Below are positions 1-64,000 of a stretch of 64,000 nucleotides of DNA, in pieces. This DNA comes from Minisyncoccota bacterium (GTDB lineage: Bacteria > Patescibacteriota > Minisyncoccia > Phycocordibacterales > JABMNX01): contig JAPHQU010000002.1 of assembly GCA_026195275.1 (NCBI GenBank), positions 69,964 through 133,963 on the forward strand, read 5' to 3'. The translations under genes were made by a program, and so were the position numbers. The notes under the pieces are model-generated. The model was not told the origin of the DNA, did not search any database, and was given only the letters and a program-made list of their open reading frames with translations. How positions within the stretch are numbered: position 1 is the stretch's first letter; every line of letters starts with the position of its first letter.

Positions 1-1266
1 TATGTGTTCTCTCGCGCCGGGGTGGGGGTGCCGCGTATCGCTATTGATCAGTACGTATGTGGCGAGGAGGTGGCTGAAGACGACCTAAAGCCGGGGGACG
101 TAGTTTTCTCTATTGGGAAGGATACAGAAGCACGAGAGTCGTTCAAGCGAGTTGCAGACGGTGCTGAGGTAACCGTACAAGCTGTTAAGTATCAGACCAT
201 TGAATACATGCCGGGTACTGCGGTTGTAAGTGGGGTGAGTCACTGTGGTATCTACCTCGGCGATGGGAAGGTGATCCATGCGGCGGGGAAGAGTAGCGAC
301 AATCAAGTGGTGGTCAATGATATTGCTCATGATGTGAATTTTGCAAATATTGTGGGGTATCGCCGCATGGTGGATACCGCTCCGCGTTTCGTTGTTGCGG
401 TGCCATTTGAGCGGCTTGATCTTAGAATCAAAGAAGATCTTATTGAGGAAATCGGCCGTGTGTATGGGTATGAGAATGTCTCTGAGATACCTGTGGAGAA
501 AGAGAAACAGAAGGTCTCAGTAAATAAGAATTTTTATTATGCAGAGAAGATACGCGACCTCCTCACCACAAAAGGGTTTGCTGAGGTATATACATATTCA
601 ATGGGTGAGTCTGGCGACATTGAGATTGAGAACCCGATTGCCGAAGATAAAAAGTTCCTCCGCACATCGCTTGTTGGCGGGCTTTCCGGTTCTCTTGGAC
701 TCAACACCAAGAACGCACCGCTTTTTGGTGGGGGAGATGTGCGCATCTTTGAAATCGGCAAAGTTTTTTCGGACGACATCGAGTACACTTCGCTTGGTAT
801 TGCATCCTCAAACAGCAAGAATGTTCTTGAGGTGCTGACAGACCTCTCAGGCGAACTTGAGCAAAAGATCGAGGCGTCTGAAAGTAATAAAGAGTTGTTT
901 GTGTGCAACCTCGATATGCTAGTTGCAAATCTTCCTGAGCCGAAGGAGTACGATGTCTCAGTCGAGCAAAAGCAGGTTGTGTACAGACCATTCTCGAGCT
1001 ATCCGTTTGCACTTCGCGACATTGCGGTGTGGGTGCCGGAGAAGGTGACAGCCGATGATCTTCTTGAGGAGATTGTGTCTGTTGCAGGAGACCTGCTCGT
1101 ACAAAGCTCACTCTTTGATGAGTTTTCGAAAGACGGAAGAGTCTCGTATGCTTACCGGCTCGTCCTTCAATCACCCGAGAGAACCCTCTCTGATGAAGAT
1201 ATTGATGCGGTCATGAATCGTGTGACCGTGCAACTAAGCAACAAAGAAGGATTCGAAGTTCGGTAA
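1..1266 (+). CDS. pheT: Phenylalanyl-tRNA synthetase beta subunit, C-terminal portion (5' end lies outside window)
   Basis: ORF open to the window edge. It has a B5-like GDVRIFEIGKVF segment. The C-terminal FDX-ACB-like segment FDEFSKDGRVSYAYRLVLQSPERTLSDEDID matches the PheT anticodon-binding domain. Confidence 0.75.
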   Translation, partial: YVFSRAGVGVPRIAIDQYVCGEEVAEDDLKPGDVVFSIGKDTEARESFKRVADGAEVTVQAVKYQTIEYMPGTAVVSGVSHCGIYLGDGKVIHAAGKSSDNQVVVNDIAHDVNFANIVGYRRMVDTAPRFVVAVPFERLDLRIKEDLIEEIGRVYGYENVSEIPVEKEKQKVSVNKNFYYAEKIRDLLTTKGFAEVYTYSMGESGDIEIENPIAEDKKFLRTSLVGGLSGSLGLNTKNAPLFGGGDVRIFEIGKVFSDDIEYTSLGIASSNSKNVLEVLTDLSGELEQKIEASESNKELFVCNLDMLVANLPEPKEYDVSVEQKQVVYRPFSSYPFALRDIAVWVPEKVTADDLLEEIVSVAGDLLVQSSLFDEFSKDGRVSYAYRLVLQSPERTLSDEDIDAVMNRVTVQLSNKEGFEVR

Positions 1267-1406
1267 GATAATCTCATGCGGTATGAGATAGTGAACAGGG
1301 CTTTATAGAGCCGCTCTGAGGTGCTTTCAATCCCTCCCTCAAGGCTGTCGGGACAGGTAAAATTACTTTATTTTTGGGGGTTATTTTGCTATAATTAAGG
1401 GTACTA

Positions 1407-3536
1407 ATGGAGCTCTATTTGGGGCGACCATATTTATTTATGGCTGAGAGAAAAGCAAAAGAGACCACCGAAAAAAAGACCGCAACCCCCAAAGGTGCCA
1501 AGACTGCGGGGAAATATGGTGCAGAGGAGATCACGGTCCTTGAGGGGCTTGAGGCGGTGCGCCGTCGCCCGGGAATGTATATCGGCACGACCGGCCCGGA
1601 AGGGCTCCATCATCTCGTATGGGAGGTGTTTGATAACTCACGCGATGAAGCGATGGGCGGCTTTGCAGACCGTATTGAAGTAGCGCTTTTGCCCGAGGGC
1701 AGGGTGCGTGTTGCTGACAATGGTCGCGGTATCCCGGTCGACATTCACTCGAAGACAAAAGTCTCGGCGCTTGAGACGATCATGACAACACTTCACGCCG
1801 GCGGTAAGTTTGGCGGTGAAGGTTATAAGGTCTCCGGCGGACTCCACGGTGTGGGTGTCTCCGTGGTGAACGCACTCTCAAGGTATGTGAAGGCGGTTGT
1901 GCACCGCGATGGCGGTATGTACATGCAGGAGTACACCAAGGGTGGCAAAGCAAAGGCGAAAGTAAAGAAAGTAAGAGCGTCAAAACTCACCGGAACCGTG
2001 ATCACCTTTGAGGCTGACCCGGAAATCTTTACTGAGATTGCCTACGATTGGAATAAGATCGTCTCACATCTTCGCCAACAGGCGTACCTGGTCAAAGGTC
2101 TTTCTATTGCCATCCTCGACTTGCGTGAGTACACAGGAGGGGTCGAGGATGAAGCCGGTCTTTATCTCCGCGACCTCGGTCTTGAGTGTCCGTCGATGTC
2201 ATTTTACTTTGAAGGTGGACTCCTTTCGTTGGTGAAATTCCAGAACCGCCACCAGAAGTCGGTTCATAAGAATATCTTTTATGTTGAAAAAGAGGCGGAT
2301 GATGTTGGGGTCGAGATCTCGCTCCAGTACGTTGACGATATCTCAGCACGCATCTCAGCATTTGCAAACAATATCTATAATCCAGAACACGGGACACACA
2401 TCACCGGCTTCAAGACGGCACTCACGCGCACACTCAACAACTACAGCAAGAAGGCTGGCGGCAAGGAGGGCGAAGCATTCACCGGAGACGATGTGCTTGA
2501 AGGTATCACGGTAGTGGTATCGGTTAAGATGCCGGAGATCCAGTTTGAAGGGCAGACCAAAGGCAAGCTTGGGTCTGTTGAAGCACGCGGAGCTGTCGAG
2601 AGTGTCTTTAGCGAAGCGTTCAGCACTTTCCTCGAAGAACATCCTGAGGACGCTAAGATGATCATCGGTAAGGCGACGCTCGCGCTTAAGGCTCGCAAGG
2701 CAGCAAAAGCAGCCAAGGACAGTGTACTTCGCAAGGGAGCGCTCGAAGGGCTCACGCTCCCCGGAAAGCTCGCTGATTGTTCTACAAGGAATGCTGATGA
2801 GTCCGAGCTCTTCATTGTGGAGGGAGACTCTGCAGGAGGCTCCTCAAAACAGGGACGCGACCGGCGCACACAGGCGATCCTCCCACTTCGTGGCAAGATT
2901 CTCAATGTTGAGCGCGCACGTCTCGACCGCATGCTTGCCTCGAACGAGATTAAATCACTCGTGGTTGCGCTTGGTACTGCGATTGGAGATACATTTGATA
3001 TTGAAAAGCTTCGCTACCACAAGATCATCATCGCAACCGATGCTGATGTGGACGGAGCGCACATTCGCACACTCCTTCTCACACTCTTCTATCGCTACTT
3101 CAAGCCGATCATTGAGGGTGGGTACCTCTACATCGCGCAACCACCGCTGTATAAGATTAAGAAAGGGCGCGAGGTGTCCTACGCGTACACAGAAGATGAT
3201 AAGATAAAAATCCTTGGGAAAGATGCCGAGGTGATTGAAGAGACACCGGAGGGAGCAACTGATGTGGAGGAAGACGCAGAGGAAGCGGAAACAGGCGAGG
3301 CGAAAGCAAAGAGTTCAAAGAAGGTTCATATCCAGCGTTACAAAGGTCTTGGTGAGATGAACCCTGAGGAACTCTGGGAGACGACTATGGACCCTGAGCA
3401 CCGTGTACTCAAGCAGGTTACCATTGAGGATGTGCAAGAAGCCGATCGCATCTTTGACACACTTATGGGTACTGATGTGGCGTCACGCAAGACATTCATC
3501 CAATCGAACGCGAAGTACGCACAGTTGGATATTTAA
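1407..3536 (+). CDS. gyrB: DNA gyrase subunit B
   Basis: LEGLEAVRRRPGMYIG ATPase N-terminus, TOPRIM region, EGDSAGG and C-terminal QRYKGLGEMNPE motifs. There is a K/T-rich N-terminal extension of about 30 aa, and an alternative start at 1440 (MAERKAKE). Confidence 0.95.
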   Translation: MELYLGRPYLFMAERKAKETTEKKTATPKGAKTAGKYGAEEITVLEGLEAVRRRPGMYIGTTGPEGLHHLVWEVFDNSRDEAMGGFADRIEVALLPEGRVRVADNGRGIPVDIHSKTKVSALETIMTTLHAGGKFGGEGYKVSGGLHGVGVSVVNALSRYVKAVVHRDGGMYMQEYTKGGKAKAKVKKVRASKLTGTVITFEADPEIFTEIAYDWNKIVSHLRQQAYLVKGLSIAILDLREYTGGVEDEAGLYLRDLGLECPSMSFYFEGGLLSLVKFQNRHQKSVHKNIFYVEKEADDVGVEISLQYVDDISARISAFANNIYNPEHGTHITGFKTALTRTLNNYSKKAGGKEGEAFTGDDVLEGITVVVSVKMPEIQFEGQTKGKLGSVEARGAVESVFSEAFSTFLEEHPEDAKMIIGKATLALKARKAAKAAKDSVLRKGALEGLTLPGKLADCSTRNADESELFIVEGDSAGGSSKQGRDRRTQAILPLRGKILNVERARLDRMLASNEIKSLVVALGTAIGDTFDIEKLRYHKIIIATDADVDGAHIRTLLLTLFYRYFKPIIEGGYLYIAQPPLYKIKKGREVSYAYTEDDKIKILGKDAEVIEETPEGATDVEEDAEEAETGEAKAKSSKKVHIQRYKGLGEMNPEELWETTMDPEHRVLKQVTIEDVQEADRIFDTLMGTDVASRKTFIQSNAKYAQLDI

Positions 3537-3549
3537 TTATTTGAAGATA

Positions 3550-3587
3550 CCAACACAAAACCCGCCTTTAGGCGGGTTTTGTGTTGG
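3550..3587. terminator. Bidirectional rho-independent terminator hairpin (gyrB / convergent surface-protein gene)
   Basis: Perfect long inverted repeat ccaacacaaaacccgcc-ttta-ggcgggttttgtgttgg, flanked by A and T runs, between convergent stop codons. Confidence 0.7.
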
Positions 3588-3609
3588 GTTATCCAGTTCT
3601 TCGCAAAGG

Positions 3610-4629
3610 TTACTCGGTCGTTACCGTGATAGGGAACTGTTTGATGTTGTTCTCTTCGTTGCGTTCCTTCATGCTTCCGGTTGGGTCTGCATTAATGGTG
3701 ATTGCGCCACCATGAACTGCAAGGTCGATTTGGTTGAATTCAAGTGTGAAGACAATTTTGTCTCCGGGGTTGAGTGCTTGCTGGCTTTCTGAATGGAAAA
3801 TATACATTGGCATAGTTGGAAGCACTGCGTTGAATGTCCACTGGTCTGAAGTCTTGTCGCCAATGTTTTTGATTTCGAAGCGGATTGCCGCTTTCGTGTC
3901 TGTTGCGGTGAGGGTGTCGATTGGAGTGAATGTGCCATCATTCTCAACAATACCGATACCGATGATATGTACCGCGAGATCAGGGAGTCCTGATGGGTTT
4001 GAGATAGTGCCTCCGTTGGTGATCTCGTAGGTCCCTGTGGTTTCCTCTCCCGGAGTGAGTGTATTGCCGCCAGCGGTGTTTCCTCCCGTTGGCGCGCCTA
4101 GACCGCTTTTTGAGATAGTAAGGGTCACTGAGCCGCTCGCTGCGGTATCACCGGATGTGTCCACCGCATTGATGGTTACAGGAACACTCACAAAGTCACT
4201 CCCTTCAAGGAGGGGGATTATAAGGAGCGTGCCTTCGGTGCTTGAGAATGCAAATGGTGTATCACACACGACCTCCTCGTAGATACCGCCGGTGTTTGGA
4301 CTCTGTATCGAGAGTCCGTCACGACACGTAAAGGACGCCGTGTATGCGTCTGATTGTTTATTGCGGTGGCTCCATGAGAGCTCATACACACTGTCTGTTG
4401 GCACGATAGATTCCGGTGTATCGATGGTAATGGTCTGTGCCGGCGCGAAAACCGAAGTAAGAGAAGTGGCGACTGCGGCAAGGGAAGAGAGCACTGACGG
4501 CGCAAGGCGCGCGATCTGAACTGAGCCCCAGAGTCCGACTGAGAGGATGGCGATAAAACCAATAATAGCGAGTGCTTTCACACCGAGCTGCTGTAATTCT
4601 GCTTTTGGAAAATTTTTCATGTGCACCAA
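3610..4629 (-). CDS. Membrane-anchored extracellular protein (N-terminal signal anchor, Thr/Gly-rich, CARDB-like beta-rich domain), function unknown
   Basis: 339-aa ORF with N-terminal TM helix ALAIIGFIAILSVGLWGSV. Composition is typical of a cell-surface protein. It lies next to the sortase gene. Confidence 0.55.
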   Translation of the reverse strand: MVHMKNFPKAELQQLGVKALAIIGFIAILSVGLWGSVQIARLAPSVLSSLAAVATSLTSVFAPAQTITIDTPESIVPTDSVYELSWSHRNKQSDAYTASFTCRDGLSIQSPNTGGIYEEVVCDTPFAFSSTEGTLLIIPLLEGSDFVSVPVTINAVDTSGDTAASGSVTLTISKSGLGAPTGGNTAGGNTLTPGEETTGTYEITNGGTISNPSGLPDLAVHIIGIGIVENDGTFTPIDTLTATDTKAAIRFEIKNIGDKTSDQWTFNAVLPTMPMYIFHSESQQALNPGDKIVFTLEFNQIDLAVHGGAITINADPTGSMKERNEENNIKQFPITVTTE

Positions 4630-4746
4630 TATGTATCACAACTCGGCTGCTGTGTCAAGTTTTCTCAGGAGGAGGGAGTCTTTCAGAGAGCATGGATTTC
4701 TTGACAATACTGCATATTTGGTGTATAAAGGCTCAGAGCATCTTAT

Positions 4747-5391
4747 ATGAAAGACCAAGGAATAAAAGGGCACACAGGTTCTCTCGTTACCGCCATTGTG
4801 GCGGTGCGGTGGCGTTTTCTCTTTCTCTTTGTCTTTATGTTTGGTATGACGCTCTTCTTGCTTTCAATGGTTGGGCTTGTCCCCGAGAGGATCACAGAGC
4901 GAGAGCCTGCAGGCACTGAGGTTGCGTATGCTTCTCGTGAGTACGCGGGGGACCCTAAGCGGATCCTCATCCCTTCAGTCGGAGTGGATGCTAATATTGA
5001 AAATCCACAGAGCCGCGAGATCGAGGCACTTGATCGTGCCCTCAAGGAAGGAGTGGTACGATATCCCGGCACCGGAGTGCTTACCGAAAATGCAAATATT
5101 TTTCTTTTCGGACACTCCAGCTACTTGCCGAGCGTCATCAACAAGAACTATCAGGTATTCAACAATCTACAGAAGCTTGGTGCGGGGGATGAGATCTTTG
5201 TTGATTCGGGGGATATGCGATATGTATACCGCGTCACATCGGTTGTGCTTGATGAAGCGGGAAATGTTGTTGTTGACTTCAGTCGTGGAGAGCGGATGCT
5301 CACACTTGCGACCTGTAACTCTTTTGGAGAGAAAGACGAGCGATACGTTGTCCGCGCAAAGTACGTAGGAAGCTACCTGCTTACGATCTAG
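4747..5391 (+). CDS. Sortase family transpeptidase
   Basis: N-terminal TM anchor followed by sortase-like H (LFGHSSY), LTLATCNSFG (TLxTC) and R (VVRAKYVG) motifs in the canonical His-Cys-Arg order. Confidence 0.8.
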   Translation: MKDQGIKGHTGSLVTAIVAVRWRFLFLFVFMFGMTLFLLSMVGLVPERITEREPAGTEVAYASREYAGDPKRILIPSVGVDANIENPQSREIEALDRALKEGVVRYPGTGVLTENANIFLFGHSSYLPSVINKNYQVFNNLQKLGAGDEIFVDSGDMRYVYRVTSVVLDEAGNVVVDFSRGERMLTLATCNSFGEKDERYVVRAKYVGSYLLTI

Positions 5392-5522
5392 GTCGTACGC
5401 AGATAGCTCTCTAAGTAGAGAGTGTTTGTTCTTTTATAATCCAGTTCACATTCTTCACGTCTCTCTCGCATTCTCGGGAGATCAGACTTCAACGTTCAAG
5501 AGAAAAGGAAAGGAGAGCAACC

Positions 5523-6728
5523 ATGCTCAGAAATATCAGTGTTGTCGTAGTCGCTACGTTGGCGATTGCGGCGTGTGCGGTCCCCGTGAGGGTCGTCAAC
5601 ACCGAGCAGGAGTCGGTGCCGACCAAAGAGGTCTCACTACAGGAATCTATTCCTGTGGTCAGGGCTCCTTCTGGACCGGTGAAAGTCCGCCCGAAAGAGT
5701 GGTCTCTTCCCGGTATGACTTGGATTGGCGATGGATTCTCCTGCCCCACATCGGCCGTACAGGGCGAGCGTCTGCGCAAGTGGGCACGCCCCGGCGCACA
5801 CCCATACGCCGGCACTCTCGGCCAGGCAATCGGGCTCTTCCGGGATGTTCCCAAAGAGGTTCGTGCCTCCTGGCAGGAGGACTTCAAGATGAACAAGCTC
5901 ACGACACGCCCGCTTTCTGAAGGCGAGCGTTTCTGCGGTATGTTCTACACCATCGACGGCAAGAAAGGTCCCTACCATAGGGTCTGGCCGAATGTCAGGA
6001 CTGGTGCGTGGGTCAACGAACCAAACGCCAACAACGGCGCTCGGGTCGTTACTGCCACCTATGGCGGCTACGAATGGGATCTTGTGATCCCGGACATCTG
6101 CGACAACGTCTCATACGTTGCTCGTAAGATGCCGACACCAGTCCCGCACAATACGCAGAGCGTCAAGCAGTCGGTATCTCCTATGCCGATACCGCTGGCT
6201 AAGCTGGCAGAAGATCCGTTCTTCATTCGGGTCAACTACTGGGAGTGGGATTCAATCCCTGAAGACCTTCAGAAGAAGATCATGAAGATCGTGGAATATG
6301 AAGGCAACGAGACGTACGCCGAAGAAGACGGCGCCGTCTCAAGGGACTTGTACGATGATTTGGTCGCGTCATGGAAAGAAGGTGGCGCAACCACGGTTAC
6401 CGTCCCCACCTCGGCGTCGATCAGCTATCCGGGCAGCAACGGCGTGGAGAGCATCCTCTCGAAGCAGGGTGACCACGCTAAGTTCTCGGACCTTGTGTAC
6501 TGGGAGAAGTACATCAGTCGTTCGCTTGCGTCAGAGCTCGAGAGTCAGGTTTTACTCTCGAGAGTCTCTGCAGAAGGGTGTACGGTAGTGTATCCCACTG
6601 AAAAGATGGAATACACCATCAGCACCCGACTGAACACGAAACCTAAAGCTCCCGGGGAACTTGCCTTATTGGCAAGGAATCCTAAGGAAGTAGGTGCGAA
6701 CATGAACGTCGTACTGGATTGCCCGTAA
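5523..6728 (+). CDS. Putative secreted lipoprotein, function unknown
   Basis: Signal peptide with a lipobox-like AIAAC. The 401-aa ORF lies in the surface-protein cluster. Confidence 0.55.
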   Translation: MLRNISVVVVATLAIAACAVPVRVVNTEQESVPTKEVSLQESIPVVRAPSGPVKVRPKEWSLPGMTWIGDGFSCPTSAVQGERLRKWARPGAHPYAGTLGQAIGLFRDVPKEVRASWQEDFKMNKLTTRPLSEGERFCGMFYTIDGKKGPYHRVWPNVRTGAWVNEPNANNGARVVTATYGGYEWDLVIPDICDNVSYVARKMPTPVPHNTQSVKQSVSPMPIPLAKLAEDPFFIRVNYWEWDSIPEDLQKKIMKIVEYEGNETYAEEDGAVSRDLYDDLVASWKEGGATTVTVPTSASISYPGSNGVESILSKQGDHAKFSDLVYWEKYISRSLASELESQVLLSRVSAEGCTVVYPTEKMEYTISTRLNTKPKAPGELALLARNPKEVGANMNVVLDCP

Positions 6729-6799
6729 GGGCTACTCAACTTGGTGTGGGAGTAGAGATGCGCTATAGTGCACCCTACCTCCCATACCTTTTTATACTT

Positions 6800-8554
6800 A
6801 TGAAAAATCAACTCACAGAAAAGACATCAACAATGAACACAACGCTTATGCAGGCGATTCTTTTCTGTATTTTTTTACTTTCACTTTTTGCCTTTGCGCT
6901 CAATATCACATTTGAGGGGCATCAGGTACAGGTAGGCCCAACACAGGTACTTGCTTTTGGTAGTGGCGCTGGAGCAGGTGGTGGTGGCGGCGCAGGTGGT
7001 GGTGGCGGCGCAGGTGGTGGTGGCGGCGACTCTGCTGGTGGTAGTGGATTTGGGAGCGGTTCAGGCTCTGGTAACGGAAACTCCTCAGATTCAGGATTTG
7101 GGGGTGGTTCGGGAGCGGGGAATGGTAACCCGGGTGATCCTGGAGATGAGGGAGGTGGTACTCCGTCAAACCCGCCCCAGAATCCACCAACGCCGGATCC
7201 AACCCCGTCCTGTTCACTTTCTGTCGACAAGAGCACACTTACCCTTGGCGGATCTGCGTCACTCTCATGGTCTTCGAGTAATGTATCAAGTGGGTCTATC
7301 GACCAGGGAGTCGGCACTGTTTCAACTTCCGGAAGCACAAATGTTTCGCCGGAAAGCTCGGTGACCTATACCGGCACCTTTACCGGGCAGTATGGCTCTG
7401 CAACATGTTCAGTGTCGGTACAGGTTTCAACAACACCAGACCCGGAAGCACCATCGTGTTCTCTCTCGGTCGGAAAGAGTGTGCTTGCAAAAGGGGAGTC
7501 GACCACACTTTCGTGGACTTCAGTCAATACAATCGAAGGTTCGATTGACCAGAGCATTGGATCAGTTGACACTTCAGGAAGCACGAGTGTTACACCGGAC
7601 AGCAACACAACATACACCGGTACGTTCACCGGGCAAGATGGTTCGGTACAGTGTCGTGCCTCAGTCGAGGTCACAACAACCCCGCCACCAGGATGTACGG
7701 TCAATTGTGGCGGAGGAATCGACCCGCCGACAGTCTCGCTCAACTCACTTAAAGGACCGGGGGAGAACCCACTCGCATTTATTACCCTCAGCCAGATCCC
7801 GTACACCGGATTTGACGCCGGACCAATCGCAACCGCACTCTACTGGCTCGTACTTATACTCTGGAGTGCCTTTCTTGCATACGCAATCATTACCTACAAC
7901 ATCGGGGCACGACTCTTCTCTTCAATCGGCGCAATTCTTGGAGGCGGTCGGACCTCTGCCCCTGCAGAGCGCGCGCAAGCCAACCGGTCTTTCTATGCTC
8001 ATGAAATAGCAGATGACGCGACGGCAGAAGGGGTGCATGGTGACGAGCTCACCCTTGAGATTGATGGTGGTGTGCCACGGATTATCCTGAAGCGGGTGGT
8101 GGCTGAGAAGACCCCCACAGCTTTTCTCAATGAGGGACATGAGCAGCAGAACAACTCGCACCAGACCGCGTATATTAAGACAGATACTACCGACAGACTT
8201 CCTGTAGCTGGCACGCATACAGCAGTGCTTCTCCAGGCGATTGCCCGAGGAGACAGCGCGCGTGCACTTCGTGTGATTCAAGAGCATCGTAAAGAAGGTA
8301 AGGATGTGACCACTACACTTGTCTCGCTTGTGTGTGAGCTCGATCGACTTCACTGTGTCCGTTGTGATGAGAAGACATCTGAGATGGTTGACCCGGCCAC
8401 AGCAGAGCGTTTCCACTCTTGGAGTGCGTACGATATTGAGCAGGCAATTCACATCCTCACCGAAGGGATTGATCGCAACCGCATCTCTCCGGCAACCGGT
8501 GCCAAAGTTGCCATTCTCCGGGTACTTGAATATTCCAGCAACCGTCACAACTAA
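6800..8554 (+). CDS. Large cell-surface protein: signal peptide, Gly/Ser-rich low-complexity region, Pro-rich linker, two tandem ~85-aa Cys-containing Ig-like repeats, IPYTG motif, TM helix, ~190-aa cytoplasmic domain
   Basis: The ORF runs 6719..8554 and the likely start is 6800 (MKNQLTEK) or 6833 (MNTTLMQ). The repeats PSCSLSV[D/G]KS...TYTGTFTGQ.GS..C..SV.V.TTP occur twice. A TM helix IATALYWLVLILWSAFLAYAII follows IPYTGFDAG. Confidence 0.65.
   Translation: MKNQLTEKTSTMNTTLMQAILFCIFLLSLFAFALNITFEGHQVQVGPTQVLAFGSGAGAGGGGGAGGGGGAGGGGGDSAGGSGFGSGSGSGNGNSSDSGFGGGSGAGNGNPGDPGDEGGGTPSNPPQNPPTPDPTPSCSLSVDKSTLTLGGSASLSWSSSNVSSGSIDQGVGTVSTSGSTNVSPESSVTYTGTFTGQYGSATCSVSVQVSTTPDPEAPSCSLSVGKSVLAKGESTTLSWTSVNTIEGSIDQSIGSVDTSGSTSVTPDSNTTYTGTFTGQDGSVQCRASVEVTTTPPPGCTVNCGGGIDPPTVSLNSLKGPGENPLAFITLSQIPYTGFDAGPIATALYWLVLILWSAFLAYAIITYNIGARLFSSIGAILGGGRTSAPAERAQANRSFYAHEIADDATAEGVHGDELTLEIDGGVPRIILKRVVAEKTPTAFLNEGHEQQNNSHQTAYIKTDTTDRLPVAGTHTAVLLQAIARGDSARALRVIQEHRKEGKDVTTTLVSLVCELDRLHCVRCDEKTSEMVDPATAERFHSWSAYDIEQAIHILTEGIDRNRISPATGAKVAILRVLEYSSNRHN
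6974..7027 (+). repeat. Perfect 3 x 18-bp tandem repeat (gcaggtggtggtggcggc) encoding (AGGGGG)3 inside the surface protein gene
   Basis: Counted directly: three identical 18-nt units. Confidence 0.9.
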
Positions 8555-8665
8555 CAAACAACCGCCTGATGGACATTGGATGTCCGTCATCGGGGATATT
8601 CATTTTGTCTGCCTGTCCGCAAACAGGACTTATGGAAGTCCAGATATCGTAAATATTAATAAAAT

Positions 8666-8690
8666 AAACGCCAGGCTATGCCTGGCGTTT
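8666..8690. terminator. Terminator hairpin aaacgccaggc-tat-gcctggcgttt plus T-run (member of conserved-stem family)
   Basis: Perfect inverted repeat followed by ttatttt, downstream of the surface protein gene. Confidence 0.65.
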
Positions 8691-8718
8691 ATTTTCTAGT
8701 GGCTCAAGTAAGCCACGA

Positions 8719-8744
8719 TAAACGCCAACCCGGGGTTGGCGTTT
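8719..8744. terminator. Terminator hairpin aaacgccaacc-cggg-gttggcgttt flanked by A/T runs (thrS side)
   Basis: Perfect inverted repeat. It lies immediately distal to the thrS stop on the - strand. Confidence 0.65.
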
Positions 8745-8757
8745 ATTTTTGACTGTT

Positions 8758-10506
8758 TTACTCTGGGTTGATCTCGGCTTTGAGGCGTGCTGTTAGATCT
8801 TCAACACTCATACTCCCCACCTTGCCTTCGTCGCGACTCTCAAGCGTGACCTCTTTTTTATCGACTTCTTGCTCACCAATGACGAGGAAGTATGGAACCT
8901 TCTCAAGCTTTGTATTGCGGATCTTTTTGCCGAGTGATTCAGATGAATCATCGAGTTCAAGTCGAATACCGCTTGCTTTCAGTTGTTCAGCAACCTCCTT
9001 TGCGTACGCGGTGTGGTTCTCGCTGATGGGGAGTATCTTTATCTGCACCGGTGAGAGCCAAAGCGGGAAGGCTCCGGCAAAATGCTCGATCATGATTGCC
9101 ATGAAGCGCTCAAGCGAGCCGGCAATGGCGCGGTGGATCATGACGGGCGTCTTTTTTTCGCCGTTCTCATCAACATATGAAAGTGTAAAGCGCTCCGGCA
9201 TGACAAAGTCGAGTTGTGCGGTTGCGAGTTGACGCTCTCTACCAAGTGCGTCAAAGAACATAAAGTCGAGTTTTGGTCCGTAGAACGCCGCCTCACCCTC
9301 GACACGTTTGTAGGGAAGGTCGAGTTGCTTCGCGATATCCTCAAGTACACTTTCTGCTTTGTCCCATCCCGCAGCATCACCGAGATACTTCTCAGGTTCA
9401 TCTGGGTCGCGGACTGAAAGCGAAACCCAGAACTTTCCTTCTTGGAACATGTCGAGACTCGTATAGAATTCTTTGATAACGTGGACGATATTCTCAACCT
9501 CTTGTCTGATTTGCTCAAACGTACAGAACACATGACCGTCATCCTGCGTGATACTGCGTACGCGTGAAAGCCCGAGGAGCTCGCCTTGTTGTTCGTCACG
9601 ATAGACCATGGTGGTCTCAGCGAAGCGGAGTGGCAGTTCTTTGTATGAGCGCGGGCGACTGTCGAATATCTGGGTGTGGTGCGGACAGTTCATTGGCTTC
9701 ATAACAAACTCAGTGTCGCTCTTGCCTCGTACTTTGAAGAGCTCATCGCCAAACTTGTCCCAGTGTCCGGAGGTTTTGTACAGGTCGCTCTTAGTGATGT
9801 GTGGGATTGATACCTTGGTGTAACCGAAACGTTCTTGAATTGACATGATCTTATCAACGATCAGGTCGCGCATAAGGGTACCGCGCGGTGTAAAGAGGGG
9901 GAGACCAGGGCCGACCAGGTCTGAGAAGGTAAAGAGGTCAAGCTCCTTGCCGAGTTTGCGGTGGTCGCGTGCTTTCGCTTCTTCTTGTTGTGCGAGGTAC
10001 GCATCAAGTGCTTCTTTGTTTTCAAACGCGAGTCCGTAGATACGTGTGAGCATGGGGTTTTTCTCGTCACCGCGCCAGTATGCTCCCGCTACGTGAGAGA
10101 GTGCGAAGCTCTCCAGGTCGACTTCGCTCGATGAAGCAACGTGCGGACCCTCACAAAGGTCGACAAATTCACCGATTGTATAGGTGGTGATGTTCTCTCC
10201 TTCTTTTGCAATCCCTTCGATAAGCTCGAGTTTGTACGGTTGGTCCTTGAATAGCTCGCGCGCTTCATCAACTGATACTTCCTGACACTCCGGCTCGAAT
10301 CCCTTCTTGAGGATCTTGTGCATTTCCTTCTCAAAGCTCTTGAGGTCGCCCTCGCCGGGAATCTTTCCCTTGGAGAATTCAAAATCATAATAAAAACCGT
10401 TCTCAATTGCAGGACCAATGGCAATCTTTACCTTGGGGTCGTGTGTTAAGACGGCTGCAGCGAGCACGTGGGCAAGAGTATGGCGGACGCTCTGTAGGTC
10501 TTTCAT
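8758..10506 (-). CDS. thrS: Threonyl-tRNA synthetase (lacks N-terminal TGS domain; starts at N2/editing domain)
   Basis: HRKLGKELDLF, FRVRGKSDTEFVMKPMNCPHHTQIF, class II motifs and a C-terminal anticodon-binding domain. The N-terminus aligns with the ThrRS N2 domain (RHTLAHVLAAAV). Confidence 0.93.
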   Translation of the reverse strand: MKDLQSVRHTLAHVLAAAVLTHDPKVKIAIGPAIENGFYYDFEFSKGKIPGEGDLKSFEKEMHKILKKGFEPECQEVSVDEARELFKDQPYKLELIEGIAKEGENITTYTIGEFVDLCEGPHVASSSEVDLESFALSHVAGAYWRGDEKNPMLTRIYGLAFENKEALDAYLAQQEEAKARDHRKLGKELDLFTFSDLVGPGLPLFTPRGTLMRDLIVDKIMSIQERFGYTKVSIPHITKSDLYKTSGHWDKFGDELFKVRGKSDTEFVMKPMNCPHHTQIFDSRPRSYKELPLRFAETTMVYRDEQQGELLGLSRVRSITQDDGHVFCTFEQIRQEVENIVHVIKEFYTSLDMFQEGKFWVSLSVRDPDEPEKYLGDAAGWDKAESVLEDIAKQLDLPYKRVEGEAAFYGPKLDFMFFDALGRERQLATAQLDFVMPERFTLSYVDENGEKKTPVMIHRAIAGSLERFMAIMIEHFAGAFPLWLSPVQIKILPISENHTAYAKEVAEQLKASGIRLELDDSSESLGKKIRNTKLEKVPYFLVIGEQEVDKKEVTLESRDEGKVGSMSVEDLTARLKAEINPE

Positions 10507-10570
10507 ATACGCTCAATCATAGCAGATTAGACACAGCAGACAAAGAATACCAGACAAGAACTCACAAATG

Positions 10571-13500
10571 TTAGGTATTCGTTCTTTGGAGCGGTTTGAC
10601 CGCTTCTGCAACAATGCTGACCTCACCATTCCGGTGTGACATCCGCCCCTTGAGCCCAATGCAACGCTCTGGCTGCAAGAGGTCTTTATGTTTTGCGAAC
10701 AGCTTAGGGAAGATTACACACTCTATACTGCCACTCAGGTCGGCGATCCGGAGGAATGCCATTTGGTCGCCTTTCTTGGTAAGGATAATCCGCGCATCCT
10801 CGATGATGCCGTAGATGACAATGGGCATTCCTTCCCGAACCTCCGCCCGTGCCTCTTTGATGGTGTATTTTTGTTTGTCGAGTATCTCCTTGAAAGTATC
10901 AAGTGGGTGCCCTGAGACATACAGTCCGAGAAGCTCCTTCTCCCATGCGAGCTTCTCTGCGGGGTCGATCGGCGGGGCGTCAGGGAGACGCAGCGTGTTA
11001 TGCGGCGCGCCTACCCCTGCGCCAAAAAGTGAGTCTTGCGCTGTGTGCATCTTTGCTGATTCTTTACTGTATTCGAGAAGCGCGTCGATGTTCTCAAGCA
11101 TGGTGCCGCGACGCTCAAATTGGTCGAGCGCGCCTGCTTTGATGAGCGACTCAAGTGACTTGCGGTTGAGGTTCTTGTTGTTTGTCCTCTCAAGAAAGTC
11201 TGCGAGCGATGCATACGGACCGTTTTCTTTTCGCTCTCGGATAATACTCCTCGCGATTCCTTCGCCAAAATTCTTGATCGATGATAGACCGAACCGTATC
11301 TGCGACTTTGTATGGTCCTCTCGGTTGGGTACGACAGAGAAATCACTGAAGCTCTCGTTGATATCCGGTGGCAGAACCTCAATTCCCATCTGTGCACATC
11401 CGGCAATCGTCTCGGCAACCTTCTCCACATCTCCCGAATCAGCAGTCAGCACAGCTGAGAGGTACTCGACCGGGTAGTGTGCTTTCATGTACGCGGTCTG
11501 GTATGCAACTTTGCCGTAACTTGCGGCATGCGCCTTGTTGAAACCATACCCCTGGAACGGCTCAAAGAGCTTCCAGAGCTTCTCGGCAAACTCCTTCGTC
11601 TGGCCATGTTCGACAATTCCTTTGGTGAGCTTCTCTTTCTGAGCGGCCATCTCCTCCGGAATCTTCTTTCCAATCGCTTTGCGGAACTTATCGGCCTCAA
11701 GCCAGGAGTAGCCGGCGAGCTTGATCGAAGAGAGAAGCACGTCCTCTTGGTAGACGATCACCCCGAGTGACTCTTTGAGATATTCTTCCATACGCGGGTC
11801 GGGGTAGGAAATACGTGCGGGGTTTCGTTTGCGCTCGATGTACTCGGGGATGTTGTCCATTGGCCCCGGGCGATAGAGGGCGACCATCGCGTTGATATCA
11901 TAAATACTGGTTGGCTTGAGCTCCTTGAGGAAGTGGGTCATGCCTGAGCCGTTTAGTTGGAAGACGCCCATGGTCTCGCCGCGCGCGAGCATTTCGAATG
12001 TTTTTGTGTCATCAAGAGGGATGTTCTCAATGTCTATCTTCTCGCCATGAATCGCCTCTACTCGCTCGATTGCGTCAGCGAGAATTGCGAGGTTGGTGAT
12101 GCCGAGGAAGTCGAACTTTAAAAGTCCGATGCCGTCTTCGCCGACCGCGTGCATATCGTACTGGGTCACGAGCTTACCACTTCCTTTCGGGTCATACTGA
12201 AGCGGTACATATTCGGTAAGTGGCTTCGGCGCGATCACCACACCGGCGGCGTGGATACCCATGTGGCGCGCGCGCCCCTCAATCTTCTTCGCAAGATCAA
12301 TAACCTCTTTTACCTCGGTTTCCTTTTTATAAAGCTCAGCAAGCTCCGGCGTCATCTCAAGCGCTTTATCGATCGTCATGGGGAAGCCTTGTGAACCAAA
12401 GGGGATGAGCTTCGCGATGCGATCGCCAAGCGAGTAGGGGTGCCCGAGGGCGCGCGCGACATCGCGCACCACGCCGCGGGCGAGCATGGTACCGAAGGTG
12501 CCGATTTGTGCCACTTTGTCCTCGCCGTACTTCTCGCGCGCGTACTGGATCATCTCATCGCGCCGGTTGTCGGCGTAGTCCATGTCGATATCCGGTGCTG
12601 ACGGTCGCTCCGGATTCAAGAATCGCTCAAACGGGATTTTGTACGCAACCGGGTCCACGTTGGTGACGCCGAGTACATAGGTGGTGAGTGAGCCCGCGAC
12701 TGACCCACGAATGGTGGTGAGGATCCCTCTGCGGTGCGCCTCTTTGAGCAGGTCGGCAACAACGAGGAAATAAGTGGCGTAGCCTTTTTGTTTGATGACA
12801 CCAAGCTCGTAGTCGAGCCGCTCCCTGATTTCCGGGTCTTCAAGTGAGAGTCCGCGGCGCTCTACACCCTCGTACGCCACGTGTTTGAGTTCATCATCCG
12901 GTTCACGCCCACTCTCAATAATGAAGTTTGGGAATTGCCACTCCATCTCGATCTCCAGGTTGCACGCGTCAGCTATCTTTTGTGTATTCTCAAGTGCTTC
13001 CGGATAGTCTTTGAAATACTCGCGTGCGGTCTCCTGCGATATGAATGAGAAGTCCTCATCTTTTTCTTCCTCATATGCGTTCACCTCAGACCCGGTCTGG
13101 ATCTTGATCATGGTCTCGCGGGCGAGTCGATCTTCTTTGTCGAGGTAGTAAACATCGTGCGCGGCAACGAGCGGCACCTGAGAGCCTTTTGCAAGCTCGA
13201 CAATCTGCTGCATGAGGTCTTGGTGTCCGGCGATCTCAGGGTGGTGCGTGAGTTCGAGGTACAGGTCGTCTCCGAATACACTTTTGTACCACTTGAGCTT
13301 CTCGCGCGCCTTATCCGGATCATTCCCCTTGTATGCAAGAGAGACTTCGCTTGAGAAGGAGGGGAGAATGGCAATGAGCCCGTCTTTGTGCTTCTCGATG
13401 AGCGCATGGTCGATGCGTGGTTTGTAGTAGAAACCTTCGAGGTGTGCGGCGGTTACGAGCTGTATGAGGTTCTTGTAGCCGGTTTGGTCTTTTGCGAGTA

Positions 13501-13780
13501 GTACGAGCCGCGACCAGCGATTGTCAATGCGCGGCTCTTTGTCGTCTTTGGTGCGCACCGCGACGAACGCATCAATCCCAATGATTGGTTTAATACCTTC
13601 TTTCCGACATTTTTGGTAGAACTCAACTGCGCCGTAGAGGTTGCTATTGTCGGTGAGTGCGAGTGCCCCCATACCCTCTTCTTTCGCCCGCTTGATGAGC
13701 TCAGGAACCTTCGGAAGCGCTTGAAGAAGGGAATAGTGGCTGTGGGTATGAAGATGCAAAAACGGTCTCTCTGATACCAT
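10571..13780 (-). CDS. dnaE: DNA polymerase III alpha subunit
   Basis: PHP domain start FLHLHTHSHYSLLQAL, a GxP(M/L)(D/E)N-type motif, and a length of 1069 aa. Confidence 0.95.
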   Translation of the reverse strand: MVSERPFLHLHTHSHYSLLQALPKVPELIKRAKEEGMGALALTDNSNLYGAVEFYQKCRKEGIKPIIGIDAFVAVRTKDDKEPRIDNRWSRLVLLAKDQTGYKNLIQLVTAAHLEGFYYKPRIDHALIEKHKDGLIAILPSFSSEVSLAYKGNDPDKAREKLKWYKSVFGDDLYLELTHHPEIAGHQDLMQQIVELAKGSQVPLVAAHDVYYLDKEDRLARETMIKIQTGSEVNAYEEEKDEDFSFISQETAREYFKDYPEALENTQKIADACNLEIEMEWQFPNFIIESGREPDDELKHVAYEGVERRGLSLEDPEIRERLDYELGVIKQKGYATYFLVVADLLKEAHRRGILTTIRGSVAGSLTTYVLGVTNVDPVAYKIPFERFLNPERPSAPDIDMDYADNRRDEMIQYAREKYGEDKVAQIGTFGTMLARGVVRDVARALGHPYSLGDRIAKLIPFGSQGFPMTIDKALEMTPELAELYKKETEVKEVIDLAKKIEGRARHMGIHAAGVVIAPKPLTEYVPLQYDPKGSGKLVTQYDMHAVGEDGIGLLKFDFLGITNLAILADAIERVEAIHGEKIDIENIPLDDTKTFEMLARGETMGVFQLNGSGMTHFLKELKPTSIYDINAMVALYRPGPMDNIPEYIERKRNPARISYPDPRMEEYLKESLGVIVYQEDVLLSSIKLAGYSWLEADKFRKAIGKKIPEEMAAQKEKLTKGIVEHGQTKEFAEKLWKLFEPFQGYGFNKAHAASYGKVAYQTAYMKAHYPVEYLSAVLTADSGDVEKVAETIAGCAQMGIEVLPPDINESFSDFSVVPNREDHTKSQIRFGLSSIKNFGEGIARSIIRERKENGPYASLADFLERTNNKNLNRKSLESLIKAGALDQFERRGTMLENIDALLEYSKESAKMHTAQDSLFGAGVGAPHNTLRLPDAPPIDPAEKLAWEKELLGLYVSGHPLDTFKEILDKQKYTIKEARAEVREGMPIVIYGIIEDARIILTKKGDQMAFLRIADLSGSIECVIFPKLFAKHKDLLQPERCIGLKGRMSHRNGEVSIVAEAVKPLQRTNT

Positions 13781-13834
13781 GATAGACTTAGTATACCACT
13801 CGCGGCAGATGAGGCGCCCTGAGGAAAACTCCTT

Positions 13835-14413
13835 ATGAAAAAGGTCAAGTATATTATCGGAATCGACGAAGTGGGGCGTGGGCCGGTCGCAGGGCCGGTT
13901 TCAGTTGGTGCCGTGTTGCTCTCACGCGAGTCATCATGGCAGGACTTCGATGGGCTTCGTGACTCCAAGAAGCTTACTGAAAAAAAACGAGAAGGATGGT
14001 TTACCGAAATAAAGGAGTCAGGTGTCATTTATGCGGTCTCCTCGGTGGGTGAGCAGGTAATCGATGAAAGAGGGATTGCGTATGCAATCAGACTTGCGCT
14101 TTCCCGCTCGCTTAAAAAGCTCAGTGTCGACCCGGGGGAATGTCTCGTGCTTCTCGACGGGGGGCTTAAGGCACCGGAGGAGTATGTGAACCAACAGACC
14201 ATCATTAAAGGGGATGAGAAAGAACACGTAATTGCGCTTGCCTCGATTGTTGCCAAGGTCACCCGTGATCGCTACATGACACACATGGGGAAGCGTCATC
14301 CTGAGTATTGTTTTGAGCAGCATAAAGGATACGGCACGAAACGTCACTATGAGGCGATAGAGGAGCACGGACTGTGCCCGCTGCATCGGCGCAGCTTCTT
14401 AAGAGGTTTCTAG
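13835..14413 (+). CDS. rnhB: Ribonuclease HII
   Basis: IIGIDEVGRGPVAGPV N-terminal catalytic motif and a length of 192 aa. Confidence 0.9.
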   Translation: MKKVKYIIGIDEVGRGPVAGPVSVGAVLLSRESSWQDFDGLRDSKKLTEKKREGWFTEIKESGVIYAVSSVGEQVIDERGIAYAIRLALSRSLKKLSVDPGECLVLLDGGLKAPEEYVNQQTIIKGDEKEHVIALASIVAKVTRDRYMTHMGKRHPEYCFEQHKGYGTKRHYEAIEEHGLCPLHRRSFLRGF

Positions 14414-14476
14414 TCGCCGGTTGGCGCTCATCGTCCTTAACCACCTAGCGTCTAAAACCTAACGCTTCACGACATC

Positions 14477-14504
14477 TTGCGATTCGTAAGATATCATGTA
14501 TAAT
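14477..14504 (+). promoter_or_regulatory. Putative sigma70-type promoter for rpmF (TTGCGA-16 bp-TATAAT), probably leaderless
   Basis: TTGCGA at 14477-14482 and TATAAT at 14499-14504. The first ATG (14513) is 8 nt downstream of the -10, with no SD. Confidence 0.5.
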
Positions 14505-14512
14505 CTCGTCAT

Positions 14513-14794
14513 ATGGGAGCACGGATGCGACTTACACGATCAAAAACCGGCAGCCGCCGGAGTAACCACGGGCTTGTTGAGCCGCGTGTTTCGACGTGTC
14601 CGAACTGTCAGGCACCACAGCTTCGTCACCGGGCGTGCACAGAGTGTGGTCAGTACCGCGGTCGTGTTGTCCTCGACGTCGCTCGAAAGGCCGAGAAGAA
14701 AGCCGTAAAGGCCGAGGCACGACAGCGGGAGATGGGGGAGGCAACACCCGAGAGAGAGGGTGATACAAAGACTCCGGAGGAATCTTCAAAGTAA
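14513..14794 (+). CDS. rpmF: 50S ribosomal protein L32 with Lys/Ala/Glu-rich C-terminal extension
   Basis: RRSNHGL...CPNC...LRHRACTECGQYRG matches the bL32 zinc-ribbon pattern. An alternative start is at 14525. Confidence 0.8.
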   Translation: MGARMRLTRSKTGSRRSNHGLVEPRVSTCPNCQAPQLRHRACTECGQYRGRVVLDVARKAEKKAVKAEARQREMGEATPEREGDTKTPEESSK

Positions 14795-14839
14795 ACGCAG
14801 GGCGTTTAGCTGGGGAGGTTCCACACATTTGTTTTAGAT

Positions 14840-15769
14840 ATGGCAAATAGGCACCTTTCAAGAAGTATTGTTCTTCAAACTCTATTCGAGGTTGATTTTG
14901 ATGATGTGGCAGGAAAAGGTGTGGATATCGATGAGGCGCTCGCTCGAAACACGGACGAATTTGCTCCGGGTTCGAGCGATATTTCGTTTATGAAGCGACT
15001 CCTTGATACTGTGGTCTCAAAACGCAAGGAACTCGACGATATTATTGTAAAAGCAGCACCCGAGTGGCCAATTGAGAAGATATCGGTAGTTGATCGCAAT
15101 GTGCTGAGGATGGGGTTGGCAGAGCTTCTCTTTGCGGATCGCGCAGAAGTGCCGGCGAAAGTTGCGATCAATGAGGCAATCGAACTCGCCAAGACCTTTG
15201 GTGGAGAGAGTAGTGGCCGGTTCGTGAACGGAGTTCTTGGTGCAGTGTATAAAGAGCTTGGCGAGCCGGGCAAACACGAGACCTCAAAGAAGAAAAAGAA
15301 GAAAGAGGTACCGTATGAGGACATGCCAATCGAGCGTCTTGGTGGCGCGGTGGTGTATGCGCGCGAAGGTGAAGAGGTATACCTCGCACTCGTGCATGAC
15401 GTCTTCGGACACTGGACGCTCACCAAAGGGCATGTTGAGGAAGACGAGGAGATCAAGGATGGGATTAAGCGTAGTGTGAAGGAAGAACTCGGTATTGAGG
15501 TATCGACTGAGAAAAAACTCGGCACCAATGAGTATGTCGCGACACATCCAGAGAACGGCAAGGTCCGCAAGCAGGTGATCTACTACCTCGCCAAGGCGCC
15601 GTTTGATGATCTTATGCTTCCTGAGAACAAAGGTGGGTTGGACGACGCGAAGTGGTTCAAACTCTCGAATATCCTTGACCTCAATTTCTACGATGATATC
15701 CTCCCAATAATCACGTCCGCAATCAATTTGCTCGTGAAGAATGATGAACCGAAAGAGGCAGAAGAGTAA
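14840..15769 (+). CDS. nusB: NusB (transcription antitermination) fused in-frame to a C-terminal Nudix hydrolase domain
   Basis: The N-terminal 145 aa is NusB-like (SRSIVLQTLFEVDF...AINEAIELAKTFGGESSGRFVNGVL). A poly-Lys linker (KKKKKK) follows. The C-terminal part has a near-canonical Nudix box, GHVEEDEEIKDGIKRSVKEELGI. Confidence 0.8.
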   Translation: MANRHLSRSIVLQTLFEVDFDDVAGKGVDIDEALARNTDEFAPGSSDISFMKRLLDTVVSKRKELDDIIVKAAPEWPIEKISVVDRNVLRMGLAELLFADRAEVPAKVAINEAIELAKTFGGESSGRFVNGVLGAVYKELGEPGKHETSKKKKKKEVPYEDMPIERLGGAVVYAREGEEVYLALVHDVFGHWTLTKGHVEEDEEIKDGIKRSVKEELGIEVSTEKKLGTNEYVATHPENGKVRKQVIYYLAKAPFDDLMLPENKGGLDDAKWFKLSNILDLNFYDDILPIITSAINLLVKNDEPKEAEE

Positions 15770-15777
15770 TACTGAAT

Positions 15778-16470
15778 ATGGAAAAAGATATACACAAATT
15801 TGAAACGGCACTTGGCGTTTCTTTCAATGACATCGGCTTGCTTAAGCAAGCGTTTATTCACCGTTCATATATCAATGAGCACAAAGAGAGTGGTCTTGAA
15901 CACAACGAGCGACTCGAGTTTCTTGGGGATGCGGTTCTTGAGCTCGTGGTGACTGATTTTCTCTATAAGAAGTACCCCAAGAAGACCGAAGGCGAGCTTA
16001 CTGCGTATCGCGCGGCACTCGTTAATACAGGTTCGCTCTCAGCGGCATCAGATAAGCTTGGAGTGAATGAATACCTCTGTCTCTCAAAAGGAGAGGCGCA
16101 GGACACCGGGCGAGCGCGTCAGTATATTCTCGCAAACACTTTTGAAGCGATTGCGGGCGCGCTTTACCTCGATCAGGGCTACGAAGCGGCGCAGAAGTTT
16201 ATTGACGACAACCTCTTTCATCTCACTGAAGATATCGTCGAGAAGGGTCTCTGGCAAGACGCAAAAAGTCGCTTTCAAGAGCAGGCACAGGAGCACGCTG
16301 GTATTACCCCGCGCTACGAGCTTGTTGAAGAGCGTGGACCAGATCATGATAAGACATTTGTGATCGGTGTTTATCTCGACAAAGCGCAGATTGCGACTGG
16401 TAAAGGGCTCTCAAAACAAGAGGCAGAGCAGGATGCGGCACAAGCAGCACTTGAACTCAAGGGGTGGTAA
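15778..16470 (+). CDS. rnc: Ribonuclease III
   Basis: ERLEFLGDAVLELVV signature plus a C-terminal dsRBD. Confidence 0.9.
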   Translation: MEKDIHKFETALGVSFNDIGLLKQAFIHRSYINEHKESGLEHNERLEFLGDAVLELVVTDFLYKKYPKKTEGELTAYRAALVNTGSLSAASDKLGVNEYLCLSKGEAQDTGRARQYILANTFEAIAGALYLDQGYEAAQKFIDDNLFHLTEDIVEKGLWQDAKSRFQEQAQEHAGITPRYELVEERGPDHDKTFVIGVYLDKAQIATGKGLSKQEAEQDAAQAALELKGW

Positions 16471-16478
16471 TTGTGAGC

Positions 16479-16514
16479 AAAAACCCCGGCGCGCCTTTAG
16501 GCGCGCCGGGGTTT
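16479..16514 (+). terminator. Rho-independent terminator after rnc
   Basis: aaaaccccggcgcgcc-ttta-ggcgcgccggggtttt perfect hairpin with a T-run. Confidence 0.75.
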
Positions 16515-16538
16515 TCTTTGATATAATAGGGCGTATCT

Positions 16539-18755
16539 ATGTACTTGAAATCACTCGAACTCTCCGGATTCAAATCTTTTGCGAAGAAGAGCGAGCTTAC
16601 GTTTGCCTCAGCAATCACCGCTATTGTGGGCCCCAATGGCTCGGGAAAGTCGAACGTCGCCGAAGCGTTCCGTTTTGTGCTCGGCGAGCAGTCGCTTAAG
16701 TCGATGCGTACCAAGCGTGGCGAAGACCTTATCTGGGGTGGCTCACACACCCAGTCGCGCGGGAATCGCGCATCCGCAAGAGTGTCTTTTGACAATACCT
16801 CACGGCTCTTTGATATCGATTTTGACGAAGTGACCATTGAGCGTATTGTGCACCGCGACGGAGTGAATCAGTACCTCATCAACGGAAGCTCCGTGCGACT
16901 CAAGGATGTCGCTGAACTGCTTGCAAGTGCAAATATCGGCTCGTCCGGGCACCATATCATCTCGCAGGGCGAGGCTGATCGGCTTCTCTCGGCGAGTATC
17001 AAAGAGCGTCGCGAGATGATTGAGGATGCGCTCGGGCTCAAGATCTTTCAATACAAGAAAAAGGAGAGCGAGAAGAAGCTTGAGCAGACGGAAGAAAATA
17101 TCAACCAGGTTATGAGTTTGCGTAAGGAGATCGCGCCGCATCTCCGCTTCCTTAAACGACAGGTCGAGAAGATTGAGCGCTCAAAGCAGATGCGCGAAGA
17201 ACTCACCGAGCTTTTGCGCGACTATCTCAGGCGTGAAGAGTTTTATATTACAAGCAAGAAAGCGGATATCGCGGTACGAGCGGCTGAGCCGCGCGAGAAG
17301 CTCGCACGACTCAATGCCGAGCTTGCCGAAGCCCGTGCAACACTGGAGAAGGTTTCAGAAGAAGACGCTCGTGGCAAAGAGGTGCTCGAGGTGGAGCAGA
17401 AGCTCAGGGAGACCCGCAAAGAGCGCGACGAGCTTGCTCGGAGAGTGGGGCGGCTCGAGGGCCAGATCTCATACGCGGAGAAACATGTGCAGCGTACGGC
17501 CGACAGTGTTGTCAAACTGTCTGCAGTAAAGATGCTCGCTGACGATATCGAACGTGAGGTTGCTGATGCAATGACGCTCGATTCGCTTGACCGAGTAAAG
17601 AGTGGGCTTGAGAAGGTTCGCTCGCTTGTCGTCTCATTTTTCAATACACACAAAGAACAAGAAGGAGTCGAAGATGGCCATGGAGATATTGAAGCGCTCC
17701 GCAAAGAAAAAGATGAGCTTGACGGTAAACTCAAGGAAGCAGAAACAAAGGAGGCCGAGCTCAGGGAGACATACAAAAAGCTCCAAGAGGAGCTTGATGA
17801 GAGCAGGGAAGAGGGGCGTGATGCTGAGCGTGCGGTCTTCCGTATTACAACCGAGAAGAACACGGTTGAGGGTACATTGCGTGACCTGGCGCGTGACGAA
17901 GAGGTCCTCAAGCAGCAGGAAGCAGAGTTTAATCGTGATGTGGAAGAAGGGGCAGTACTCGGCGGAAGGCTTGTCCTTGGCTATGCGGATATTACGCTTA
18001 ACGAAGACGCGGCACGCGCTGAGGCGCGGAGCTCTCAAGAGGAGCGGAAGCGGGAGGTTGAGCGCTTGAAGATTCGTGTTGAGGAAGCCGGGGGCGGCTC
18101 AAGCGACGAGGTGCTCAAGGAGTACCAAGAGGCGAGCGAGCGCGACGAGTTTCTTGAGCGCGAGGTGCGCGACCTCGAGACATCGAGTGAGTCACTCAAG
18201 CGCGTCATTGCCGACCTTGATGAGCAGTTGGCGGTGAAGTTTCGAGAGGGGATTGTTAAAATCAACAAGGAGTTCCAGCACTTCTTTGAACTTCTTTTTG
18301 ATGGCGGCTCGGCGAAGCTTACGGTGCTTGAACAGAAGAAGCGTGTGAAGAACAATATGCTTCTTACGGGAGATTTGGGAGAGGAAGAAGCCGAGATAGA
18401 AGCCGGTATTGATATTGGTGTCTCGCTTCCACGCAAGAAAGTGAAGGGACTCCAGATGCTCTCCGGTGGTGAGCGTGCACTTACCTCAATCGCGCTTCTC
18501 TTTGCAATGAGCCAGGTGAACCCACCGCCATTTTTGATACTCGATGAGACCGAAGCGGCGCTCGATGAGGCTAACTCGCGTAAGTATGGCGAGATGATTA
18601 AAGAGCTTGCGAAGAAGACGCAGCTTATCCTTATTACCCACAATCGTGAGACGATGTCAGTCGCCGGTATCCTCTACGGGATCACTATGGGGTCAGACGG
18701 CATCTCAAAACTTCTCTCGGTCAAATTCGACGAAGCAGTGCAGGTAGCGAAATAG
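16539..18755 (+). CDS. smc: SMC-like chromosome segregation ATPase, short form lacking recognisable hinge domain
   Basis: N-terminus LELSGFKSFAKK...GPNGSGKSN (Walker A) and QGEAD. The C-terminal part has LSGGERALTSIALLFA (ABC signature) and ILDETEAALD (Walker B). It is only 738 aa, with a continuous coiled-coil-like middle and no Gly-rich hinge. Confidence 0.8.
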   Translation: MYLKSLELSGFKSFAKKSELTFASAITAIVGPNGSGKSNVAEAFRFVLGEQSLKSMRTKRGEDLIWGGSHTQSRGNRASARVSFDNTSRLFDIDFDEVTIERIVHRDGVNQYLINGSSVRLKDVAELLASANIGSSGHHIISQGEADRLLSASIKERREMIEDALGLKIFQYKKKESEKKLEQTEENINQVMSLRKEIAPHLRFLKRQVEKIERSKQMREELTELLRDYLRREEFYITSKKADIAVRAAEPREKLARLNAELAEARATLEKVSEEDARGKEVLEVEQKLRETRKERDELARRVGRLEGQISYAEKHVQRTADSVVKLSAVKMLADDIEREVADAMTLDSLDRVKSGLEKVRSLVVSFFNTHKEQEGVEDGHGDIEALRKEKDELDGKLKEAETKEAELRETYKKLQEELDESREEGRDAERAVFRITTEKNTVEGTLRDLARDEEVLKQQEAEFNRDVEEGAVLGGRLVLGYADITLNEDAARAEARSSQEERKREVERLKIRVEEAGGGSSDEVLKEYQEASERDEFLEREVRDLETSSESLKRVIADLDEQLAVKFREGIVKINKEFQHFFELLFDGGSAKLTVLEQKKRVKNNMLLTGDLGEEEAEIEAGIDIGVSLPRKKVKGLQMLSGGERALTSIALLFAMSQVNPPPFLILDETEAALDEANSRKYGEMIKELAKKTQLILITHNRETMSVAGILYGITMGSDGISKLLSVKFDEAVQVAK

Positions 18756-18764
18756 TACAAAAAT

Positions 18765-18790
18765 AAACGCCACACACATGTGTGGCGTTT
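18765..18790. terminator. Bidirectional terminator hairpin aaacgccacacac-atg-tgtggcgttt (smc / rnr convergent)
   Basis: Perfect palindrome between convergent stops, flanked by A and T runs. It carries the same AAACGCCA/TGGCGTTT stem ends as the 8.6-kb and 36.2-kb hairpins. Confidence 0.65.
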
Positions 18791-18804
18791 ATCTTCGTAT
18801 CCTT

Positions 18805-20808
18805 TTATACCGGTTTCCAGGTGAGTTGCTTGTCATCAAGGCTTGCTTCGGCGAGTTTAACGTGAATCGAGTCGCCGAGGCGGTAGGCGCGCTTGGTGCG
18901 CTCGCCCACAACTGCGTACTTTGAGCGGTCGAACACATAGTAGTCGTCCGGGAGGTCGCGGAGACGAATCATGCCGGTCGCCTTCGTCTTATTCTCCTCA
19001 ACAAAAACACCAAAGTCGGTGACGCCACTGATGATGCCGTCGAACATTTCGCCAACATGGTCTTGCATATACTCAACCTGCTTGTAGCGGATTGATTCGC
19101 GCTCTGCAGCAACTGCGTCGGCTTCACGCTGAGACGACTCAATCGCGAGTCTGCGGTAGCGCTGGAGTTCGTCGTGCGGTACCTTCTCACCACCGAGGTA
19201 GTGGGCGAGGATGCGATGCACCATCATGTCCGGGTAGCGCCTAATCGGAGAAGTGAAGTGTGTGTAGTAACTAAAGGCGAGCGAAAAGTGCCCAATATTC
19301 TTTGTCGAGTAGATTGCTTTTGCCATTGAGCGAATAGTGGCGGTCTGAATAAGCTTTTCTTCAGGCTTTCCTTTTGCCGCTTCGAGGAGTTTGTTGATAT
19401 CACGCGAGCGTACAACACCCTGCTTCTCTTCGAGATCGTAGCCGATTGCTTTGAGGAAGACCGCGAGTTCTTGGATCTTCTCTTCGTCTGGTGCGTCGTG
19501 GATTCGGTAGACAACAGTATCTCTGAGTTGGCTCGTGCCGTTACTTTCATCATAGAGGAATCGGGCGACTTCGCGGTTTGCAAGGAGCATGAAGTCCTCA
19601 ATCATCATCATGGTCTCAAGGCGCTCCTTTACAATGACGTTAATCGGCTTTCCTTTCTCGTCGAGTTCAAACTTCACTTCATCGCTCTCAAACGCAATCG
19701 ATCCTTCCTTAAAACGTCCTGCACGAAGTTCTTTTGCGAGTCGTTCCATCTCCTTGAGCTCTTTCTCGTATTCTCCCGATGCGCCGTCGAGTACATCTTG
19801 CGCGCTTTGGTAGGTAAAGCGTTTGTCTGAGTGGATCACGGTGCGACCGAACCAACGACTTTTTACCTCTGCATTTCGATTAAGTTCAAAGACCGCGGAG
19901 AAAGCGAGCTTATCTTCGTTCGGGTTTAAGCTACATACGTCGTTTGAGAGTACCTCGGGGAGCATGGGGATAGTGCGATCAACGAGGTAGATTGACGTGC
20001 CGCGCTTCTGTGCCTCCTCGTCAATCGCTGAGCCGGGCCGTACGTAGTGGGTGACGTCGGCAATGTGGATTCCGACCTCAATCGTGTCTTCATCAATAAA
20101 CGTAACCGAGAGTGCATCATCAAAGTCTTTCGCGTCTGCCGGGTCGATGGTGAAGGTGGTTGCTTCTCGCATGTCGCGCCGCTTTGTGACTTCTTCTTCG
20201 GTGATCTCACGGTTTTCTCCTATCTTTAGAGCTTGTGTCTCAACGTCAGCAGGGAATGATGTGTCGACATCGTGTCCAATCAAGATGGCCTGCATCTCGG
20301 TTTCGTGCTCGCCTTTCTTTCCAATGACTTGGATGACCTTGCCATGCGGGTTTTTGCGCGGGTCGTGCCACTCGGAAAGCTCGACAAGCACCTTTGTATT
20401 CTCGGGAGTCGCCTCAGCACCTTCGGTGACAACAATGTCTGCGTACATACGTCGTTCATCAGGGACGAGATAATACATGCCACTCTCACGCTTGATTGTC
20501 CCGACGAAGCGGGTTCGTGCTCGTTCTTTGACACTAAGAACCTCGCCTTGTTGGCGTATATCCGCACGCTTCGGAAGGAGGACAATCTCAACCGTATCAC
20601 CATGGAGCGCTGTGTTGAGCGACCCCTCGGGAATCTCGATATCTTGCTCAAATCCCTCTGCAGTGACGTAGCCGATGCCGCGTCCGGTGACGCTGATTAT
20701 TCCTTCTATAGTATTTTCTTTCTGTGATGTCATGATTGTTGAGTATAACACGAGAGCTACGCCTGGAAACTCAGAGGAGATTGACGCAGGACGCCCGCTC
20801 TGGTACAT
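18805..20808 (-). CDS. rnr: Ribonuclease R / RNase II family 3'-5' exoribonuclease
   Basis: RNB domain motifs (FTIDPADAKDFDDAL, HIADVTHYV) and a C-terminal S1 domain. Confidence 0.9.
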   Translation of the reverse strand: MYQSGRPASISSEFPGVALVLYSTIMTSQKENTIEGIISVTGRGIGYVTAEGFEQDIEIPEGSLNTALHGDTVEIVLLPKRADIRQQGEVLSVKERARTRFVGTIKRESGMYYLVPDERRMYADIVVTEGAEATPENTKVLVELSEWHDPRKNPHGKVIQVIGKKGEHETEMQAILIGHDVDTSFPADVETQALKIGENREITEEEVTKRRDMREATTFTIDPADAKDFDDALSVTFIDEDTIEVGIHIADVTHYVRPGSAIDEEAQKRGTSIYLVDRTIPMLPEVLSNDVCSLNPNEDKLAFSAVFELNRNAEVKSRWFGRTVIHSDKRFTYQSAQDVLDGASGEYEKELKEMERLAKELRAGRFKEGSIAFESDEVKFELDEKGKPINVIVKERLETMMMIEDFMLLANREVARFLYDESNGTSQLRDTVVYRIHDAPDEEKIQELAVFLKAIGYDLEEKQGVVRSRDINKLLEAAKGKPEEKLIQTATIRSMAKAIYSTKNIGHFSLAFSYYTHFTSPIRRYPDMMVHRILAHYLGGEKVPHDELQRYRRLAIESSQREADAVAAERESIRYKQVEYMQDHVGEMFDGIISGVTDFGVFVEENKTKATGMIRLRDLPDDYYVFDRSKYAVVGERTKRAYRLGDSIHVKLAEASLDDKQLTWKPV

Positions 20809-20816
20809 TAGAGCGC

Positions 20817-21251
20817 ATGTTAAAGATTAGATTAGCACGAATTGGCCGCAAGAATGACCCGTCATTCCGCGTGGTCGTTACCGAATCAACTCGCGGACCA
20901 AAGTCCGGGAAGTATATTGAGGTGCTTGGCAACTACAACCCAAAGATGGACTCAGTTGTTATTGACGGTGAGCGCGCAAAGCATTGGATCAGTGCGGGCG
21001 CGCAAGTCTCAGACACGGTACACAACCTACTTGTTGGACAAGGGGTGATTGAGGGGAAGAAGGTGAACGTGCTTCCAAAGAAATCTCCGATTGTAAAGGA
21101 AGTCGAAGAGTCGGCAGAAATTCCGGCCGAAGCAGCAGAGGCACCTGCGGAGGGGACGGCGCCCGCTGAAGAAGCACCAGCAGAGGAGACTTCAGCTGAG
21201 AAAGAGAAGTCAGTAGAGGAAGCTCCGGCAGAAGAAGAGAAGAGCGAATAA
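20817..21251 (+). CDS. rpsP: 30S ribosomal protein S16 with Ala/Glu/Pro-rich C-terminal extension
   Basis: MLKIRLARIGRKNDPSFRVVVTE...GNYNP matches bS16. The ORF opens at 20736, but the S16 start (M28) is at 20817. Confidence 0.9.
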   Translation: MLKIRLARIGRKNDPSFRVVVTESTRGPKSGKYIEVLGNYNPKMDSVVIDGERAKHWISAGAQVSDTVHNLLVGQGVIEGKKVNVLPKKSPIVKEVEESAEIPAEAAEAPAEGTAPAEEAPAEETSAEKEKSVEEAPAEEEKSE

Positions 21252-21359
21252 GCACAAGTGAGTCATTGACTTCACCTCCGGACTTCATCATAGTTATAGA
21301 TAGGTATTGCTTAGCGTAGGCTGCTGAGTAGGCCGTTACAAATATCAGATAAGATCTAT

Positions 21360-21677
21360 ATGGAACAAGACAGAGAGTTTCTCGAGTACGTAGTTAAAGC
21401 ACTGGTTGATAATCCGGATGATGTAAAGATCGATCGCGTTGTTGACGAGATGGGGGTGCTCCTTACGCTTAATGTGAACCCCGCGGACATGGGAAAGATC
21501 ATCGGACGCTCAGGCAACACCGCGAAAGCGATCCGCACACTCCTTCGCGTCGTTGGTATGAAGAACGACGCCCGAGTAAACCTCAAGATCAATGAGCCAG
21601 CAGGCGGCACCGGCGGTAGGGAAGGAGGAAGTGCAACCAAGACCGTTGACGAAGCGATGGAAGGACTCGACCTCTAA
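21360..21677 (+). CDS. KH-domain RNA-binding protein (UPF0109/YlqC-like, canonical rpsP neighbour)
   Basis: KIIGRSGNTAKAIRTLL is a KH GXXG-type motif. The gene sits between rpsP and trmD. Confidence 0.8.
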   Translation: MEQDREFLEYVVKALVDNPDDVKIDRVVDEMGVLLTLNVNPADMGKIIGRSGNTAKAIRTLLRVVGMKNDARVNLKINEPAGGTGGREGGSATKTVDEAMEGLDL

Positions 21678-21712
21678 CCAGGTTTTAGGTAGTAGGTTTT
21701 AGGTTTTAGTGA

Positions 21713-21739
21713 AAACACCCGGCTTCGCCGGGTGTTTTC
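21713..21739 (+). terminator. Rho-independent terminator after KH-protein gene, flanked by inverted GGTTTTAG / CCTAAAC repeat arrays
   Basis: aaaacacccggc-ttcg-ccgggtgtttt perfect hairpin with a U-run. Confidence 0.75.
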
Positions 21740-21794
21740 TTAGGAACTTGAATTACAACCCAATCACCTATAACCTATAACCTAACACCTAAAC

Positions 21795-22439
21795 ATGATT
21801 CATTTTCACATAGTTACTTTATTTCCCGAGAGCATCGAGCCGTATCTCGATGCATCGATCTTGGGGCGCGCACAAAGGGACAAAAAAATAAAAGTCTCAT
21901 TTTATAATCCGCGCGATTACACGAAAGACAAGCACAATAGGGTTGACCAAAAACCTTATGGCGGTGGCCCCGGTATGGTCCTTGAGGCAGCGTCAGTGCT
22001 CCGCGCAGCAGGGAAGGCTATCGGGCGAAAGAAAGATGTGCTTACGGTCTTTTTCTCGCCAAGCGGCGAGCAGTTTACGAATAATCTTGCGCGCAAGTTC
22101 ACAAAGAAATACAAACATATTGTTTTCATCTGTGGGCACTACGAAGGAGTAGACGCGCGTGTCGCAAAGATACTCAAAGCAAAACATGTCTCGATCGGAC
22201 CATATGTGCTCACTGGTGGAGAGCTTCCGGCAGCAGTCATGATCGACGCGATGGTGCGGCAGATCCCCGGGGTGCTCGGCGCGTACGAGTCGCTCGAAGA
22301 AGAGCGAGTGAGCGCGAGCGAGGTGTACACACGCCCCGAAGTGCTCGTTTGGAAGGATAAACAATACCGAGTTCCTAAAATATTACTCTCAGGTCATCAT
22401 AAGAAGATAGAGGAGTGGAAAAAAAAGAGAAGTAAGTAA
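21795..22439 (+). CDS. trmD: tRNA (guanine37-N1)-methyltransferase
   Basis: IVTLFPE...YGGGPGMVL motifs and a length of 214 aa. Confidence 0.9.
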   Translation: MIHFHIVTLFPESIEPYLDASILGRAQRDKKIKVSFYNPRDYTKDKHNRVDQKPYGGGPGMVLEAASVLRAAGKAIGRKKDVLTVFFSPSGEQFTNNLARKFTKKYKHIVFICGHYEGVDARVAKILKAKHVSIGPYVLTGGELPAAVMIDAMVRQIPGVLGAYESLEEERVSASEVYTRPEVLVWKDKQYRVPKILLSGHHKKIEEWKKKRSK

Positions 22440-22582
22440 ACGAACAACACCAGGCATATATATCAAGATTCGTCGCTCAGTGTGGATAAGAAGCTATTGA
22501 CAGATCTTATTTTTTGTATACTATAGTCAACAGAAATAAGGCAGGCCACGGGGGTCTGCTAAAAACCTTAGGGGGTTTTACA

Positions 22583-22756
22583 ATGCCAATAATCGACGAT
22601 CAGTCTTCACAACAAGAATCAGAGCGGAGCTGCCTGAACTGCGGACATTGCGACCGCTGTCACGGCAACGACTGCGACACAGTCTCTGCTGCGGCAAGCA
22701 GACAACCCGCAATCAAGTCCGCGCTCGCTGAGTCTTGGGTGCCCAGGCCCTACTGA
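22583..22756 (+). CDS. Small (57 aa) Cys/His-rich protein, function unknown
   Basis: A good SD (agggggttttacaATG) precedes the start at 22583. The internal motif CLNCGHCDRCHGNDCD looks like a metal-binding cluster. A strong terminator follows. Confidence 0.45.
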   Translation: MPIIDDQSSQQESERSCLNCGHCDRCHGNDCDTVSAAASRQPAIKSALAESWVPRPY

Positions 22757-22772
22757 GAGCTCTTCTTTGCAG

Positions 22773-22802
22773 AAGACCCGACGCGTATGCGTCGGGTCTT
22801 TT
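22773..22802 (+). terminator. Rho-independent terminator after small Cys-rich gene
   Basis: aagacccgacgc-gta-tgcgtcgggtctt followed by tt. Confidence 0.7.
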
Positions 22803-22996
22803 AATTTGTGATAGTCCCGCGGCGCTATACACACCTCTCTCAAGGACGGATTTGACACCTTCAAAGGCTTCGTGTAGTATGGCAACATACGTTTTTCTGA
22901 GATGATTGAGTAACTGACGCTTTCTTTTTAATACGTTTTTGAGTATTCAACAGGCTGAGTACTCAGATTACAAATCGAATCACACAACACACTTTC

Positions 22997-23024
22997 AAGA
23001 TAAACTTCTATTGAAGTTTATCTT
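22997..23024 (+). promoter_or_regulatory. Perfect 12-bp-stem hairpin (aagataaacttc-tatt-gaagtttatctt) followed by U-rich tract in rpoB leader; candidate attenuator
   Basis: Perfect inverted repeat counted directly. It lies 45 nt upstream of the rpoB ATG, and a T-rich tract tgtgctgttattttgttt follows. Confidence 0.45.
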
Positions 23025-23068
23025 TGTGCTGTTATTTTGTTTACTCCCACATAAATCACGCGCGCGAC

Positions 23069-26000
23069 ATGCTAGAGACAAAAGACACAAAGATCTTCGG
23101 CCGCTTCAAAGAGCCGAAAGCTGAGTACCCACACTTTGTGGAAGCACAACTCGAGTCATACCGCTGGCTCATTGAAGAAGGCATCAAAGAGATATTTGAT
23201 GAGTTTTCTCCGATCAAAGATTATTCAAGCAAGAAGTTTGATCTTGAGATCTCAAAGATAGAGTTTGGTGAGCCAAAGTATGACGAGTACTTTGCCAAGA
23301 AGAACATGCTCACCTACGAGGCACCGCTGCGCGCGATCGTGTCTCTTAAGAATAAAACCATTGGCGGAACCAAGGAGCAGGAGATTTTTCTTGCTGATAT
23401 CCCAATGATGACCGATCACGGGACTTTTGTGATCAACGGTGTTGAACGAGTTATCGTGCCGCAGCTTGCACGCTCGTTTGGCGTATTTTTTGGTACGAAA
23501 GAGCTTCGTGGCAAATCGCACTTTGGTGCAAAGATCATACCGGCGCGTGGTGCGTGGGTTGAAATCGAGTCGGAAGCAGACGGTGCAATCTACGTTAAGA
23601 TCGATCGTAAGCGAAAGTTCCCGGTCACATCACTTCTGCGTATCATGGGCGCGACCTATGACAAGGACATGTTCGACCTTCTTAAAGGGAACCCGAACGC
23701 AAAGGCGGCGCTTGAAGCAACGCTCGAGAAGGATCCCGCAAAAACAGTCGATGAAGCATATATTGAGATTCACCGACGTCTCCGTGACGGGGATCTTGCG
23801 ACCGCGCAAAATGCGCGGGAGTATATCCAATCAATCTTTAGTGAAGAGCGATATGACCTCTCCAAAGTAGGTCGACGACACTTCAACCAGCGTTTTGGTA
23901 TGTCGATTGACGGCAAGGAGCTTGAGCGACGCACGGTCTCGCTTGATGATATTGTCCTGATCGTCTCAAACATCATCTCTCTCAACAATACACCGGACGC
24001 GGTCGCTGACGATATTGATCACCTTGGCTTCCGTCGTGTGCGGTACGTTGGTGAGCTACTTCAGCAAAAGGTCCGTGTTGGTATGAGTCGCATGAAGCGA
24101 AATATTCAGGACCGCATGTCAACGGTTGAGGCGGAGACAACACTTCCAATGCAGTTTATCAACCCGCGACCGTTCCAAGCGGCGGTCAAAGAATTCTTTA
24201 CGACCAACCAGCTTTCTCAGTTTATGAGTCAGCAGAACATTCTCTCTGAGATGGAGCATCTTCGCACGCTCTCAGCACTCGGTCCGGGTGGACTCACTCG
24301 TGAGCGCGCCGGCTTCGAGGTGCGCGATGTACATCCGTCTCACTACGGACGCCTCTGTCCGATCCACACACCGGAAGGACCGAACATTGGTCTTATCCTT
24401 CACCTCTCGACATACGCACGAATCAATGAGTTTGGCATCATAGAAACACCATATGTAAAAGTCTCAGGTGGCAAGGTTACCGGAGAGATCGAGTACTTAA
24501 ACGCGCTTGAAGAGGAGCGACGAAAAATAGCACATGCCGCAACGTCATACGGGGAAGACGGCCTCATCACAGAGAAGGTGGTTGAGGTGCGTATCGCCGG
24601 CGAGCCAACGCTCGTCCCTCGTGAAGATATTGAGTATATCGATGTCGCAACAAACCAGGCGTTCTCAATCGCCCCATCAATGATTCCGTTCCTTGAGAAC
24701 GACGATGCGAACCGCGCACTCATGGGTTCAAACATGCAGAAGCAGGCGACTCCGTGTATCTTGCCGGAGGCGCCTATTGTGGCAACAGGGATTGAGGAAC
24801 AGATTGCCCGCGACTCAGGACGACTCATTTATGCTCCTGAATCTGGCGAGATTACCTATGTTGACGCAAAGAAGATAGAACTAACCACCAACAAGGGCGA
24901 GAAAAAGACGTTCTCACTTGTGAATTTCTTGCGCACCAACGACTTCGGCGTCTCACACCACCGTCCGGTGGTTTCAGTTGGGCAGAAGGTTAAGAAAGGA
25001 GCACTCCTTGCCGACAACACGTCGAGTGATAATGGACAGGTGGCACTCGGGCAGAACATCCGTGTTGCGTTCATGTCATGGTCAGGAGCGAACTACGAGG
25101 ACGCCATTATTATTTCTGAGCGGCTCGTAAAGAATAGTCGTTTTACCAGTATTCATACTGAAGAGTTCAGTGTCTCGGTTCGCGATACCAAGCTCGGTCC
25201 TGAGGTGACCACACACGACATCCCGAATGTTGGTGAAGTAAAGCTTCGGAATCTTGATGAGGAAGGAATTGTTCGTATCGGTGCTGAGGTGCGACCGGGT
25301 GATATCCTGGTTGGAAAGGTCACCCCGAAGGGTGAGACACAGCTTACGCCGGAAGAGCGACTTTTGCGCTCAATTTTCGGAGAGAAAGCAAAAGATGTGA
25401 AGGACACCTCACTTCGTCTTGAGGGAGGGAAGCGCGGTCGCGTGGTCGGGGTAAAGATCTTCTCGCGTGAGAATGGTGACAATCTCGAATCAGGCATCAT
25501 TAAGCGTATCCATGTTGAAGTAGCGCAACTCCGCCCAATTTCAGTTGGAGACAAGATGGCGGGGCGTCACGGAAACAAGGGTGTGATCTCACACATTCTT
25601 CCTGAAGAAGACATGCCATACTCAGCAGACGGTGAGCCGATTGACATCATTCTCACGCCACTTGGTGTGCCTTCTCGTATGAACCTCGGGCAGATTCTTG
25701 AGATGCACCTCGGACTTGCCGCAAATACGCTTGATTACCAAGCAATCGTACCACCATTTGCCGGCGCAACCGGAGAGGAGATTGAGAGTGAGCTTGAGAG
25801 GGCGGGGCACAACAAGAACGGTAAGATGGAGCTCTTTGACGGCCGCACCGGAGAAGCGTTTGATCAGGATGTGGCAGTTGGTTATATGTATATCCTTAAG
25901 CTTCACCACATGGTGGAGGACAAGATCCACATGCGTTCAATCGGCCCATACTCACTCATCACCCAGCAACCGCTTGGCGGAAAGGCTCAGGGTGGTGGTC

Positions 26001-26242
26001 AGCGATTTGGAGAGATGGAAGTCTGGGCACTTCTTGGATATGGAGCCGCATATACGCTCCGTGAAGTGCTCACCATCAAATCGGACGATATTGTCGGGCG
26101 ATCAGCCGCCTTCGACACTATCGTGAAGGGTGGTCACATCTCTCAACTAAACACCCCGGCATCGTTTAATGTCCTACTCAAGCATTTGCGAGGACTTTCA
26201 CTTGACGTCGAACTTAAGAGCGAAGAGTCTAACGAAGAGTAG
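23069..26242 (+). CDS. rpoB: DNA-directed RNA polymerase beta subunit
   Basis: Conserved beta subunit blocks throughout (e.g. GPGGLTRERAGFEVRDVHPSHYGR, NMQKQA, GDKMAGRHGNKGV). Start is at MLETKD. Confidence 0.95.
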   Translation: MLETKDTKIFGRFKEPKAEYPHFVEAQLESYRWLIEEGIKEIFDEFSPIKDYSSKKFDLEISKIEFGEPKYDEYFAKKNMLTYEAPLRAIVSLKNKTIGGTKEQEIFLADIPMMTDHGTFVINGVERVIVPQLARSFGVFFGTKELRGKSHFGAKIIPARGAWVEIESEADGAIYVKIDRKRKFPVTSLLRIMGATYDKDMFDLLKGNPNAKAALEATLEKDPAKTVDEAYIEIHRRLRDGDLATAQNAREYIQSIFSEERYDLSKVGRRHFNQRFGMSIDGKELERRTVSLDDIVLIVSNIISLNNTPDAVADDIDHLGFRRVRYVGELLQQKVRVGMSRMKRNIQDRMSTVEAETTLPMQFINPRPFQAAVKEFFTTNQLSQFMSQQNILSEMEHLRTLSALGPGGLTRERAGFEVRDVHPSHYGRLCPIHTPEGPNIGLILHLSTYARINEFGIIETPYVKVSGGKVTGEIEYLNALEEERRKIAHAATSYGEDGLITEKVVEVRIAGEPTLVPREDIEYIDVATNQAFSIAPSMIPFLENDDANRALMGSNMQKQATPCILPEAPIVATGIEEQIARDSGRLIYAPESGEITYVDAKKIELTTNKGEKKTFSLVNFLRTNDFGVSHHRPVVSVGQKVKKGALLADNTSSDNGQVALGQNIRVAFMSWSGANYEDAIIISERLVKNSRFTSIHTEEFSVSVRDTKLGPEVTTHDIPNVGEVKLRNLDEEGIVRIGAEVRPGDILVGKVTPKGETQLTPEERLLRSIFGEKAKDVKDTSLRLEGGKRGRVVGVKIFSRENGDNLESGIIKRIHVEVAQLRPISVGDKMAGRHGNKGVISHILPEEDMPYSADGEPIDIILTPLGVPSRMNLGQILEMHLGLAANTLDYQAIVPPFAGATGEEIESELERAGHNKNGKMELFDGRTGEAFDQDVAVGYMYILKLHHMVEDKIHMRSIGPYSLITQQPLGGKAQGGGQRFGEMEVWALLGYGAAYTLREVLTIKSDDIVGRSAAFDTIVKGGHISQLNTPASFNVLLKHLRGLSLDVELKSEESNEE

Positions 26243-26245
26243 CCT

Positions 26246-29200
26246 ATGAAAAAAGATTCACACACAAAGCAAGATTTCGACACGATTTCACTGCGGCTCG
26301 CGAGCCCGGATCGTATCCTCGAGTGGTCACATGGGGAGGTGACCAAGCCTGAGACCATCAACTATCGTACACAACGCGCAGAGAAGAACGGACTCTTTGA
26401 CGAGAAGATCTTTGGTCCGGAGAAGGACTTTGAGTGTTACTGTGGTAAATACCGCGGCATCCGCTTTAAAGGTATCGTCTGTGAGAAGTGTGGTGTTGAG
26501 GTGACTCGCTCGATCGTGCGCCGTGAGCGTATGGGGCATATCGAGCTGGCAACCCCGGTATCGCACATCTGGTTCCTTCGTGGCATCCCGTCACGTATCG
26601 CTCTTATCTTGGGGCTCTCAGCAAGTGATGTAGAGAAGGTGGTTTACTTCGCCGGATACATCATCACCAAGGTGAGCGAAAATGAACGCGGACGACTTCT
26701 TAAGGAGCTTGATACCGAATACAAGACCAAGGTGAAAGCGGTCTCTGATGCGAAGACCAAGACAAAGCTCAAAGAGCTCTTTACGCAGACCAAAAAGGAT
26801 ATCGAAGGAATCGCTACAGGGATCGTCCTTGGTGAGGCGACCTACCATACCTACTCGGTGAAATTTGGCGGTCTTTTCGAAGCGGAGATTGGCGCGGAAG
26901 CGATTTATAACATCTTTAAGAATACTGATCTTGGGAAGCTCGCACAGACGCTCGAAGAACGATTTGAGAAAGCCGGTGCGGTTGAGCGAGTCAAATTGAA
27001 TAAACGGCTCAGCCTCATCCGCTCGATGGCAGGAGCAGAACTCCGTCCCGAGTGGATGTTCATGACACGACTTCCGGTCATCCCGCCAATGCTTCGTCCG
27101 ATGGTTGCTCTTGAGGGTGGACGCCACGCGTCTTCTGACATTAACGACCTGTATCGTCGCGTGATCAACCGCAACAACCGCCTCAAAAAACTTATTGATA
27201 TCAATGCGCCTGATGTGATATTGCGCAACGAGAAAAGAATCCTTCAAGAGGCAGTTGATGCACTTCTTGATAACTCGATCCGCCACGGCAACACGGCATT
27301 TTCAGCAATGAGTCAGTCGCACCGACGACCACTCAAGTCTCTCTCTGACTACCTTAAAGGAAAGCAGGGGTACTTCCGCGGTAACCTTCTCGGCAAACGA
27401 GTCGACTACTCAGGTCGTTCGGTAATTGTCGTTGGTCCTCATCTCAAACTTGATGAGTGTGGATTGCCGAAACATATGGCACTCGAACTCTTTCGACCGT
27501 TTGTTATTTCACAGCTACTCCAGAAGGAACTCGCGTATAACATCCGCGGCGCAGGGCGCCTCATTGACGATGGTATTCCCGAGGTGTGGGCAATCCTTGA
27601 AGATGTGATCAAAGACAAGCACGTGCTTCTTAACCGTGCGCCAACACTCCACCGTCAAGGTATCCAGGCATTTCGTCCGCAGCTTATCGAGGGTAACGCA
27701 ATCCAACTTCATCCGCTCGTCTGTTCGGCATTCAATGCTGACTTCGACGGTGACCAGATGGCGGTTCATGTACCACTCTCAGAAGAGGCACAGCTCGAAG
27801 CGCGTGAGATCATGTCTGCAAACAAGAACATTCTTAAACCGGGTTCAGGGGAAGTGGTCACGAGTCCACGCCAGGACATCATTCTTGGTTGTTACTGGAT
27901 GACCAAGATTGTTGAAGGCGAGCGAGGGGAAGGAAAATATTTCCCAACACCAAACAACGCAATCACCGCGTACGACTTTGGTGCGGTTGGATTCCGTGCA
28001 CGCGTGAAAATTCTCCCAACTGACAGTAAAAAATACGAACAGTTTGACGGAAAGGTATTTGAGACCTCTGTTGGACGTCTCCTCTTCAACTCAGTGCTTC
28101 CAAGCGACTACCCATTCATTAACGATGAGATGACCAATAAAAAGATGTCAGTCCTCGTTGATAGTCTTATTGAACAGTATGGCCTCGACGGCATCTCAGA
28201 CATTCTTGATAAGATCAAGGCGTTTGGATTCAAGTATGCGACGTACTCGGGTATCACCTGGAGTCTCTCTGATCTTATTGTTCCTGAGAAGAAGAAAGAG
28301 ATCATTGCTGGTGCTAAGAAGAAGAGCGAGGAAATCATTCTTCAGTACAACGAAGGGCTCCTTTCAACTACAGAACGGCATCGTATGTCCGTAGAAAACT
28401 GGATGCAAGCAAAGAATGATATCGAGAAACTGCTTCCCGATTCTCTTGACCCAAATGGTTCAATTAACGACATGCTTGTCTCCGGGGCACGTGGTTCGAT
28501 CAGTCAGCTCTCACAGATGGCCGGTATGAAGGGACTTATTCAGAACCCGCGTGGCGAGACCATTGAATTCCCGATTGTGGCGTCTATGAAAGAAGGTCTC
28601 TCACCAATTGAGTACTTTATTACCACTCACGGATCGCGAAAAGGTCTTACTGACACCGCGCTCCAGACTGCGAAGGCGGGGTATCTGACCCGACGACTCT
28701 TCGACGTTGCACAAGATGCGATTGTCTCAGAGGATGATTGTAAGAGTAAGGAAAGCGTGCGCATCACTCACGAGAGCGCTTCTGGGATTCAGGTCTCTAT
28801 CGCGCGCGATATTGTTGGTCGCTATCTTGCAGAGAACGCCCTCGACAAAGATGGTAAGGTGCTCTACAAGAAGGGAGACCTCGTTGGTCCAAAAGAGGCT
28901 CGTGAGATTGAGGAAGGTGGCGCTGAAGAGGTGTTCGTACGCTCACCAATGACCTGTAAATCAAGACATGGTGTATGTCGCGCGTGTTACGGGACCGACA
29001 TGTCGCATGGCGGAATTGTTGAGCTTGGAGAAGCAGTCGGAACTGTGGCTGCACAAGCAATCGGTGAGCCGGGAACACAGCTGACGATGCGTACCTTCCA
29101 CGCCGGAGGTATTGCCTCAGCCGGAGGCGACATTACTCATGGACTTCCACGAGTTGAGGAGGTGTTTGAGAAACGATCTCCAAAGAACTCCGCCGCAATT

Positions 29201-29914
29201 GCACATGTCTCGGGAACTGTCTCAGAGATCAGGCAAGAAGGTAAGGAGAGGATCGTTGTACTACTACCAGATGAGGGAAGTAAGACTGCCAAGAAGAAAG
29301 ACATTGAATATACGATACATCACCTTCGAACACCAACAGTCAAAGAAGGGAGTCGTGTCGAGAAAGGTCAGCTTATGACCGATGGCTCTGCCGATATCAC
29401 CGAACTCTTCACCTATGCCGGCAAGGAGGTAGCGCAGAAATACATCATTAATGAAGCAACGAAGATTTATGAACTTCAGGGTGTAACCATCTCACGAAAG
29501 CACATTGAGGTTATCGTGAAGCAAATGTTCTCACGGCAGAAGATCAAGAGCCAGGGGGATTCATCGTTCGTTGTGGGTGATATTATCGAAGAAGCTGAGC
29601 TTGTTGCCGAGAATGAGGCGCTTAAAGCGGCAGGAAAGAGTCCGGCAACTGCGGAGCCGCTGGTCCTTGGTATCACTGAGGTGTCGCTCTCACGAAAGAG
29701 CTTCCTCTCTGCCGCTTCCTTCCAAAATACAACACGTATCCTCATTAACGCAGCTACGCGTGGTAGTGTTGATCACCTCAGAGGTCTTAAGGAGAACGTT
29801 ATCATCGGTCGTCTGATTCCGGCTGGAACCGGGTTCCCCGGCAGTCCAAAGTTTGAGATGGTTGATGAGCTCCAGAAGAAGATCCGTCAGACCGAAGAGA
29901 TTGACGAAGCGTAG
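26246..29914 (+). CDS. rpoC: DNA-directed RNA polymerase beta' subunit
   Basis: Zinc-binding [23 protein letters not shown], the [12 protein letters not shown] catalytic motif, and a length of 1222 aa. Confidence 0.95.
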
Positions 29915-30037
29915 TCTCACGCCCGCAGGGTTTCGGTGTTCTTTCCTTTTTGAAAGTTTGTAGCCCGCCAGCTCTGATCTGTCGGCCTATCAAAACAGAT
30001 TGCGTTACACGGAGCGCACCCTAGACGTCTAGATGTT

Positions 30038-31768
30038 ATGCCATCACCAGTAGAACAGATCAAAGAAAGACTCGGTATTGTTGATGTTGTATCAGTGTAT
30101 GTAAAGTTGCAGAAGGCGGGCAAGAATTACAAAGGTCTCTCTCCCTTCAGCAACGAGAAAACTCCATCTTTCTACGTCTCGCCCGAGCGAGACATGTACT
30201 ACTGCTTTTCGACAAATCAAGGAGGCGACGTGTTCACTTTTGTGGAGAAGATGGAGGGTGTGGATTTTGCCGGAGCGCTCAAGATCCTTGCTGAGCGTGC
30301 CGGAGTCGAGTTGGTTCACGAGAGCAAAGAAGTGCGCGATAAACGCACACGACTCTACGATATCCTTGAGAAAGCGAGTGCGTTTTACACACACACGCTG
30401 AAGCGAAGTGACGCCGCGTCCGCCTATGTAGCCTCGCGTGGCATTAGCGACAAATCAATTGCTCACTTCGGGATAGGTTTTGCGCAAAATGAGTGGCGTA
30501 CGCTCTACGATCATCTTAAGCAAAGCGGCTACAGCGAAGACGACCTTATTGCTGCGGGGCTACTCAAGCGCGCGGAGGCAACAGACGGCACGCGGTATTA
30601 CGATACGTTTCGCGGCAGAATCATGTTTCCGATTCGCGATAGTGCAGGACGCACCATTGGATTCTCGGGGAGAATCCTTCCTGAGTATGATGACGGGAAG
30701 ACAGGGAAGTATATTAACAGTCCGGAGACCGAGTTGTTCAATAAATCAAAAGCGCTCTTCGGGTATGATCTTGCGAAGGGGGGGATTAAGAAGTTCAACT
30801 TCTCAGTTCTTGTTGAAGGGCAGATGGATGTTGTCTTGTCACATCAGGCAGGATACACCAACACGGTTGCTGTCTCAGGGACTGCGCTCACCTCTGAACA
30901 ACTCACGCTTCTCGGACGCCTATCAAAGAACATTGTAATGGCCTTTGATGCCGATCGTGCGGGAGTGGCATCTGCAGGGCGCGGTGCAACCCTCGCGCTT
31001 GCGCGCGGCATGGACGTAAAGGTGGCGCGCCTACCCGAAGGGGTCGACCCGGCAGACGCGATCCTTAAGGATCCGGAGATGTGGAAAGTTGCCATCCGTG
31101 AGGCAACACACATCGTTGATTTTTATCTTACTCTTCTCCGCGAATCAAAAGGTGATAATGAACGGAAATTCAGACTAGCCGTCCATGAAACAGTGTTGCC
31201 GTTTGTCGCGCAGATCCACAACAAGATAGACCAGACCTACTTTCTGCAGAAGGTTGCACGAGAACTCGGAGTCTCAGAAGAGATTGTTCGTGAGGAAATG
31301 GCTCGTTCTCTCAACGACGCAACAGGACTGCCGGCGACCACACAAGATCAAGAGACAAAGACAGAAACTCCGCGACGAGAAACCGCTGAAGAGAAGCTCT
31401 TGCAGATTATTATGTGGCAGGAGTCGCTTGCTGAGCCGCAGATTGATCTTGCGGGACTGAAGGAGAAATTTCAGGAGGTTGTCGGTGAAGATCGGTTCAA
31501 AGAGTTAAAGAGTGCCACTGAGGCGACGAGGCAGCAACAAATATTCAAAACAGAACTTCTCTACGACGACTCACATCAACTAAAGGAAGACATAGAAGAA
31601 TTACTACATCATCTGACCTACCGCACCACGAAGCGTGAGCTTGAGGAGACCACAAGGGAACTCCGGGAGGCAGAGTCATCGGGAGACGTTGAAGCATCAT
31701 CTCGCCTATTAGAGAAGATTCAAGAGATCGCCAATAAGTTGAAATCTTTCATTGGCAAAAAATATTAA
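30038..31768 (+). CDS. dnaG: DNA primase
   Basis: CHC2 zinc finger (YKGLSPFSNEKTPSFYVSPERDMYYCFSTNQGGDVFTF) and the TOPRIM motif EGQMDV. Confidence 0.9.
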   Translation: MPSPVEQIKERLGIVDVVSVYVKLQKAGKNYKGLSPFSNEKTPSFYVSPERDMYYCFSTNQGGDVFTFVEKMEGVDFAGALKILAERAGVELVHESKEVRDKRTRLYDILEKASAFYTHTLKRSDAASAYVASRGISDKSIAHFGIGFAQNEWRTLYDHLKQSGYSEDDLIAAGLLKRAEATDGTRYYDTFRGRIMFPIRDSAGRTIGFSGRILPEYDDGKTGKYINSPETELFNKSKALFGYDLAKGGIKKFNFSVLVEGQMDVVLSHQAGYTNTVAVSGTALTSEQLTLLGRLSKNIVMAFDADRAGVASAGRGATLALARGMDVKVARLPEGVDPADAILKDPEMWKVAIREATHIVDFYLTLLRESKGDNERKFRLAVHETVLPFVAQIHNKIDQTYFLQKVARELGVSEEIVREEMARSLNDATGLPATTQDQETKTETPRRETAEEKLLQIIMWQESLAEPQIDLAGLKEKFQEVVGEDRFKELKSATEATRQQQIFKTELLYDDSHQLKEDIEELLHHLTYRTTKRELEETTRELREAESSGDVEASSRLLEKIQEIANKLKSFIGKKY

Positions 31769-31789
31769 AGGTGTAATATATATAAAAAT

Positions 31790-33088
31790 ATGGCTACAAA
31801 AAAGAAAGCAGTAAAAAAAGCCCCAAAGAAAACTGCAAAAAAAGCGGTCAAGAAAACACCGAAAAAGAAAATTACACCAAAAAAAGCGGTGAAGAAAGTA
31901 TCCAAAAAAGCAGCAAAAAAGAAGGCGGCTAAGGTGGCACCAAAGAGAAAAGCAACTCCCAAGAAAACGGTAAAGAAAGCAGCGAAGAAGACCACTCGTC
32001 GAACAAAGAAATCAGCAGCAGACATGGAGAAGAAAGCAGAATTGCTCCTCATGCGCGGTCGTGAGCGTGGTTATGTGACGTACGACCAGATCCTTAGGGA
32101 GTTTCCGAAGATCGAAGAAGATGTGCTATTTCTCGAGGAGATGTATGAACGCTTTGCGACCGCAAGCATTGACGTGCTTGAAGGTGGCGGACTTCTTGAG
32201 GCGGGTGTCGAGGATGATGTTTTGGATAAGAAGAATATCTACCGCCGTAGCGATTCATCCTACGACTCAATTCAGATGTATTTACGCGAGATCGGTCAAT
32301 ACCCGCTCCTTACCGCAGAAGAAGAGCGCACGCTCGCAAAGCGTATCACCGAGGGAGATGAGGAGGCAATCAACCTGCTTGCGCGCGCGAACCTACGCCT
32401 TGTGGTCTCAATCGCAAAGAAGTATGTTGGCCGAAGTCCGGACCTCACACTGCTCGACCTTATCCAGGAAGGCAACCTTGGCCTACGTCGTGCAGTTGAT
32501 AAGTTTGATTATACAAAAGGCTACAAGTTCTCAACGTACGCAACGTGGTGGATCCGTCAGGCGATCACACGCGCACTCGCCGACCAGTCGCGCACCATTC
32601 GTATTCCGGTGCATATGGTAGAGACCATTGCCAAATATAAGCAGAAGGTACGCCAGTTGAGTCAGGACCTCGGGCGTGACCCGCTTCCTGAGGAAGTGGC
32701 GGCGGAGATGGGGCTCGATGTTGAGAAGATTCATAATATCGAGAAGATCAACCAGGATACTGTCTCACTCGAGAGTCCGGTTGGGGATGAAGGGGATGAC
32801 AAGTCAACACTTGGTGATTTCATTGCTGACGATAAGATCCTCTCTCCTGATAAGGTTGCCTCACAGCGTATCTTGGCTGATCAGATGCGCGAGGTGCTCG
32901 ATGAACTCTCACCAAAGGAGCGTAAGATCCTTGAGATGCGTCATGGGCTTGAAGACGGTATTTACAATACACTTGAAGAGGTGGGGAAGGAGTTCGGGGT
33001 TACCCGCGAACGTATCCGTCAGATCGAGGCAAAAGCACTCGAGAAGATCCGCACCCACGAGCGCGCCAACCAGCTAAAGAATTACTAA
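31790..33088 (+). CDS. rpoD: RNA polymerase sigma-70 factor with Lys-rich histone-H1-like N-terminal tail
   Basis: The N-terminal ~75 aa is [10 protein letters not shown] repeats. Conserved regions follow: 1.2/2 ([16 protein letters not shown]), 2.4 ([18 protein letters not shown]), 3 and 4 ([16 protein letters not shown]...[19 protein letters not shown]). Confidence 0.9.
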
Positions 33089-33116
33089 CGCAGTCAGACT
33101 CGTTAGTCTGCGTGAT

Positions 33117-33146
33117 TAAAACACCGGGTTGCGTCTTGGTGTTTTT
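33117..33146 (+). terminator. Probable terminator after rpoD (weak stem aaaacacc...ggtgtttt plus T-run)
   Basis: 6-8 bp stem with a 12-nt loop followed by ttttt. It is weaker than the other hairpins. Confidence 0.35.
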
Positions 33147-33224
33147 ATGACTCGGTAAAGTCGATATATCGGCATACTGTAGTGGTGCAGGCGGTCCAGT
33201 GGGTGCATGATATAATGACCGTTA

Positions 33225-36215
33225 ATGAGCGACGCGCCGACATTTAATACTCTCTATAAAAAGCTCAACGCTGAGCAGAAAAAGGCGGTCGATGCCATTG
33301 AAGGACCTGTCATGGTTGTTGCGGGACCGGGGACGGGGAAGACACAAATCCTTACACTGCGCATTGCAAACATCCTTAAGCAGACCGACGCAGATCCATC
33401 ATCAATACTCGCGCTCACGTTTACGGAAGCGGGTGTTGCCGCGATGCGCAAACGCCTCGTCTCGATGATCGGGGCAGATGGTTATCGGGTTGGTATCCAC
33501 ACTTTCCACGGATTCTGTAACGCGATGATCGGCCGGTATCCGGACGATTTTCCGCGCTTGGTAAGCTCGCAGGCAATCACTGATATCGATAAAATACTCC
33601 TCCTTCATGAGATTCTTGAGTCGACCGAAGGACTCAAGGAGATTCGCCCGTTTTATGACCCAGTGGCGTATACGCGAGACATCGTCGGTGCCATAAGCAC
33701 ACTTAAGCGCGAATACCTCACACCGGAAGAGTTCAAAGATCGGGTCGAGGAAGAGGAGAAGGTGTTTTGGGCACAAGATGATCTCTACAACGAGAAGGGA
33801 ACATACAAAGGCAAAATGAAGACGATGCACCAGCGTGCCCAGAAGCGTATAGAGCGCAACAAAGAACTCGCTCGGGTCTTTGAGACATACGAGGCAGCGC
33901 TTCGTGAGCGAAAACTCTACGACTATGAGGACATGATCTCAGTTGTGGTGCGTCGTCTTGAGGAAAATCGCGATGTATTGCAGCGACTCCAGGAGGAGTT
34001 TCACTATCTGCTTGCCGATGAGCACCAAGACGCGAACGATGCGCAGAACCGATTGTTGGAGCTTCTTGCGGATTTTCATGACAACCCCAACCTCTTCATT
34101 GTGGGCGACGAGAAGCAAGCAATCTTTCGTTTTCAAGGTGCGTCGCTTGAGAATTTCCTCTACTTCAAGAAGAAATACCCGGAAGCGCTTTTGGTGGAGC
34201 TTAAAGACTCGTATCGCTCCGGACAAGTCATTCTTGACGCATCGCACTCACTTATGGAAGGAACTCCCGGGCAAGAAGCGCGCACGCCGCTTGTCTCTTG
34301 TGCGGGAGTGATCGGTGCGACGGTCGAATTGCGGGTATTCTCTGCGGATCAATATGAAGCTGCGTGGGTAGCGCGTGAAGCAGCCCGGCTTGTCGGTGAG
34401 GGGGTTCCTGCGGAGGAGATAGCGATACTTTATCGTACCAACGCTGACGCCGCAGTGTTTGCGCAAGCACTTGAGCGCGAAGCAGTGCCGCATACAGTCG
34501 AATCTAATCGCAATGTGCTAGATGACCCGGCAATCGCGCAATTTGTGATGCTGCTTCGCGCCACTGCACACTACGGGAGCGACGAGTATCTCGCGCGCGT
34601 CCTCCATGCACGCTTCTTAGGGTTTGCGCCGATCGATGTATATCGCGCTCTTAAGTACGCAAGCCGTGAACGCATGCTGCTTCATGACCTCCTTTTGAAT
34701 GAGGAGAAACTCAAAGATGCCAAGGTTGCAGACCCGAAGAAGATGAGTGTTTTTGCAAAGCGGCTCGCAAAGTGGGCTGAGGCGGGGAGTAACGATCCGG
34801 TTCCGGATGTATTCAATCGTATTCTTGATGAGTCGGGTTTTCTTACTCATGCGCTCAACACTACACGTTCAGTCGAGATGATTGAGAAGCTCTCGGGGTT
34901 GGCGCGTAGCACCGAGATGCTCGCTTTAGGTGAGCGTAGTTACACTCTGGGGGATTTGGTGCGACATTTTGATCTGCTCGATGAGTATCGTATTTCAATA
35001 CAAAAAACAGGCGGAGCGCGTGCCGGGCACGGGGTGCGTCTCATGACCGCACATCGATCCAAAGGGCTTGAGTTCGAGCAAGTATTCCTTGTGGGTGCGT
35101 GGGACACACACTGGGGTAATAAGCGAAAGATGGACAAGTTTTCACTACCACTCCGTGGTGCCGATGATGAAGGCGATAACGATGACGAGCGTCGGCTTTT
35201 CTACGTTGCACTCACGCGGGCGAAGGCGCGAGTTGCGATCAGTTATGCATCAAGCGCACTGAGTGGTAGCGAGCGGCTCCCCTCAATATTTCTTGAAGAG
35301 ATGGACGAGAAGGCGGTTGTAAGTGAGAGTATCCGAGAGTTTGAAGAGGCACTCCCTCCGGAGACGTTTCTTGTCGCATCACCCGAGCAAGACGGGTTCT
35401 CGATTGCTGATGGCGAGTACCTTCGCGAGCTTTTCATCGAACAAGGTCTCTCCGTTACTGCGCTCAATAACTATCTCGCGTGCCCATGGCGGTATTTCTA
35501 CAGTAACCTTATCCGCATACCGAAGATACCGACAAAAGACATGATCTTAGGAACGGTGGTACACCAAGCGCTTCGCGCGTTCTTTGATGCGCTCGGAAAA
35601 GGGAAAGTAAAAAAGGATGTTCTTTTGCAAACGTTCCGTGATGCGTTGCTGCATACCACACTCTCAGGGCGTACCTATGATGATGTACTTAAAAAAGGGG
35701 AAGAAGCGCTTTCCGGTTGGTTTGACGCGCATGATTCATGGAGCAAAGAGACGCTCAACGAGTACCGCATCGAGACCACGCTTCCTCTGTCGATTGAGGG
35801 TCTCTCTGAGCTTCGTCTGCGAGGTGATATCGATAAAATGGAGATCTGTGATGATGGTGTGCGAGTTATTGACTACAAGACCGGCAAGCCAAAGTCGCGC
35901 AACGAGATGATGGGGAAGACCAAGGCGCGCGGTGCGGGAGACTACTTCAGGCAACTGGTTTTCTACAGGCTTCTGCTTGATCTTGAAGGCAGGTACACCA
36001 TGAAGGACGGCGCAATCGACTTCATCCAACCGAAGCCGAATGGTACATACACAAGCGAGGTCTTTTCTGTTGAAGAGGATGACGTTGCGGTCCTTCGCGA
36101 TGAGATTGCGCGAGTCTCTCAGGAGATACTCACGCTCTCGTTTTGGGATACCCGCTGCGAAGCGCACAAGAAGGGGGAGTGCGAGTACTGTGCACTACGC
36201 GATCTTATGCAGTAG
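33225..36215 (+). CDS. UvrD/PcrA-family SF1 helicase fused to C-terminal PD-(D/E)XK (RecB/Cas4-like) nuclease domain with Cys cluster
   Basis: Walker A VVAGPGTGKTQIL plus UvrD motifs. The C-terminal part has DYKTGKP, YFRQLVFY and a Cas4/AddB-like cysteine pattern: C in LACPWRYF, then CEAHKKGECEYC. Confidence 0.85.
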   Translation: MSDAPTFNTLYKKLNAEQKKAVDAIEGPVMVVAGPGTGKTQILTLRIANILKQTDADPSSILALTFTEAGVAAMRKRLVSMIGADGYRVGIHTFHGFCNAMIGRYPDDFPRLVSSQAITDIDKILLLHEILESTEGLKEIRPFYDPVAYTRDIVGAISTLKREYLTPEEFKDRVEEEEKVFWAQDDLYNEKGTYKGKMKTMHQRAQKRIERNKELARVFETYEAALRERKLYDYEDMISVVVRRLEENRDVLQRLQEEFHYLLADEHQDANDAQNRLLELLADFHDNPNLFIVGDEKQAIFRFQGASLENFLYFKKKYPEALLVELKDSYRSGQVILDASHSLMEGTPGQEARTPLVSCAGVIGATVELRVFSADQYEAAWVAREAARLVGEGVPAEEIAILYRTNADAAVFAQALEREAVPHTVESNRNVLDDPAIAQFVMLLRATAHYGSDEYLARVLHARFLGFAPIDVYRALKYASRERMLLHDLLLNEEKLKDAKVADPKKMSVFAKRLAKWAEAGSNDPVPDVFNRILDESGFLTHALNTTRSVEMIEKLSGLARSTEMLALGERSYTLGDLVRHFDLLDEYRISIQKTGGARAGHGVRLMTAHRSKGLEFEQVFLVGAWDTHWGNKRKMDKFSLPLRGADDEGDNDDERRLFYVALTRAKARVAISYASSALSGSERLPSIFLEEMDEKAVVSESIREFEEALPPETFLVASPEQDGFSIADGEYLRELFIEQGLSVTALNNYLACPWRYFYSNLIRIPKIPTKDMILGTVVHQALRAFFDALGKGKVKKDVLLQTFRDALLHTTLSGRTYDDVLKKGEEALSGWFDAHDSWSKETLNEYRIETTLPLSIEGLSELRLRGDIDKMEICDDGVRVIDYKTGKPKSRNEMMGKTKARGAGDYFRQLVFYRLLLDLEGRYTMKDGAIDFIQPKPNGTYTSEVFSVEEDDVAVLRDEIARVSQEILTLSFWDTRCEAHKKGECEYCALRDLMQ

Positions 36216-36234
36216 TTTGTCTCTGAGACATACA

Positions 36235-36267
36235 CAAAAAACGCCAGGATGACCCTGGCGTTTTTTT
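36235..36267. terminator. Bidirectional terminator hairpin aacgccagg-atgac-cctggcgtt flanked by A6 / T7
   Basis: Inverted repeat between the convergent helicase and dsbA-like stops, with the same stem ends as the 8.6-kb and 18.77-kb hairpins. Confidence 0.65.
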
Positions 36268-36287
36268 GTGGCTCTCTGGAGCCGTCT

Positions 36288-37010
36288 TTATTGGATAGGC
36301 ACTGCGGGTATACTCTGTGCCCCTGAGTCATCGAGGAGAGTCTCGATGACGCGGCGCATGACTTCGATTGGCTGCGCTCCTTCAATCGGCGCTTGTTGAT
36401 CGCCAACAATGACCACATTGTGTGGGGTACCACGACCGCCGGCAGCAACCACCTCTTCATACTGTCTCTGGACCTTTTCGCGGTACCGACCACTCTCAAG
36501 ACATTCATTGAATGCACCTTCATCAAGCCCTACTGATGTGGCAATCTCGGGGAGTTTGGTGAGATCAAATTGGTTATTTCCGGGGGTCGTACGGTAGAGC
36601 TCATCCGCGAAGTCCCAGAACGCTTGGTTGCCGCCGAGTTCTGCCGCACACTCAGACGCTTCTGCCTGTGTGACCGCCTTAGGGTGGCGAGAGACGATCG
36701 GGAAGTGTCGATAGACCCAGGCGACCTCTCCGCCAGTACCGTATTCGTTCATGATTGCGTGCATGGTTGAGTGAAAATTCTTACAAAACGGACACTCAAA
36801 ATCAGAATATTCAACAATCACCACTTTCGCATCCGGGTTGCCTAAGATGTGGTCGTCGGCCGAGACAGCAGGGACGGCAACCGTCCCTCGTTCTGTGTCG
36901 CCGGTTGATGTGTCGCTCGGCTGGTTTACCATGTAGAGCGCTCCGGCTATGATAAGACCCGCGATTACTATTGCGGCGGGTATAGTATATTTCTTGTCCT
37001 CCATATTCAT
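36288..37010 (-). CDS. DsbA-like thiol:disulfide oxidoreductase (thioredoxin fold, membrane-anchored)
   Basis: N-terminal TM helix, a CPFC active site (EYSDFECPFCKNFH) and a length of 240 aa. Confidence 0.8.
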   Translation of the reverse strand: MNMEDKKYTIPAAIVIAGLIIAGALYMVNQPSDTSTGDTERGTVAVPAVSADDHILGNPDAKVVIVEYSDFECPFCKNFHSTMHAIMNEYGTGGEVAWVYRHFPIVSRHPKAVTQAEASECAAELGGNQAFWDFADELYRTTPGNNQFDLTKLPEIATSVGLDEGAFNECLESGRYREKVQRQYEEVVAAGGRGTPHNVVIVGDQQAPIEGAQPIEVMRRVIETLLDDSGAQSIPAVPIQ

Positions 37011-37055
37011 ATGCTTAGTCTTATATTTACGGTATTATGTAGTGTATCATAACGT

Positions 37056-37853
37056 ATGGATTTTACCTCAGCAATTATCCTCGGCGCAGTACAAGGAATC
37101 ACGGAATTCCTTCCCATTTCTTCTTCGGGGCACCTTATTCTCGCGAGAGAGGCGCTCGGGCTTGAGACATTTTATGGTCTCTCCATAGACGCGGTGCTCC
37201 AATTAGCTACCTCGCTGGCCATTCTGCTTTACTTTTGGCGGGATTTCTGGAAGATGGCAGTATCCGGGTTCAATTGGTTGCGTGGTCGGGTTATTCCGAC
37301 AGAGGAGCGCATTCTTATCATTGCGCTCGTTGTTGGAACGATACCCGCAATCATCTTTGGGCTTTTGCTTGAGGGCATGATGGAGACAACCTTTCGGAGC
37401 GCTGAGCTTGTCGCGTGGACACTTATCCTCGGCGCCGTATTCTTTTTTGTAGCAGAACGACTCGCGAAACAGTCGCGTACACTCAATGTGAAGCGTGGGT
37501 TCTGGATTGGTATGTTCCAAGTGCTCGCACTCATTCCCGGCATGTCCCGTTCAGGCTCAACCATTGCGGGAGGACTCCTCCTTGGTCTTTCGCGCACAGA
37601 CGCTGCACACTTTGGCTTTATGCTTGGTTTTCCAATCATTTTCGGTTCTGGGATGAAAAAACTTCTTGAGTTGGGTGGAAATGGTGGAATCCTCTCAATC
37701 GGTTGGCCGCTTGCTGTCGGTGCAGCAACCGCATTTATTGTCGGTGTCCTTGCGATGCATCTGATGATGCGTTATCTCAAGAACCACACACTTGATGTGT
37801 TCGTAATATACCGCATAGCACTTGCGGTACTCGTATTGTATTTTGTTGCCTAA
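37056..37853 (+). CDS. uppP: Undecaprenyl-diphosphatase
   Basis: GITEFLPISSSGHL and SRSG.TI motifs in a polytopic membrane protein. Confidence 0.9.
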   Translation: MDFTSAIILGAVQGITEFLPISSSGHLILAREALGLETFYGLSIDAVLQLATSLAILLYFWRDFWKMAVSGFNWLRGRVIPTEERILIIALVVGTIPAIIFGLLLEGMMETTFRSAELVAWTLILGAVFFFVAERLAKQSRTLNVKRGFWIGMFQVLALIPGMSRSGSTIAGGLLLGLSRTDAAHFGFMLGFPIIFGSGMKKLLELGGNGGILSIGWPLAVGAATAFIVGVLAMHLMMRYLKNHTLDVFVIYRIALAVLVLYFVA

Positions 37854-38431
37854 AACGGGAGTGAGTGCGTCATCGTTGCGCCCTTGTCTTCATCTCTCTC
37901 CCAGTCTGACGTGTCGAGTGCGATATTCTTTTTTTCTGAGAAATCCATATAACGGAGCTTGCCGTTCTTCATGGCATAGTCGTATACCTCTTTGGTAATC
38001 TTTACATCGTCGAGGCAATATTGGCGAATCTTGTCGATCTCACCCTGTTGCCACCAGCGGATCGCATCAAGCCCGTGTCCGCTCTTTTTCACGCCGAGTG
38101 TTGCTTCAGCGACAGAGTCGAGACGGAGACGTCTCCCGAGTGAGTTTTTTATCTCCTTGAGAAGGTCGAGGCTCTTAATACGCGTGAGATCACCGTGGTA
38201 ATACTTATTAAGCAGGGGGATATCAAAATGGTCTGAGTTGTAGCCAATAAGCATGTCGGTCTGCTCAAGGAGTGGCCAGAGTTGTGGCAACTCTTCTTGT
38301 AAGTATGAGTGGTATGCGTTGGTCTCATAGTCGTAGACACAGACCATAGAGATATCAAGAAGCGCCGGGTCCGCTTTCCCGACATCTTCGAATGTATTTT
38401 TAGTTTCAATATCAAATACAACTTTTCTCAT
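37850..38431 (-). CDS. DEDDy-type 3'-5' exonuclease (RNase H-like fold, DnaQ-like), function unknown
   Basis: Exo I FDIET, Exo II YNSDHFD and Exo III YCLDDVKITKEVYDY motifs. Its stop overlaps the uppP stop by 4 bp, in convergent orientation. Confidence 0.6.
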   Translation of the reverse strand: MRKVVFDIETKNTFEDVGKADPALLDISMVCVYDYETNAYHSYLQEELPQLWPLLEQTDMLIGYNSDHFDIPLLNKYYHGDLTRIKSLDLLKEIKNSLGRRLRLDSVAEATLGVKKSGHGLDAIRWWQQGEIDKIRQYCLDDVKITKEVYDYAMKNGKLRYMDFSEKKNIALDTSDWERDEDKGATMTHSLPF

Positions 38432-38458
38432 TCCGGTAGCGTTATTGGTCTGCGGTGT

Positions 38459-39718
38459 TTAAATCTTTGAAAATATAAAATCGGCGACCGCATCCTTCTT
38501 GACCGTCTCTTGTTCGCCGCTTTCGAGGTGTTTAACCGCAACAGAGTCGCTTATGATTTCCTCTTCGCCAATCACGATGACAAAGGGGATTTCTTTCTTG
38601 TCTGCAACCTTGATCTGGTCACCAACTTTCTTTTGTGAAAGCGATACCTCGACATTGATGTCTTCTGCGCGAAGTTGAGCTGCAAATTTTTGAGCGAACT
38701 CCGCCGCTTCAGGTGAGAGGGTGCAGAGATACAAATCGGTGCGTGACGTGTATTCCGGAAGCAGTTCGTGCGTCTCAAGGAAGTCGCGGATGGTTATGTC
38801 ACCCATACCAAACCCGACCGCGGGTGTTTTCTCGACACCAAAGACCTCAAGGAGGTTGTCGTAGCGGCCACCACCAAAGAGTGAGCGGTTATTCTCCGGA
38901 GAGGCATCAAAGACCTCAAAGACAATACCGGTATAATACTGGAAACCACGCACCACGCTCGTGTTGACCGTGGCATTGGCGACACCGAGTGCAGCGAGTT
39001 TTTTAAGGAGTGATTCAAGATGCGGACTGCTGCTGGTCTGAGAGAGCGCTGTATCAAATGACTCCGCACGGTCGCCGAGGATTGCTGTGAGTTGTGTATT
39101 AAAGTCGTCTATCTTCTCTTTCTTATCAAGAAGGCGCATGACTTGCGATTGTTCTCCTTCACTGATGCTGTGTTGAGTAAAGAGGGAAGAGAGAATCTCG
39201 CGGTCGTTAATGCGGATCTCGAAATCACCCTCATCGGCACCAAAGGCCTTCATAAGATTGTGTGCAAGGAGGATAATCTCTGCCTCTGCATCTACTCCCT
39301 CGACCCCGAACAAATCGGCATTAAGCTGCCAATGTTCACGCATACGCCCACGTTGTGGTCGCTCGTAGCGGAAGACGTTTGGAATCGAATACCAGCGAAG
39401 CGGGAAGGGGAGCTCCTGGCGTTTGCCGGCCACCATGCGCGCTAGAGTCGGAGTCATCTCAGGGCGCAAGGTGACCTCGCGCTCTCCGCGGTCGGTGAAG
39501 GTGTAGGTTTGCTCTGAGACGATCTCCTCACTTGATTTGCTTCGGTAGAGATCTCCCGACTCAAGGATGGAAGCTCCATACTCCTGGTACCCAAAACTCT
39601 CAACCACACGGCTCATTGTGTCGAAGATGTATCGCTCGATAAACATGTCGCGCGGGTAAAAGTCGCGAACACCCTTATACGGTTCTGTTGGTAGGTTTCC
39701 CTTCATGAATACGCTCAA
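38459..39718 (-). CDS. hisS: Histidyl-tRNA synthetase
   Basis: RDFYPRDM, TYTFTDRGEREVTLRPEMT and RYERPQRGRMREHWQ (class II motifs), plus a C-terminal anticodon-binding domain. Confidence 0.9.
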   Translation of the reverse strand: MSVFMKGNLPTEPYKGVRDFYPRDMFIERYIFDTMSRVVESFGYQEYGASILESGDLYRSKSSEEIVSEQTYTFTDRGEREVTLRPEMTPTLARMVAGKRQELPFPLRWYSIPNVFRYERPQRGRMREHWQLNADLFGVEGVDAEAEIILLAHNLMKAFGADEGDFEIRINDREILSSLFTQHSISEGEQSQVMRLLDKKEKIDDFNTQLTAILGDRAESFDTALSQTSSSPHLESLLKKLAALGVANATVNTSVVRGFQYYTGIVFEVFDASPENNRSLFGGGRYDNLLEVFGVEKTPAVGFGMGDITIRDFLETHELLPEYTSRTDLYLCTLSPEAAEFAQKFAAQLRAEDINVEVSLSQKKVGDQIKVADKKEIPFVIVIGEEEIISDSVAVKHLESGEQETVKKDAVADFIFSKI

Positions 39719-39766
39719 TTGTAGCGAAAATCACACGAAAGATAAAGGGGAGCAGACCTCCGCTTG

Positions 39767-40303
39767 CTACACGACAGAGCCCCGTCCCTCTGTAGCTTGA
39801 TCAAGATTCTCCAGTATGATTCTCTTTGCATGCTCAGGACGCGAGACACCAAGCATGGCAAACTCCTTGACCTCTCCCGCTGTCTGCACGTGAATGTCTC
39901 CGAAGTTGAGTACGGTCGCGACGATGCCGGTCACCTCGGCAGTAACGTCTTGGATACGCTCTACACGAAGTGTCGATATCTCGCGGTTAAAGAGGCTCTT
40001 TTGTTCGATATTTATAATGCGACGGTCGGTAACGATCCATATATCGAGATAATACTCGGTCCAAACAGTGAACAACCACGCCCACATAATGAGGAGCCAC
40101 GTACTTATAAGAAACGTTGTGAGTGAGACGGAGAGTCTTCCTAAGATGAGATTGGTGGTGAGAGGAGACTGATTCACCAAGAGACCCCAGCCAATAAAGG
40201 GGAGAAGCGCGAGGATGATTACACCAAAAGCATCGCGTGCAAACAAGAACCAATGCTTCCGTGCCTTGACCTGTATACGTTCTCCTTCTTGTAGGTGGAT
40301 CAT
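39767..40303 (-). CDS. Membrane protein with bacterial PH (bPH_2/YdbT-like) domain
   Basis: The ORF runs to 40411 and the likely start is MIHLQEGERIQVKARKHWFLF at 40303. Two TM helices precede a PH-like C-terminal domain. Confidence 0.5.
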   Translation of the reverse strand: MIHLQEGERIQVKARKHWFLFARDAFGVIILALLPFIGWGLLVNQSPLTTNLILGRLSVSLTTFLISTWLLIMWAWLFTVWTEYYLDIWIVTDRRIINIEQKSLFNREISTLRVERIQDVTAEVTGIVATVLNFGDIHVQTAGEVKEFAMLGVSRPEHAKRIILENLDQATEGRGSVV

Positions 40304-40313
40304 GGTGAGATGG

Positions 40314-40544
40314 TTATGAGATAAGGCTGGCAAACGAGAGGAGCATAGTAAGGAGGATCGCCGCGCTCGCCCCCGCGTATACCACTGTCGCAATAAGGGA
40401 CACAAGGACATTCATGCCGAAGCGGAACCAGTGATACACAAGGAAGATGCTGTAGAAGAGGAACACAAGGATGACCCCGAGAAAGATATACCAGAGGATG
40501 TCTGTGTCGAGAGCGATGAGTGACAGAATAGGGAACTCGTTCAT
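40314..40544 (-). CDS. Small 2-TM membrane protein (YdbS-like partner of the downstream bPH protein?)
   Basis: 76 aa with two hydrophobic helices, lying 10 bp upstream of the bPH gene on the same strand. Confidence 0.4.
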   Translation of the reverse strand: MNEFPILSLIALDTDILWYIFLGVILVFLFYSIFLVYHWFRFGMNVLVSLIATVVYAGASAAILLTMLLSFASLIS

Positions 40545-40595
40545 TGATTCTATTTTTACATAAAAGCAGCGTGCACACCACAGGTCAGCTGTTAT

Positions 40596-41045
40596 GTGTT
40601 ATACTCTGCCGTATCTATGGCTCCAAGAATAGCAGAAAAGGATACGTTTAAGGTTGTTCGTGCTCGTAAGGGTGCAGGGCTTGGTCTGGTGGCACTCGTG
40701 CCGTTTAAGAAAGAGGACTTTGTAATCGAGTATACCGGGAACCTCATCCCTACCGAAGAAGCAGACGAGAAAGGTGGGAAGTACCTCTTTGACATAAACT
40801 CAAAATGGACGATTGATGGATCGCCGCGCGAGAACCTCGCGCGCTACATCAACCACTCCTGTAAGCCGAACTGCGAAGCGGAAATCTCTGGAAAGCGCGT
40901 AAAGATATATGCGATCAAGAATATAAAAGCGGGCGAGGAGCTCACCTACGATTATGGCGAAGAGTACTTCGATGAGTTTATTAAGCCACATGGTTGCAAA
41001 TGCAATCACTGTGTGAGCAAGAAGACAAAAGCGAAGAAAAGATAG
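40596..41045 (+). CDS. SET-domain protein (putative lysine methyltransferase)
   Basis: YINHSCKPNC (NHSCxPN), ELTYDYG and a post-SET Cys cluster CKCNHC. Confidence 0.8.
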   Translation: MLYSAVSMAPRIAEKDTFKVVRARKGAGLGLVALVPFKKEDFVIEYTGNLIPTEEADEKGGKYLFDINSKWTIDGSPRENLARYINHSCKPNCEAEISGKRVKIYAIKNIKAGEELTYDYGEEYFDEFIKPHGCKCNHCVSKKTKAKKR

Positions 41046-41063
41046 AGGCTACAGTAAAAGAAG

Positions 41064-41088
41064 ACGACCGGTGTAAAAACCGGTCGTT
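41064..41088. terminator. Bidirectional terminator hairpin gacgaccgg-tgtaaaaa-ccggtcgt between SET gene and convergent hypothetical gene
   Basis: 9-bp perfect stem between convergent stops. Confidence 0.55.
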
Positions 41089-41113
41089 ATTGAGGTGCTG
41101 TGCTTGCTTGCGT

Positions 41114-41443
41114 CTAAAGAGCGGGTTGTGTTGAGATGCGCTCGACCGTTTCCACGGCGGCATTGTTCCACGTGTCGGGGCTCTCGTCCTTCCCTAGTCC
41201 CATCCCCAAGAGGATCCTCTTTGCCACCGCATCATCGATTCCTTTCACGCGCTCGTGAGCGCGTTGAAGTGCATCTTTGAGGGTGTTTGGATCTTCCGGC
41301 CGAACCAGGTGTGTCGGATATGTGACGATGCTTTCGGTGATGTTGCGGAAGTTGCGCAGAGCCTCTTCGGGGCTACGATTCTCACAGACCATCGTGTTGA
41401 GCTTCCCGACGACAGACCAGTCTCGGGGTTGGTTAGTCTTCAT
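41114..41443 (-). CDS. Hypothetical protein (109 aa)
   Basis: An SD (gagggag) lies 8 nt upstream of the ATG, and a terminator follows the stop. The overlapping + strand ORF 41255..41791 is rejected. Confidence 0.5.
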   Translation of the reverse strand: MKTNQPRDWSVVGKLNTMVCENRSPEEALRNFRNITESIVTYPTHLVRPEDPNTLKDALQRAHERVKGIDDAVAKRILLGMGLGKDESPDTWNNAAVETVERISTQPAL

Positions 41444-41524
41444 GTTGGCACTCCCTCGTATGTACGAAACTCAGCATATTGTGCCATAGTAGAGGAGAGG
41501 AGTCAATATGTTATCCTGAAAGGG

Positions 41525-41561
41525 CAAAAAACACACCCCGCGCACTTGCGTGCGCGGGGTG
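41525..41561 (-). terminator. Rho-independent terminator after cspA-like gene
   Basis: cacaccccgcgcac-ttgc-gtgcgcggggtgtg with a U-run on the - strand. Confidence 0.7.
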
Positions 41562-41581
41562 TGCTTCGTAAGGAGTGTTCC

Positions 41582-41782
41582 TTACACGACAGTGACGTTG
41601 GTCGCCTGAGGACCCTTCTCACCCTCGGTCATCTCGAACTCAACTGCGTCACCCTCCTTGAGGGTGTCGAAGTCAACGTCCTTGACTTCACGAGCGTGGA
41701 AGAAAAGATCCTTGTCGCTTGCCTCGGACTTGATGAAGCCGTAGCCCTTGTCCATGAGACGCTCGATTGTTCCTTTTTCCAT
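41582..41782 (-). CDS. cspA: Cold-shock protein (CspA family)
   Basis: MEKGTIERLMDKGYGFI...DLFFHAREV, i.e. the RNP1/RNP2 motifs of a cold-shock domain, in 66 aa. Confidence 0.9.
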   Translation of the reverse strand: MEKGTIERLMDKGYGFIKSEASDKDLFFHAREVKDVDFDTLKEGDAVEFEMTEGEKGPQATNVTVV

Positions 41783-41908
41783 TGTGAATAGAACTAGATT
41801 CGAATAAATCTTTGGATAGAGCGCAATTCGCTTGTATCCAACCTCAAATACACTCCAAAGATTCAAACTCGACTCGTTTCTCCACTTAGCAGCTTATTTG
41901 ATAGAAGA

Positions 41909-41937
41909 ACTATAGAGGATTGAAGCTCATATGTCAA
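41909..41937 (-). promoter_or_regulatory. sigma70-type promoter for cspA (TTGACA-17 bp-TATAGT) giving a ~120-nt 5'UTR
   Basis: On the - strand the sequence reads gtgTTGACAtatgagcttcaatcctcTATAGTtc. A long leader is typical of csp genes. Confidence 0.6.
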
Positions 41938-41998
41938 CACAAAACGAGGGACATCAGATGCCCCTCCATTTATGACTCTATATGCCGCCGGCGCGAGA

Positions 41999-42112
41999 CT
42001 ATTTCGTCTTGCCACGTGCTTTTAGCATCTCTCGCTTCGTTGTGAGACGTTTTTGTGTCTTTTTCGATCGAGACGTCTTCATGGTCCCGACCCCTGTTGC
42101 TCTCTTTGCCAT
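41999..42112 (-). CDS. Unannotated 37-aa highly basic ORF (MAKRATGVGTMKTSRSKKTQKRLTTKREMLKARGKTK), ribosomal-protein-like composition
   Basis: Translated by hand. It is preceded by the same 12-mer atcatgtataat that precedes rpmF, and lies between the lpxC-like terminator and the csp promoter. Confidence 0.3.
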   Translation of the reverse strand: MAKRATGVGTMKTSRSKKTQKRLTTKREMLKARGKTK

Positions 42113-42121
42113 ATGGACGCC

Positions 42122-42133
42122 ATTATACATGAT
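42122..42133 (-). promoter_or_regulatory. ATCATGTATAAT -10 element (TG-extended) upstream of the 37-aa basic ORF; identical 12-mer to rpmF promoter
   Basis: The - strand reads atcatgtataat-ggcgtccat-ATGG. rpmF has atcatgtataat-ctcgtcat-ATGG. Confidence 0.35.
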
Positions 42134-42167
42134 AATCTTGAATTAGGAAAAGGGGATGGGATATTAA

Positions 42168-42191
42168 AAAAAGACCGCTCCTAGACAGGAG
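42168..42191 (-). terminator. Terminator after lpxC-like gene (gaccgctcc-tagaca-ggagcggtc plus T7 on - strand)
   Basis: 9-bp perfect stem followed by ttttttt on the - strand. Confidence 0.65.
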
Positions 42192-42222
42192 CGGTCACAC
42201 AACGGTTTTAATGGTCTATGGT

Positions 42223-43035
42223 TCATATGAACCGATTTGGTACTCGAAGCTCTTCAACAAGAAGCATATCACTTTGGTGGTTTGCAAACTGCGGACTTAT
42301 GATCCTTCCGGCCAGACGCGTTCCTTTTGGGGTAACACACAGTAACGCCCCAAGAAGGTCGAGCAAGCGGTGTGTCGCGATCTCCTCAAGTTTCTCTTGA
42401 GACGATATGCCTTCATTCTGTTCAAACCACACGAACTGGTCTTTGCGACCGAAGATCTGACTGAGTACCTTAAGTACTGGTCTGCCGTACGGTCTTGCAT
42501 GTGATAATGCAGCAATGTCGATTTGATCGAGATCTCCTTCAAGGATGCTTTCCCCGATACTTTCGTAATTGACCACGATCCTGTAGACAAGGGTCCTGGT
42601 TTGATTGGTCTCTTCGCTCGGATGGATCTCCAACGATCGCCCGCTGCAGACCGGTATCTCGATCATCGTGGTGGGCGTGACGCAGGAGAACACACCACTG
42701 CGTTTCAATTGCGGCCCGATCATTTTGTGAAAGAGAACCGCACAGCCGTCATAGGGAAGTCGGGAAGCGCTGATGCGCACCCCGTCAACACCTGCTGCGT
42801 AAAGATACCCTAGCAGATGCTCAGGCACATAGAGCTCCGCCTTTTTGTGTGACAGTTTGAGGCAGTGTAGGTATGGATGCGCAGTGATGCACACCTTATC
42901 AAGGGGTACATCCGTGCCGTCCGCATTCCAGTAGATCCCCGGAGCGCCAATCGGGCTCAAGACGACTCGCGCCGTTTTCCCGAAAGCATCACGCCCGTTT
43001 ATCTCCACCTCCTTTAAGAGTGTGTTGCGGATCAT
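42223..43035 (-). CDS. lpxC: UDP-3-O-acyl-N-acetylglucosamine deacetylase (LpxC) family zinc deacetylase
   Basis: By-eye alignment to E. coli LpxC. The N-terminus matches: [26 protein letters not shown] against [44 protein letters not shown] corresponds to TVEHLNAALAGLGIDNIVI (E78/H79). [10 protein letters not shown] corresponds to HKMLDAIGDL (H238/D242). NH near the C-terminus corresponds to H265. Confidence 0.6.
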   Translation of the reverse strand: [270 protein letters not shown]

Positions 43036-43372
43036 CGAAGACTCCTTTCTTTGTTCTTGTGATATTGATATCTCACCAATGTATAGCACACCGAGCAGTT
43101 GTTGTCATGCCCTGCGCGATATGCGTGCTCGGAGACTTGCCTATGACCTTGGGTTACATACAAAATTCAAAATTGAGTAAAAATGGTGTAAAAATAAAAA
43201 GAAGAGACCACCCCCAATTGACGAGGGTGGTTTGAAGCATCATAAGGTCTCTTGAGGATGTTAGTCGTCGTGGTCGGTGCCGACTTCTAGAGAAAGGATA
43301 CTTTATACACACGCTCATTATGTACTCGTGCCTCTGGTTTGTTAATATGAGATGTATAACCGAAGATTCAAT

Positions 43373-43795
43373 ATGAACAAGAAAATAGCACTTATCGTCG
43401 TGGTCGTCATTGTCATTGCTGGTCTTGTATACTATCGAGAGACCATAACCGGGTATCTTTCCAAAGAAGCCGAGTACGTCTCAGTCACTGAGAATATTGA
43501 TGTGACAGCCTTTCGTAAGATCAGCGCAGTGACCATGTTTGATGTGCCGGAAGGGGGAGACCACCGGGCTGAATTCAGCATCTTTGTTGATGCAGACGGG
43601 GTTGTCCAGAACGTTCGTGCAATCGAGCTCGATGGCGAATCGAAAGTATATTTCGACAAGTTCTCAGATGGTGCGTACGAAGTCATAAAAGGGAAGAAGT
43701 TGAGCGAAGTCGGTCCAATCGACCGCGTGGGCACCTCCTCGCTTACTACTAACGCATTCAACTCAGTGCTCAACGATCTCAAAGCACAGCTCTAA
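43373..43795 (+). CDS. Small membrane-anchored (signal-anchor) protein, function unknown
   Basis: MNKKIALIVVVVIVIAGLVYY N-terminal TM helix. The ORF runs 43352..43795. Confidence 0.5.
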   Translation: MNKKIALIVVVVIVIAGLVYYRETITGYLSKEAEYVSVTENIDVTAFRKISAVTMFDVPEGGDHRAEFSIFVDADGVVQNVRAIELDGESKVYFDKFSDGAYEVIKGKKLSEVGPIDRVGTSSLTTNAFNSVLNDLKAQL

Positions 43796-43804
43796 GCTGG
43801 CAGG

Positions 43805-44677
43805 ATGAAAGAGTTCTCGTTTAAAGGTATCGGCACTCGGTGGAATATCTCCATAGATGATACTGGGTCTACTGAAGAGGCCGAGCAAGAGATACTTGCT
43901 CTGGTTGGTACGTTTGAAAAACGTTTTTCTCGGTTTTTGCCGGACTCTGAAGTAAACGCATTTCGGTACGCGCTCCCCGGAGTGTACGAAGTATCAGAAG
44001 AGTTCTTAGTATTGCTTACGCGAGCAGATGAGCTTCGGGTACTCACTGGTGGTGCCTACGATCCGGCTGTGGGTCCTTTGCTTGAGGGTGCGGGGTATGA
44101 CGCATCGTACCGAATGCAGCCAGACGACTCTGTAGAGAAGTTTACACTTCCTGAATGGGAAATCACCCAGGGCAGTCTTTGTATAGACGGCCCAACAGGG
44201 TTCGACTTCGGTGGTATCGGGAAAGGATACTGTATTGATCGTGTCTCAGACCTCCTTAAAGACCTCGGGTTCAAATACTTCATCGTGGAGGCTGGCGGTG
44301 ACATGTACGGCACGTCTAAAGAGAATGATGAGCCGTGGAAGATTGCTATTGAGTACCCGGGGAAAGAGGATACTGCCGCCGGGGTCGTGCCACTGAAGGA
44401 CGGAGCAGTCGCTGTCTCAGACAGTTTTCGACGGCGGTGGGGGAGGTGGCACCATATTGTTGACCCGACAAAGAAGAGTCCAGTTGAAGATGTTATTGGT
44501 GCTGCGGTTGTGGCGCCCTCAGCCTGGAATGCCGACTGCATGACCTCAGCCCTGTTTCTCTCAAATGAGGAGATGTACGCCTCGGCGGCGGAGAAGTACG
44601 ATGCCGCGTATCTTGTGTTCCGTAGCGATGGGGTATCTGTGGTAAGCAAGAGTTGGCCGGGGGAGCTTTTCGTATAA
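43805..44677 (+). CDS. apbE: FAD:protein FMN transferase (ApbE family)
   Basis: GGAYDPAVGPL, FDFGGIGKGY and EAGGDMY motifs characteristic of ApbE. Confidence 0.8.
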   Translation: MKEFSFKGIGTRWNISIDDTGSTEEAEQEILALVGTFEKRFSRFLPDSEVNAFRYALPGVYEVSEEFLVLLTRADELRVLTGGAYDPAVGPLLEGAGYDASYRMQPDDSVEKFTLPEWEITQGSLCIDGPTGFDFGGIGKGYCIDRVSDLLKDLGFKYFIVEAGGDMYGTSKENDEPWKIAIEYPGKEDTAAGVVPLKDGAVAVSDSFRRRWGRWHHIVDPTKKSPVEDVIGAAVVAPSAWNADCMTSALFLSNEEMYASAAEKYDAAYLVFRSDGVSVVSKSWPGELFV

Positions 44678-44749
44678 GGTTTTTATAAAAACCCTATGAC
44701 ACAACAAGACAGTGACCCGAGTATCAGTTTTATATGAGTTTCTCTGAGG

Positions 44750-46009
44750 CTAATTAACAAAAGTTAGAGCCTTTCCTACCTTTTCACCACGTCCCGTCCT
44801 TCCAATTCTGTGAATGTAATCATCAAATGTCTCAGGAAGCTCGTAGTTGATCACATGAGAGACGTTGCTGATATCCAGACCTCTTGCGGCGACATCTGTT
44901 GCAGTAAGGACTTGTATTTCACCATTTTTGAATTTCTTTAGAGACCGCTGTCTCTGTCCGTGGTTTTTGTTGCCGTGTATGGATTCGGCTTTAATTCCTA
45001 GTTTTGAAAGAGATTTACTTAGTTTCTCAACACCGTATTTTGTTCTTCCAAAGACGAGAACCTTACTAAACTCCGGATCTGAGAGAAACTTCTCTAATAT
45101 ATGTAGTTTATCCTTCCCGCCGATTCTAACTATATCCTGGTCAATATTTTTCGAGGTGGCTCGGGTTTTTACAGAAATGTTTATCGGGTCATTAAGAAAA
45201 TCTTTGATAAGCCTTTCGATATTTGACGACATTGTTGCTGAAAAGAAGATCGTATGTCTCTTTTCTGGCATCTTGTCCATGACAAAACGCATATCATTTA
45301 CGAATCCCATGTCGAGCATTCTATCAGCTTCATCAAGTACGATTGTGTTAAACGTATCAAGTTTAAGAACCTCTCTTTTTATTAGGTCCATGACTCTTCC
45401 TGGGGTGCCTATAACAAAGTGATTCTGTTTTCGTAAGCTGGTTATCTGTCTATTTATAGGAGTTCCTCCAACACATATGGTTGAAGATATACCCATCCCG
45501 CGCACAAATGATCGCAGTTCTTCTTCGATCTGAATAGCCAGCTCTCTTGTTGGAGTTAAAATTATGACGCGCTCATTTTTGTTTAGAGACACCTTATCAA
45601 TTAGCGGGATCAGAAAAGCTGCTGTCTTACCGGTCCCTGTGTTTGCCAGTCCAACAATATCTTCTCCATTAAGAATGTGGGGGATTGTCTCGTCCTGTAT
45701 GGGAGTAAGTAGTTTATAACCCCTGCCCAATATATTCTTTTTTAAGATGTCTACTATTTTTAGTTCAGAAAAAGAATTTTGGGGAACAAAATCGATCTCT
45801 TCTCCTGTTGTTGGGACTGCTTTATTAATGAAGTTAGACACGTCCATATTGACGCTTTTTTTAGCCGATCGTCTACTTCCTGCGCCAGTTCTCCTTCTGC
45901 CAGAAAAAGACCTTCCTTTTGAAGAGAAGTTTTTACCTCTACTGAGACTGTATTTTTTTGCAGGAGATTTAGAATTAACCCCAGAAGCCGTGCTTCTTGT
46001 TTTTTGCAT
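44750..46009 (-). CDS. DEAD-box ATP-dependent RNA helicase with RG/RS-rich N-terminal region
   Basis: Q motif, ANTGTGKTAAF (motif I), VLDEADRMLDMGF (DEAD), SAT, and HRIGRTGRG (motif VI). Confidence 0.9.
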   Translation of the reverse strand: MQKTRSTASGVNSKSPAKKYSLSRGKNFSSKGRSFSGRRRTGAGSRRSAKKSVNMDVSNFINKAVPTTGEEIDFVPQNSFSELKIVDILKKNILGRGYKLLTPIQDETIPHILNGEDIVGLANTGTGKTAAFLIPLIDKVSLNKNERVIILTPTRELAIQIEEELRSFVRGMGISSTICVGGTPINRQITSLRKQNHFVIGTPGRVMDLIKREVLKLDTFNTIVLDEADRMLDMGFVNDMRFVMDKMPEKRHTIFFSATMSSNIERLIKDFLNDPINISVKTRATSKNIDQDIVRIGGKDKLHILEKFLSDPEFSKVLVFGRTKYGVEKLSKSLSKLGIKAESIHGNKNHGQRQRSLKKFKNGEIQVLTATDVAARGLDISNVSHVINYELPETFDDYIHRIGRTGRGEKVGKALTFVN

Positions 46010-46273
46010 GATATGTAATTAGTTAGTTAGTGACTTGTTTAACAAGCCTGATATAGATATGAAAAAAATAAAGACCCCTGATTAAAGGGTCTATATCCGT
46101 ACCTTTAATGGTATGTATATAAATAACATGAAATGTGTATAAAGTCAATAATGCGTATATAACCAAACACTTTTCTATTCTGACTAGCTCCGCGTTTTGA
46201 GCCCCATTAGAACCCATATTTTGGAACTGGATCAGTTTGAGCTTGCGTGTATTCAGAACTATTGGGATTGGTA

Positions 46274-47443
46274 TCAATTAGAGCGGGTCAGGATTGGTTG
46301 ATCAATGTCTATCGCAGGTACTATGCCGTAGCTTGAAAGAGCGCCCTGTAAGTAGTGAAAAAACTCTGGACTAGGTGGAGGAAACTTTGGGTGCTGAATT
46401 ATTTTGCCGCACACTTCTCCGTGTTCTGCTTCGTGCTCAGTTTGATAATGGTAGGAGTAGTTGGTGAAGAATACAGCGTTCAAAGGGTATTCCTCTGGTG
46501 GTAGGTCTTTCAGTTTCCGATCAACGATAGATTTTACGTCCTTGATCCATTGTTTGTCGTCCGCGGGAACATCTGGGGTCGGAGGAGTGTTTACGTCAAT
46601 GAATACTGCGAATGGCACGTCCTTCGGATTTTGTTCAAGTGCCTCCTTGAACAATCGTTTTATTACGCGAGCAGAGTACAGTTTTTCTAAAGGTTGCAAT
46701 AAGCCAGTTTCGTGGAGTACACCACTTCTTTTCTTGCTCTTTGCTTCAACGGCGAGTACGGCTTTGGTTTCTCTATGTGTAGCGATAAACTCACAGTGCT
46801 TATTCTTGCTATTTTCGTCAGTGAACTCAATATCACAATCTAGTCGTGCAAATATTGCCGCGATTGCAATCTCGTACCGTGCACCTTGATAGTGTTCGCG
46901 TGTCTTTAGGCGATCCAGTAGTGAAGGTGGCAAGTTGCGCGTATGTATCAAGCTACACACATCAAAGGCGAGAAGTAACAAACTTTTTGAGTATCCGTCT
47001 GGCTTTGCTCCCCACACTTCGTCGCTGACACGTTCCGCTACCTTTTCGTTGCGCTCAATCCATTCACCAAGCTTCTCCAGACACAAAGATATAAAGTGTC
47101 GTTCCTCTTGAGGTAGTTCTGTTTGTGCACGGAACCAGTCAAGCCCGATTGTTTCTTTGAGTATTTGGATAATGAAGCTATGGAATGTCGTGTTGGTGGG
47201 AATATCTGCATATACTTTATTCCCAAGAGCAAACACTTTTTTACCTTTGAACACGATCGGCTTTACATAGTTGATGTGTATCCCTGCTTGCTTCAGGTAC
47301 TCTTGTCTGGCTACTACTTCTCTAAAGTGTTCAATAACTTCTGGCGGAATATCATTGCTTTGGTCTTTGTTCATACAGCATCTTTTATATTTTTTTCCAC
47401 TTCTACAGGGACAAGGTTGGTTTCTTCCAGTACGAGCATTCAT
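46274..47443 (-). CDS. SEC-C motif protein with possible PD-(D/E)XK-like nuclease core
   Basis: N-terminal PCPCRSGKKYKRCC is a SEC-C metal-binding motif. Downstream, DCDIEF...LAVEAKSKK resembles the D...(D/E)xK nuclease motifs (tentative). Confidence 0.55.
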   Translation of the reverse strand: MNARTGRNQPCPCRSGKKYKRCCMNKDQSNDIPPEVIEHFREVVARQEYLKQAGIHINYVKPIVFKGKKVFALGNKVYADIPTNTTFHSFIIQILKETIGLDWFRAQTELPQEERHFISLCLEKLGEWIERNEKVAERVSDEVWGAKPDGYSKSLLLLAFDVCSLIHTRNLPPSLLDRLKTREHYQGARYEIAIAAIFARLDCDIEFTDENSKNKHCEFIATHRETKAVLAVEAKSKKRSGVLHETGLLQPLEKLYSARVIKRLFKEALEQNPKDVPFAVFIDVNTPPTPDVPADDKQWIKDVKSIVDRKLKDLPPEEYPLNAVFFTNYSYHYQTEHEAEHGEVCGKIIQHPKFPPPSPEFFHYLQGALSSYGIVPAIDIDQPILTRSN

Positions 47444-47800
47444 AAGAGTATTTTATAACTTTTGAGTACTCAGCGCTCTTTATTGGTTTCAGAGAAAGAG
47501 GTATACTTGATTTACAACTGAATATTGAGCCCGTGAGGGCTAGCACCTAACCCTGTCGCTTCGGCGCAGGTATGGTGGGTTTCATAAACGCGGGAGTACA
47601 GATTGCACTCTTGAGAGAAGGTGTGATTGATGTGCCAGAATATCTCTCCTCGTGGCTTGAAGGAGACGAGCGCACCATAACAAAAGAAAAAATGGGACTG
47701 CTGGTGCGATAAGCAACATTCCATTGCGGGCAAATGGTCGCATATGGTCGCAAAATTGACACAGAGAGCGCACCAGTAGCATTTTCGCTATACTTTAGGT

Positions 47801-48280
47801 ATGGATACCTTTTCGTTATCAAACATACGAACTGCCCGTCAAAGCCAAGCCATTCAGTTTTGGATTGATGGAGGACGTAAGAGTAAGGCGGAGGCGCTTC
47901 GTAAAGCAGGATATAGCGAGGCGGTTGTTCGGCACCCCGAGCGTGTCTTTGGAAGTCCGAGCGTTCAACAAGAACTAGAACTGCGCGGGCTCGGCAGAGA
48001 CGGGTTCGGTATTCCTAAACCAATGCCAGCGGAAATATTGGTTGAGGAGGACATACTGCCCACGTCTCCTGTCTACTCGTTCAACCCGCAGGAGATACCA
48101 ACCGAACAATTGCAAGAACTCAAAGAAAAACTGCGTGCCATTGGTTATGAGCCAACCTCACCTCGTGCGACTACTGAACCAATACGCGCAACTCCAATGA
48201 CTTTGCGCAACAATCTTGGGTGTGCTGATGTGTTGGAAGTTTCTGCGGAAAAATCGTTTCCAAATATGTCGTCTATGTGA
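47801..48280 (+). CDS. HTH protein resembling phage terminase small subunit N-terminal DNA-binding domain
   Basis: QAIQFWIDGGRKSKAEALRKAGYSE resembles the terminase_2-type HTH (AGYSE...). The remainder is Pro/Glu-rich. Confidence 0.4.
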   Translation: MDTFSLSNIRTARQSQAIQFWIDGGRKSKAEALRKAGYSEAVVRHPERVFGSPSVQQELELRGLGRDGFGIPKPMPAEILVEEDILPTSPVYSFNPQEIPTEQLQELKEKLRAIGYEPTSPRATTEPIRATPMTLRNNLGCADVLEVSAEKSFPNMSSM

Positions 48281-48344
48281 GCCATTTTTTCTAGCCGCTA
48301 GGGCTGAAATGTGGTAAAATAAAGCCAACATATGCCTCAACGCT

Positions 48345-49910
48345 ATGAAAAAAGCCACAAAATCAACCAAAAAGAAAACAGAAAGTGCTGGACGATTTGA
48401 GGCACAACTTTTCAAAGCGGCAGACAAACTCCGAAAGAACATAGACGCGGCTGAGTACAAACACGTTGTACTCGGTCTTATTTTTCTGAAGTTCATATCA
48501 GACGCATTTGATGTGCACTACCAGAAACTTGCCTCGGGTAAGGGTGAATATGAGGGTGCCAACCCAGAGGATCAAGACGAATACAAAGCAGAAAACGTAT
48601 TTTGGGTACCGCCAGAAGCGCGGTGGGCACACCTTCATTCACGCGCAAAGTTGCCGAGTATCGGTAAGGATTTGGACGCGGCAATGGAGGCGATTGAGCG
48701 AGCCAACCCGACACTCAAGGGTATCCTCCCGAAAGAGTACGCAAAACCAAACTTGGACAAGGTAGCACTCGGTGGTTTGGTAGACCTTATTGCAGACGTT
48801 GCACTCGGCGAGGAAAGCGAAAAATCAAAAGACCTTATTGGACGTGTGTATGAGTACTTTCTCGGCGAGTTCGCTTCGCTTGAAGGCAAGAAGGGCGGGC
48901 AATTCTACACTCCTAGAAGCATTGTTGAACTTATGGTGCAAATGATAGAGCCAATGACGGGACGTGTGTACGACCCTGCGTGTGGTTCGGGTGGAATGTT
49001 TGTGATGAGCGAGAAGTTTGTGCTCGCACATCGCGGGCGTTTGGAAGACATTTCTATTTACGGACAAGAGAGCAACCACACCACCTACCGCCTTTGCCGT
49101 ATGAACCTCGCGCTTCGCGGAATAGATGGCTCGCAAGTGAAATGGAATAGCGAAGGGTCATTTCTCAAAGACGCACACCCTGACCTCAAAGCGGATTACA
49201 TTTTGGCAAATCCGCCTTTCAACCAAAACGACTGGGGCTGGGACATTCTCAGAAACGACGCTCGTTGGAAGTACGGTTTGCCGCCAGAAGGCAACGCAAA
49301 CTATGCGTGGCTTCAACATATGATCCACCACCTTTCTCCAAAAGGTGTAATGGCAACGGTACTTTCAAATGGTTCGCTTTCCTCCAACCAAGGTGGCGAA
49401 GGAGAACTGCGAAAGAAACTTGTGGAGGAGGATATGGTGGACTGTATCGTTGCGCTTCCAAACCAACTTTTCTACAACACAGGCATTCCTGCTTGTTTGT
49501 GGTTTATCTCACGTAAGCGCATTGGCAACGGCGACAGGAAACGCACAGGAGAAGTGCTATTTATAGACGCGTCGCAAATGGGGGCGCTGGTAGACCGAAC
49601 GCACAGAGAGTTTACCGAGGAGGACATCAAAAAGATTGCGGGCACGTATCACGAGTGGCGACAGAAAAACAACAAGTACAAGGACATCAAGGGCTTCTGC
49701 AAATCATCATCACTCGCGGAGATACAAAAGAACGGCTACGTGCTCACGGCAGGGCGCTATGTGGGTATTGCAGATGGCGCGAAAGACAGCGAGCCGTTTG
49801 AGGAGAAAATGACGCGGCTCACCAGTACCCTCAAGGAGCAAATGGAGCAGGAGCAGACCTTGAACGAGGAAATAAAGAAGCAACTGAAAAAAGTTGGATT
49901 TGAACTATGA
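48345..49910 (+). CDS. hsdM: Type I restriction-modification system methyltransferase subunit
   Basis: N-terminal LFKAADKLRKNIDAAEYKHVVLGLIFLKFISD, motif I DPACGSGGM and motif IV NPPFN. Confidence 0.92.
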   Translation: MKKATKSTKKKTESAGRFEAQLFKAADKLRKNIDAAEYKHVVLGLIFLKFISDAFDVHYQKLASGKGEYEGANPEDQDEYKAENVFWVPPEARWAHLHSRAKLPSIGKDLDAAMEAIERANPTLKGILPKEYAKPNLDKVALGGLVDLIADVALGEESEKSKDLIGRVYEYFLGEFASLEGKKGGQFYTPRSIVELMVQMIEPMTGRVYDPACGSGGMFVMSEKFVLAHRGRLEDISIYGQESNHTTYRLCRMNLALRGIDGSQVKWNSEGSFLKDAHPDLKADYILANPPFNQNDWGWDILRNDARWKYGLPPEGNANYAWLQHMIHHLSPKGVMATVLSNGSLSSNQGGEGELRKKLVEEDMVDCIVALPNQLFYNTGIPACLWFISRKRIGNGDRKRTGEVLFIDASQMGALVDRTHREFTEEDIKKIAGTYHEWRQKNNKYKDIKGFCKSSSLAEIQKNGYVLTAGRYVGIADGAKDSEPFEEKMTRLTSTLKEQMEQEQTLNEEIKKQLKKVGFEL

Positions 49911-50938
49911 GCGAAAAAATAACAACAGAAAATGTATTTGAGGTAGATGTTCCAGCATTGGCACTGGACAGCCGCTTTGGCAGTTTGGTATTTGAAAACG
50001 CCAACAAAAAACTCGGTAAGGCGCAAGCGTTTCTGAAAGAAGTGTACGATCTTGGCTATCAAGAACTTCTCAACGAAAGTGGTATAAATCAGGTTGGAAA
50101 TCTAACCAACAAACTGACGGAGCATTTGGAATGGCTTCGCAACTTTGATATTGGTACAGTTGCAAACGCAAAGCAGGAGCACGACAACTTTGAAAGTCGT
50201 ATTGACGGCTTCTATAACGATATTTACGAGCAGATACTGATGAGAACGCTCCCGTTCCTCCGAGAGGAGCGCCGTCGCGAAAACCCTGACCAAAAACAGT
50301 TGGATGAGGAGGTAAAGAAAGCAGTACAGGTACGCACTGAGCTTGAGGATGAACTAAAAGCAATACGCGAGGAAACTCAAAAAATCCGCACTGCAAATAA
50401 ACAAGTTGGTTCCGCTAAGGGTCAGAGGGCGGCAGTACAAATGGCGGCACACTTTGATGATGAAGTAGAACGCTATGCAACTCTCTCAAAGTATTGGCTT
50501 TGGGGCGTTGTAGGCGGATATGTCGCTATTGTTGCAGTTCTTGTTTGGCTCGGGTTTGTTACCGCCTCATATGTACATCAAATCGTCTCTTTGCCCGACA
50601 CCGTGGACACGAGTGGTATCTGGAGCGCTGTGATCTCAAAACTCGTTATCTTGGCGGCGCTATGGTATGGCTTATCGTTCGTTATCAAAAACTACAACGT
50701 GAACTCTCATTTGGCGGCAGTAAACCGACACCGCGCCGCAGTGGCACGAACTCTGGAGGACTTCATAGCGGTAGAACAACAGCAGGAAAATCCGCGCTTG
50801 TCGGAAGTGCTACAGCACGCTTCCGAAGCAATGTTCAAGAATGTGCCGATTGGTTTCGTCTCTAAGACAGAACGCGAACAAAGCAATCCCGTGCTTCAGA
50901 TAGTGAATGACCTGATCGGGATAAAGAACAACACATAG
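49907..50938 (+). CDS. Embedded gene X1: coiled-coil N-terminal domain plus 2-TM membrane protein, function unknown
   Basis: 343 aa. The start overlaps the hsdM stop (ATGA). TM helices are WLWGVVGGYVAIVAVLVWLGFV and SAVISKLVILAALWYGLSFVI. No motif recognised. Confidence 0.6.
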   Translation: MSEKITTENVFEVDVPALALDSRFGSLVFENANKKLGKAQAFLKEVYDLGYQELLNESGINQVGNLTNKLTEHLEWLRNFDIGTVANAKQEHDNFESRIDGFYNDIYEQILMRTLPFLREERRRENPDQKQLDEEVKKAVQVRTELEDELKAIREETQKIRTANKQVGSAKGQRAAVQMAAHFDDEVERYATLSKYWLWGVVGGYVAIVAVLVWLGFVTASYVHQIVSLPDTVDTSGIWSAVISKLVILAALWYGLSFVIKNYNVNSHLAAVNRHRAAVARTLEDFIAVEQQQENPRLSEVLQHASEAMFKNVPIGFVSKTEREQSNPVLQIVNDLIGIKNNT

Positions 50939-50941
50939 TAT

Positions 50942-51535
50942 ATGGAAATCGTTTATATTCTCACCAACCAAGCAATGCCCGACTACGTGAAGGTTGGGCG
51001 CACCAAAGACCTCCAGCAAAGGTTGAAAAGTTTGTATCGCACACCCGTGCCACTTCCTTTTGAGGTGTTCTATGCGTGCACTGTTGAGAACTCTATGGAA
51101 GTAGAGGCGTGGCTGTTTGAGATTTTTGACGATAGGCGGGTGAGCAAAGAGCGAGAGTTTTTTGAGATAGCGCCAGAGCGCGTTGCCGCGGCATTGCGTG
51201 CACGAGCGGTGCAGGAGGTAACCCCGAAGCAGACGTACACAGAGAACAAAGAGGACGAGGTGGCACTGGAAAAGGCACGCTCAAAACGCGACAAGTTCAA
51301 CTTCGCAATGGTGGGTATTCCTGCTGGTGCTGAACTTACCTTCAGTAGAGACGAGAATATAAGGGCGCGGGTAGTAGACAACCACAACATTGAATACAAC
51401 GGCAAGGTAACGAGTTTGTCTACCTCGGCACAGGAAATACTTGGCTACAACTATGGAGTGGCGGGCACGTTGTATTGGTCGTATGAAGGCGAAACTCTCC
51501 ACGCGCGGCGCGTGCGAATGGAGGAAGGAGAATGA
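50942..51535 (+). CDS. Embedded gene X2: T5orf172 (GIY-YIG-like) + DUF4357-like domain protein
   Basis: N-terminus IVYILTNQAMPDYVKVGRT...REFFE is T5orf172-like. The C-terminal part KFNFAMVGIPAGAELTF...SLSTSAQEILGY...WSYEG is DUF4357-like. This family is commonly found inside type I R-M loci. Confidence 0.65.
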   Translation: MEIVYILTNQAMPDYVKVGRTKDLQQRLKSLYRTPVPLPFEVFYACTVENSMEVEAWLFEIFDDRRVSKEREFFEIAPERVAAALRARAVQEVTPKQTYTENKEDEVALEKARSKRDKFNFAMVGIPAGAELTFSRDENIRARVVDNHNIEYNGKVTSLSTSAQEILGYNYGVAGTLYWSYEGETLHARRVRMEEGE

Positions 51536-52797
51536 ATATGAGCACGACGACACAATGGAAAAAAGGATTTTTATACGAGATCGCGACGGTAGTCGGGGGC
51601 TATGCATTCCGAGGTGAGGATTTTGGAAGTGAAGGAACTGCCGTCATAAAAATAAAAGACATTCAGCCGCCGTATGTTGATATTCAAAATGCCGAAAGGA
51701 TAGATCAACAGAAGTACAATCAACAAAAGATTGAGAAGTTCAAACTTTCAAAGGGAGATTGTTTAGTCGCTATGACTGGAGCGACGATAGGAAAGGTTGG
51801 AAAGATTTCGTATGACGAGGTTTCTTATCTGAACCAACGAGTAGCAAAGGTGGCGGAAAAGAGAGGTGTGGCGGATAAGAACTTTGTTTACTACGCGGTT
51901 TTAGGTAGTGATTTCCAGCGATACGTGAACACAACCTCATCTGGTAGCAGTGCTCAGCAAAACATTAGCGCCGATGATATAGGGCGTTTTCCTATTGTTT
52001 ATCCCATAGACATAAAAGATCAATGTACAATCGCGCAAGTTCTCATCAGTTTAGACAAAAAGATTGAGTTGCTACGGAAGCAAAACGAGACGCTGGAGGA
52101 AATGGCGAGGGCGATTTTCAACGCGTGGTTTGTGGAGTTCAACTTTCCAGATAAGGACGGTAAGCCATACAAAGCGTCTGGCGGGAAAATGGTAGACAGT
52201 GAATTTGGCGAAATCCCAGAGGAATGGCGCGTCGGTACTCTTGCCGAACTTATAGATCAGTTGAGTGAACGCATTGGCTCTGATGAGCAGTCAAAGTACA
52301 CGGTTATGTCTGCAGTAAACACAGGGCAACTCGTGCCTTCAAGTGAGTATTTTACTAAACAGGTTTTTAGTAAGAGCATTTCAAAATACATCAAAATCCA
52401 CCAAGGAGATTTTGCATACAATCCAGCACGTATCAACATCGGTTCTATTGGGAGATTGCGAGAACTTATCTTGGGAGCTGTTAGTCCTGTATATGTCGCG
52501 TTTCGCGCAAAAGAAGGCGCGGGAGCGTTTGTTGATTTCTTGATCCAGACGGCAAAAATGAAAAAACATATTGAACTCTATGCTAACGGGTCAGTGCGGC
52601 AAACACTTGACTATGACGGTTTCGGAGCATTTTCTTTTGCAGTTCCAACGGAAAATATCCTGAAAGAGTTTGACAAGATCACTGCTTCTCTACGGAATAT
52701 TTTTGAACGGAAGGAAGCCCAGATTGAGAACCTGCGAACTGTTCGGGATTTACTACTGCCAAAACTAATGAGCGGAGAGGTTCGCGTAAATACGTAA
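51532..52797 (+). CDS. hsdS: Type I restriction-modification system specificity subunit
   Basis: Two target-recognition halves separated by the conserved central helix region LLRKQNETLEEMARAIFNAWFVEF. C-terminal LRTVRDLLLPKLMSGEV. Start overlaps the X2 stop. Confidence 0.85.
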   Translation: MNMSTTTQWKKGFLYEIATVVGGYAFRGEDFGSEGTAVIKIKDIQPPYVDIQNAERIDQQKYNQQKIEKFKLSKGDCLVAMTGATIGKVGKISYDEVSYLNQRVAKVAEKRGVADKNFVYYAVLGSDFQRYVNTTSSGSSAQQNISADDIGRFPIVYPIDIKDQCTIAQVLISLDKKIELLRKQNETLEEMARAIFNAWFVEFNFPDKDGKPYKASGGKMVDSEFGEIPEEWRVGTLAELIDQLSERIGSDEQSKYTVMSAVNTGQLVPSSEYFTKQVFSKSISKYIKIHQGDFAYNPARINIGSIGRLRELILGAVSPVYVAFRAKEGAGAFVDFLIQTAKMKKHIELYANGSVRQTLDYDGFGAFSFAVPTENILKEFDKITASLRNIFERKEAQIENLRTVRDLLLPKLMSGEVRVNT

Positions 52798-52801
52798 ACA
52801 T

Positions 52802-53458
52802 ATGGAAAGCACAGTAGAAAAAATCACCGATACAGTATCCGACGCATTCAGAAGCATAGCCGAGATTGCAAAGGAGCGAATATTTACGCCAATGTATTTC
52901 TACTTCCTTGGTGCGTGGCTCATTACCAACTGGAAGTTTGTGTACACATTCTTTTTTGCTGATGAAAAACTGATACTTGAACACACTGGAATGTTGAAAG
53001 TTGAGTATCTGACGCAAATCTATCCTCACGACTGGACGGCGGTATTTCCGTTATTTGTTATACCGTTCGGGCTCGCGTATTTGGCAGTTTGGTGGTTCTC
53101 TGTCGTTTCCGAGAGGTTTTATAAAAAACACGAGGAGCACCAAATGAATAAGCGTGTGATCAAGCGCGAAGTTGAGTACCGCGAGAAGGTGGCATATTTC
53201 AAATCAGAGCGTGAAGTACGCGAGCAACAACTTGATCCGCAGGTGAAGTATGAGGAGAACAGGGACTACAACGAGCAAATAGACGAGAGCAATCCAGAGG
53301 TGGAAGTGAATGGAGTGCCTATGTTGCCAAGCGAAGTTTTGTATAAAACGGATTACCTTGCATATAAAACAGGGCTAGACGAATATACAGCAGAACTCGC
53401 ACAGAAGGGCGAGGATTTGGCAGTTCAGGCAGAAATAGACCGCCGACGCGGAAAATGA
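52802..53458 (+). CDS. Embedded gene X3: 2-TM membrane protein with charged C-terminal tail, function unknown
   Basis: 218 aa. Helices are [22 protein letters not shown] and [22 protein letters not shown]. Its stop overlaps the hsdR start (ATGA). Confidence 0.55.
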
Positions 53459-56400
53459 TTATGACCAAAATATACGAAAGCGATATAGAACTGTGGGTGA
53501 TAGAACTGCTGGAAAAGCAGGGTTATGTGTATCTATCTCCAGAGGAACAAGAAGCAGAGCGCCCCGATATGCGCGAGGTTGTTTTGCGTACGCGACTTAC
53601 AGAAGCGGTGGCGCGGCTCAACCCGCTAGTACCAAAGGACGCACAAGACGACGCGATACGGCAAGTAATAAACCTCTCGCCACAGCACTTGGTGGAAAGC
53701 AACGAGACATTCCAGAAAATGCTCACTGACGGAGTGAGCGTGGAGGTGGCGGGCGATCAGGGTGGCACACGTGGCGAAGTGGTGCACCTGATTGATTTTG
53801 CTAACCCAGAAAATAACGACTTGGTGGTAACCAATCAGTTCATTATTCCGTACGACCACACGAGTAAACGTCCAGACGTGGTGCTTTTAGTAAATGGACT
53901 ACCGCTTGCCGTGATTGAACTCAAAAATCCTGCGGACGAAAACGCGACGGTACACAAGGCGTTCACGCAACTCCAAAACTACAAAGACGCAGTGCCACAA
54001 CTCTTTACCTACAACGGCATTCTTGTTGCCTCTGACGGTTTGGATACTCGTGTCGGTTCACTCACGGCTCCGTGGGAGCGCTTTGTGGTGTGGCGTGCAC
54101 CTGAGGATAAAAAACACGGCGAGGATAAACGCCCGCAAATGGAAACGGTAGTTGAGGAAATGTTGAAACCCGCAGTGCTTCTGGATTTGATACGCAACTT
54201 CACGGTGTTTGAAAAGGTGAAAAAAGAGAACAAAGAGACAGGGCTGGTAGTGGTGGAAAGTGTAAAAAAGGTTGCGGCATACCACCAGTACTATGTGGTC
54301 AACAAGGCGATCAACTCAACGCTTCGCGCTACCGAGGAGCACGGAGAGCGCAAAATTGGTGTGGTGTGGCACACACAGGGATCGGGCAAATCCCTCTCTA
54401 TGGTGTTTTATACAGGCAAAGCGGTGCTTGCACTCAATAACCCGACGGTAGTGGTGATTACCGACCGCAACGATTTGGACGACCAGTTGTTTGATACATT
54501 TGCGGCGAGCCGCGGGCTTCTGCGCCAAGAGCCAGTACAGGCAGAAAGCCGAGCACATTTGAAAGAACTCTTACAGACCGCAGGAGGCGGGATTGTGTTT
54601 ACGACCATCCAAAAGTTTTTCCCCGAGGACGGCGGCGAGACATACGATCAACTGACCGACCGCAAAAACGTAGTGGTGATTGCAGACGAAGCGCACCGTA
54701 GCCAATACGGATTTGCCGCTCGTACGGTATTCAAAGATGACGAAGCGATTACCCGCTATGGCAACGCAAAATATTTGCGCGATGCACTTCCGAATGCCTC
54801 ATTCATTGGTTTTACGGGCACACCGATTGAAAGCACTGATCGCTCCACCCCTGCCGTGTTTGGTGAATACCTTGATGTGTACGACATTCAAGACGCAGTG
54901 CGCGATGGCGCTACTGTTCCTATCTACTACGAGAGCAGATTGGCAAAAGTACACCTGCCAGAGGAAAAAAGTGAGGAAATAGACGCAGACGTGGAAGCAG
55001 TGGCAGAAGGTTTGGAGTTCACCGCAAAGGAAAAAGCGAAGGCGAAGTGGGCGCAATTGGAAGCAATCATTGGCAACCAAGAACGCCTGAAAGAGATAGC
55101 GAAGGACTTGGTGGTGCACTTTGAAGCGCGACAGGAAGTGAACGTGGGCAAGGCAATGATTGTGGCGATGAGTAGACGCATTGCCGTTGATTTGTACCGC
55201 GAGATAGTGGCACTTCGCCCAGAGTGGTACAACGACGATTTGGAGAAAGGTGCAATCAAAGTTGTAATGACGGCGAACTCGTCAGACCCGAAGGAGTTTC
55301 AGCCACACCACACGAATAAAGAAGCACGACGACGACTTGCCGATCGTTTCAAAGACGCGGGAAGCGACCTCAAACTAGTTGTGGTGTGCGATATGTGGCT
55401 CACAGGATTTGATGTGCCGTCTTTGCACACAATGTACATAGACAAACTTATGCGCGGACACAATCTTATGCAGGCGATTGCCCGCGTGAACCGCGTCTTT
55501 AGAGATAAGGAAGGAGGTCTTATCGTGGACTACATTGGTTTTGCCGCCGACCTCCAGAAAGCACTCGCCGTGTATACGGGAAGCGGTGGTACAGGAAGCC
55601 CGACCGTAACTCAAGACAAGGCGGTGGAGATAATGCTGGAGAAATACGAAGTCGTGAAGCAAATGTTCCACGGCTTTGACTACCACCGTTACTTCACGCT
55701 TGATACTCGTGGCAAACTCGGGCTTATTTTGGAAGCGCAGGAGCACGTCTTGGCGCAAGACAATAAAGTACCCGCAGAGGGCGAAAAGAAGTCCCAGAGC
55801 CCTTCAGAGCGCTTTATACACGAGGTTACAGCCCTCTCTAAGGTCTTTGCCATTGCGGTGCCACACGAGGAGGCACTGGCGATACGCGACGAAGTGGCAT
55901 TTTTCCAAACAATCAAAGCCCGCTTGATCAAGTTTGACCCAGACCCGACCAACTGCCGCGAGGATATAGAGACGGCAATACGACAGATTGTAGATAAGGC
56001 AGTGGTTACCGAAGGCGTAGTGGATATTTTCCAAGTCGCGGGTATTCCAAAGCCAGACATTTCCGTGCTCTCGGACGAGTTCCTTGCAGAGGTGCAGGGA
56101 ATGAAGCACCAGAATGTCGCAATGGAACTTATGAAGCGGCTCCTCAATGACGAAATACGCTCACGATTGCGAAAGAACCTCATACAAGGAAAGAAGTTCT
56201 CAGAAATGCTCGGTAAGACCATCACGAAGTATCAGAACAACCTCCTCACTGCCGCCGAAGTCATACAAGAACTCATTGCGCTTGCGAAAGAATTACGCGG
56301 TGCAGATGAACGCGGTGAGGATTTGGGACTTTCTGACGATGAACTCTCGTTCTATGACGCATTGGCAAACAACGAAAGTGCTCGTGATGTAATGAACGAC

Positions 56401-56613
56401 GAGACACTTCGCGATCTTGCGCGAGTGCTGGTAGACAGGGTACGGGCGAGTGCCACGGTGGACTGGACGATACGCGAGAACGTAAAAGCAAAGTTGCGCG
56501 TCTTGGTAAAACGTACGCTCGCCAAGTACGGCTATCCACCAGACAAGCAGGCAATCGCTACGGAAACCGTGCTCAAACAGGCGGAACTTTTCGCTGATGA
56601 TTGGGCGAAATAA
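53455..56613 (+). CDS. hsdR: Type I restriction enzyme endonuclease/helicase subunit
   Basis: N-terminal nuclease domain, SF2 motifs ([16 protein letters not shown]) and a length of 1052 aa. Confidence 0.92.
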
Positions 56614-56619
56614 AGTTTT

Positions 56620-57366
56620 ATGAAAAAGAGAGAAAACAAAAAGGCGCTTCTACAAGCGCAGGAGAAAATGTATTTGTATCTGACTTCTCTTGCGTCAGAT
56701 CAGTCATTTCTCGCACGAGTAACAGAAATACGGGAAAGGTATGGAATACCCGAAGGTGGTTTTGAAAGTGATTTGAAGGACGAGTTTGAGTTTATAAACT
56801 CACTCCCCAAGGGAAACGAAGCGGATTTCCAAAAAGAAATATACGACCTTGCAGAGAGTTTCAATGCCTCTCTTGCGTGGCTCACGAATATTCGCGATTA
56901 CGTACTTTACAATGACTTCTTTTTTACGAAAGTTTCCCCTTTGGTTGAAATGGTTGATGTGCTCGGTCTTACAGACGAGATAGTAGAAATGGACGTAGAT
57001 TTGTATGAGGAATACGAAGTGGACGAAAACGCAGTCGTGCGGCGGGTACTCAACAATCTGACTAACAGTTATCCGCTTGCAATTTTTGTTTCGCCTTATG
57101 CAACAGGTCGCGACATAATAGATTTTATAAAAAAGAACAAAACTAGCATTGAAACTCTCCAGAACAAACACTGTGATAGTGATGTGCGGATTGGCAAGGT
57201 GAGAAAAAGAAAAGCGAACGTACAGGAGAGGGATTTGTTCATTTGTAACAACAAACACCTTTCTGCCAAGGTGCTAATGAGTAAAGTGAACGAGAAGTTT
57301 GGTACACAACTGGACTACGATTACATAAACAAAATCATTGCCAAAAAGTGCCCGCGAGGAAAATAA
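56620..57366 (+). CDS. Embedded/trailing gene X4: hypothetical acidic protein, function unknown
   Basis: 248-aa ORF starting 7 bp after the hsdR stop. No motif recognised. Confidence 0.5.
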   Translation: MKKRENKKALLQAQEKMYLYLTSLASDQSFLARVTEIRERYGIPEGGFESDLKDEFEFINSLPKGNEADFQKEIYDLAESFNASLAWLTNIRDYVLYNDFFFTKVSPLVEMVDVLGLTDEIVEMDVDLYEEYEVDENAVVRRVLNNLTNSYPLAIFVSPYATGRDIIDFIKKNKTSIETLQNKHCDSDVRIGKVRKRKANVQERDLFICNNKHLSAKVLMSKVNEKFGTQLDYDYINKIIAKKCPRGK

Positions 57367-57919
57367 GTGGGCTCACTTGTAGTCCTATATCACAAATACA
57401 TTTCCTCCTACTCTGGCTTCTAGGTCAGAGTTTTTCTTTGACCTGAACAATCAGCTCAGACGAGGACAGAACCTTCCCTCTGCCTCGGAAAAAACAATCA
57501 AACGGGAATAGTGAGAGGTTTTCAGATCACGCGGGCGGGAGAACCGCCCCCCTAATCTGAAAATCTCCTAGGAAGGTGTTGGAGGAAAGTTGGGACATTG
57601 GAAAAGAGAGGACGAACGGCGGGCTGACCTTTTGCCCAACACTGTCCATCTCTCTTTTGCTCCGATCCTTCTCTGAACTGTACATACCCACCTCTCCCTT
57701 TTGGGTAGGGTGCCCAACTCCCTAATGTCTTTAGGGAAAGCGGGAGATATGGAAAAGATTTTATGGATATACCAGACGAAAAAATCCAGAAACTCCGAGA
57801 GATATACCGTAAAGAATACGGGGTTGAAATCTCTGACGAGGAGGCAAAAGTACTCGGCGAATATCTCGTGAACCTTTTTCGTGCTGTATACAATGTTTGA
57901 AATCCTATAGAATAAACTT

Positions 57920-59662
57920 ATGCGTACACCACCGTCAGACCTCAAATATTTCCTCTATGCTCGCAAGTCCACGGAAAGCGAGGATAGACAGGCGGCTTCC
58001 ATTGAGGATCAGGTTTCCGAAATGAAGCGTTTGGCAGAGCGGTTGGGTATTCAGATTGCGGAAGTAATCACCGAAAGCCATTCAGCAAAGAAACCGAACA
58101 ATCGTCCCCAGTTTACAAAAATGATGGAGCGTATTCACGCAGGAGAAGCCAATGCAATCTTGTGTTGGAAACTCAACCGCCTTGCCCGCAATCCCATAGA
58201 CGGAGGTTTGGTGAGTTGGTCGCTTCAACAAGGAATAATCCAGCACATTCAGACCTTCGGCGGTGGTTTCAGTCCAGACGATAATGTGCTCCTTATGCAG
58301 GTTGAGTTTGGTATGGCAAACCAGTATGTGAAGGATTTGAGCGTGGACACTAAGCGAGGTATGCGTAAGAAGGCAGAGCGTGGCTGGTATCCTGCTGGCG
58401 TGCTTCCTGCGGGCTATGAGCACCGCCCAAGCGCAAGCAACACGGGTGAGGACGAGATTGTGCCGAATGATGATTTTTCACTGGTAAAGAACCTGTGGGG
58501 TAAGTTGCTCACGGGGCGCTATACGATAATGGACATAAAACGCGAGGGAGACAGAATAGGATTGCGTAATCGCAAGGGACAGAAATATTCAAAAAATAAC
58601 TATTATGCGATGTTTGCCAATGAGTTCTACGCTGGTTGGTTTTATTGGGTGGACGAAAATGGAGTACACCAGCGCGTCCACGGCAAACACAAGGCAATGA
58701 TTAGCGAGGAGGAGTTTAGGAAAGTGCGTATTTTCCTTGGCAACCAAGGCGGCAAGAATAGATTGGTACGGTACACGTTCCCATTCAGGGGGAAAATGGT
58801 GTGTGGCGAATGTGCACGAATGATTACCGCCGAGCAAAAGATACAGGCGCGGTGTACGAACTGTCGGCACAAGTTTTCAATCAAACACACGAACGTATGC
58901 CCGCAATGCGAGACGGTGCTACAAGATATGGATAGTCCGCACATTGTGGATCGTACCTATTACATCTGCGTTGGTGCTACCAAGAAAATTTGCTCACAGC
59001 GCGGTGCCGTAGAGCAGGGCGAACTTACGAAGCAAATAGACCAAATCCTTCAGAATGTCTCTATCCCCAAGAGTTTCCACGAGTGGGCTGTGGACGCAGT
59101 GAAGCACGTAACCGAAAAGGACGCGGTTGAGGATGGAGCGACGCTAAACGTAATGCGGAACCGTGAGAGCGACCTTGAACAGCAGTTGAACGAGGTAACA
59201 GTTATGCGTGCCCGTCAGGAGATAACCCCTGCACACTTCAGCAAGACAATGGCAAGGATTGAAAAAGACCTTACCGATATTCGCGGAGAGATTGGCAAAA
59301 TGCACAAAAGCAAGATTGACTGGGGGCACATAGCGAACCAGTACCTCACCTTTGCAGAGACAGCGCAGGAGCGCTTTGAGAATGGAGACACGGCGACCAG
59401 AAAACTGATACTGGAGTGTATTAGTCCGAACCTGCTTTTGAAGGACAAAAAACTAAGCGTTGTAATGCCAAAACCACTGTTGGGTGTACGCTCTGCCTTC
59501 AATGTGCTATCCACTGACGTGCTGGGGTTAGAACCAGAAAAAGCCCTTGCGGGGCAAGGACTTTTTCAACGTATTGAACCCTCAAATACAATCGGGCTCC
59601 GCCTAGTAGACGACGTTCGAACCTATTGCCTTAGTGTACAAGTTAATCTTTTTGGAATTTAA
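57920..59662 (+). CDS. Large serine recombinase (resolvase/integrase family)
   Basis: N-terminal catalytic domain YARKSTESEDRQ...NAILCWKLNRLARN. Then a recombinase domain and a zinc-ribbon (CGECARM...CTNCRH...CPQCE), with a coiled-coil C-terminus. Length 580 aa. Confidence 0.85.
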   Translation: MRTPPSDLKYFLYARKSTESEDRQAASIEDQVSEMKRLAERLGIQIAEVITESHSAKKPNNRPQFTKMMERIHAGEANAILCWKLNRLARNPIDGGLVSWSLQQGIIQHIQTFGGGFSPDDNVLLMQVEFGMANQYVKDLSVDTKRGMRKKAERGWYPAGVLPAGYEHRPSASNTGEDEIVPNDDFSLVKNLWGKLLTGRYTIMDIKREGDRIGLRNRKGQKYSKNNYYAMFANEFYAGWFYWVDENGVHQRVHGKHKAMISEEEFRKVRIFLGNQGGKNRLVRYTFPFRGKMVCGECARMITAEQKIQARCTNCRHKFSIKHTNVCPQCETVLQDMDSPHIVDRTYYICVGATKKICSQRGAVEQGELTKQIDQILQNVSIPKSFHEWAVDAVKHVTEKDAVEDGATLNVMRNRESDLEQQLNEVTVMRARQEITPAHFSKTMARIEKDLTDIRGEIGKMHKSKIDWGHIANQYLTFAETAQERFENGDTATRKLILECISPNLLLKDKKLSVVMPKPLLGVRSAFNVLSTDVLGLEPEKALAGQGLFQRIEPSNTIGLRLVDDVRTYCLSVQVNLFGI

Positions 59663-60191
59663 GCAAATCAGTTTTAGAAAACAATCTTCTGTCAGTTGAT
59701 TCTTTTATCATTCCAAATGATGGATTTTTACTGAAACCTATATACTCCACTTTCTTAGCTTTTGCTTTGATGACATATTTTATAGCAGGAATCAAATCTG
59801 TATCAGAACTAATTACTATCGCAGTGTCATACAAATTATCAACTGCACCTACAACTAAATCTACTGATAATTTAATATCAACACCTTTTTCTCTGATGCT
59901 GTTATTGTCGTACATTATTCGACCTCTTTTAATATCAAAATTTTCGGACTCCAGTCCTGCTAAGAATTTTTGTTGCCCTTTAACCATTTTCTCTCCTTTC
60001 TCTGTATTGTTAAAATTTTTAACTATGCCGATATAGTATCTTTTTGAAACAAGATTACGTTCACCAACAAGATGTTCGACAAAAGATGAGTAATCAAACT
60101 TCATTTCTCTTTCTGGCATCTCGGATTCCTTTAGTCTTTGGTAAGTATTTCCACCATCTATATAAATAGCAACTTTTTCTTTCTTAAACAT
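59643..60191 (-). CDS. NYN-domain (LabA-like) putative RNase
   Basis: KVAIYIDGGNTYQ N-terminal NYN motif and SSDTDLIPAI. It overlaps the recombinase 3' end by 20 bp in convergent orientation. Confidence 0.7.
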   Translation of the reverse strand: MFKKEKVAIYIDGGNTYQRLKESEMPEREMKFDYSSFVEHLVGERNLVSKRYYIGIVKNFNNTEKGEKMVKGQQKFLAGLESENFDIKRGRIMYDNNSIREKGVDIKLSVDLVVGAVDNLYDTAIVISSDTDLIPAIKYVIKAKAKKVEYIGFSKNPSFGMIKESTDRRLFSKTDLLKFQKD

Positions 60192-60215
60192 ATGTTTATT
60201 TTATCATAAACAAAA

Positions 60216-60239
60216 CCACTCCTGCCGAAGCAGGAGTGG
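60216..60239 (-). terminator. Rho-independent terminator downstream of tRNA-Asn
   Basis: ccactcctgc-cgaa-gcaggagtgg, then ttttgttt on the - strand. Confidence 0.65.
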
Positions 60240-60356
60240 TGCTGTTAGTACGTATATGATTACATAATTTATAAAATAAATCAAGAGGACTGTTGATATG
60301 TTTATTTGATAAATTAGTTGAGAATAGCTCTAAAAAATAAGGTTATTTTTACTCTG

Positions 60357-60429
60357 CTCCACGGACAGGGCTCGAACCTGTGACCCAGCGATTAACAGTC
60401 GCTTGCTCTACCAACTGAGCTACCGTGGA
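60357..60429 (-). tRNA. tRNA-Asn (anticodon GTT)
   Basis: Hand-folded cloverleaf: acceptor tccacgg/ccgtgga, D-arm gctc-agttggtag-agc, anticodon stem agcga/tcgct with loop ctGTTaa, and T-arm acagg-ttcgagc-cctgt. CCA is not encoded. Confidence 0.85.
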
Positions 60430-60439
60430 ATGTTTCAAC

Positions 60440-60468
60440 ATTTTACAAGAGAAGGAGAATATTGCAAT
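60440..60468 (-). promoter_or_regulatory. Putative promoter for tRNA-Asn (TTGCAA-17-TAAAAT)
   Basis: The - strand reads TTGCAAtattctccttctcttgTAAAATgttgaaacat followed by tRNA +1. Confidence 0.45.
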
Positions 60469-60558
60469 ACATAGGTTTTCACGATATGCTGTGTGTTCCG
60501 CGTGAAGCCAGACTTCGCGCGGATATTCATTTTAAAATCAATCAAAGACAATATTCAT

Positions 60559-61986
60559 ATGTCATTCATCAAGGAAGAGAAGACAAAAATCGTCGCAACA
60601 ATCGGTCCGGCAACTGAGAGCGAAGAGATGCTCACCAAACTCACGAAAGCAGGACTCGATGTGATGCGACTCAACTTCTCGCACGGTGACCACCAAGAGC
60701 ATCTTGGGCGTATTGTCGCGGCACGGAAGGTGTCAAAGAAGCTGGGGAAGACCGTGGCTATCCTGCAGGACCTTGCAGGACCCAAGATCCGTATCGGCGA
60801 GTTCTACCAAGAGCGCGTTATGCTTAAGAAAGGCAGTGTCTTTACACTCACAACGAAGAATGTTGTTGGCGACGAGACAAAAGTGTTTGTGAACTACAGA
60901 ACGCTTCCGAAGGAAGTGAAGAAGGGTGGCACCATTTTACTTGATGATGGAAAGAAGAAGCTCGAAGTTGTCGGCACAACAGCCGACTCTATCAAATGTA
61001 AGGTGATTGTTGGTGGAGAGACCAAGGGGCGACGTGGAGTGAACGTGCCCGGGGCGTATCTCAAGATCAGCTCACTTACCGCAAAAGATAAGAAGGACCT
61101 CGCATTTGGTATTAAACAAGGGGTCGACTTTGTCGCGCTTTCATTTGTGCGTCAACCGAAGGATGTTCTCGATCTTCGCAAGATCCTTGATAAGGAGAAA
61201 TCAGACGCGGCGATCATCGCAAAGATCGAGACTCAAGAGGCGGTAGATAATATTGATGAGATTATTGCACTTGCGGACGGGATTATGGTTGCGCGTGGTG
61301 ATCTTGCAATCGAGGTGCCGGCAGAAGATGTGCCGGTCATTCAGAAGATGATCGTGAAGAAATGCAACGAGCTCGGCAAGCCGGTTATTGTGGCAACACA
61401 GATGCTTGAGTCGATGATCCACTCACCGGTACCGACTCGCGCCGAGGTATCAGACGTCGCAAACTCGATCTTCGACGGGACGGACGCGATCATGCTCTCA
61501 GAAGAGACCACGCTCGGCGAGTACCCGCTTGAGGCAGTCTTGGTCATGAGCAGGATCGCACGGCGAGTTGAAGCACTCGCTAAGTGGCACCGCGAGATCA
61601 TGGTTCGCGAAGATGGTACCCAGAGTACGGTGGACACGATCTCAAGCTCAGCGGTTGATGTAGCTGACCGTGTGAAGGCGAAAGCCATCGTGGCGCTCAC
61701 CGAATCAGGCTCGACCGCGCGTATGGTCTCGCGTTTCAAACCAACTCAGCCGATTATTGTCATGAGTCCGAACGAGCGCGCGCGTACGAAGCTCTCACTC
61801 TCGTATGGGTGTTACCACGCACCGATTAAAGGTTTTACGTCGATCCGCGAGGTGACTAAGACAGTGAGCGTTTGGATGGCGAATAACAAACTTGCTAAAA
61901 AAGACGATAAGATCGTCATTGTTGCCGGTATTCCGTTTGGCAAGACAGGCGGTACGAACATGGTCTTTGTGCACAAGCTCTCGTAA
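60559..61986 (+). CDS. pyk: Pyruvate kinase
   Basis: KTKIVATIGPA...MRLNFSHG N-terminus and MVARGDLAIE. Start is at MSFIKEEK; the ORF opens at 60493. Confidence 0.9.
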   Translation: MSFIKEEKTKIVATIGPATESEEMLTKLTKAGLDVMRLNFSHGDHQEHLGRIVAARKVSKKLGKTVAILQDLAGPKIRIGEFYQERVMLKKGSVFTLTTKNVVGDETKVFVNYRTLPKEVKKGGTILLDDGKKKLEVVGTTADSIKCKVIVGGETKGRRGVNVPGAYLKISSLTAKDKKDLAFGIKQGVDFVALSFVRQPKDVLDLRKILDKEKSDAAIIAKIETQEAVDNIDEIIALADGIMVARGDLAIEVPAEDVPVIQKMIVKKCNELGKPVIVATQMLESMIHSPVPTRAEVSDVANSIFDGTDAIMLSEETTLGEYPLEAVLVMSRIARRVEALAKWHREIMVREDGTQSTVDTISSSAVDVADRVKAKAIVALTESGSTARMVSRFKPTQPIIVMSPNERARTKLSLSYGCYHAPIKGFTSIREVTKTVSVWMANNKLAKKDDKIVIVAGIPFGKTGGTNMVFVHKLS

Positions 61987-62128
61987 AGAGATGTTCAAGG
62001 ACCCCAGAGGAGGTCGCATCCTCGGAAAAACGGAGCTCATGGGTCGTTACTCACGAGAGTAGAAAATTAAAAAACGGTGCGGTATAGTTAGTAGGCATTT
62101 TTAATCTTATAACTCGTAACGAATTTCT

Positions 62129-62383
62129 ATGTTGACACTCTACGTACTTACCGGCTGCCCATACTGCGAAAAGGTTCTCGAGAAAGTTGAGGCACTTGGT
62201 GTTGAGGTTGAGAAAAAAGATATTGTAAACAACGACTTTGCGAAAGAGCTTGAAGCGCGTGCTGGGCGCCGTCAGGTGCCGTATCTTGTTGACTCAGAGC
62301 GAGGTGAGGAGATGCTCGAGTCTGATGTTATTAACAAATACCTTGAGGAGCACTACGGCCCTGAGGTAGAAAGCAACGAATAG
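62129..62383 (+). CDS. Glutaredoxin
   Basis: CPYC active site in an 84-aa thioredoxin fold (LTGCPYCEKV). Confidence 0.8.
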   Translation: MLTLYVLTGCPYCEKVLEKVEALGVEVEKKDIVNNDFAKELEARAGRRQVPYLVDSERGEEMLESDVINKYLEEHYGPEVESNE

Positions 62384-62385
62384 CG

Positions 62386-62604
62386 ATGTACGTCCGAGTA
62401 CGAGCGCATCCCGATGCTAAGAAGGAGTTGATCCTCAAAGAGTCGGACTCCGAATACACAATCTCGGTCAAAGAAAAGGCAGAGCGGAATCAAGCAAATA
62501 AGCGCATTATTGAGATTATTGCCGAGGAATTTAACATTCCGACAAATCGGGTTAAAATGATTACAGGGCATCGCTCACCGCGGAAGATTATCAGTATAGA
62601 GTAA
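62386..62604 (+). CDS. DUF167/YggU-family small protein
   Basis: VRVRAHPDAKKE...ISVKEKAERNQANKRIIEIIAEEFNIP pattern. Confidence 0.6.
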   Translation: MYVRVRAHPDAKKELILKESDSEYTISVKEKAERNQANKRIIEIIAEEFNIPTNRVKMITGHRSPRKIISIE

Positions 62605-62610
62605 ATTTTT

Positions 62611-62979
62611 ATGCAAAGCACTATCAAAACAACTAATTATGAGATGACTCCTGATGTGTCTGCGTACATTGACGAGAAATTCGTCACGTTTGAGAAATAT
62701 ATCAGCAAGGACGACGAGAGTGTAAAGTGTGACATTGAAGTTGGGCGCACCACCAACCACCACCAGACAGGTGATATCTATCGTGTGGAAGTGAACCTCT
62801 CGATTGGCAAGACTATGTTTCGCGCTGAATCAACAAGCAAGTCACTCCATGGCGCAGTCGATGAGGTGAAGGACGAGATCAACAAACAGCTCAGGCGAAG
62901 CAAGAAAAAACGAACCGATCTTTTCCGAAAGGGGGGTGACCAGATCAAGAAAATGCTCCGTTTCGGAAGAGGAGAGTAG
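62611..62979 (+). CDS. hpf: Ribosome hibernation promoting factor (HPF/RaiA family)
   Basis: MQSTIKTTNYEMTPDVSAYIDEKF...DIYRVEVNLSI...LHGAVDEV pattern. Confidence 0.85.
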   Translation: MQSTIKTTNYEMTPDVSAYIDEKFVTFEKYISKDDESVKCDIEVGRTTNHHQTGDIYRVEVNLSIGKTMFRAESTSKSLHGAVDEVKDEINKQLRRSKKKRTDLFRKGGDQIKKMLRFGRGE

Positions 62980-62988
62980 CATGAGCAG

Positions 62989-63405
62989 ATGATGCAAACC
63001 TTCTACATTGCAGCGCGGGCTCGTCATCGCGCTGAGGAAGTCTCGAGACTCCAAGACCTCTTAAGAGAGAAAGGTCTTGAAAGCGCACTCGACTGGGTTG
63101 CGCTTGGGGCAAACGGAGAAGTCAAGAAACCGTACAAAGAGAATCCTAAGAACTCGGGGATGTTAGGTGACCTCATGCTTGAGGCGGCACAAAAAGCCGA
63201 TTTATTCATACTTCTTCACGATCAAGATCTTGAGGGAGCGCTTATGGAGTACGGAGTGGCGCGATATGCGGCTATACGTGACTCAGAGAAGCGAGTGCTC
63301 GTTGTTGACCTTGGTGGTCGCGACTCAATCTTCTTACATCGAACGAATGTGACCAATGTTGACTCTATCGAGTCCCTCAAAGTGTGGATCGAAGAAAATT
63401 TGTAA
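62989..63405 (+). CDS. Hypothetical protein, possibly nucleoside 2-deoxyribosyltransferase-like Rossmann fold
   Basis: FYIAARARHRAEEV...(Glu in MEYGVA) gives a weak resemblance only. Confidence 0.4.
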   Translation: MMQTFYIAARARHRAEEVSRLQDLLREKGLESALDWVALGANGEVKKPYKENPKNSGMLGDLMLEAAQKADLFILLHDQDLEGALMEYGVARYAAIRDSEKRVLVVDLGGRDSIFLHRTNVTNVDSIESLKVWIEENL

Positions 63406-63407
63406 TA

Positions 63408-63440
63408 AAAATAAATACCCACTTAAGTGGGTATTTATTT
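63408..63440. terminator. Bidirectional terminator hairpin aaataaatacccac-ttaa-gtgggtatttattt
   Basis: Perfect 14-bp stem between convergent genes. It overlaps the fmt stop. Confidence 0.65.
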
Positions 63441-64000
63441 TAGGTCGCTATAATCCATCTCTTTTTTCCCTTCGGGGATGACGCGTTTGATAGTAAATGT
63501 GTCGCCCTCGAGCGATGCGTCAGTGACCTTTACACGCTTGTCATCTTTGAAGAAAAAGACGCCCGGCCACTCTTTGTACGCGCGATACTTATTCCAATTC
63601 TCTTGTGCTGGTGCATTGAGCGATATCTCACCCTCTTCTTTTTTAATCTTCGGGGCGTAGGTTGCCGCAGAATCATCTTGTGGGGTGGGAGTAGTGTTTC
63701 CTGCTTCAAAGTAGGGGAGTGTGTCGATGAGGAGCTTTGCGCCAAGATCAATGAGTCGCGCACGGAGCTCGATGGTTGTCTCTTGTGGCTTGATATCTGT
63801 TTCTTCCACAGCGATGATATCGCCCGCATCAAGCTCTTTCACCACCTCTTGAATAGTGACACCGGTTTTCTCATCGCCGTTAAGGAGTGCTGCTTCAACA
63901 GGGGATGCCCCGCGGTATCTCGGCAGGAGTGAGTAGTGGACATTGATAATTCCTTTCGGGAAGCTTTTAATAAGGTCCTCGGGGAGGATCTTGCCGTAGG
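63435..64000 (-). CDS. fmt: Methionyl-tRNA formyltransferase (3' part in window; 5' end beyond window edge)
   Basis: The reading frame continues to the window edge: ...HYSLLPRYRGASPVEAALLNGDEKTGVTIQEVVKELDAGDIIAVEE..., followed by the C-terminal domain. Confidence 0.85.
   Translation of the reverse strand, partial: YGKILPEDLIKSFPKGIINVHYSLLPRYRGASPVEAALLNGDEKTGVTIQEVVKELDAGDIIAVEETDIKPQETTIELRARLIDLGAKLLIDTLPYFEAGNTTPTPQDDSAATYAPKIKKEEGEISLNAPAQENWNKYRAYKEWPGVFFFKDDKRVKVTDASLEGDTFTIKRVIPEGKKEMDYSDLK

Follow-up and report, generated by a model that had tools for sequence, protein, structure and literature searches.

A membrane protein encoded directly behind hsdS in a mobile type I restriction-modification operon from Patescibacteria

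Results

A type I R-M operon with four additional genes

ORF calls place seven genes on the + strand between positions 48345 and 57366 of the 64,000-nucleotide stretch that we analysed (the window), in the order hsdM-X1-X2-hsdS-X3-hsdR-X4. The source genome is a Pacebacteria (Patescibacteria) MAG, with locus tags OQJ98_01460 to 01485. Read from the sequence, three junctions are ATGA overlaps (49907–49910, 51532–51535 and 53455–53458), and the remaining three are gaps of 3, 4 and 6 nt rather than the 4–7 bp given in a preliminary description of the locus. That description correctly placed the seven co-oriented, translationally coupled ORFs and, among them, a complete type I R-M system. HsdM, the methyltransferase subunit (521 aa; 48345–49910), matches HsdM_N and N6_Mtase (6.7e-109) and PADLOC MTase_I (2.4e-200); HsdS, the specificity subunit (421 aa; 51532–52797), matches Methylase_S and PADLOC Specificity_I (1.1e-79, full length); and HsdR, the restriction/translocase subunit (1052 aa; 53455–56613), carries HSDR_N, SWI2_SNF2, T1R_D3-like and T1RH-like_C domains and matches PADLOC REase_I (1202 bits, full length). 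Type I models from Pfam and PADLOC cover all three subunits over their full length.

An extended -10-like element, TGgTAAAAT (48312–48320, + strand), was read from the sequence 25 nt upstream of the hsdM start and is a candidate promoter for the operon; a consensus scan found promoter-like sites not to be in excess. A terminator scan detected a hairpin followed by a T-run (57410–57431, + strand) downstream of the X4 stop codon, which is likely the end of the transcript, and no such structure at any of the six operon junctions (0/6). This hairpin overlaps the distal arm of an inverted repeat that brackets X4.

Island backbone and exchangeable cargo

Comparison with the sister islands L040, L041, L043 and L044 separates backbone from cargo. 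On the left, outside the operon, lies a backbone gene for a SEC-C-motif protein (389 aa; 46274–47443, − strand; Pfam SEC-C, 3.5e-8), and positions 46187–47578 of the window share 83% DNA identity with L041, which lacks R-M genes. Directly upstream of the cargo site is a 159-aa backbone gene, up159 (47801–48280, + strand), whose homologs precede hsdM in L019 and precede the cargo or X4 in L041 and L042, both without R-M; family searches with up159 gave no match. On the right, a conserved 45-aa backbone ORF (57763–57900, + strand), to which genes of 45 aa (L040, L041) and 39 aa (L044) correspond in position, directly precedes a large serine recombinase (580 aa; 57920–59662, + strand; Resolvase, Recombinase and zinc-ribbon matches). 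The recombinase is 88–93% identical to those of L040 and L041, and DNA homology spans 57761–59602. These comparisons indicate that the recombinase mobilises the island and that the complete hsdM-hsdS-hsdR operon is its cargo.

Sister islands have recombined within hsdS, with a breakpoint in its central conserved region at about 52050. The operon has two insertion slots, one between hsdM and hsdS and the other between hsdS and hsdR, with passengers exchanged between sister islands. Elsewhere both slots hold known defence genes: these include GmrSD, DUF4145, Fic, Schlafen/AlbA_2 and Pycsar-like genes (PycTM, found between hsdS and hsdR in L024 and L040), together with AAA_14/DUF4143, RhuM, SocA_Panacea and PDDEXK_4. 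The embedding of genes in type I R-M loci is documented, and the PDC candidates of PADLOC comprise genes found within R-M loci of type I as well as within BREX and DISARM loci (Payne et al. 2024, bioRxiv 10.1101/2024.01.29.577857); TgvAB in VPI-2 of Vibrio cholerae is a comparable case (PMC11411939). Embedded accessory and abortive-infection genes, to which the locus had been likened, are the right frame of reference. We conclude that the block at 48345–57366 is a mosaic of an ordinary type I R-M system on a mobile island and swappable passenger genes.

X1, X2 and X4

X1 (343 aa; 49907–50938) is a passenger of the slot between hsdM and hsdS, and was characterized from homolog clusters, an alignment and an AF2 model (pLDDT 78). 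Its two clear helices (about 197–227 and 238–261) form a hydrophobic hairpin, in line with the two-TM topology proposed before; the N-terminal part is a helical/coiled-coil, cytoplasmic domain, and the juxtamembrane motif NYNVNSHLAAVNRHRAAVARTLEDF is highly conserved. Most of the 88 homolog clusters are from Patescibacteria, and searches of Pfam, PADLOC and the PDB returned no relative. X1 represents a new, mostly patescibacterial family that combines a membrane hairpin with a coiled coil. Like embedded passengers, it is swapped between sister loci and occurs beside a range of defence systems (type I, IIG-like and III-like R-M, Abi_C, NERD); X3 is usually missing from these neighbourhoods. Homologs of X1 lie mostly, though not solely, outside type I loci: of about 16 distinct loci with X1, just four are type I (the window, L043, L040 and L008), and two of these, L040 and L008, lack X3. 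Conversely, X1 is present in 2/24 X3 loci (the window and L043). The suggestion that X1 and X3 form a membrane pair coupled to HsdMSR fails, because their distributions are independent and the four extra genes have four separate histories.

The second passenger of that slot, X2 (197 aa; 50942–51535), is a T5orf172/MUG113 protein (GIY-YIG-like; Pfam T5orf172, 1e-16). It corresponds to the PADLOC candidate PDC-S57 (1.8e-67, full length), a known type of embedded passenger. An earlier assignment as T5orf172 plus DUF4357 stands for its first half, since no DUF4357 match was found at E ≤ 0.1. The other retrieved loci contained no X2 homolog.

X4 (248 aa; 56620–57366) has homologs in only 10 clusters and is assigned to the island backbone from its linkage to the recombinase across sister islands. 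In L041, which is free of R-M, the gene order is up159, AbiJ_NTD4, X4, a 176-aa gene, a 45-aa gene and the serine recombinase. L042, likewise without R-M, and L040, in which X4 follows hsdR, have a similar arrangement. X4 accordingly travels with the recombinase and does not belong to the R-M system. The genes that occupy the X4 position in L044 and L043 match wHTH/Rha weakly, and X4 is possibly a regulator. Its dN/dS is 0.12–0.13. The protein is soluble, as had been proposed, and its acidity is mild (net charge −3). X1, X3 and X4 had been described as lacking recognisable motifs, and searches of Pfam, NCBIfam and PADLOC assigned none of them to a family at significance; comparison with 5027 PADLOC v2 models likewise gave no meaningful match.

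X3 directly follows hsdS in every locus found

X3 (218 aa; 52802–53458) is the real finding of the locus. It has been described as a two-TM protein; helix 78–101 is its one classical hydrophobic helix, and the second helix, 28–53, is aromatic-rich and lies below the Kyte-Doolittle threshold of 1.6. These helices make up a membrane module that is followed by a long helical stalk (102–144) and a C-terminal domain spanning some 60 aa (146–204); in the AF2 model, an unbroken helix (78–144) leads into a small beta-hairpin/helix head. In the alignment, the membrane helices are highly conserved and contain a polar Asn, the acidic outer loop is conserved as well, and the charges follow the positive-inside pattern; the two-helix membrane module is taken to be N-in. 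Structure searches returned generic helical matches only.

X3 lies directly downstream of hsdS in 24/24 loci, from Patescibacteria to Flavobacteriaceae, with constant position and orientation. Nineteen of these loci came from an unbiased peptide-pattern scan of metagenomes, and hsdS is immediately upstream in all 19; the same position is found in the other five (the window, Mangrovimonas L037, L038, L043 and L044). Pairwise identities of X3 correlate with those of HsdM and of HsdR (r = 0.84 for each; Mantel p = 2e-4) and more weakly with those of HsdS (r = 0.48), a co-divergence that could mirror tight linkage alone. The dN/dS of X3 (0.033), compared with 0.022 for hsdM and 0.023 for hsdR, points to purifying selection as strong as that on HsdM and HsdR. 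The sister island L040 lacks X3, although its HsdR is 89% identical to that of the window. Since so close a sister has none, the restriction enzyme can do without X3, which is optional for R-M.

Relatives of the X3 membrane module and head

The membrane-plus-stalk region of X3 occurs with other C-termini in 176 representatives (E ≤ 1e-10). Two members could be looked up with enough flanking sequence to reveal adjacent genes, and both (2/2) are directly followed by a type II pair, N6_N4_Mtase with a MutH-like enzyme in one case and N6_N4_Mtase with HinfI in the other. Reciprocal HMM E-values between X3 and these two relatives are 1e-26 to 1e-39, and the apparent type II R-M link of the module rests on these two lineages only. 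Their C-terminal region closes with a conserved TEKGKYF motif, which may resemble the wing of a winged helix; family searches with X3 and its relatives found no DNA-binding or regulator match. On a Leptospira plasmid, a borderline relative (26% identity, E 1e-3) is flanked by genes with no R-M annotation.

In a temperate Klebsiella phage, the membrane module is encoded on its own by a gene of opposite orientation, and the module also has matches in several PHROG families. A scan of viral contigs and plasmids for X3 found essentially none, with one weak relative in viral contigs. Small phage proteins of 66–113 aa are homologs of the C-terminal domain (hhalign probability 93–95%), which is found in about 150 phage records. 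One of these head homologs has a clear-cut genome position: in Kakivirus PS3 it lies in the early-gene region, leftmost in the genome, downstream of host-type promoters and before the primase.

Discussion

We tentatively favour the reading of X3 as a membrane adaptor linking restriction to the membrane, although we hold it at somewhat less than even confidence. The N-in/C-in two-helix module, with its conserved outer loop, would sit in the cytoplasmic membrane, and the stalk of about 45 residues would carry the small head domain into the cytoplasm, where it could bind the HsdM2S(R2) complex or the DNA on which that complex acts. Retention of membrane module and stalk with a different head beside type II genes suits an anchor that stays constant and a head that is specific to the partner, and a free-standing phage protein of the X3 head type would fit competition for the same partner. 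However, the conservation of the helices and outer loop exceeds the need of a passive anchor, which suggests sensing, oligomerisation or pore formation, and the lone module in the Klebsiella phage fits an autonomous function at the membrane.

The main rival is an abortive-infection effector comparable to PrrC, the anticodon nuclease encoded within the EcoprrI type IC R-M operon (prrA-B-C-D), which is almost confined to type I R-M, optional for the enzyme and thought to touch the R-M complex (PMC3874165, PMC3025547, PMC12707154). X3 would be kept inactive by binding to HsdMS(R) until an anti-restriction protein from a phage inactivates or reshapes the complex; freed, it would oligomerise through the stalk and permeabilise the membrane, and the infected cell would die. 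This would confine to X3 the membrane-depolarising effector envisaged in the preliminary description. The genomic behaviour is that of PrrC, as an optional extra gene within the operon with a near-exclusive type I context. Defence systems commonly use small membrane effectors, and in L024 and L040 the slot of X3 holds PycTM genes; the conserved helices with their polar Asn suggest specific packing, and a head shared with small phage proteins could be a sensor surface. PrrC, however, is soluble and joins an ABC-type NTPase to a tRNA nuclease. X3 is a 218-aa membrane protein that resembled PrrC neither in sequence nor in fold in family and structure searches, which also revealed neither an NTPase nor a nuclease motif in it. 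X1 and X3 are like PycTM of Pycsar in being small membrane proteins in defence loci, but neither matches PF18967 or other effector models. X3 matched none of PycTM, SLATT and the other PADLOC models; it adjoins no signal-generating partner such as a cyclase and has an outer loop, stalk and head. A conserved extracytoplasmic loop and a long rigid stalk are atypical of small pore-formers, and the relatives next to simple type II pairs have no stable complex there to mask a toxin. We consider an effector of this kind rather unlikely.

Phage superinfection-exclusion proteins are small inner-membrane proteins that act at the DNA-entry step. X3 might similarly be an autonomous first-line defence, blocking superinfection or DNA injection and merely co-selected and co-transcribed with R-M. 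Its conserved outer loop, the PHROG matches and the relative in a temperate phage are consistent with this, as is the general use of hsd slots by independent defence genes. However, X3 is chromosomal or island-borne rather than prophage-borne and is strictly linked to hsdS. Passengers typically function without R-M and are not confined to it; an autonomous X3 should, like X1, have R-M-free loci, yet X3 proper holds a fixed position, co-diverges with HsdM and HsdR across phyla and is essentially missing from the scanned viral contigs and plasmids. This makes autonomy improbable.

Controller genes are often placed upstream of methyltransferase and restriction genes, as are the type II-linked relatives with their conserved TEKGKYF ending, and X3 is translationally coupled to hsdS and overlaps the hsdR start; nevertheless, a role in regulating R-M, for example by sequestering and releasing HsdR or the complex against self-restriction (restriction alleviation) or by tuning methylation and restriction to membrane events, is slightly less probable still, given that neither X3 nor its relatives match a regulator family and that the type II-linked clade has a different head from X3.

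The adaptor reading would tie restriction to the membrane, the site of foreign DNA entry. Always encoded directly behind hsdS, X3 seems to be a membrane partner of restriction enzymes that has not been described before.

Layout of the operon and the type I R-M core

A preliminary description had placed seven plus-strand ORFs (hsdM, X1, X2, hsdS, X3, hsdR and X4) in one operon at 48345-57366, and all seven were found there. Reading the sequence confirmed the ATGA overlaps proposed for the hsdM/X1, X2/hsdS and X3/hsdR junctions, and gave gaps of 3 nt (X1/X2), 4 nt (hsdS/X3) and 6 nt (hsdR/X4) at the others. The sole terminator-like hairpin located between genes lies just past X4 (57410-57431), and a putative extended -10-like element, TGgTAAAAT, lies 25 nt upstream of hsdM. 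Given the overlaps, the short gaps and the position of the only intergenic hairpin, co-transcription of all seven genes is likely, as had been suggested. Homolog searches traced the window to a Candidatus Pacebacteria (Patescibacteria) MAG, in which the genes from X1 (OQJ98_01460) to X4 (01485) are consecutively tagged.

HsdM matched PF12161 (HsdM_N; 1.9e-25), PF02384 (N6-adenine methyltransferase; 6.7e-109) and the PADLOC model MTase_I (2.4e-200). HsdS matched PF01420 and PADLOC Specificity_I (E = 1.1e-79; residues 7-420 on profile positions 2-398 of 403), and the match covers two target-recognition halves, as in type I specificity subunits. HsdR carries PF04313, PF18766, PF22679 and PF11867, representing a nuclease region at the N terminus, a SWI2/SNF2 motor and a helical domain at the C terminus, and scored 1202 bits against PADLOC REase_I across residues 3-1049. 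The type I models were matched end to end by all three proteins, and their reading frames are uninterrupted, with dN/dS values of about 0.02 that show purifying selection. With all three subunits recognised, hsdM-hsdS-hsdR is predicted to encode a type I R-M system.

Genomic linkage of X3 to hsdS

The preliminary description had called for a survey of whether homologs of the membrane protein X3 (218 aa) recur inside hsd loci. Scanning metagenome contigs by peptide pattern, without regard to gene context, gave 19 X3 loci. In all 19, a same-strand hsdS ends 4-16 bp before X3 (up to about 65 bp by tblastn ends); for two short contigs, the upstream hsdS was confirmed by blastx of the upstream stub. 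Together with four look-ups and the window itself, X3 stands directly behind hsdS in 24 of 24 loci, all of them from metagenomic or draft assemblies and some of them close relatives (L027-L029). Neither X3 nor X1 was found in a plasmid collection, and viral contigs yielded one weak X3 relative and no more.

The minimal arrangement is hsdM, hsdS, X3, hsdR (L030), to which L025 adds one Schlafen-like passenger. Fuller versions are hsdM, hsdS, X3, PDDEXK_4, hsdR in Mangrovimonas spongiae (Flavobacteriaceae); hsdM, X1, hsdS, X3, a 195-aa membrane protein, hsdR in L043; hsdM, DUF4145, GmrSD, hsdS, X3, hsdR in L044; and, in L038, hsdM, RhuM, hsdS, X3 fused to KTSC, further genes including SocA_Panacea, and hsdR. 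The L038 hsdR is called as two overlapping ORFs of 368 and 696 aa (12541-15700 of that locus), which indicates a frameshift or sequencing error. NCBI names the M. spongiae homolog (P0141; L037, 9001-9627) a 'photosynthetic reaction center family protein'. This label looks like an annotation artefact, since Pfam and NCBIfam scans of X3 and its homologs lend it no support.

Across 10-12 loci, pairwise identity of X3 correlated with that of HsdM and of HsdR (r = 0.84 for each; Mantel p = 2e-4); the correlation with HsdS, which is shuffled, was only weak (r = 0.48). For the window compared with L044, dN/dS was 0.033 for X3, 0.022 for hsdM and 0.023 for hsdR. The related locus L040 encodes an HsdR 89% and an HsdM about 86% identical to the window's, yet its slot lacks X3; in the more distant L008, DUF3644 occupies the X3 slot. 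We conclude that X3 is optional for the type I system, because L040, with its close HsdR and HsdM, holds cyclase-like genes and PycTM instead. We also considered whether a divergent X3 is hidden in the L040 slot, and rejected this, as hhalign probability was <1% for both candidates, which are cyclase-like.

Domain build of X3 and its phage and type II-linked relatives

Near-invariant motifs in the X3 alignment fall in helix 1 (ER.FSPMYFYF..AW.ITNWKF), the outer loop (K..YL...Y), helix 2 (IP...AY..VWWFS.LSEKFY) and the C-terminal head domain, residues 146-204 (LPSEVLY.TDY.AYK). The charge distribution places both termini inside (N-in/C-in) and an acidic loop of 24 residues outside. In the AF2 model (pLDDT 75; the structure models used are of moderate confidence), a continuous helix at residues 78-144 comprises helix 2 and a stalk of about 45 residues, and is followed by a small beta-hairpin/helix domain. 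X3 has no relatives in Pfam, NCBIfam, PADLOC or the PDB, where a search by sequence gave nothing, and the BFVD gave only short head-domain matches, non-significant by E-value.

A HMMER scan of 1.84 billion representatives with X3 recovered 22 matches at E <= 1e-30, 176 at <= 1e-10 and 1209 at <= 1e-3, a tail that may contain compositional matches. Members outside the X3 clade, of about 235-260 aa, have the membrane-plus-stalk region in common and a different C-terminus. Three of these were examined for neighbours, one on a contig too short to show any. In both informative lineages, the relative lies just upstream of a type II pair, N6_N4_Mtase with a MutH/Sau3AI-like enzyme (L045-49) or with HinfI (L050), so the type II association of the superfamily rests on two lineages; homology of these relatives to X3 is well supported in both directions (E 1e-26 to 1e-39). 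A borderline relative on Leptospira plasmids has no adjoining annotated R-M genes. The temperate Klebsiella phage vB_KpnP_BUCT711 (Uetakevirus) carries a lone 263-aa gene with an X3-type membrane module (WCS67853.1; L057, 2492-3283). It matches that module of X3 at an hhalign probability of 97.4% (E 1e-11), is oriented opposite to its neighbours, and fits a moron-type membrane function.

The X3 head is itself related to small phage proteins: by hhalign it matched an 83-aa protein of Jojan60 (UPU15926; 95.4%, E 1.7e-8), gp05 of Kakivirus PS3 (YP_009819230; 66 aa; 93%) and gp113 of Vequintavirus naam (QHR73619; 113 aa; 95%). These homologs correspond to phrog_9294, 37123 and 9396, all of unassigned function, and about 150 phage records carry the domain. 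Kakivirus PS3 (Autographiviridae) encodes its homolog in the leftmost region, after host-type promoters and before the genes for primase, helicase and polymerase; the Jojan60 and naam genes lie within runs of small hypothetical genes.

Passenger genes in the hsd slots

Comparing window DNA with L044 and L040 mapped the points of exchange to the stop codon of hsdM (49911), the conserved central part of hsdS (~52050) and the start of hsdR (53460). Hence, passengers in the hsdM|hsdS and hsdS|hsdR slots are swapped with the adjoining half of hsdS, that is, one target-recognition half. The corresponding slots in relatives are filled by known defence genes. Passenger swapping of this kind fits the published 'embedding' picture (bioRxiv 10.1101/2024.01.29.577857), and the passengers are also consistent with the TgvAB example (PMC11411939). 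Relative to the window, L040 lacks X2 and has X3 replaced by a Pycsar-like set; this set, in the hsdS|hsdR slot (2406-4461 of L040), consists of two cyclase-like genes and PycTM. The same slot of L024 (10711-15697) holds PycTM, then AAA_14/DUF4143 and Fic genes after X3.

X2 (197 aa) had been described as T5orf172 plus DUF4357. The N-terminal T5orf172/GIY-YIG-like domain was recovered (PF10544, 1e-16; T5orf172/MUG113), whereas no DUF4357 match was found at E <= 0.1. X2 matched PADLOC PDC-S57 (PDLC05041) over its full length (1.8e-67; residues 2-195 on profile positions 6-208 of 212). PDC families are genes embedded in type I R-M, BREX and DISARM loci, and PDC systems are predictions made by 'guilt-by-embedding' (bioRxiv 10.1101/2024.01.29.577857). 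X2 is thus assigned to a PADLOC candidate family, with a predicted anti-phage role. No other fetched locus contained an X2 homolog. X2 also weakly matched the nuclease domain of the PD-Lambda-1 model (1.3e-5). We rejected the possibility that X1 and X2 form a split membrane nuclease such as PD-Lambda-1, since X1 has no matching family and other X1 loci have no X2 homolog.

Homologs of X1 (343 aa) form 88 clusters, mostly annotated as Patescibacteria, and none occurs in viral contigs. X1 is most conserved in its second membrane helix and in the motif after it, NYNVNSHLAAVNRHRAAVARTLEDF ... ATEAMFKH.PIGF. In the AF2 model (pLDDT 78), the N-terminal domain is helical, a helix some 100 residues long leads into a membrane hairpin, and the C-terminus is poorly modelled. 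Among 11 species-representative genome loci, only one, from Wolfebacteria, is a type I operon (hsdM, X1, 278 aa, hsdS, DUF3644, hsdR). Other X1 contexts include a serine recombinase, a 67-aa gene, X1, a TIR-like protein (weak match), an N6_N4 methyltransferase and a DEAD/ResIII helicase; a fused HSDR_N_2/N6_Mtase/Eco57I-like gene immediately 5' of X1; an Abi_C protein downstream; a NERD/DUF5655 protein and RNase H downstream; and GIY-YIG, DUF4325 and DEAD helicase genes close by. From these varied contexts we conclude that X1 is a defence-island gene that is embedded in R-M loci only sometimes. The idea that X1 and X3 act as a pair did not hold: they co-occur in the window and L043 only, 22 of the 24 X3 loci lack X1, and X1 lies mostly outside type I loci. 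The most parsimonious guess is that X1 is a membrane effector or sensor that works as a single gene. In L019, the product of a 285-aa gene right after X3 (9964-10821) contains one hydrophobic helix and weakly matched the X1 profile (E 2e-7); it may be distantly X1-like, although it occupies the other slot.

X4 and the island backbone

X4 (248 aa) has homologs in just 10 clusters. The sister island L041 contains no R-M genes and carries an AbiJ-like gene as cargo, in the order SEC-C gene (-), several small genes, a homolog of the 159-aa gene that precedes hsdM in the window (47801-48280, +), an AbiJ_NTD4 protein, X4, 176 aa, 45 aa and a serine recombinase 93% identical to that of the window (57920-59662, +). 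The arrangement in L042 resembles this one, and L040 reads hsdR, X4, 180 aa, 45 aa, recombinase. Window DNA at 46187-47578, spanning the SEC-C gene (46274-47443, -), and at 57761-59602, spanning the 45-aa ORF and recombinase, aligned to L041 at 83-88% identity. Because the SEC-C gene, the 159-aa gene, X4, the 45-aa ORF and the recombinase are common to the window and the sister islands L041 and L040, we consider them the backbone and the R-M operon cargo. The window recombinase matched PF00239 (1.2e-18) and PF07508, with weak zinc-ribbon matches, and is placed at one island end. These recombinase domains, and a conserved backbone carrying differing cargo, indicate that the element is a large-serine-recombinase mobile island.

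We rejected X4 as an R-M component, as it tracks the recombinase and not R-M. X4 is under purifying selection (dN/dS 0.12-0.13), and a regulatory role is plausible, since genes at the same position in L044 and L043 gave weak wHTH/Rha matches. The unannotated 45-aa ORF (57763-57900, +), a candidate for a directionality factor or regulator, lies directly 5' of the serine recombinase; in the equivalent place, L040 and L041 have a 45-aa gene and L044 has a 39-aa gene. Three copies of the 13-mer GAAAATGTATTTG are present in the 64 kb (0.11 expected), near the X1 start (49928-49940, +), near the X4 start (56664-56676, +) and inverted 27 nt past the X4 stop (57393-57405, -). The last two sites belong to a 23-nt, 87% inverted repeat that flanks X4, beside the serine recombinase, and that may function in recombination, inversion or regulation. 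A search for island attachment sites identified none, the repeats seen being short and at chance level. At the right edge of the island, on the minus strand, are a gene with an NYN domain (59643-60191; Pfam 2e-17), a terminator-like hairpin of high strength (60215-60240) and a tRNA-Asn (60356-60429), the last of which may mark the neighbourhood of integration.

Discussion

For X3, we have established a composite locus, obligate linkage to hsdS, co-divergence, purifying selection, optionality, a modular build, and phage and type II-linked relatives. We propose that the head contacts the R-M complex, or the DNA substrate of that complex, and that X3 would couple the complex to the membrane. We tentatively favour an adaptor or positioning role, because an anchor-stalk-head build is typical of adaptors, because the head changes with R-M type, and because free phage head domains suggest competition for a shared partner.

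The strongest competing explanation, somewhat unlikely in our estimation, is that X3 is a PrrC-like abortive-infection effector. It accounts for the genomic behaviour of X3 as well as an adaptor does, and for the extreme conservation of the membrane helices better. X3 also resembles PrrC and RloC in near-obligate type I R-M embedding (24 of 24 loci), which is not true of X1 or X4. However, a comparison of X1, X3 and X4 with the ABC NTPase and C-terminal ribonuclease build of PrrC/RloC gave no NTPase or nuclease family match, and each of them is either too short or a protein of helical or membrane type. Unlike the transmembrane effectors of Pycsar and CBASS, X1 and X3 match no effector family (e.g. 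PycTM, PF18967, which neighbours in L024 and L040 do match), and the window operon has no cyclase. That X3 is an autonomous entry blocker seems improbable, and that it regulates restriction equally so.

Type I loci with embedded genes, PDC-S57 and serine-recombinase islands are all known already. X1 adds a new family to a recognised class, that of passengers embedded in other loci or carried in defence islands. X3 extends the PrrC-type concept, in which an accessory gene is tied to an R-M system, to a membrane protein unlike anything described; we found no precedent for an R-M-dedicated membrane partner in the major R-M reviews or in the full-text literature searched, the coverage of which is incomplete. 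A broader proposal, which we regard as doubtful, is that X3 founds a membrane superfamily of two helices, a stalk and a variable head, whose members are dedicated partners of more than one R-M type (type I via the X3 head, type II via another) and physically couple restriction to the membrane or DNA-entry site. They would constitute a fourth, previously undescribed class of R-M subunit, and the phage head copies would be a new anti-restriction family competing for the same binding surface.

The locus is a clean example of passenger genes exchanged along with half of hsdS, and indicates that tight gene spacing in defence-island 'operons' does not imply common function, which matters for annotation. 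X1 provides a new marker of defence islands in Patescibacteria, a group about whose immunity little is known. The X3 head is homologous to about 150 small phage proteins, some of them from phages that infect E. coli, Klebsiella and Pseudomonas, which points to a new and testable family of proteins that act in phage counter-defence or, at the least, in interaction with the host. A conserved membrane protein locked to hsdS would make it possible to ask whether, and in what way, restriction is organised at the membrane, the entry site of foreign DNA, and could also be relevant to how unmodified host DNA escapes type I enzymes.

Follow-up and report, generated by a model that had tools for sequence, protein, structure and literature searches.

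X1, a two-pass membrane protein nested in a patescibacterial type I restriction operon, as a candidate single-gene phage-defence system

Introduction

Phage defence is known to make recurrent use of single proteins that join a cytoplasmic sensor to a module for membrane killing, and several described families share features with the protein considered here, X1. The EcoprrI/PrrC/Stp system is the established case of an Abi gene in a type I restriction-modification (RM) operon. AbiZ of Lactococcus, whose action involves the membrane and lysis timing, and the class II holins resemble X1 in having a cytoplasmic region and two transmembrane (TM) helices; they share its N-in/C-in topology, and their cytoplasmic tail is likewise charged. 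SLATT proteins (SMODS- and SLOG-associating 2-TM effectors, Pfam SLATT_1 to SLATT_6) are, like X1, two-helix membrane hairpins flanked on the cytoplasmic side by helices, and conflict systems contain both. DUF6161 (PF19658), found mainly in Pseudomonadota, matches X1 in length (~335 aa) and in the order of its parts (bundle, stalk, two-TM hairpin, conserved tail). Patescibacteria are generally regarded as having few defence systems apart from RM.

One study sets out the guilt-by-embedding rationale and is where the defence candidate PDC-S57 comes from; in it, PrrC is almost exclusively embedded (bioRxiv 10.1101/2024.01.29.577857). A Pseudomonadota DUF6161 family has been listed as a language-model defence candidate without known features (bioRxiv 10.1101/2025.01.08.631966), and Brigantia has been described as a transmembrane integron system (bioRxiv 10.1101/2024.07.02.601686).

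Here we analyze X1 in a window of 64,000 nucleotides (the whole stretch of DNA under study) from a Minisyncoccota bacterium. We give a probability of roughly 0.5 to the reading that X1 is a self-contained single-gene phage-defence candidate with a membrane effector, travelling with other genes that are found inside and next to restriction systems. Defence activity, membrane damage and the choice of the sensing end are what we infer in this account.

X1 is a conserved gene within a type I RM operon

X1 is a genuine conserved gene for a two-pass membrane protein and not a chance open reading frame. The original prediction placed its start codon over the hsdM stop, and this overlap is seen in the sequence as an ATGA, the X1 ATG (49907-49909) sharing nucleotides with the hsdM TGA (Table 1). 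The start is also backed by homologue alignments that begin at residues 1-3. The X1 product is 100% identical to a hypothetical protein of an NCBI ‘Candidatus Pacebacteria’ MAG and matches 88 clusters (90% identity) at E ≤ 1e-35.

Downstream, the T5orf172 gene starts 3 nt past X1 and overlaps hsdS by 4 nt. The HsdR of locus L012, one of those homologous to the HsdR of the window, carries HSDR_N, ResIII and T1RH-like_C. The two remaining operon genes are less readily classified, as orf218 is without a Pfam or PADLOC match and orf248 found no family match in Pfam, PADLOC, NCBIfam or PHROGs. A terminator scan placed a terminator-like hairpin at 57410-57431, after orf248. The large serine recombinase and the tRNA-Asn gene further on possibly mark an island boundary; a comparison of the tRNA-Asn side with the left side of the island for att-like direct repeats gave only a 12-nt, chance-level match.

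Table 1. Coordinates of X1, its predicted protein segments and the neighboring genes in the window.
Feature	Coordinates	Strand	Evidence or remark
hsdM, type I methylase, directly upstream of X1	48345..49910	+	Pfam N6_Mtase 6.7e-109, HsdM_N 1.9e-25
ATGA overlap, X1 start codon / hsdM stop codon	49907..49910	+	sequence ctATGAgc; translational coupling
X1 CDS	49907..50938	+	343 aa plus stop codon; ORF list and sequence
N-terminal cytoplasmic helical bundle, residues 1-125	49907..50281	+	AF2 domain model pLDDT 96.8, pTM 0.89
Charged stalk helix, residues 128-196, runs on into TM1	50288..50494	+	AF2: one helix over 128-228
TM1, residues 197-225, Gly-rich, sequence poorly conserved	50495..50581	+	hydropathy, alignment
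Extracytoplasmic loop, residues 226-236, length varies, without K or R	50582..50614	+	alignment, charge count
TM2, residues 237-262, strongly conserved (K245, W253, Y254, F258)	50615..50692	+	hydropathy, conservation
Cytoplasmic tail, residues 263-343 (81 aa), most conserved region	50693..50935	+	near-invariant columns, 123 diverse members
T5orf172/GIY-YIG-like gene (PADLOC candidate PDC-S57)	50942..51535	+	Pfam T5orf172 9.9e-17; PADLOC PDC-S57 1.8e-67
hsdS, specificity subunit	51532..52797	+	Pfam Methylase_S 1.3e-13
orf218, second embedded hydrophobic/charged-helix protein	52802..53458	+	ORF; phrog_4780 5e-9
hsdR, restriction subunit	53455..56613	+	homologous to HsdR of L012, L023, L028
orf248, last operon gene	56620..57366	+	ORF
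Large serine recombinase	57920..59662	+	ORF; homologues near X1 homologues in L003, L006, L017
tRNA-Asn	60356-60429	-	tRNA call

Protein architecture and predicted topology

The overall architecture is as originally described, with a cytoplasmic helical N-terminal region, a two-TM hairpin and a cytoplasmic tail, all translationally coupled to hsdM. The AlphaFold2 (AF2) models are all-helical. In the N-terminal region, whose ~200 aa had been called Glu/Lys-rich, residues 1-195 contain 24 E and 15 K. The coiled-coil label given to this region fits residues ~128-196 only, as residues 1-125 form a compact helical bundle in the AF2 domain model (helices 30-48, 57-79 and 88-125) with G25, L27, F29, F80, L115, L118 and R119 conserved in alignments. 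The truly charged stretch within residues 1-195 is 111-195 (49% E/K/R/D/Q). The juxtamembrane part of the stalk is conserved (F183, E186, Y190, W197), and in the homologue P0056 the stalk is ~86 aa longer.

Two strongly hydrophobic helices had been called from the sequence, and the 19-residue Kyte-Doolittle means reach 2.3 around residues 197-225 and 2.1 around residues 237-262. The tail that follows is present, with 81 aa instead of the ~90 claimed. Family alignments place the best conserved parts of X1 in TM2 and the tail, where N273-x-H275-R276...T282 forms a family-wide motif joined by F310 and G316; loop and stalk are the least conserved, and homologues carry insertions of up to ~45 aa in the loop. 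A HEPN reading of the N-R-H-R motif was rejected on sequence, its spacing and order being unlike R-x4-6-H.

The flanks beside the TM helices (182-196 and 262-281) hold seven K/R and the loop none, which by the positive-inside rule gives an N-in/C-in topology; X1 is thus predicted to have both ends in the cytoplasm. The full-length AF2 monomer model has a pTM of 0.44, with the tail at 310-343 modeled at pLDDT 47-60.

A large family with remote likeness to described systems

A profile search with the X1 family returned 3038 clusters at 50% identity, nearly all of them full-length and 320-350 aa long. The family is thus large and constant in length and architecture. X1 itself reached no curated threshold in Pfam and NCBIfam scans, and the combined PADLOC, PHROGs, Pfam and NCBIfam scans gave only weak coiled-coil or compositional noise (LeoBC, LmuB, PbeC, CCDC113, TctB); what PADLOC returned is noise to which SMC-like proteins contribute through their coiled-coil regions, apart from the few family-member matches given below. 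PDB sequence searches with X1 alone and with the family profile found nothing below E 0.07. Foldseek against the PDB found nothing below E 0.35 for the full-length model, where PcsB, axonemal coiled coils and ClyA/AhlB turned up with negligible probability, and nothing below E 1.9 for the bundle alone. None of the validated defence proteins was significantly similar to X1 in the profile and fold searches, and the profile, PDB and Foldseek searches likewise brought up no confident homology to a structural or transport family. No relatives were found by tblastn of X1 against GenBank phages or in IMG/VR viral contigs searched with CPR-branch patterns.

The resemblance to membrane-active Abi effectors put forward in the original prediction is supported in part. 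Comparative genomic context reinforces the link to defence, but a membrane-active or Abi effector role is unsupported: the family models for AbiZ, SLATT, CBASS/Pycsar TM effectors and holins all failed to match X1 significantly. Among 123 family members, the PADLOC AbiZ model matches three weakly (best E 1.4e-4) but not X1, and ‘2TM effector’ matches two. Class II holins are under ~150 aa and lie next to an endolysin, whereas X1 has 343 aa and no adjacent lysis genes, nor was a lysis gene found beside an X1 homologue in the loci examined. For SLATT, Foldseek against BFVD produced many weak matches to viral SLATT proteins (E 0.3-4) and SLATT_1 is sub-threshold in 4/123 members (best 2e-5), while X1 found no significant HMM or fold match. 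X1 also differs from SLATT in its own 195-aa N-terminal region and in having no partner that generates a nucleotide or cDNA signal (SMODS, SLOG, TIR or reverse transcriptase) in the ~27 loci examined.

The bundle brings in the N-terminal helical executioner bundles of NLR-type proteins, since its best PDB fold match is the CC-R domain of plant NRG1.1 (Foldseek E 1.9, TM 0.54-0.61), and the related Pfam models NNH7 and SesA are sub-threshold in 5/123 members and 1/123, respectively. X1 is however without an NTPase module, and helical bundles match one another easily; with all scores insignificant, we take this model-based likeness as a lead only. On the comparisons made here with Pfam, NCBIfam, PADLOC, PHROGs and the PDB, the X1 family appears to match no described family that combines a sensor with membrane killing.

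Remote homology to DUF6161 is better defined. With hhalign, the X1 family alignment (A1) matches that of a proteobacterial Vibrio branch (A3), which includes the PF19658-annotated P0240, P0279, P0308 and P0325, at a probability of 98.4% (E 8.1e-15, 309 columns). It is this profile-profile comparison that ties X1 to PF19658-carrying proteins, and as judged by alignment the homology of the proteobacterial branch to X1 is full-length. DUF6161 and X1 have the motif K...Y...KN...H...VN(K/R)HR..A..T in common, and the branch consensus KNF..H.H.A.VNKHRQNA..T carries the X1-type tail motif. At the level of the Pfam model (gathering threshold 27 bits), X1 has no hit at E ≤ 1 and 10 distant family members have no match at E ≤ 0.01; a score of 23.8 bits (E 3.5e-5, profile positions 49-215) leaves the Vibrio relative below the cut-off, and DUF6161 is sub-threshold in 10/123 members. 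The proteobacterial branch scores at the edge of DUF6161, and some of its Vibrio members carry PF19658, whereas X1 and its Patescibacteria relatives are without any Pfam-model match. The Pfam model covers the C-terminal 216 positions only, and the link gives X1 a name and not a mechanism.

Homologues are nested in and around restriction systems

Restriction enzyme genes lie within three genes of the X1 homologue in 11 of the 20 non-redundant Patescibacteria loci of the CPR branch, with types I, IIB/IIG-like, II, III-like and IV all represented. In six loci the homologue sits between the methylase and specificity genes: five are type I (the window, L012, L023, L028 and L041), and L018 has a fused HSDR_N_2-N6_Mtase-Eco57I gene with a separate specificity subunit. 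The junctions of the embedded genes are tight (-4 to +35 nt), with a 4-nt X1/hsdM overlap in L023 as in the window and a 4-nt X1/hsdS overlap in L028. Across four type I loci, the identities of X1 (52/39/27%), HsdM (58/49/40%) and HsdR (51/43/31%) follow the same rank order, so X1 has long been stably embedded. All six embedded cases may nevertheless stem from one or two ancient insertion events. Closer homologues, at 57-68% identity, are located outside type I operons, so X1 also moves independently.

The embedded loci invite comparison with PrrC, which like X1 is a non-restriction gene nested between type I subunits and co-transcribed, and both are plausibly a second line of defence. X1 could then be a guard of the same style, made with HsdM, kept inactive by the intact restriction enzyme and released for membrane killing by a phage anti-restriction protein. 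The start and stop overlaps of the window, L023 and L028, the M-X1-S order held in six loci down to 27% identity with a divergence that tracks HsdM and HsdR, and the PrrC precedent for an Abi gene placed inside a type I RM operon (bioRxiv 10.1101/2024.01.29.577857) would all fit such a guard. We nonetheless judge it unlikely, as embedding occurs in only 6/20 CPR-branch loci, the closest homologues lie outside type I operons, other neighbors are unrelated restriction types or none, and relatives in Proteobacteria occur as solitary cassettes or as inserts in prophages; one N-terminal domain would hardly read such different partners. X1 further differs from PrrC in being all-helical with two TM helices, in having no ABC-ATPase or anticodon nuclease domain (Pfam, NCBIfam, PADLOC) and in not being confined to type I operons. 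A broader version, in which X1 is a membrane-bound guard of any restriction enzyme encoded with it (type I, IIB, II, III or IV), the N-terminal bundle watches over the integrity of that enzyme complex and phage anti-restriction proteins cause the TM2/N-x-H-R module to open the membrane, seems to us quite unlikely. If it were true, X1 would be a pore-based counterpart of PrrC and a main second defence line in Patescibacteria.

Association of type I enzymes with the inner membrane has been reported. This association, and the label ‘ElaB/YqjD/DUF883 family’ that one source gives to a relative, would suit a membrane protein that does no killing and has a housekeeping or accessory role, for example in anchoring the restriction enzyme to the membrane or in ElaB-like ribosome binding. 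Neither Pfam nor NCBIfam, however, matches X1 to DUF883/ElaB or to a housekeeping family of any kind, and the patchy, mobile-element-linked distribution with many solitary copies is unlike a core function, which makes such a role highly improbable.

Other neighbors of X1 and its homologues include SRA-HNH with Mrr; DpnI-like and Tsp45I genes with a methylase; an N6_N4 methylase with a ResIII helicase; EcoRII, Abi_C and Fic; and the PDC-S57 and PDC-S32 candidates. Seven contexts (L015, L017, L021, L026, L027, L029 and L032) are uninformative. In an all-against-all neighbor comparison for an obligate partner, only serine recombinases (5 loci) recur in more than three loci besides the type I RM genes (5 loci). 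The proteobacterial relatives occur as cassettes of a defence-rich Vibrio integron array together with Hhe, a HEPN-associated protein and AbiH, and as prophage “morons” in viral contigs, where they lie between terminase, portal, tail and integrase genes but on the opposite strand.

The same Vibrio array bears on whether X1 might work as a membrane sensor or anchor in a two-gene system, with the T5orf172/GIY-YIG nuclease (PDC-S57) encoded downstream as its effector. In the window the genes adjoin with their 3-nt spacer, and in Vibrio tubiashii (L030) the gene after an X1-like gene is of GIY-YIG type and shares 39% identity over 72 aa with that of the window, with no clear VCR-type repeat between them in a repeat search. 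The Vibrio spacer nevertheless ends in a GTTAGGC core-site-like sequence, so a degenerate attC may separate two cassettes, and tight packing of all window operon genes makes adjacency there uninformative. As the pair is present in only 2 of ~27 distinct loci (the window and L030) and PDC-S57 is catalogued as a single-gene candidate, we regard a two-gene system as very unlikely.

Many X1 loci are on mobile elements, and the association could therefore be with the mobilome and not with defence. X1 would then be a membrane factor of such elements (for instance an entry or superinfection exclusion or maintenance protein), a cargo of integrative elements, plasmids and phages that is not immune in function. 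Consistent with this are serine recombinases no more than 10 kb away in the window, L003, L006 and L017, T4SS pilin, RepSA or TrwB-like genes near L003 and L010, transposases flanking L032 and L033, and relatives on Piscirickettsia and Vibrio plasmids and in prophages. The sole extracytoplasmic part of X1 is however a variable 11-residue loop and all conserved parts are cytoplasmic, the wrong geometry for a surface entry block. One family across unrelated element types and phyla also contrasts with exclusion proteins, which usually belong to a single system, and nesting between restriction subunits favors defence cargo. We consider a mobile-element factor of this kind rather unlikely.

Proposed mode of action and significance

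As a self-contained defence protein, X1 would reside in the cytoplasmic membrane, its N- and C-termini facing the cytoplasm. The N-terminal helical bundle may act as a sensing or regulatory module, from which a signal would run along the long stalk helix that is continuous with TM1. TM2 and the tail would be the effector-like part: the conserved TM2, together with the basic N-x-H-R helix that follows, might rearrange or oligomerize so that the membrane barrier is lost, and infection would be aborted once restriction has failed.

The X1 family is very large, spans candidate phyla and Proteobacteria and is repeatedly nested in restriction operons. Should X1 protect against phage, it would represent a widespread new effector family, supply a function for Pfam DUF6161 and reveal a back-up to restriction in small-genome Patescibacteria. 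Its Vibrio relative (Vibrio tubiashii WP_272788435.1) is experimentally tractable.

Operon and possible island around X1

X1 is a real gene in a very large DUF6161-related superfamily, and it is strongly and in varied ways linked to restriction systems and to mobile defence cargo. The best-supported reading of the protein is candidate defence by membrane disruption, to which we assign a probability of about one half.

The genes from hsdM to a 248-aa gene are tightly packed on the plus strand (see table). The X1 ATG overlaps the hsdM TGA (ctATGAgc), and the T5orf172/GIY-YIG-like gene shares 4 nt, at its stop, with the start of hsdS. Downstream of the 248-aa gene comes a terminator-like hairpin with a T-run, suggesting that hsdM through this gene form one transcription unit. 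Because a large serine recombinase and tRNA-Asn lie just downstream, the restriction operon may ride on an integrative island. A search for flanking direct repeats gave none longer than 12 nt. Homologous recombinases lie less than 10 kb from X1 homologues at three other loci (L003, L006, L017; L-numbers denote other genomic loci with X1 homologues). Upstream, the divergent 389-aa protein has weak PADLOC matches (E2, PDC-S12) limited to its first ~50 residues, the region of the SEC-C motif.

Coordinates of features in the window and at other loci carrying X1 homologues
Feature	Position	Strand	Remarks
389-aa protein with N-terminal SEC-C zinc motif	46274-47443	-	Pfam SEC-C 3.5e-8; divergent, upstream of restriction operon
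hsdM	48345-49910	+	Type I methylase; Pfam N6_Mtase 6.7e-109, HsdM_N 1.9e-25
X1	49907-50938	+	ORF, 343 aa
T5orf172/GIY-YIG-like gene	50942-51535	+	Between X1 and hsdS; PADLOC single-gene candidate PDC-S57, 1.8e-67
hsdS	51532-52797	+	
218-aa gene	52802-53458	+	Hydrophobic/charged-helix protein, embedded between hsdS and hsdR; phrog_4780 at 5e-9; no match in Pfam or PADLOC
hsdR	53455-56613	+	
248-aa gene	56620-57366	+	Last of operon; no family match
Terminator-like hairpin and T-run	57410-57431		After 248-aa gene; terminator scan
Large serine recombinase	57920-59662	+	Beyond hairpin, adjoins tRNA-Asn
tRNA-Asn	60356-60429	-	Beyond hairpin
Island with X1 homologue	L003 13495-18398		
PDC-S32-matching protein	L010 11419-12207		PADLOC; two genes downstream of X1 homologue
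PDC-S32-matching protein	L012 13319-14146		PADLOC; in type I operon of X1 homologue
Weak relative of 218-aa protein	L026 8615-9427		E about 1e-4 to 1e-5; Saccharibacteria contig, after dnaK; two genes downstream of X1 homologue
X1-like locus on Vibrio tubiashii plasmid pFP31	L030, record 185402-202355		Integron cassette array on 311-kb plasmid
T5orf172/GIY-YIG-like homologue	L030 9092-9748		After X1-like gene
X1 homologue P0056	L040 8001-9290		429 aa

The sequence of the 218-aa protein can be read as hydrophobic segments near the N-terminus, with a C-terminal half that is charged and helical.

Anatomy and topology of X1

The hydropathy of X1 reveals two strongly hydrophobic segments at about residues 197-225 (TM1) and 237-262 (TM2). 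Their adjoining flanks hold seven K/R and the short intervening loop holds none; both ends are therefore cytoplasmic. Residues 1-125 pack into a compact helical bundle (AlphaFold2, 32-sequence alignment: pLDDT 96.8, pTM 0.89), and only residues 128-196 constitute a charged stalk. The full-length model (pLDDT 84.3) has its low-confidence part in the tail (310-343); in it one helix spans 128 to 228 and so continues the stalk into TM1, and a second, spanning 236 to 290, continues TM2 into a conserved basic helix. The original prediction of a coiled-coil, two-TM protein start-coupled to hsdM thus holds for the reading frame, the start overlap and both hydrophobic helices, but its coiled-coil label does not extend beyond the stalk to the bundle.

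TM2 and the tail are the most strongly conserved parts of the family alignment, and F29, F80, F183, W197, N273, H275, R276, T282, F310 and G316 are near-invariant across 123 diverse members. The bundle is less conserved than this output side (TM2, its continuing basic helix and the tail), which carries a lysine within TM2 and, right at the membrane's inner surface, a polar N-x-H-R cluster. Stalk length is variable, P0056 having about 86 extra residues inserted into its stalk helix; the loop between the TM helices differs by up to about 45 residues among members, and this external loop appears dispensable.

X1 and the DUF6161 superfamily

X1 and a hypothetical protein from a 'Candidatus Pacebacteria' metagenome-assembled genome are identical. 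Homologues of X1 fall into 88 clusters (90% identity); most of these come from Patescibacteria, and no cluster has a Pfam domain. Searches of X1 against Pfam, NCBIfam, PHROGs and PADLOC returned no family beyond coiled-coil noise, and PDB yielded no relative by sequence and no significant match by fold, whether for the whole model or the bundle alone. When the 123 members were compared with Pfam, the recurrent matches were all sub-threshold and to hairpin-type membrane families (DUF2207_C in 18 members, DUF6161 in 10, 8xMP in 8, NNH7 in 5, SLATT_1 in 4). Among predicted viral structures, Foldseek returned a single significant relative, a siphovirus protein (E 2.9e-7); ranked below it was a series of weak matches to SLATT 2-TM effectors (E 0.3-4). 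Searching with a 60-member family profile retrieved 3038 clusters (50% identity) at E <= 0.001, of which 1618 reach E <= 1e-10; nearly all match over their full length of 320-350 aa.

Using a distant family member, tblastn identified a hypothetical protein encoded by plasmid pFP31 of Vibrio tubiashii. It matches DUF6161 at 23.8 bits (E 3.5e-5, profile positions 49-215 of 216), a little below the 27-bit cut-off. The proteobacterial branch headed by this protein comprises 1430 clusters, a few with PF19658 in precomputed annotation. Profile-profile comparison of this branch with the X1 family gave a probability of 98.4% (E 8.1e-15, 309 columns) over the full length, N-terminal bundle included, and both share a KN...H...VN(K/R)HR...T motif. 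This homology, though not the Pfam threshold, supports placing X1 in a divergent branch of a superfamily that DUF6161 partly captures.

Genomic contexts of the family

Across 20 non-redundant loci of the Patescibacteria-type branch, to which X1 belongs, the homologue is nested between methylase and specificity genes in six, with junctions ranging from a 4-nt overlap to a 35-nt gap. Nested type I operons occur in the window, L012/L013, L023, L028 (a WOR-1 genome whose X1 homologue is only 27% identical) and L041/L042; at L018 a fused HSDR_N_2-N6_Mtase-Eco57I gene lies upstream of the homologue, and the specificity subunit, which is separate and type I-like, is encoded two genes downstream. The operons of L012 and L023 also share a DUF3644 protein. 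For four type I loci, X1 identities (52/39/27%) rank as those of HsdM (58/49/40%) and HsdR (51/43/31%), and the embedding is therefore old and stable. Such stability, together with the coupling to hsdM, would suit a PrrC-like guard of the restriction complex, yet many family copies are non-embedded or solitary, and the likeness to PrrC is in position only.

Including the nested cases, 11/20 loci have a restriction gene within three genes of the homologue. Downstream of the homologue, L006-L009 and L040 have an N6_N4 methylase accompanied by a ResIII helicase, and L014 has a DpnI-like gene, Tsp45I and a methylase. At L003 the homologue is flanked by SRA-HNH and Mrr genes, and at L024 EcoRII is three genes away. 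Other defence-type neighbours are Abi_C (L022), Fic (L020), PDC-S32 candidates (L010, L012) and HTH-M78 peptidase pairs (L010, L012, L040). In L040 a gap of 1 nt separates the P0056 gene from a downstream N6_N4 methylase of 766 aa, and their island also has an M78 peptidase, ResIII helicase, Abi_C and Zeta toxin. The L003 island adds a RepSA-like gene, a serine recombinase and two T4SS-pilin genes, a set that points to a conjugative or integrative element carried by an uncultured small-genome bacterium. Contexts were uninformative at 5/20 loci (L015, L017, L021, L026, L027), and an all-against-all comparison of neighbours found no constant partner gene. Some homologues (57-68% identity) are nearer to X1 than those embedded in type I operons, yet have different surroundings; the gene is therefore mobile as a single module.

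In the proteobacterial branch, the Vibrio copy lies among single genes separated by VCR-like repeats (125-138 nt), which makes this an integron cassette array. Among its products, besides the X1-like protein, are Hhe, a HEPN-associated protein, a 5'-nucleotidase, a GIY-YIG nuclease and AbiH. The X1/T5orf172-type pairing common to this array and the window might indicate a two-gene unit, but it was seen only in these two places, and in Vibrio the two genes may have an attC-like core site between them. This tractable Vibrio relative makes direct testing possible. On viral contigs the copies occupy the strand opposite to the surrounding genes for terminase, portal, major head, tape-measure and integrase, the usual position of prophage-inserted accessory genes. 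Those in complete genomes are solitary and adjoin transposases, and one copy on Piscirickettsia plasmids has Fic genes and ArdA nearby. Over both branches, this distribution is that expected of defence cargo and fits the 'guilt-by-embedding' logic of bioRxiv 10.1101/2024.01.29.577857, the source of the PDC-S57 model. A rival reading as a mobile-element exclusion or maintenance factor is favoured by the links to recombinases, plasmids and phages; against it, every conserved part of X1 is cytoplasmic.

Proposed mechanism and comparison with known systems

The anatomy suggests that one polypeptide combines a cytoplasmic input module with a membrane output module. In defence by membrane disruption, the N-terminal bundle would sense an infection cue, the stalk would pass the change onward, and the TM hairpins would rearrange or assemble to make the membrane leaky, the leak stopping infection once restriction has failed. 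The analysis shows anatomy, topology, family and context; from these we infer sensing, oligomerisation, membrane damage and protection. A further rival reading is a non-lethal accessory membrane protein.

In its mode of action X1 probably resembles the 2-TM effectors known from conflict systems (SLATT, AbiZ-type, holin-like). The tests run place it in none of the three: HMM and fold matches are insignificant, a signal-generating partner is absent, and lysis genes do not adjoin it. The best fold match of the bundle is the NRG1 CC-R executioner bundle (TM 0.54-0.61; insignificant at E 1.9), and NNH7 and SesA score weakly in a few family members; we regard these likenesses as a lead.

Follow-up and report, generated by a model that had tools for sequence, protein, structure and literature searches.

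The window (the whole 64,000-nucleotide stretch of DNA analyzed here) contains a Type I restriction-modification (R-M) operon, in which hsdM, hsdS and hsdR lie on one strand and were matched far above the Pfam thresholds. Pfam recognized the same three Type I subunits in related loci. The gene of interest, X3, had been described in a preliminary reading of the sequence as a 218-aa ORF at 52802–53458 between hsdS and hsdR, with a stop codon overlapping the hsdR ATG. The coordinates proved exact, the flanking genes were confirmed by Pfam, and the overlap was found in the window as the sequence ATGA. The genes and features of the region are as follows.

48345–49910, + strand: hsdM, Type I methyltransferase subunit and first backbone gene (Pfam N6_Mtase 6.7e-109, HsdM_N 1.9e-25)
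49907–50938, + strand: X1, 343-aa coiled-coil protein in the slot between hsdM and hsdS (hydropathy; no family)
50942–51535, + strand: T5orf172/GIY-YIG-like protein in the slot between hsdM and hsdS (Pfam T5orf172 9.9e-17; PADLOC candidate PDC-S57 1.8e-67)
51532–52797, + strand: hsdS, specificity subunit (Pfam Methylase_S 1.3e-13)
52802–53458, + strand: X3, complete ORF including stop, ATG start, 218 aa (ORF confirmed; AlphaFold mean pLDDT 78.9)
53455–53458, + strand: ATGA, X3 stop TGA (53456–53458) overlapping the hsdR ATG (53455) (sequence)
53455–56613, + strand: hsdR, restriction/translocase subunit (Pfam HSDR_N 6.8e-49, SWI2_SNF2 1.9e-79, T1RH-like_C 2.8e-132)
56620–57366, + strand: 248-aa ORF 3ʹ of hsdR (no family; GC 0.41)
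57920–59662, + strand: large serine recombinase (Pfam Resolvase 1.2e-18, Recombinase 7.7e-6)
60356–60429: tRNA-Asn (tRNA search of the window)

The spacer between the hsdS stop codon (TAA, 52795–52797) and the X3 ATG (52802) is 4 nt. The closest solved structure to the window HsdR was the HsdR of EcoR124I, a Type IC enzyme, over the N-terminal half (1e-37), and the window HsdM was 63–97% identical to the HsdM of other X3-bearing loci. X1 has two hydrophobic helices by hydropathy, at about residues 196–229 and 235–261, and scans of the Pfam, NCBIfam and PADLOC type assigned it to no family, giving weak coiled-coil-type matches only. The 248-aa ORF following hsdR was not conserved in related loci; a terminator-like hairpin lies downstream of it at 57410–57431. 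The same serine recombinase gene was present 3ʹ of the operon in two related loci (L012 and L014), and its presence probably means that the R-M operon is a piece of a mobile island.

Domain architecture of X3

Homologs of X3 formed at least 76 clusters (90% identity clustering), which were 93–35% identical and similar in length. An alignment of 69 sequences contained 19 invariant columns, and the window protein has all 19, indicating that the X3 ORF is real beyond chance. The family proper was delimited by two features: the motif F-[ST]-P-M-Y-F-Y-F-x2-[AS]-W-x-[IV]-[TI]-N-W-[KR]-F followed by a second helix with V-W-W and the motif of the C-terminal domain (CTD), and a gene position directly downstream of hsdS and upstream of hsdR. 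The window X3 carries all of these motifs and occupies this position.

X3 belonged to no family in Pfam, NCBIfam or PADLOC, where only sub-threshold noise appeared (Sterol_MT_C 0.0045, Trp-rich protein 0.025) and PADLOC v2.0.0 returned 0 families at E ≤ 0.1. The X3 profile searched against all PDB chains gave only chance matches to GABA-B receptors (E ≥ 0.04), and a match to an Rz-like spanin in PHROG was not significant (E 0.012). Neither by sequence nor by fold did the hairpin match a known pore former, a holin or a membrane protein of the Abi type, and no description of the family was found in the literature. X3 is an undescribed, unnamed conserved family, accessory to one Type I R-M clade. 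Four segments were distinguished in the protein.

52889–52957, + strand: aromatic hydrophobic helix 1 (TM1), residues 30–52 (conservation, AlphaFold, hydropathy)
53048–53110, + strand: hydrophobic helix 2 (TM2), residues 83–103, or about 78–103 (Kyte-Doolittle, AlphaFold)
53111–53236, + strand: long charged helix, residues 104–145 (AlphaFold, hydropathy)
53237–53416, + strand: acidic alpha/beta CTD of about 60 aa, residues 146–205 (hhalign, HMM, AlphaFold pLDDT 84–88)

TM1, with the motif P-M-Y-F-Y-F-x3-W-x3-N-W-K-F..., was the most conserved segment of X3 (11 of 23 columns at least 90% conserved; mean top-residue frequency 0.79). Its invariant residues are P30, M31, Y32, F33, Y34, F35, W39, N43, W44 and F46, and the conserved positions include the polar N43 and K45. 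Because the most conserved region of the protein is this helix, polar residues included, the hairpin does not look like a generic anchor. The AlphaFold model contains two helices of transmembrane (TM) length, of which TM1 is modeled as helices 30–42 and 44–52, kinked at the invariant N43. X3 had been described as carrying two aromatic-rich TM helices. This held robustly for TM2, which was clearly hydrophobic (best Kyte-Doolittle 19-mer 2.04; family mean 2.08), whereas TM1, although aromatic (43%), had no more than marginal hydrophobicity in the window protein (1.14; family mean 1.58, range 0.97–2.14). From hydropathy and the modeled helices, X3 is very probably inserted in the membrane, which agrees with its description as a membrane component of the R-M operon, encoded by a genuine gene.

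The same description gave X3 a highly charged C-terminal tail. The charge was confirmed, but the region is not a tail: AlphaFold modeled one unbroken helix (residues 78–143) in which TM2 runs into the charged helix (12 K/R, 10 D/E), followed by the folded acidic alpha/beta domain, which bears the motif Y-E-x-N-x-[DE]-[FY]-N...L-P-S-E-V-L-Y-x-T-D-Y-x-A-Y-K. The charged helix is predicted to be cytoplasmic. K+R amounted to 6.3 just after TM2 versus 1.9 in the loop, a distribution that suggests a topology with the C-terminus inside; given this enrichment, the CTD would be located in the cytoplasm, alongside the R-M enzymes and phage proteins. Joined to different C-terminal domains, the hairpin recurs in a broader superfamily that has no name, whose members had housekeeping gene surroundings in two of four Patescibacteria-type contexts. 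The hairpin also has counterparts in phage families (PHROGs 4780, 22645 and 24478).

Position and inheritance of X3 across operons

The locus sample is biased, since X3 loci were found via an X3 search and X3-less operons came from plasmids only; within it, hsdS was directly upstream of X3 in 18 of 18 related loci with flanks and hsdR was downstream in 16 of 16, bearing out the expected co-occurrence with R-M genes. hsdM was found upstream wherever the contig extended far enough. The hosts were Bacteroidota, Patescibacteria/Gracilibacteria, Gammaproteobacteria and Arcobacteraceae, representing at least four phyla.

The gap from the hsdS stop to the X3 start was −7 to +17 nt in all 15 operons compared. 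Across the same comparison, the hsdM–hsdS gap ranged from −4 to 3344 nt and the X3–hsdR gap reached 5028 nt. The stop/start overlap of X3 and hsdR was not conserved, as other genes were inserted between the two in 9 of the 15 operons; junctions of the translational-coupling type were seen in 4 of the 15. The conserved junction of the family is hsdS–X3, not X3–hsdR. The earlier statement that X3 is co-translated with hsdR was thus overstated, because across the family X3 stays with the 3ʹ end of hsdS, although the ATGA is compatible with translational coupling in the window itself.

X3 identity correlated with that of HsdM (r = 0.75) and HsdR (r = 0.73) but not with that of HsdS (r = 0.31), and X3 was still present at HsdR identities as low as 51%. 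In neighbor-joining trees of HsdM and of HsdR, the X3-bearing systems formed a single clade. X3 is a fixed part of an operon lineage with the order hsdM – (cargo) – hsdS – X3 – (cargo) – hsdR. No copy outside the position between hsdS and hsdR was found among the loci, plasmids or viral contigs searched: IMG/VR viral contigs contained no relatives, 72,556 plasmids gave no match, and GenBank phages gave nothing beyond a CTD-level match.

We also considered whether every operon of the HsdM lineage of X3 has X3, and rejected this, as cyanobacterial plasmid operons with 64–65% HsdM identity were without it and instead carried TA modules, PIN, DUF6883 or an Abi_C protein with the CTD. Since these sister Type I operons work without X3, it is dispensable for restriction itself; its absence from them says nothing on coupling.

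Cargo genes in the same operons

The genes around X3 turned over between loci while X3 stayed. Among 15 X3 loci covering the hsdM–hsdS interval, one (L013) had a homolog of X1 (2e-147); ten X3 genome loci had none at all, and T5orf172 was absent from all other X3 loci examined. As they are rarely or never found in other X3 loci, X1 and T5orf172 behave as swappable cargo. L012 (93% X3 identity) and L014 (62%) carry DUF4145 and GmrSD_N where X1 stands here, and X1 gave no significant BLASTP match to other coiled-coil/TM cargo (285 aa in L014, 298 aa in L001).

Embedded genes of defense or toxin types in these operons included GmrSD_N, PDC-S57, PDC-S55, PDDEXK_4, AAA_15+DUF3226 and TA modules. 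One of them, the membrane-anchored DUF2939/PDC-S55 protein, occupies the slot between hsdS and hsdR in a related Acinetobacter operon. Defense functions are over-represented among the genes that Type I operons harbor (bioRxiv 10.1101/2024.01.29.577857). The PADLOC candidates PDC-S55 (DUF2939) and PDC-S57 (T5orf172), as well as TgvAB, follow the same embedding logic as X3; unlike such cargo, X3 keeps a constant position and diverges in step with the R-M backbone.

The CTD outside X3

On three plasmids, the CTD terminates Abi_C/HEPN “abortive infection” proteins that reside in the slot between hsdS and hsdR and, at 219–240 aa, are about as long as X3; two of the three Abi_C assignments were below the Pfam threshold. 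On a Paraburkholderia plasmid, WP_310819800 (Abi_C 2.7e-20; CTD by hhalign 97.8%, E 7e-13) is encoded between hsdS and hsdR. In Picosynechococcus, WP_065715433 occupies this slot, with the CTD detected by hhalign (92.5%), Abi_C sub-threshold and AbiJ at 5.7e-4. The third protein, WP_032037798 of A. baumannii, is encoded at the corresponding position of a Type I system that is only very remotely related (26% HsdR identity), and its CTD was matched at 9.7e-9 by an HMM built from X3 sequences only. When this HMM was run against 1724 ORFs, its sole matches were the slot-resident and phage CTD proteins. Three Abi_C homologs without the CTD lay outside Type I operons; presence of the CTD in Abi_C proteins correlates with residence in the R-M slot. 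X3 itself matched neither the Abi_C (PF14355) nor the AbiJ profile. It has its slot, a similar length and the CTD in common with this subset of Abi_C/AbiJ proteins, but its N-terminal two thirds consist of the membrane hairpin and the charged helix in place of HEPN.

The CTD alone was found as hyper-acidic small phage proteins in 126 phage genomes, in three families of unknown function (PHROGs 9294, 37123 and 9396). These free copies have net charges of −10 to −27 over 59–108 aa. An 83-aa protein of phage Jojan60 aligned with the X3 CTD by hhalign (96.5%), and the model of a phage CTD protein had the same secondary-structure order as the X3 CTD. In Proteus phage RS8pmA and Stenotrophomonas phage Jojan60, the free genes are located in left-end or early regions of small genes. 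Foldseek against the PDB returned nothing for the X3 model or the phage CTD model, and the CTD and its free copies showed no similarity to Ocr or ArdA (none in Pfam, none by Foldseek against the PDB). For rV5-like coliphages (Vequintavirinae) with a CTD gene, an exceptional sensitivity to R-M has been reported, and this hypersensitivity weakens the idea of the free protein as a general anti-restriction factor. A possible third CTD architecture with an amidohydrolase-like N-terminus (P0131) was set aside, as its 1.3-kb contig reads as a chimera.

Discussion

Accessory genes in Type I R-M operons are already known, and PrrC is the classic suicide effector backing restriction. Embedded in a Type IC operon, this textbook latent effector is held by the Type I enzyme, activated on restriction inhibition and freed when restriction is blocked (PMC3632139, PMC12707154). 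X3 resembles PrrC of the EcoprrI operon (hsdM-hsdS-prrC-hsdR) in being a non-R-M gene that lies between hsdS and hsdR and is read in their direction, and the setting is similar in that, of the solved structures, the HsdR of EcoR124I, a Type IC enzyme, is the one most like the HsdR here. The slot-resident HEPN/Abi_C-CTD proteins, which have the CTD in common with X3, are mechanistic cousins of PrrC. The proteins themselves differ, with no sequence or fold similarity between X3 and PrrC. X3 is without the N-terminal ABC-type NTPase of PrrC and RloC (no ATPase family in Pfam, NCBIfam or PADLOC), its N-terminal half being a hydrophobic hairpin, and without their C-terminal HEPN nuclease domain (no HEPN/Abi_C match and no Rx4-6H motif among the conserved columns). 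Its presumed effector would be a two-helix membrane hairpin, and for X3 regulation by the R-M enzyme is proposed by analogy.

We favor, at a probability of roughly 0.4, the reading that X3 is a PrrC-like, restriction-linked abortive-infection effector acting on the membrane, with the CTD as its coupling or sensing module. The hairpin would be embedded in the cytoplasmic membrane so that its two ends, like the CTD, face the cytoplasm, and the CTD would couple the effector to the R-M system or to a signal of failed restriction. A trigger, such as a phage factor able to inactivate or swamp restriction, might then cause the hairpin to assemble and make the membrane leaky, and the infected cell would be stopped. 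This would be the PrrC logic of the EcoprrI operon with a membrane effector replacing the anticodon RNase. The fixed position by hsdS, the co-inheritance with the backbone and the presence of the CTD on toxin-type slot proteins speak for this reading, as do the strong conservation of TM1, the predicted cytoplasmic side of the CTD, the PrrC precedent and the defense or toxin types of the other embedded genes. Against it, toxicity, membrane insertion and contact with HsdM, HsdS or HsdR are all points that we infer, and the hairpin has no match among known pore formers, holins and Abi membrane proteins. The housekeeping surroundings of wider hairpin relatives (2 of 4 contexts) are not as expected of a toxin, and the occurrence of CTD effectors with Type I systems at 26% HsdR identity argues against a tight, lineage-specific fit to HsdR or HsdM. 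Small membrane Abi, superinfection-exclusion and holin-like effectors are like X3 in being small, with a two-helix hairpin, a cytoplasmic charged region and a defense context; they differ in having no detectable homology to it.

It is rather unlikely, yet worth serious consideration, that X3 is an autonomous membrane-acting abortive-infection or superinfection-exclusion gene that is embedded in the operon only for expression and co-transfer, with a CTD that senses a phage component directly. In this lineage both slots serve as hot spots at which unrelated, self-contained defense or toxin genes insert, and the literature on embedded systems, including TgvAB, indicates that they usually work on their own. 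Both modules of X3 have phage-family homologs, as fits prophage-type exclusion genes, and CTD effectors accompany very different Type I families. Against this, X3 did not turn up away from the position between hsdS and hsdR in any locus, plasmid or viral contig searched. It was also kept through deep divergence during which every neighboring cargo gene was exchanged, and the CTD tracks the R-M slot within the Abi_C family.

A non-toxic role appears doubtful, either as a membrane tether that would bind the enzyme through the CTD and use the hairpin to keep it at the inner membrane, the entry site of foreign DNA, or as a regulator that would sequester or limit HsdR, and so control restriction, during establishment of the island in a new host. 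Like a subunit, X3 is co-inherited with HsdM and HsdR; its gene fits closely between those for HsdS and HsdR, with coupling-type junctions in some operons (4/15); establishment in naive hosts would be a recurring problem for a serine-recombinase island; and wider hairpin relatives occur in non-defense contexts. Holubova and co-workers have reportedly found Type I enzymes of E. coli associated with the cytoplasmic membrane, which would also suit a tether. On the other hand, HEPN/Abi_C proteins with the same CTD are toxin/RNase modules, not localization devices. A passive anchor would not require TM1 to be the most conserved region with invariant polar residues, and closely related operons do without any such tether.

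The suggestion that X3 is a partner of X1, the two forming parts of one membrane complex from the same operon, is highly improbable and was largely refuted by co-occurrence: each protein has two hydrophobic helices and an X1 homolog accompanies X3 in L013, but X1 is missing from 14 of the 15 other X3 operons, the closest relative (93% X3 identity) has DUF4145 and GmrSD_N in its stead, and the other coiled-coil/TM slot proteins are not detectably related to it.

Within the restriction-linked effector reading, we put forward a broader and decidedly speculative proposal for the acidic domain. The CTD of about 60 aa could be a portable interface that wires various suicide effectors, the membrane hairpin in X3 and HEPN RNases in other proteins, to the state of the Type I enzyme, and the free phage copies might attack the same enzyme surface or jam the guardian.

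X3 behaves as a fourth constant gene in one Type I lineage that is spread across several phyla, Patescibacteria included. Through its CTD it is connected with HEPN toxins encoded at this operon position and with many uncharacterized acidic phage proteins, some of which belong to well-studied coliphages (rV5-like, BASEL collection) and are directly testable. X3 bears on two questions: how widely the PrrC type of logic has spread, and how an effector reads the state of the enzyme. Even if the coupling is false, X3 would still be a new candidate defense gene absent from current defense-finder libraries. If the coupling is true, it would represent a second, mechanistically different restriction guardian together with a candidate phage counter-measure. 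If the reading of the CTD as a plug-in module is also true, X3 would represent the first “restriction guardian” that acts on the membrane, and the CTD would offer a way into how guardians sense failed restriction.

The X3 operon

The preliminary description had placed X3 between hsdS and hsdR, with its stop overlapping the hsdR start, and each of these points was confirmed. The ORF begins 4 nt after the TAA of hsdS and is flanked by a Methylase_S gene on the 5' side and a HSDR_N/SWI2_SNF2/T1RH-like_C gene on the 3' side; its TGA and the ATG of hsdR have three bases in common (ATGA at 53455-53458). The cluster is composed of the following genes, where "slot" denotes an interval between two hsd genes:

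48345-49910, + strand, hsdM (N6_Mtase, HsdM_N)
49907-50938, + strand, X1, a coiled-coil protein without family in the hsdM|hsdS slot, with two strongly hydrophobic helices
50942-51535, + strand, T5orf172 / GIY-YIG-like protein in the hsdM|hsdS slot (PADLOC candidate PDC-S57, 1.8e-67)
51532-52797, + strand, hsdS (Methylase_S)
52802-53458, + strand, X3, 218 codons
53455-56613, + strand, hsdR (HSDR_N, SWI2_SNF2, T1RH-like_C)

As no sigma-70-like promoter was seen on the + strand within the cluster, and its strongest terminator-like hairpin (57410-57431) lies 3' of the last ORF, the cluster may form one transcription unit, although this evidence is weak.

The cluster as a whole probably constitutes a mobile island. 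A 248-aa ORF without family (56620-57366, +), whose GC content (0.41) is below that of every other gene in the cluster, starts 7 nt 3' of hsdR; homology to the ORFs of 216-225 aa at the same position in three related loci (L012-L014) was not detectable. A large serine recombinase gene (Resolvase + Recombinase; 57920-59662, +) is located 3' of the operon, likewise in L012 and L014, and is overlapped at its 3' end by an NYN-domain gene on the opposite strand (59643-60191, -), past which lies a tRNA-Asn gene (60356-60429, -). Upstream of the island, a 389-aa protein (46274-47443, -) carries an N-terminal SEC-C metal-binding motif (3.5e-8); nothing else in it was recognisable, and its weak PADLOC matches were confined to the motif.

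X3 is conserved and directly follows hsdS

X3 had no match among the Pfam, NCBIfam and PADLOC models. Searching 5.8 billion proteins yielded at least 76 X3 clusters of similar length and 93-35% identity, with no Pfam domain except a fused KTSC in two, and the X3 profile matched 22, 169 and 1192 clusters at E < 1e-30, < 1e-10 and < 1e-3, respectively, among 1.84 billion representatives. The alignment of 69 sequences has 19 invariant positions. X3 is thus a genuine and conserved but unnamed protein. The extra C-terminal KTSC domain (7.3e-21) was found on the X3 of locus L004 and on that of P0034/P0046.

Ten X3 loci were obtained from a one-genome-per-species scan, in Flavobacteriaceae (Nonlabens, Mangrovimonas, Flavobacterium), Parabacteroides, Patescibacteria, Gracilibacteria, a gammaproteobacterial MAG and Arcobacteraceae, and nine further distinct loci came from metagenome look-ups. 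Among the loci with flanks, counted after two candidate-phyla loci had been read with code 25, hsdS was directly upstream of X3 in 18/18 and hsdR downstream in 16/16, which bears out the co-occurrence of X3 with R-M genes. In those two loci (L002 and L004, Patescibacteria and Gracilibacteria MAGs), hsdM, hsdS, X3 and hsdR are fragmented in code 11 and full-length once TGA is a sense codon.

The hsdS-X3 spacer was -7 to +17 nt in all 15 operons. Changing cargo fills the two other intervals, hsdM-hsdS (-4 to 3344 nt) and X3-hsdR (up to 5028 nt): DUF4145 + GmrSD_N, a Schlafen/AlbA_2 ATPase, PDDEXK_4, AAA_15 + DUF3226, and unknown coiled-coil/TM proteins. In an Arcobacteraceae MAG (L010, 8516-10271), an AAA_15/AAA_21 ATPase and a DUF3226 (Toprim-like) protein form a two-gene cassette between X3 and hsdR, of the ATPase + Toprim type known from defence systems. 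Unrelated coiled-coil/TM cargo occurred in either slot (L014 9964-10821; L001 7149-7841 and 7945-8841), and cargo of these membrane or coiled-coil types seems to recur among X3 operons. T5orf172 looks like recently acquired cargo, because none of the other X3 operons carries it.

X1 had been proposed as a partner of X3. Among the X3 loci, an X1 homologue was present in L013 only (4943-5932, hsdM|hsdS slot, 2e-147), and the closest relative, 93% identical, has DUF4145 + GmrSD_N in place of X1 and T5orf172. X1 is therefore not a conserved partner of X3, and a partnership between the two is very improbable.

Pairwise identities of X3 correlated with HsdM identities (r = 0.75) and HsdR identities (r = 0.73) but not with HsdS identities (0.31), a low value that is expected because target-recognition domains get swapped. 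X3-bearing systems formed one clade in both the HsdM and the HsdR neighbour-joining trees, which are crude and drawn from a biased sample, X3 loci having been found via X3 and X3-less operons taken from plasmids only. Within a single clade of Type I systems, X3 is conserved and its position behind hsdS is fixed.

X3 consists of a hydrophobic hairpin and an acidic C-terminal domain

AlphaFold2, supplied with the 69-sequence alignment, modelled X3 with a mean pLDDT of 78.9. A low-confidence N-terminal helix (residues 2-27) is followed by a helix at 30-52 (kinked at N43, an invariant residue), two short helices in the loop, one uninterrupted long helix (78-143) and a compact C-terminal domain, hereafter CTD (helix 150-163, hairpin 167-174, helices 176-183 and 185-215). 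Residues 78-103 are clearly hydrophobic (hydropathy 2.04 in the window protein, family mean 2.08), and residues 30-52, 43% of them aromatic, are marginal in the window protein (1.14) and moderate family-wide (mean 1.58); two TM helices are probable. K+R averaged 6.3 in the 22 residues past helix 2 versus 1.9 in the loop, indicating a likely N-in/C-in topology in which the C-terminal half is cytoplasmic. Hydrophobic helix 1 is the best-conserved region, with 11/23 columns conserved at >= 90%, including the polar N43 and K45, which is unusual for a mere anchor.

A wider superfamily (E 1e-10 to 1e-25), mostly from Patescibacteria, resembles X3 in the hairpin of hydrophobic helices and the charged helix that continues it, and in nothing else; its C-termini differ (e.g. 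...TEKGKYFL...), and it had no match in Pfam or PADLOC. Two of its members lay among housekeeping genes, one directly 3' of a Type II R-M pair, and one context was uninformative. The R-M-associated member, P0232, has 325 aa and a different C-terminus (L027 7001-7978 / L028 2634-3611, JGI metagenome contigs), and its gene starts 37 nt past the methyltransferase of an NmeDI_C-type pair, which hints that the hairpin module is tied to R-M systems beyond Type I.

The C-terminal domain recurs on Abi_C/HEPN proteins and in phages

In the HsdM and HsdR trees, a sister clade of the X3-bearing systems consists of operons on cyanobacterial plasmids; these lack X3, their HsdM is 64-65% identical to that of the window, and their slots hold TA modules, PIN, DUF6883/DUF4926 or other genes. 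When these X3-less operons were checked, a 219-aa protein came up on a Picosynechococcus plasmid, flush 3' of hsdS and with its stop touching hsdR; its C-terminus is the CTD (92.5%), and its N-terminal part has a sub-threshold Abi_C/AbiJ HEPN likeness. A Paraburkholderia plasmid protein between hsdS and hsdR, annotated as abortive infection family, matched both Abi_C (2.7e-20) and the CTD (97.8%, E 7e-13), and an A. baumannii plasmid CTD protein lies between hsdS and hsdR in a Type I system that is very distantly related (HsdR 26% identical). To avoid circularity, a CTD HMM derived from X3 sequences alone was run against 1724 ORFs (all non-X3 loci plus small proteins), and it matched just these three slot proteins (2.6e-17, 4.5e-9 and 9.7e-9) and the phage proteins described below. 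In three control Abi_C homologues, all outside Type I operons, the match ended short of the CTD.

A second, unrelated membrane-anchored protein was found in the hsdS|hsdR slot of an Acinetobacter bereziniae plasmid operon (L031, HsdM 58% identical to that of the window): a DUF2939 protein with an N-terminal membrane anchor (11742-12770; PADLOC PDC-S55, 2.7e-66). P0131 (L044 175-747; 190 aa), which is encoded on a contig of 1.3 kb and joins an amidohydrolase-like N-terminus to the C-terminal half of an X3, was rejected as most likely an assembly chimera.

The last ~60 residues of X3 also match small phage proteins. In Stenotrophomonas phage Jojan60, an early-region protein of 83 aa was matched by tblastn and confirmed by profile comparison (96.5%, E 8e-10), and PHROGs 9294, 37123 and 9396 gave weak matches. 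These free CTD proteins have 59-108 aa and a net charge of -10 to -27, divide over three PHROGs of unknown function, and occur in 126 GenBank phage genomes (tblastn), 94 of them Escherichia phages; among those listed, most are rV5-like coliphages, and others infect Campylobacter, Proteus, Gordonia and Microbacterium. Two examples are:

L045 2387-2728, bas59_0104, Escherichia phage EduardKellenberger (Bas59)
L046 3367-3582, ORF6, Proteus phage RS8pmA

The RS8pmA (Autographiviridae) gene maps to the early region at the left end (3.4 kb), and that of Jojan60 lies among small early genes adjoining the terminal repeat. The annotation of RS8pmA ORF6, a 71-aa acidic protein, as 'phosphonoacetylaldehyde hydrolase' looks mistaken. 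One free CTD protein was modelled (AlphaFold, pLDDT 89.6, pTM 0.76) with the helix-hairpin-helix-helix order of the X3 CTD. When the X3 model was compared with viral predicted structures (Foldseek), small uncharacterised phage proteins ranked top over about 50-60 residues (rmsd 0.7-2.4 Å), at E-values of just 0.02-0.5; no solved structure resembling either model was found. X3 is modular, and its CTD recurs on HEPN/Abi_C slot proteins and as free phage proteins.

In charge and position, the free proteins are reminiscent of DNA-mimic anti-restriction proteins. Since the BASEL study found Vequintavirinae to be exceptionally susceptible to R-M systems (PMC8594841), the free proteins are unlikely to counter restriction generally in E. 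coli.

Possible function of X3

We favour, with a probability of about 0.4, a reading in which the CTD would link an effector either to the R-M system or to some signal of restriction failure, and the hairpin would act as that effector in the membrane. Its template is PrrC, the anticodon nuclease embedded in the EcoprrI operon and unleashed upon restriction inhibition (PMC3632139, PMC12707154), and it fits the reported predominance of defence genes among those embedded in Type I operons (bioRxiv 10.1101/2024.01.29.577857). Against it, X3 resembles none of the known membrane effectors, relatives of the hairpin lie among housekeeping genes, sister operons without X3 exist, and very different Type I families adjoin CTD effectors. 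That X3 is an autonomous defence gene embedded in the operon is doubtful, and that it is a non-toxic tether or regulator of the restriction enzyme is slightly less likely still.

Accessory, probably abortive-infection, genes inside Type I operons are already known as a kind. No description of the X3 family was found in Pfam, NCBIfam, PADLOC v2, PDB or the searchable literature; within this scope, the family, its membrane module and its subunit-like fixation behind hsdS are new, as is the C-terminal domain linking X3 to HEPN toxins and a large uncharacterised phage family.
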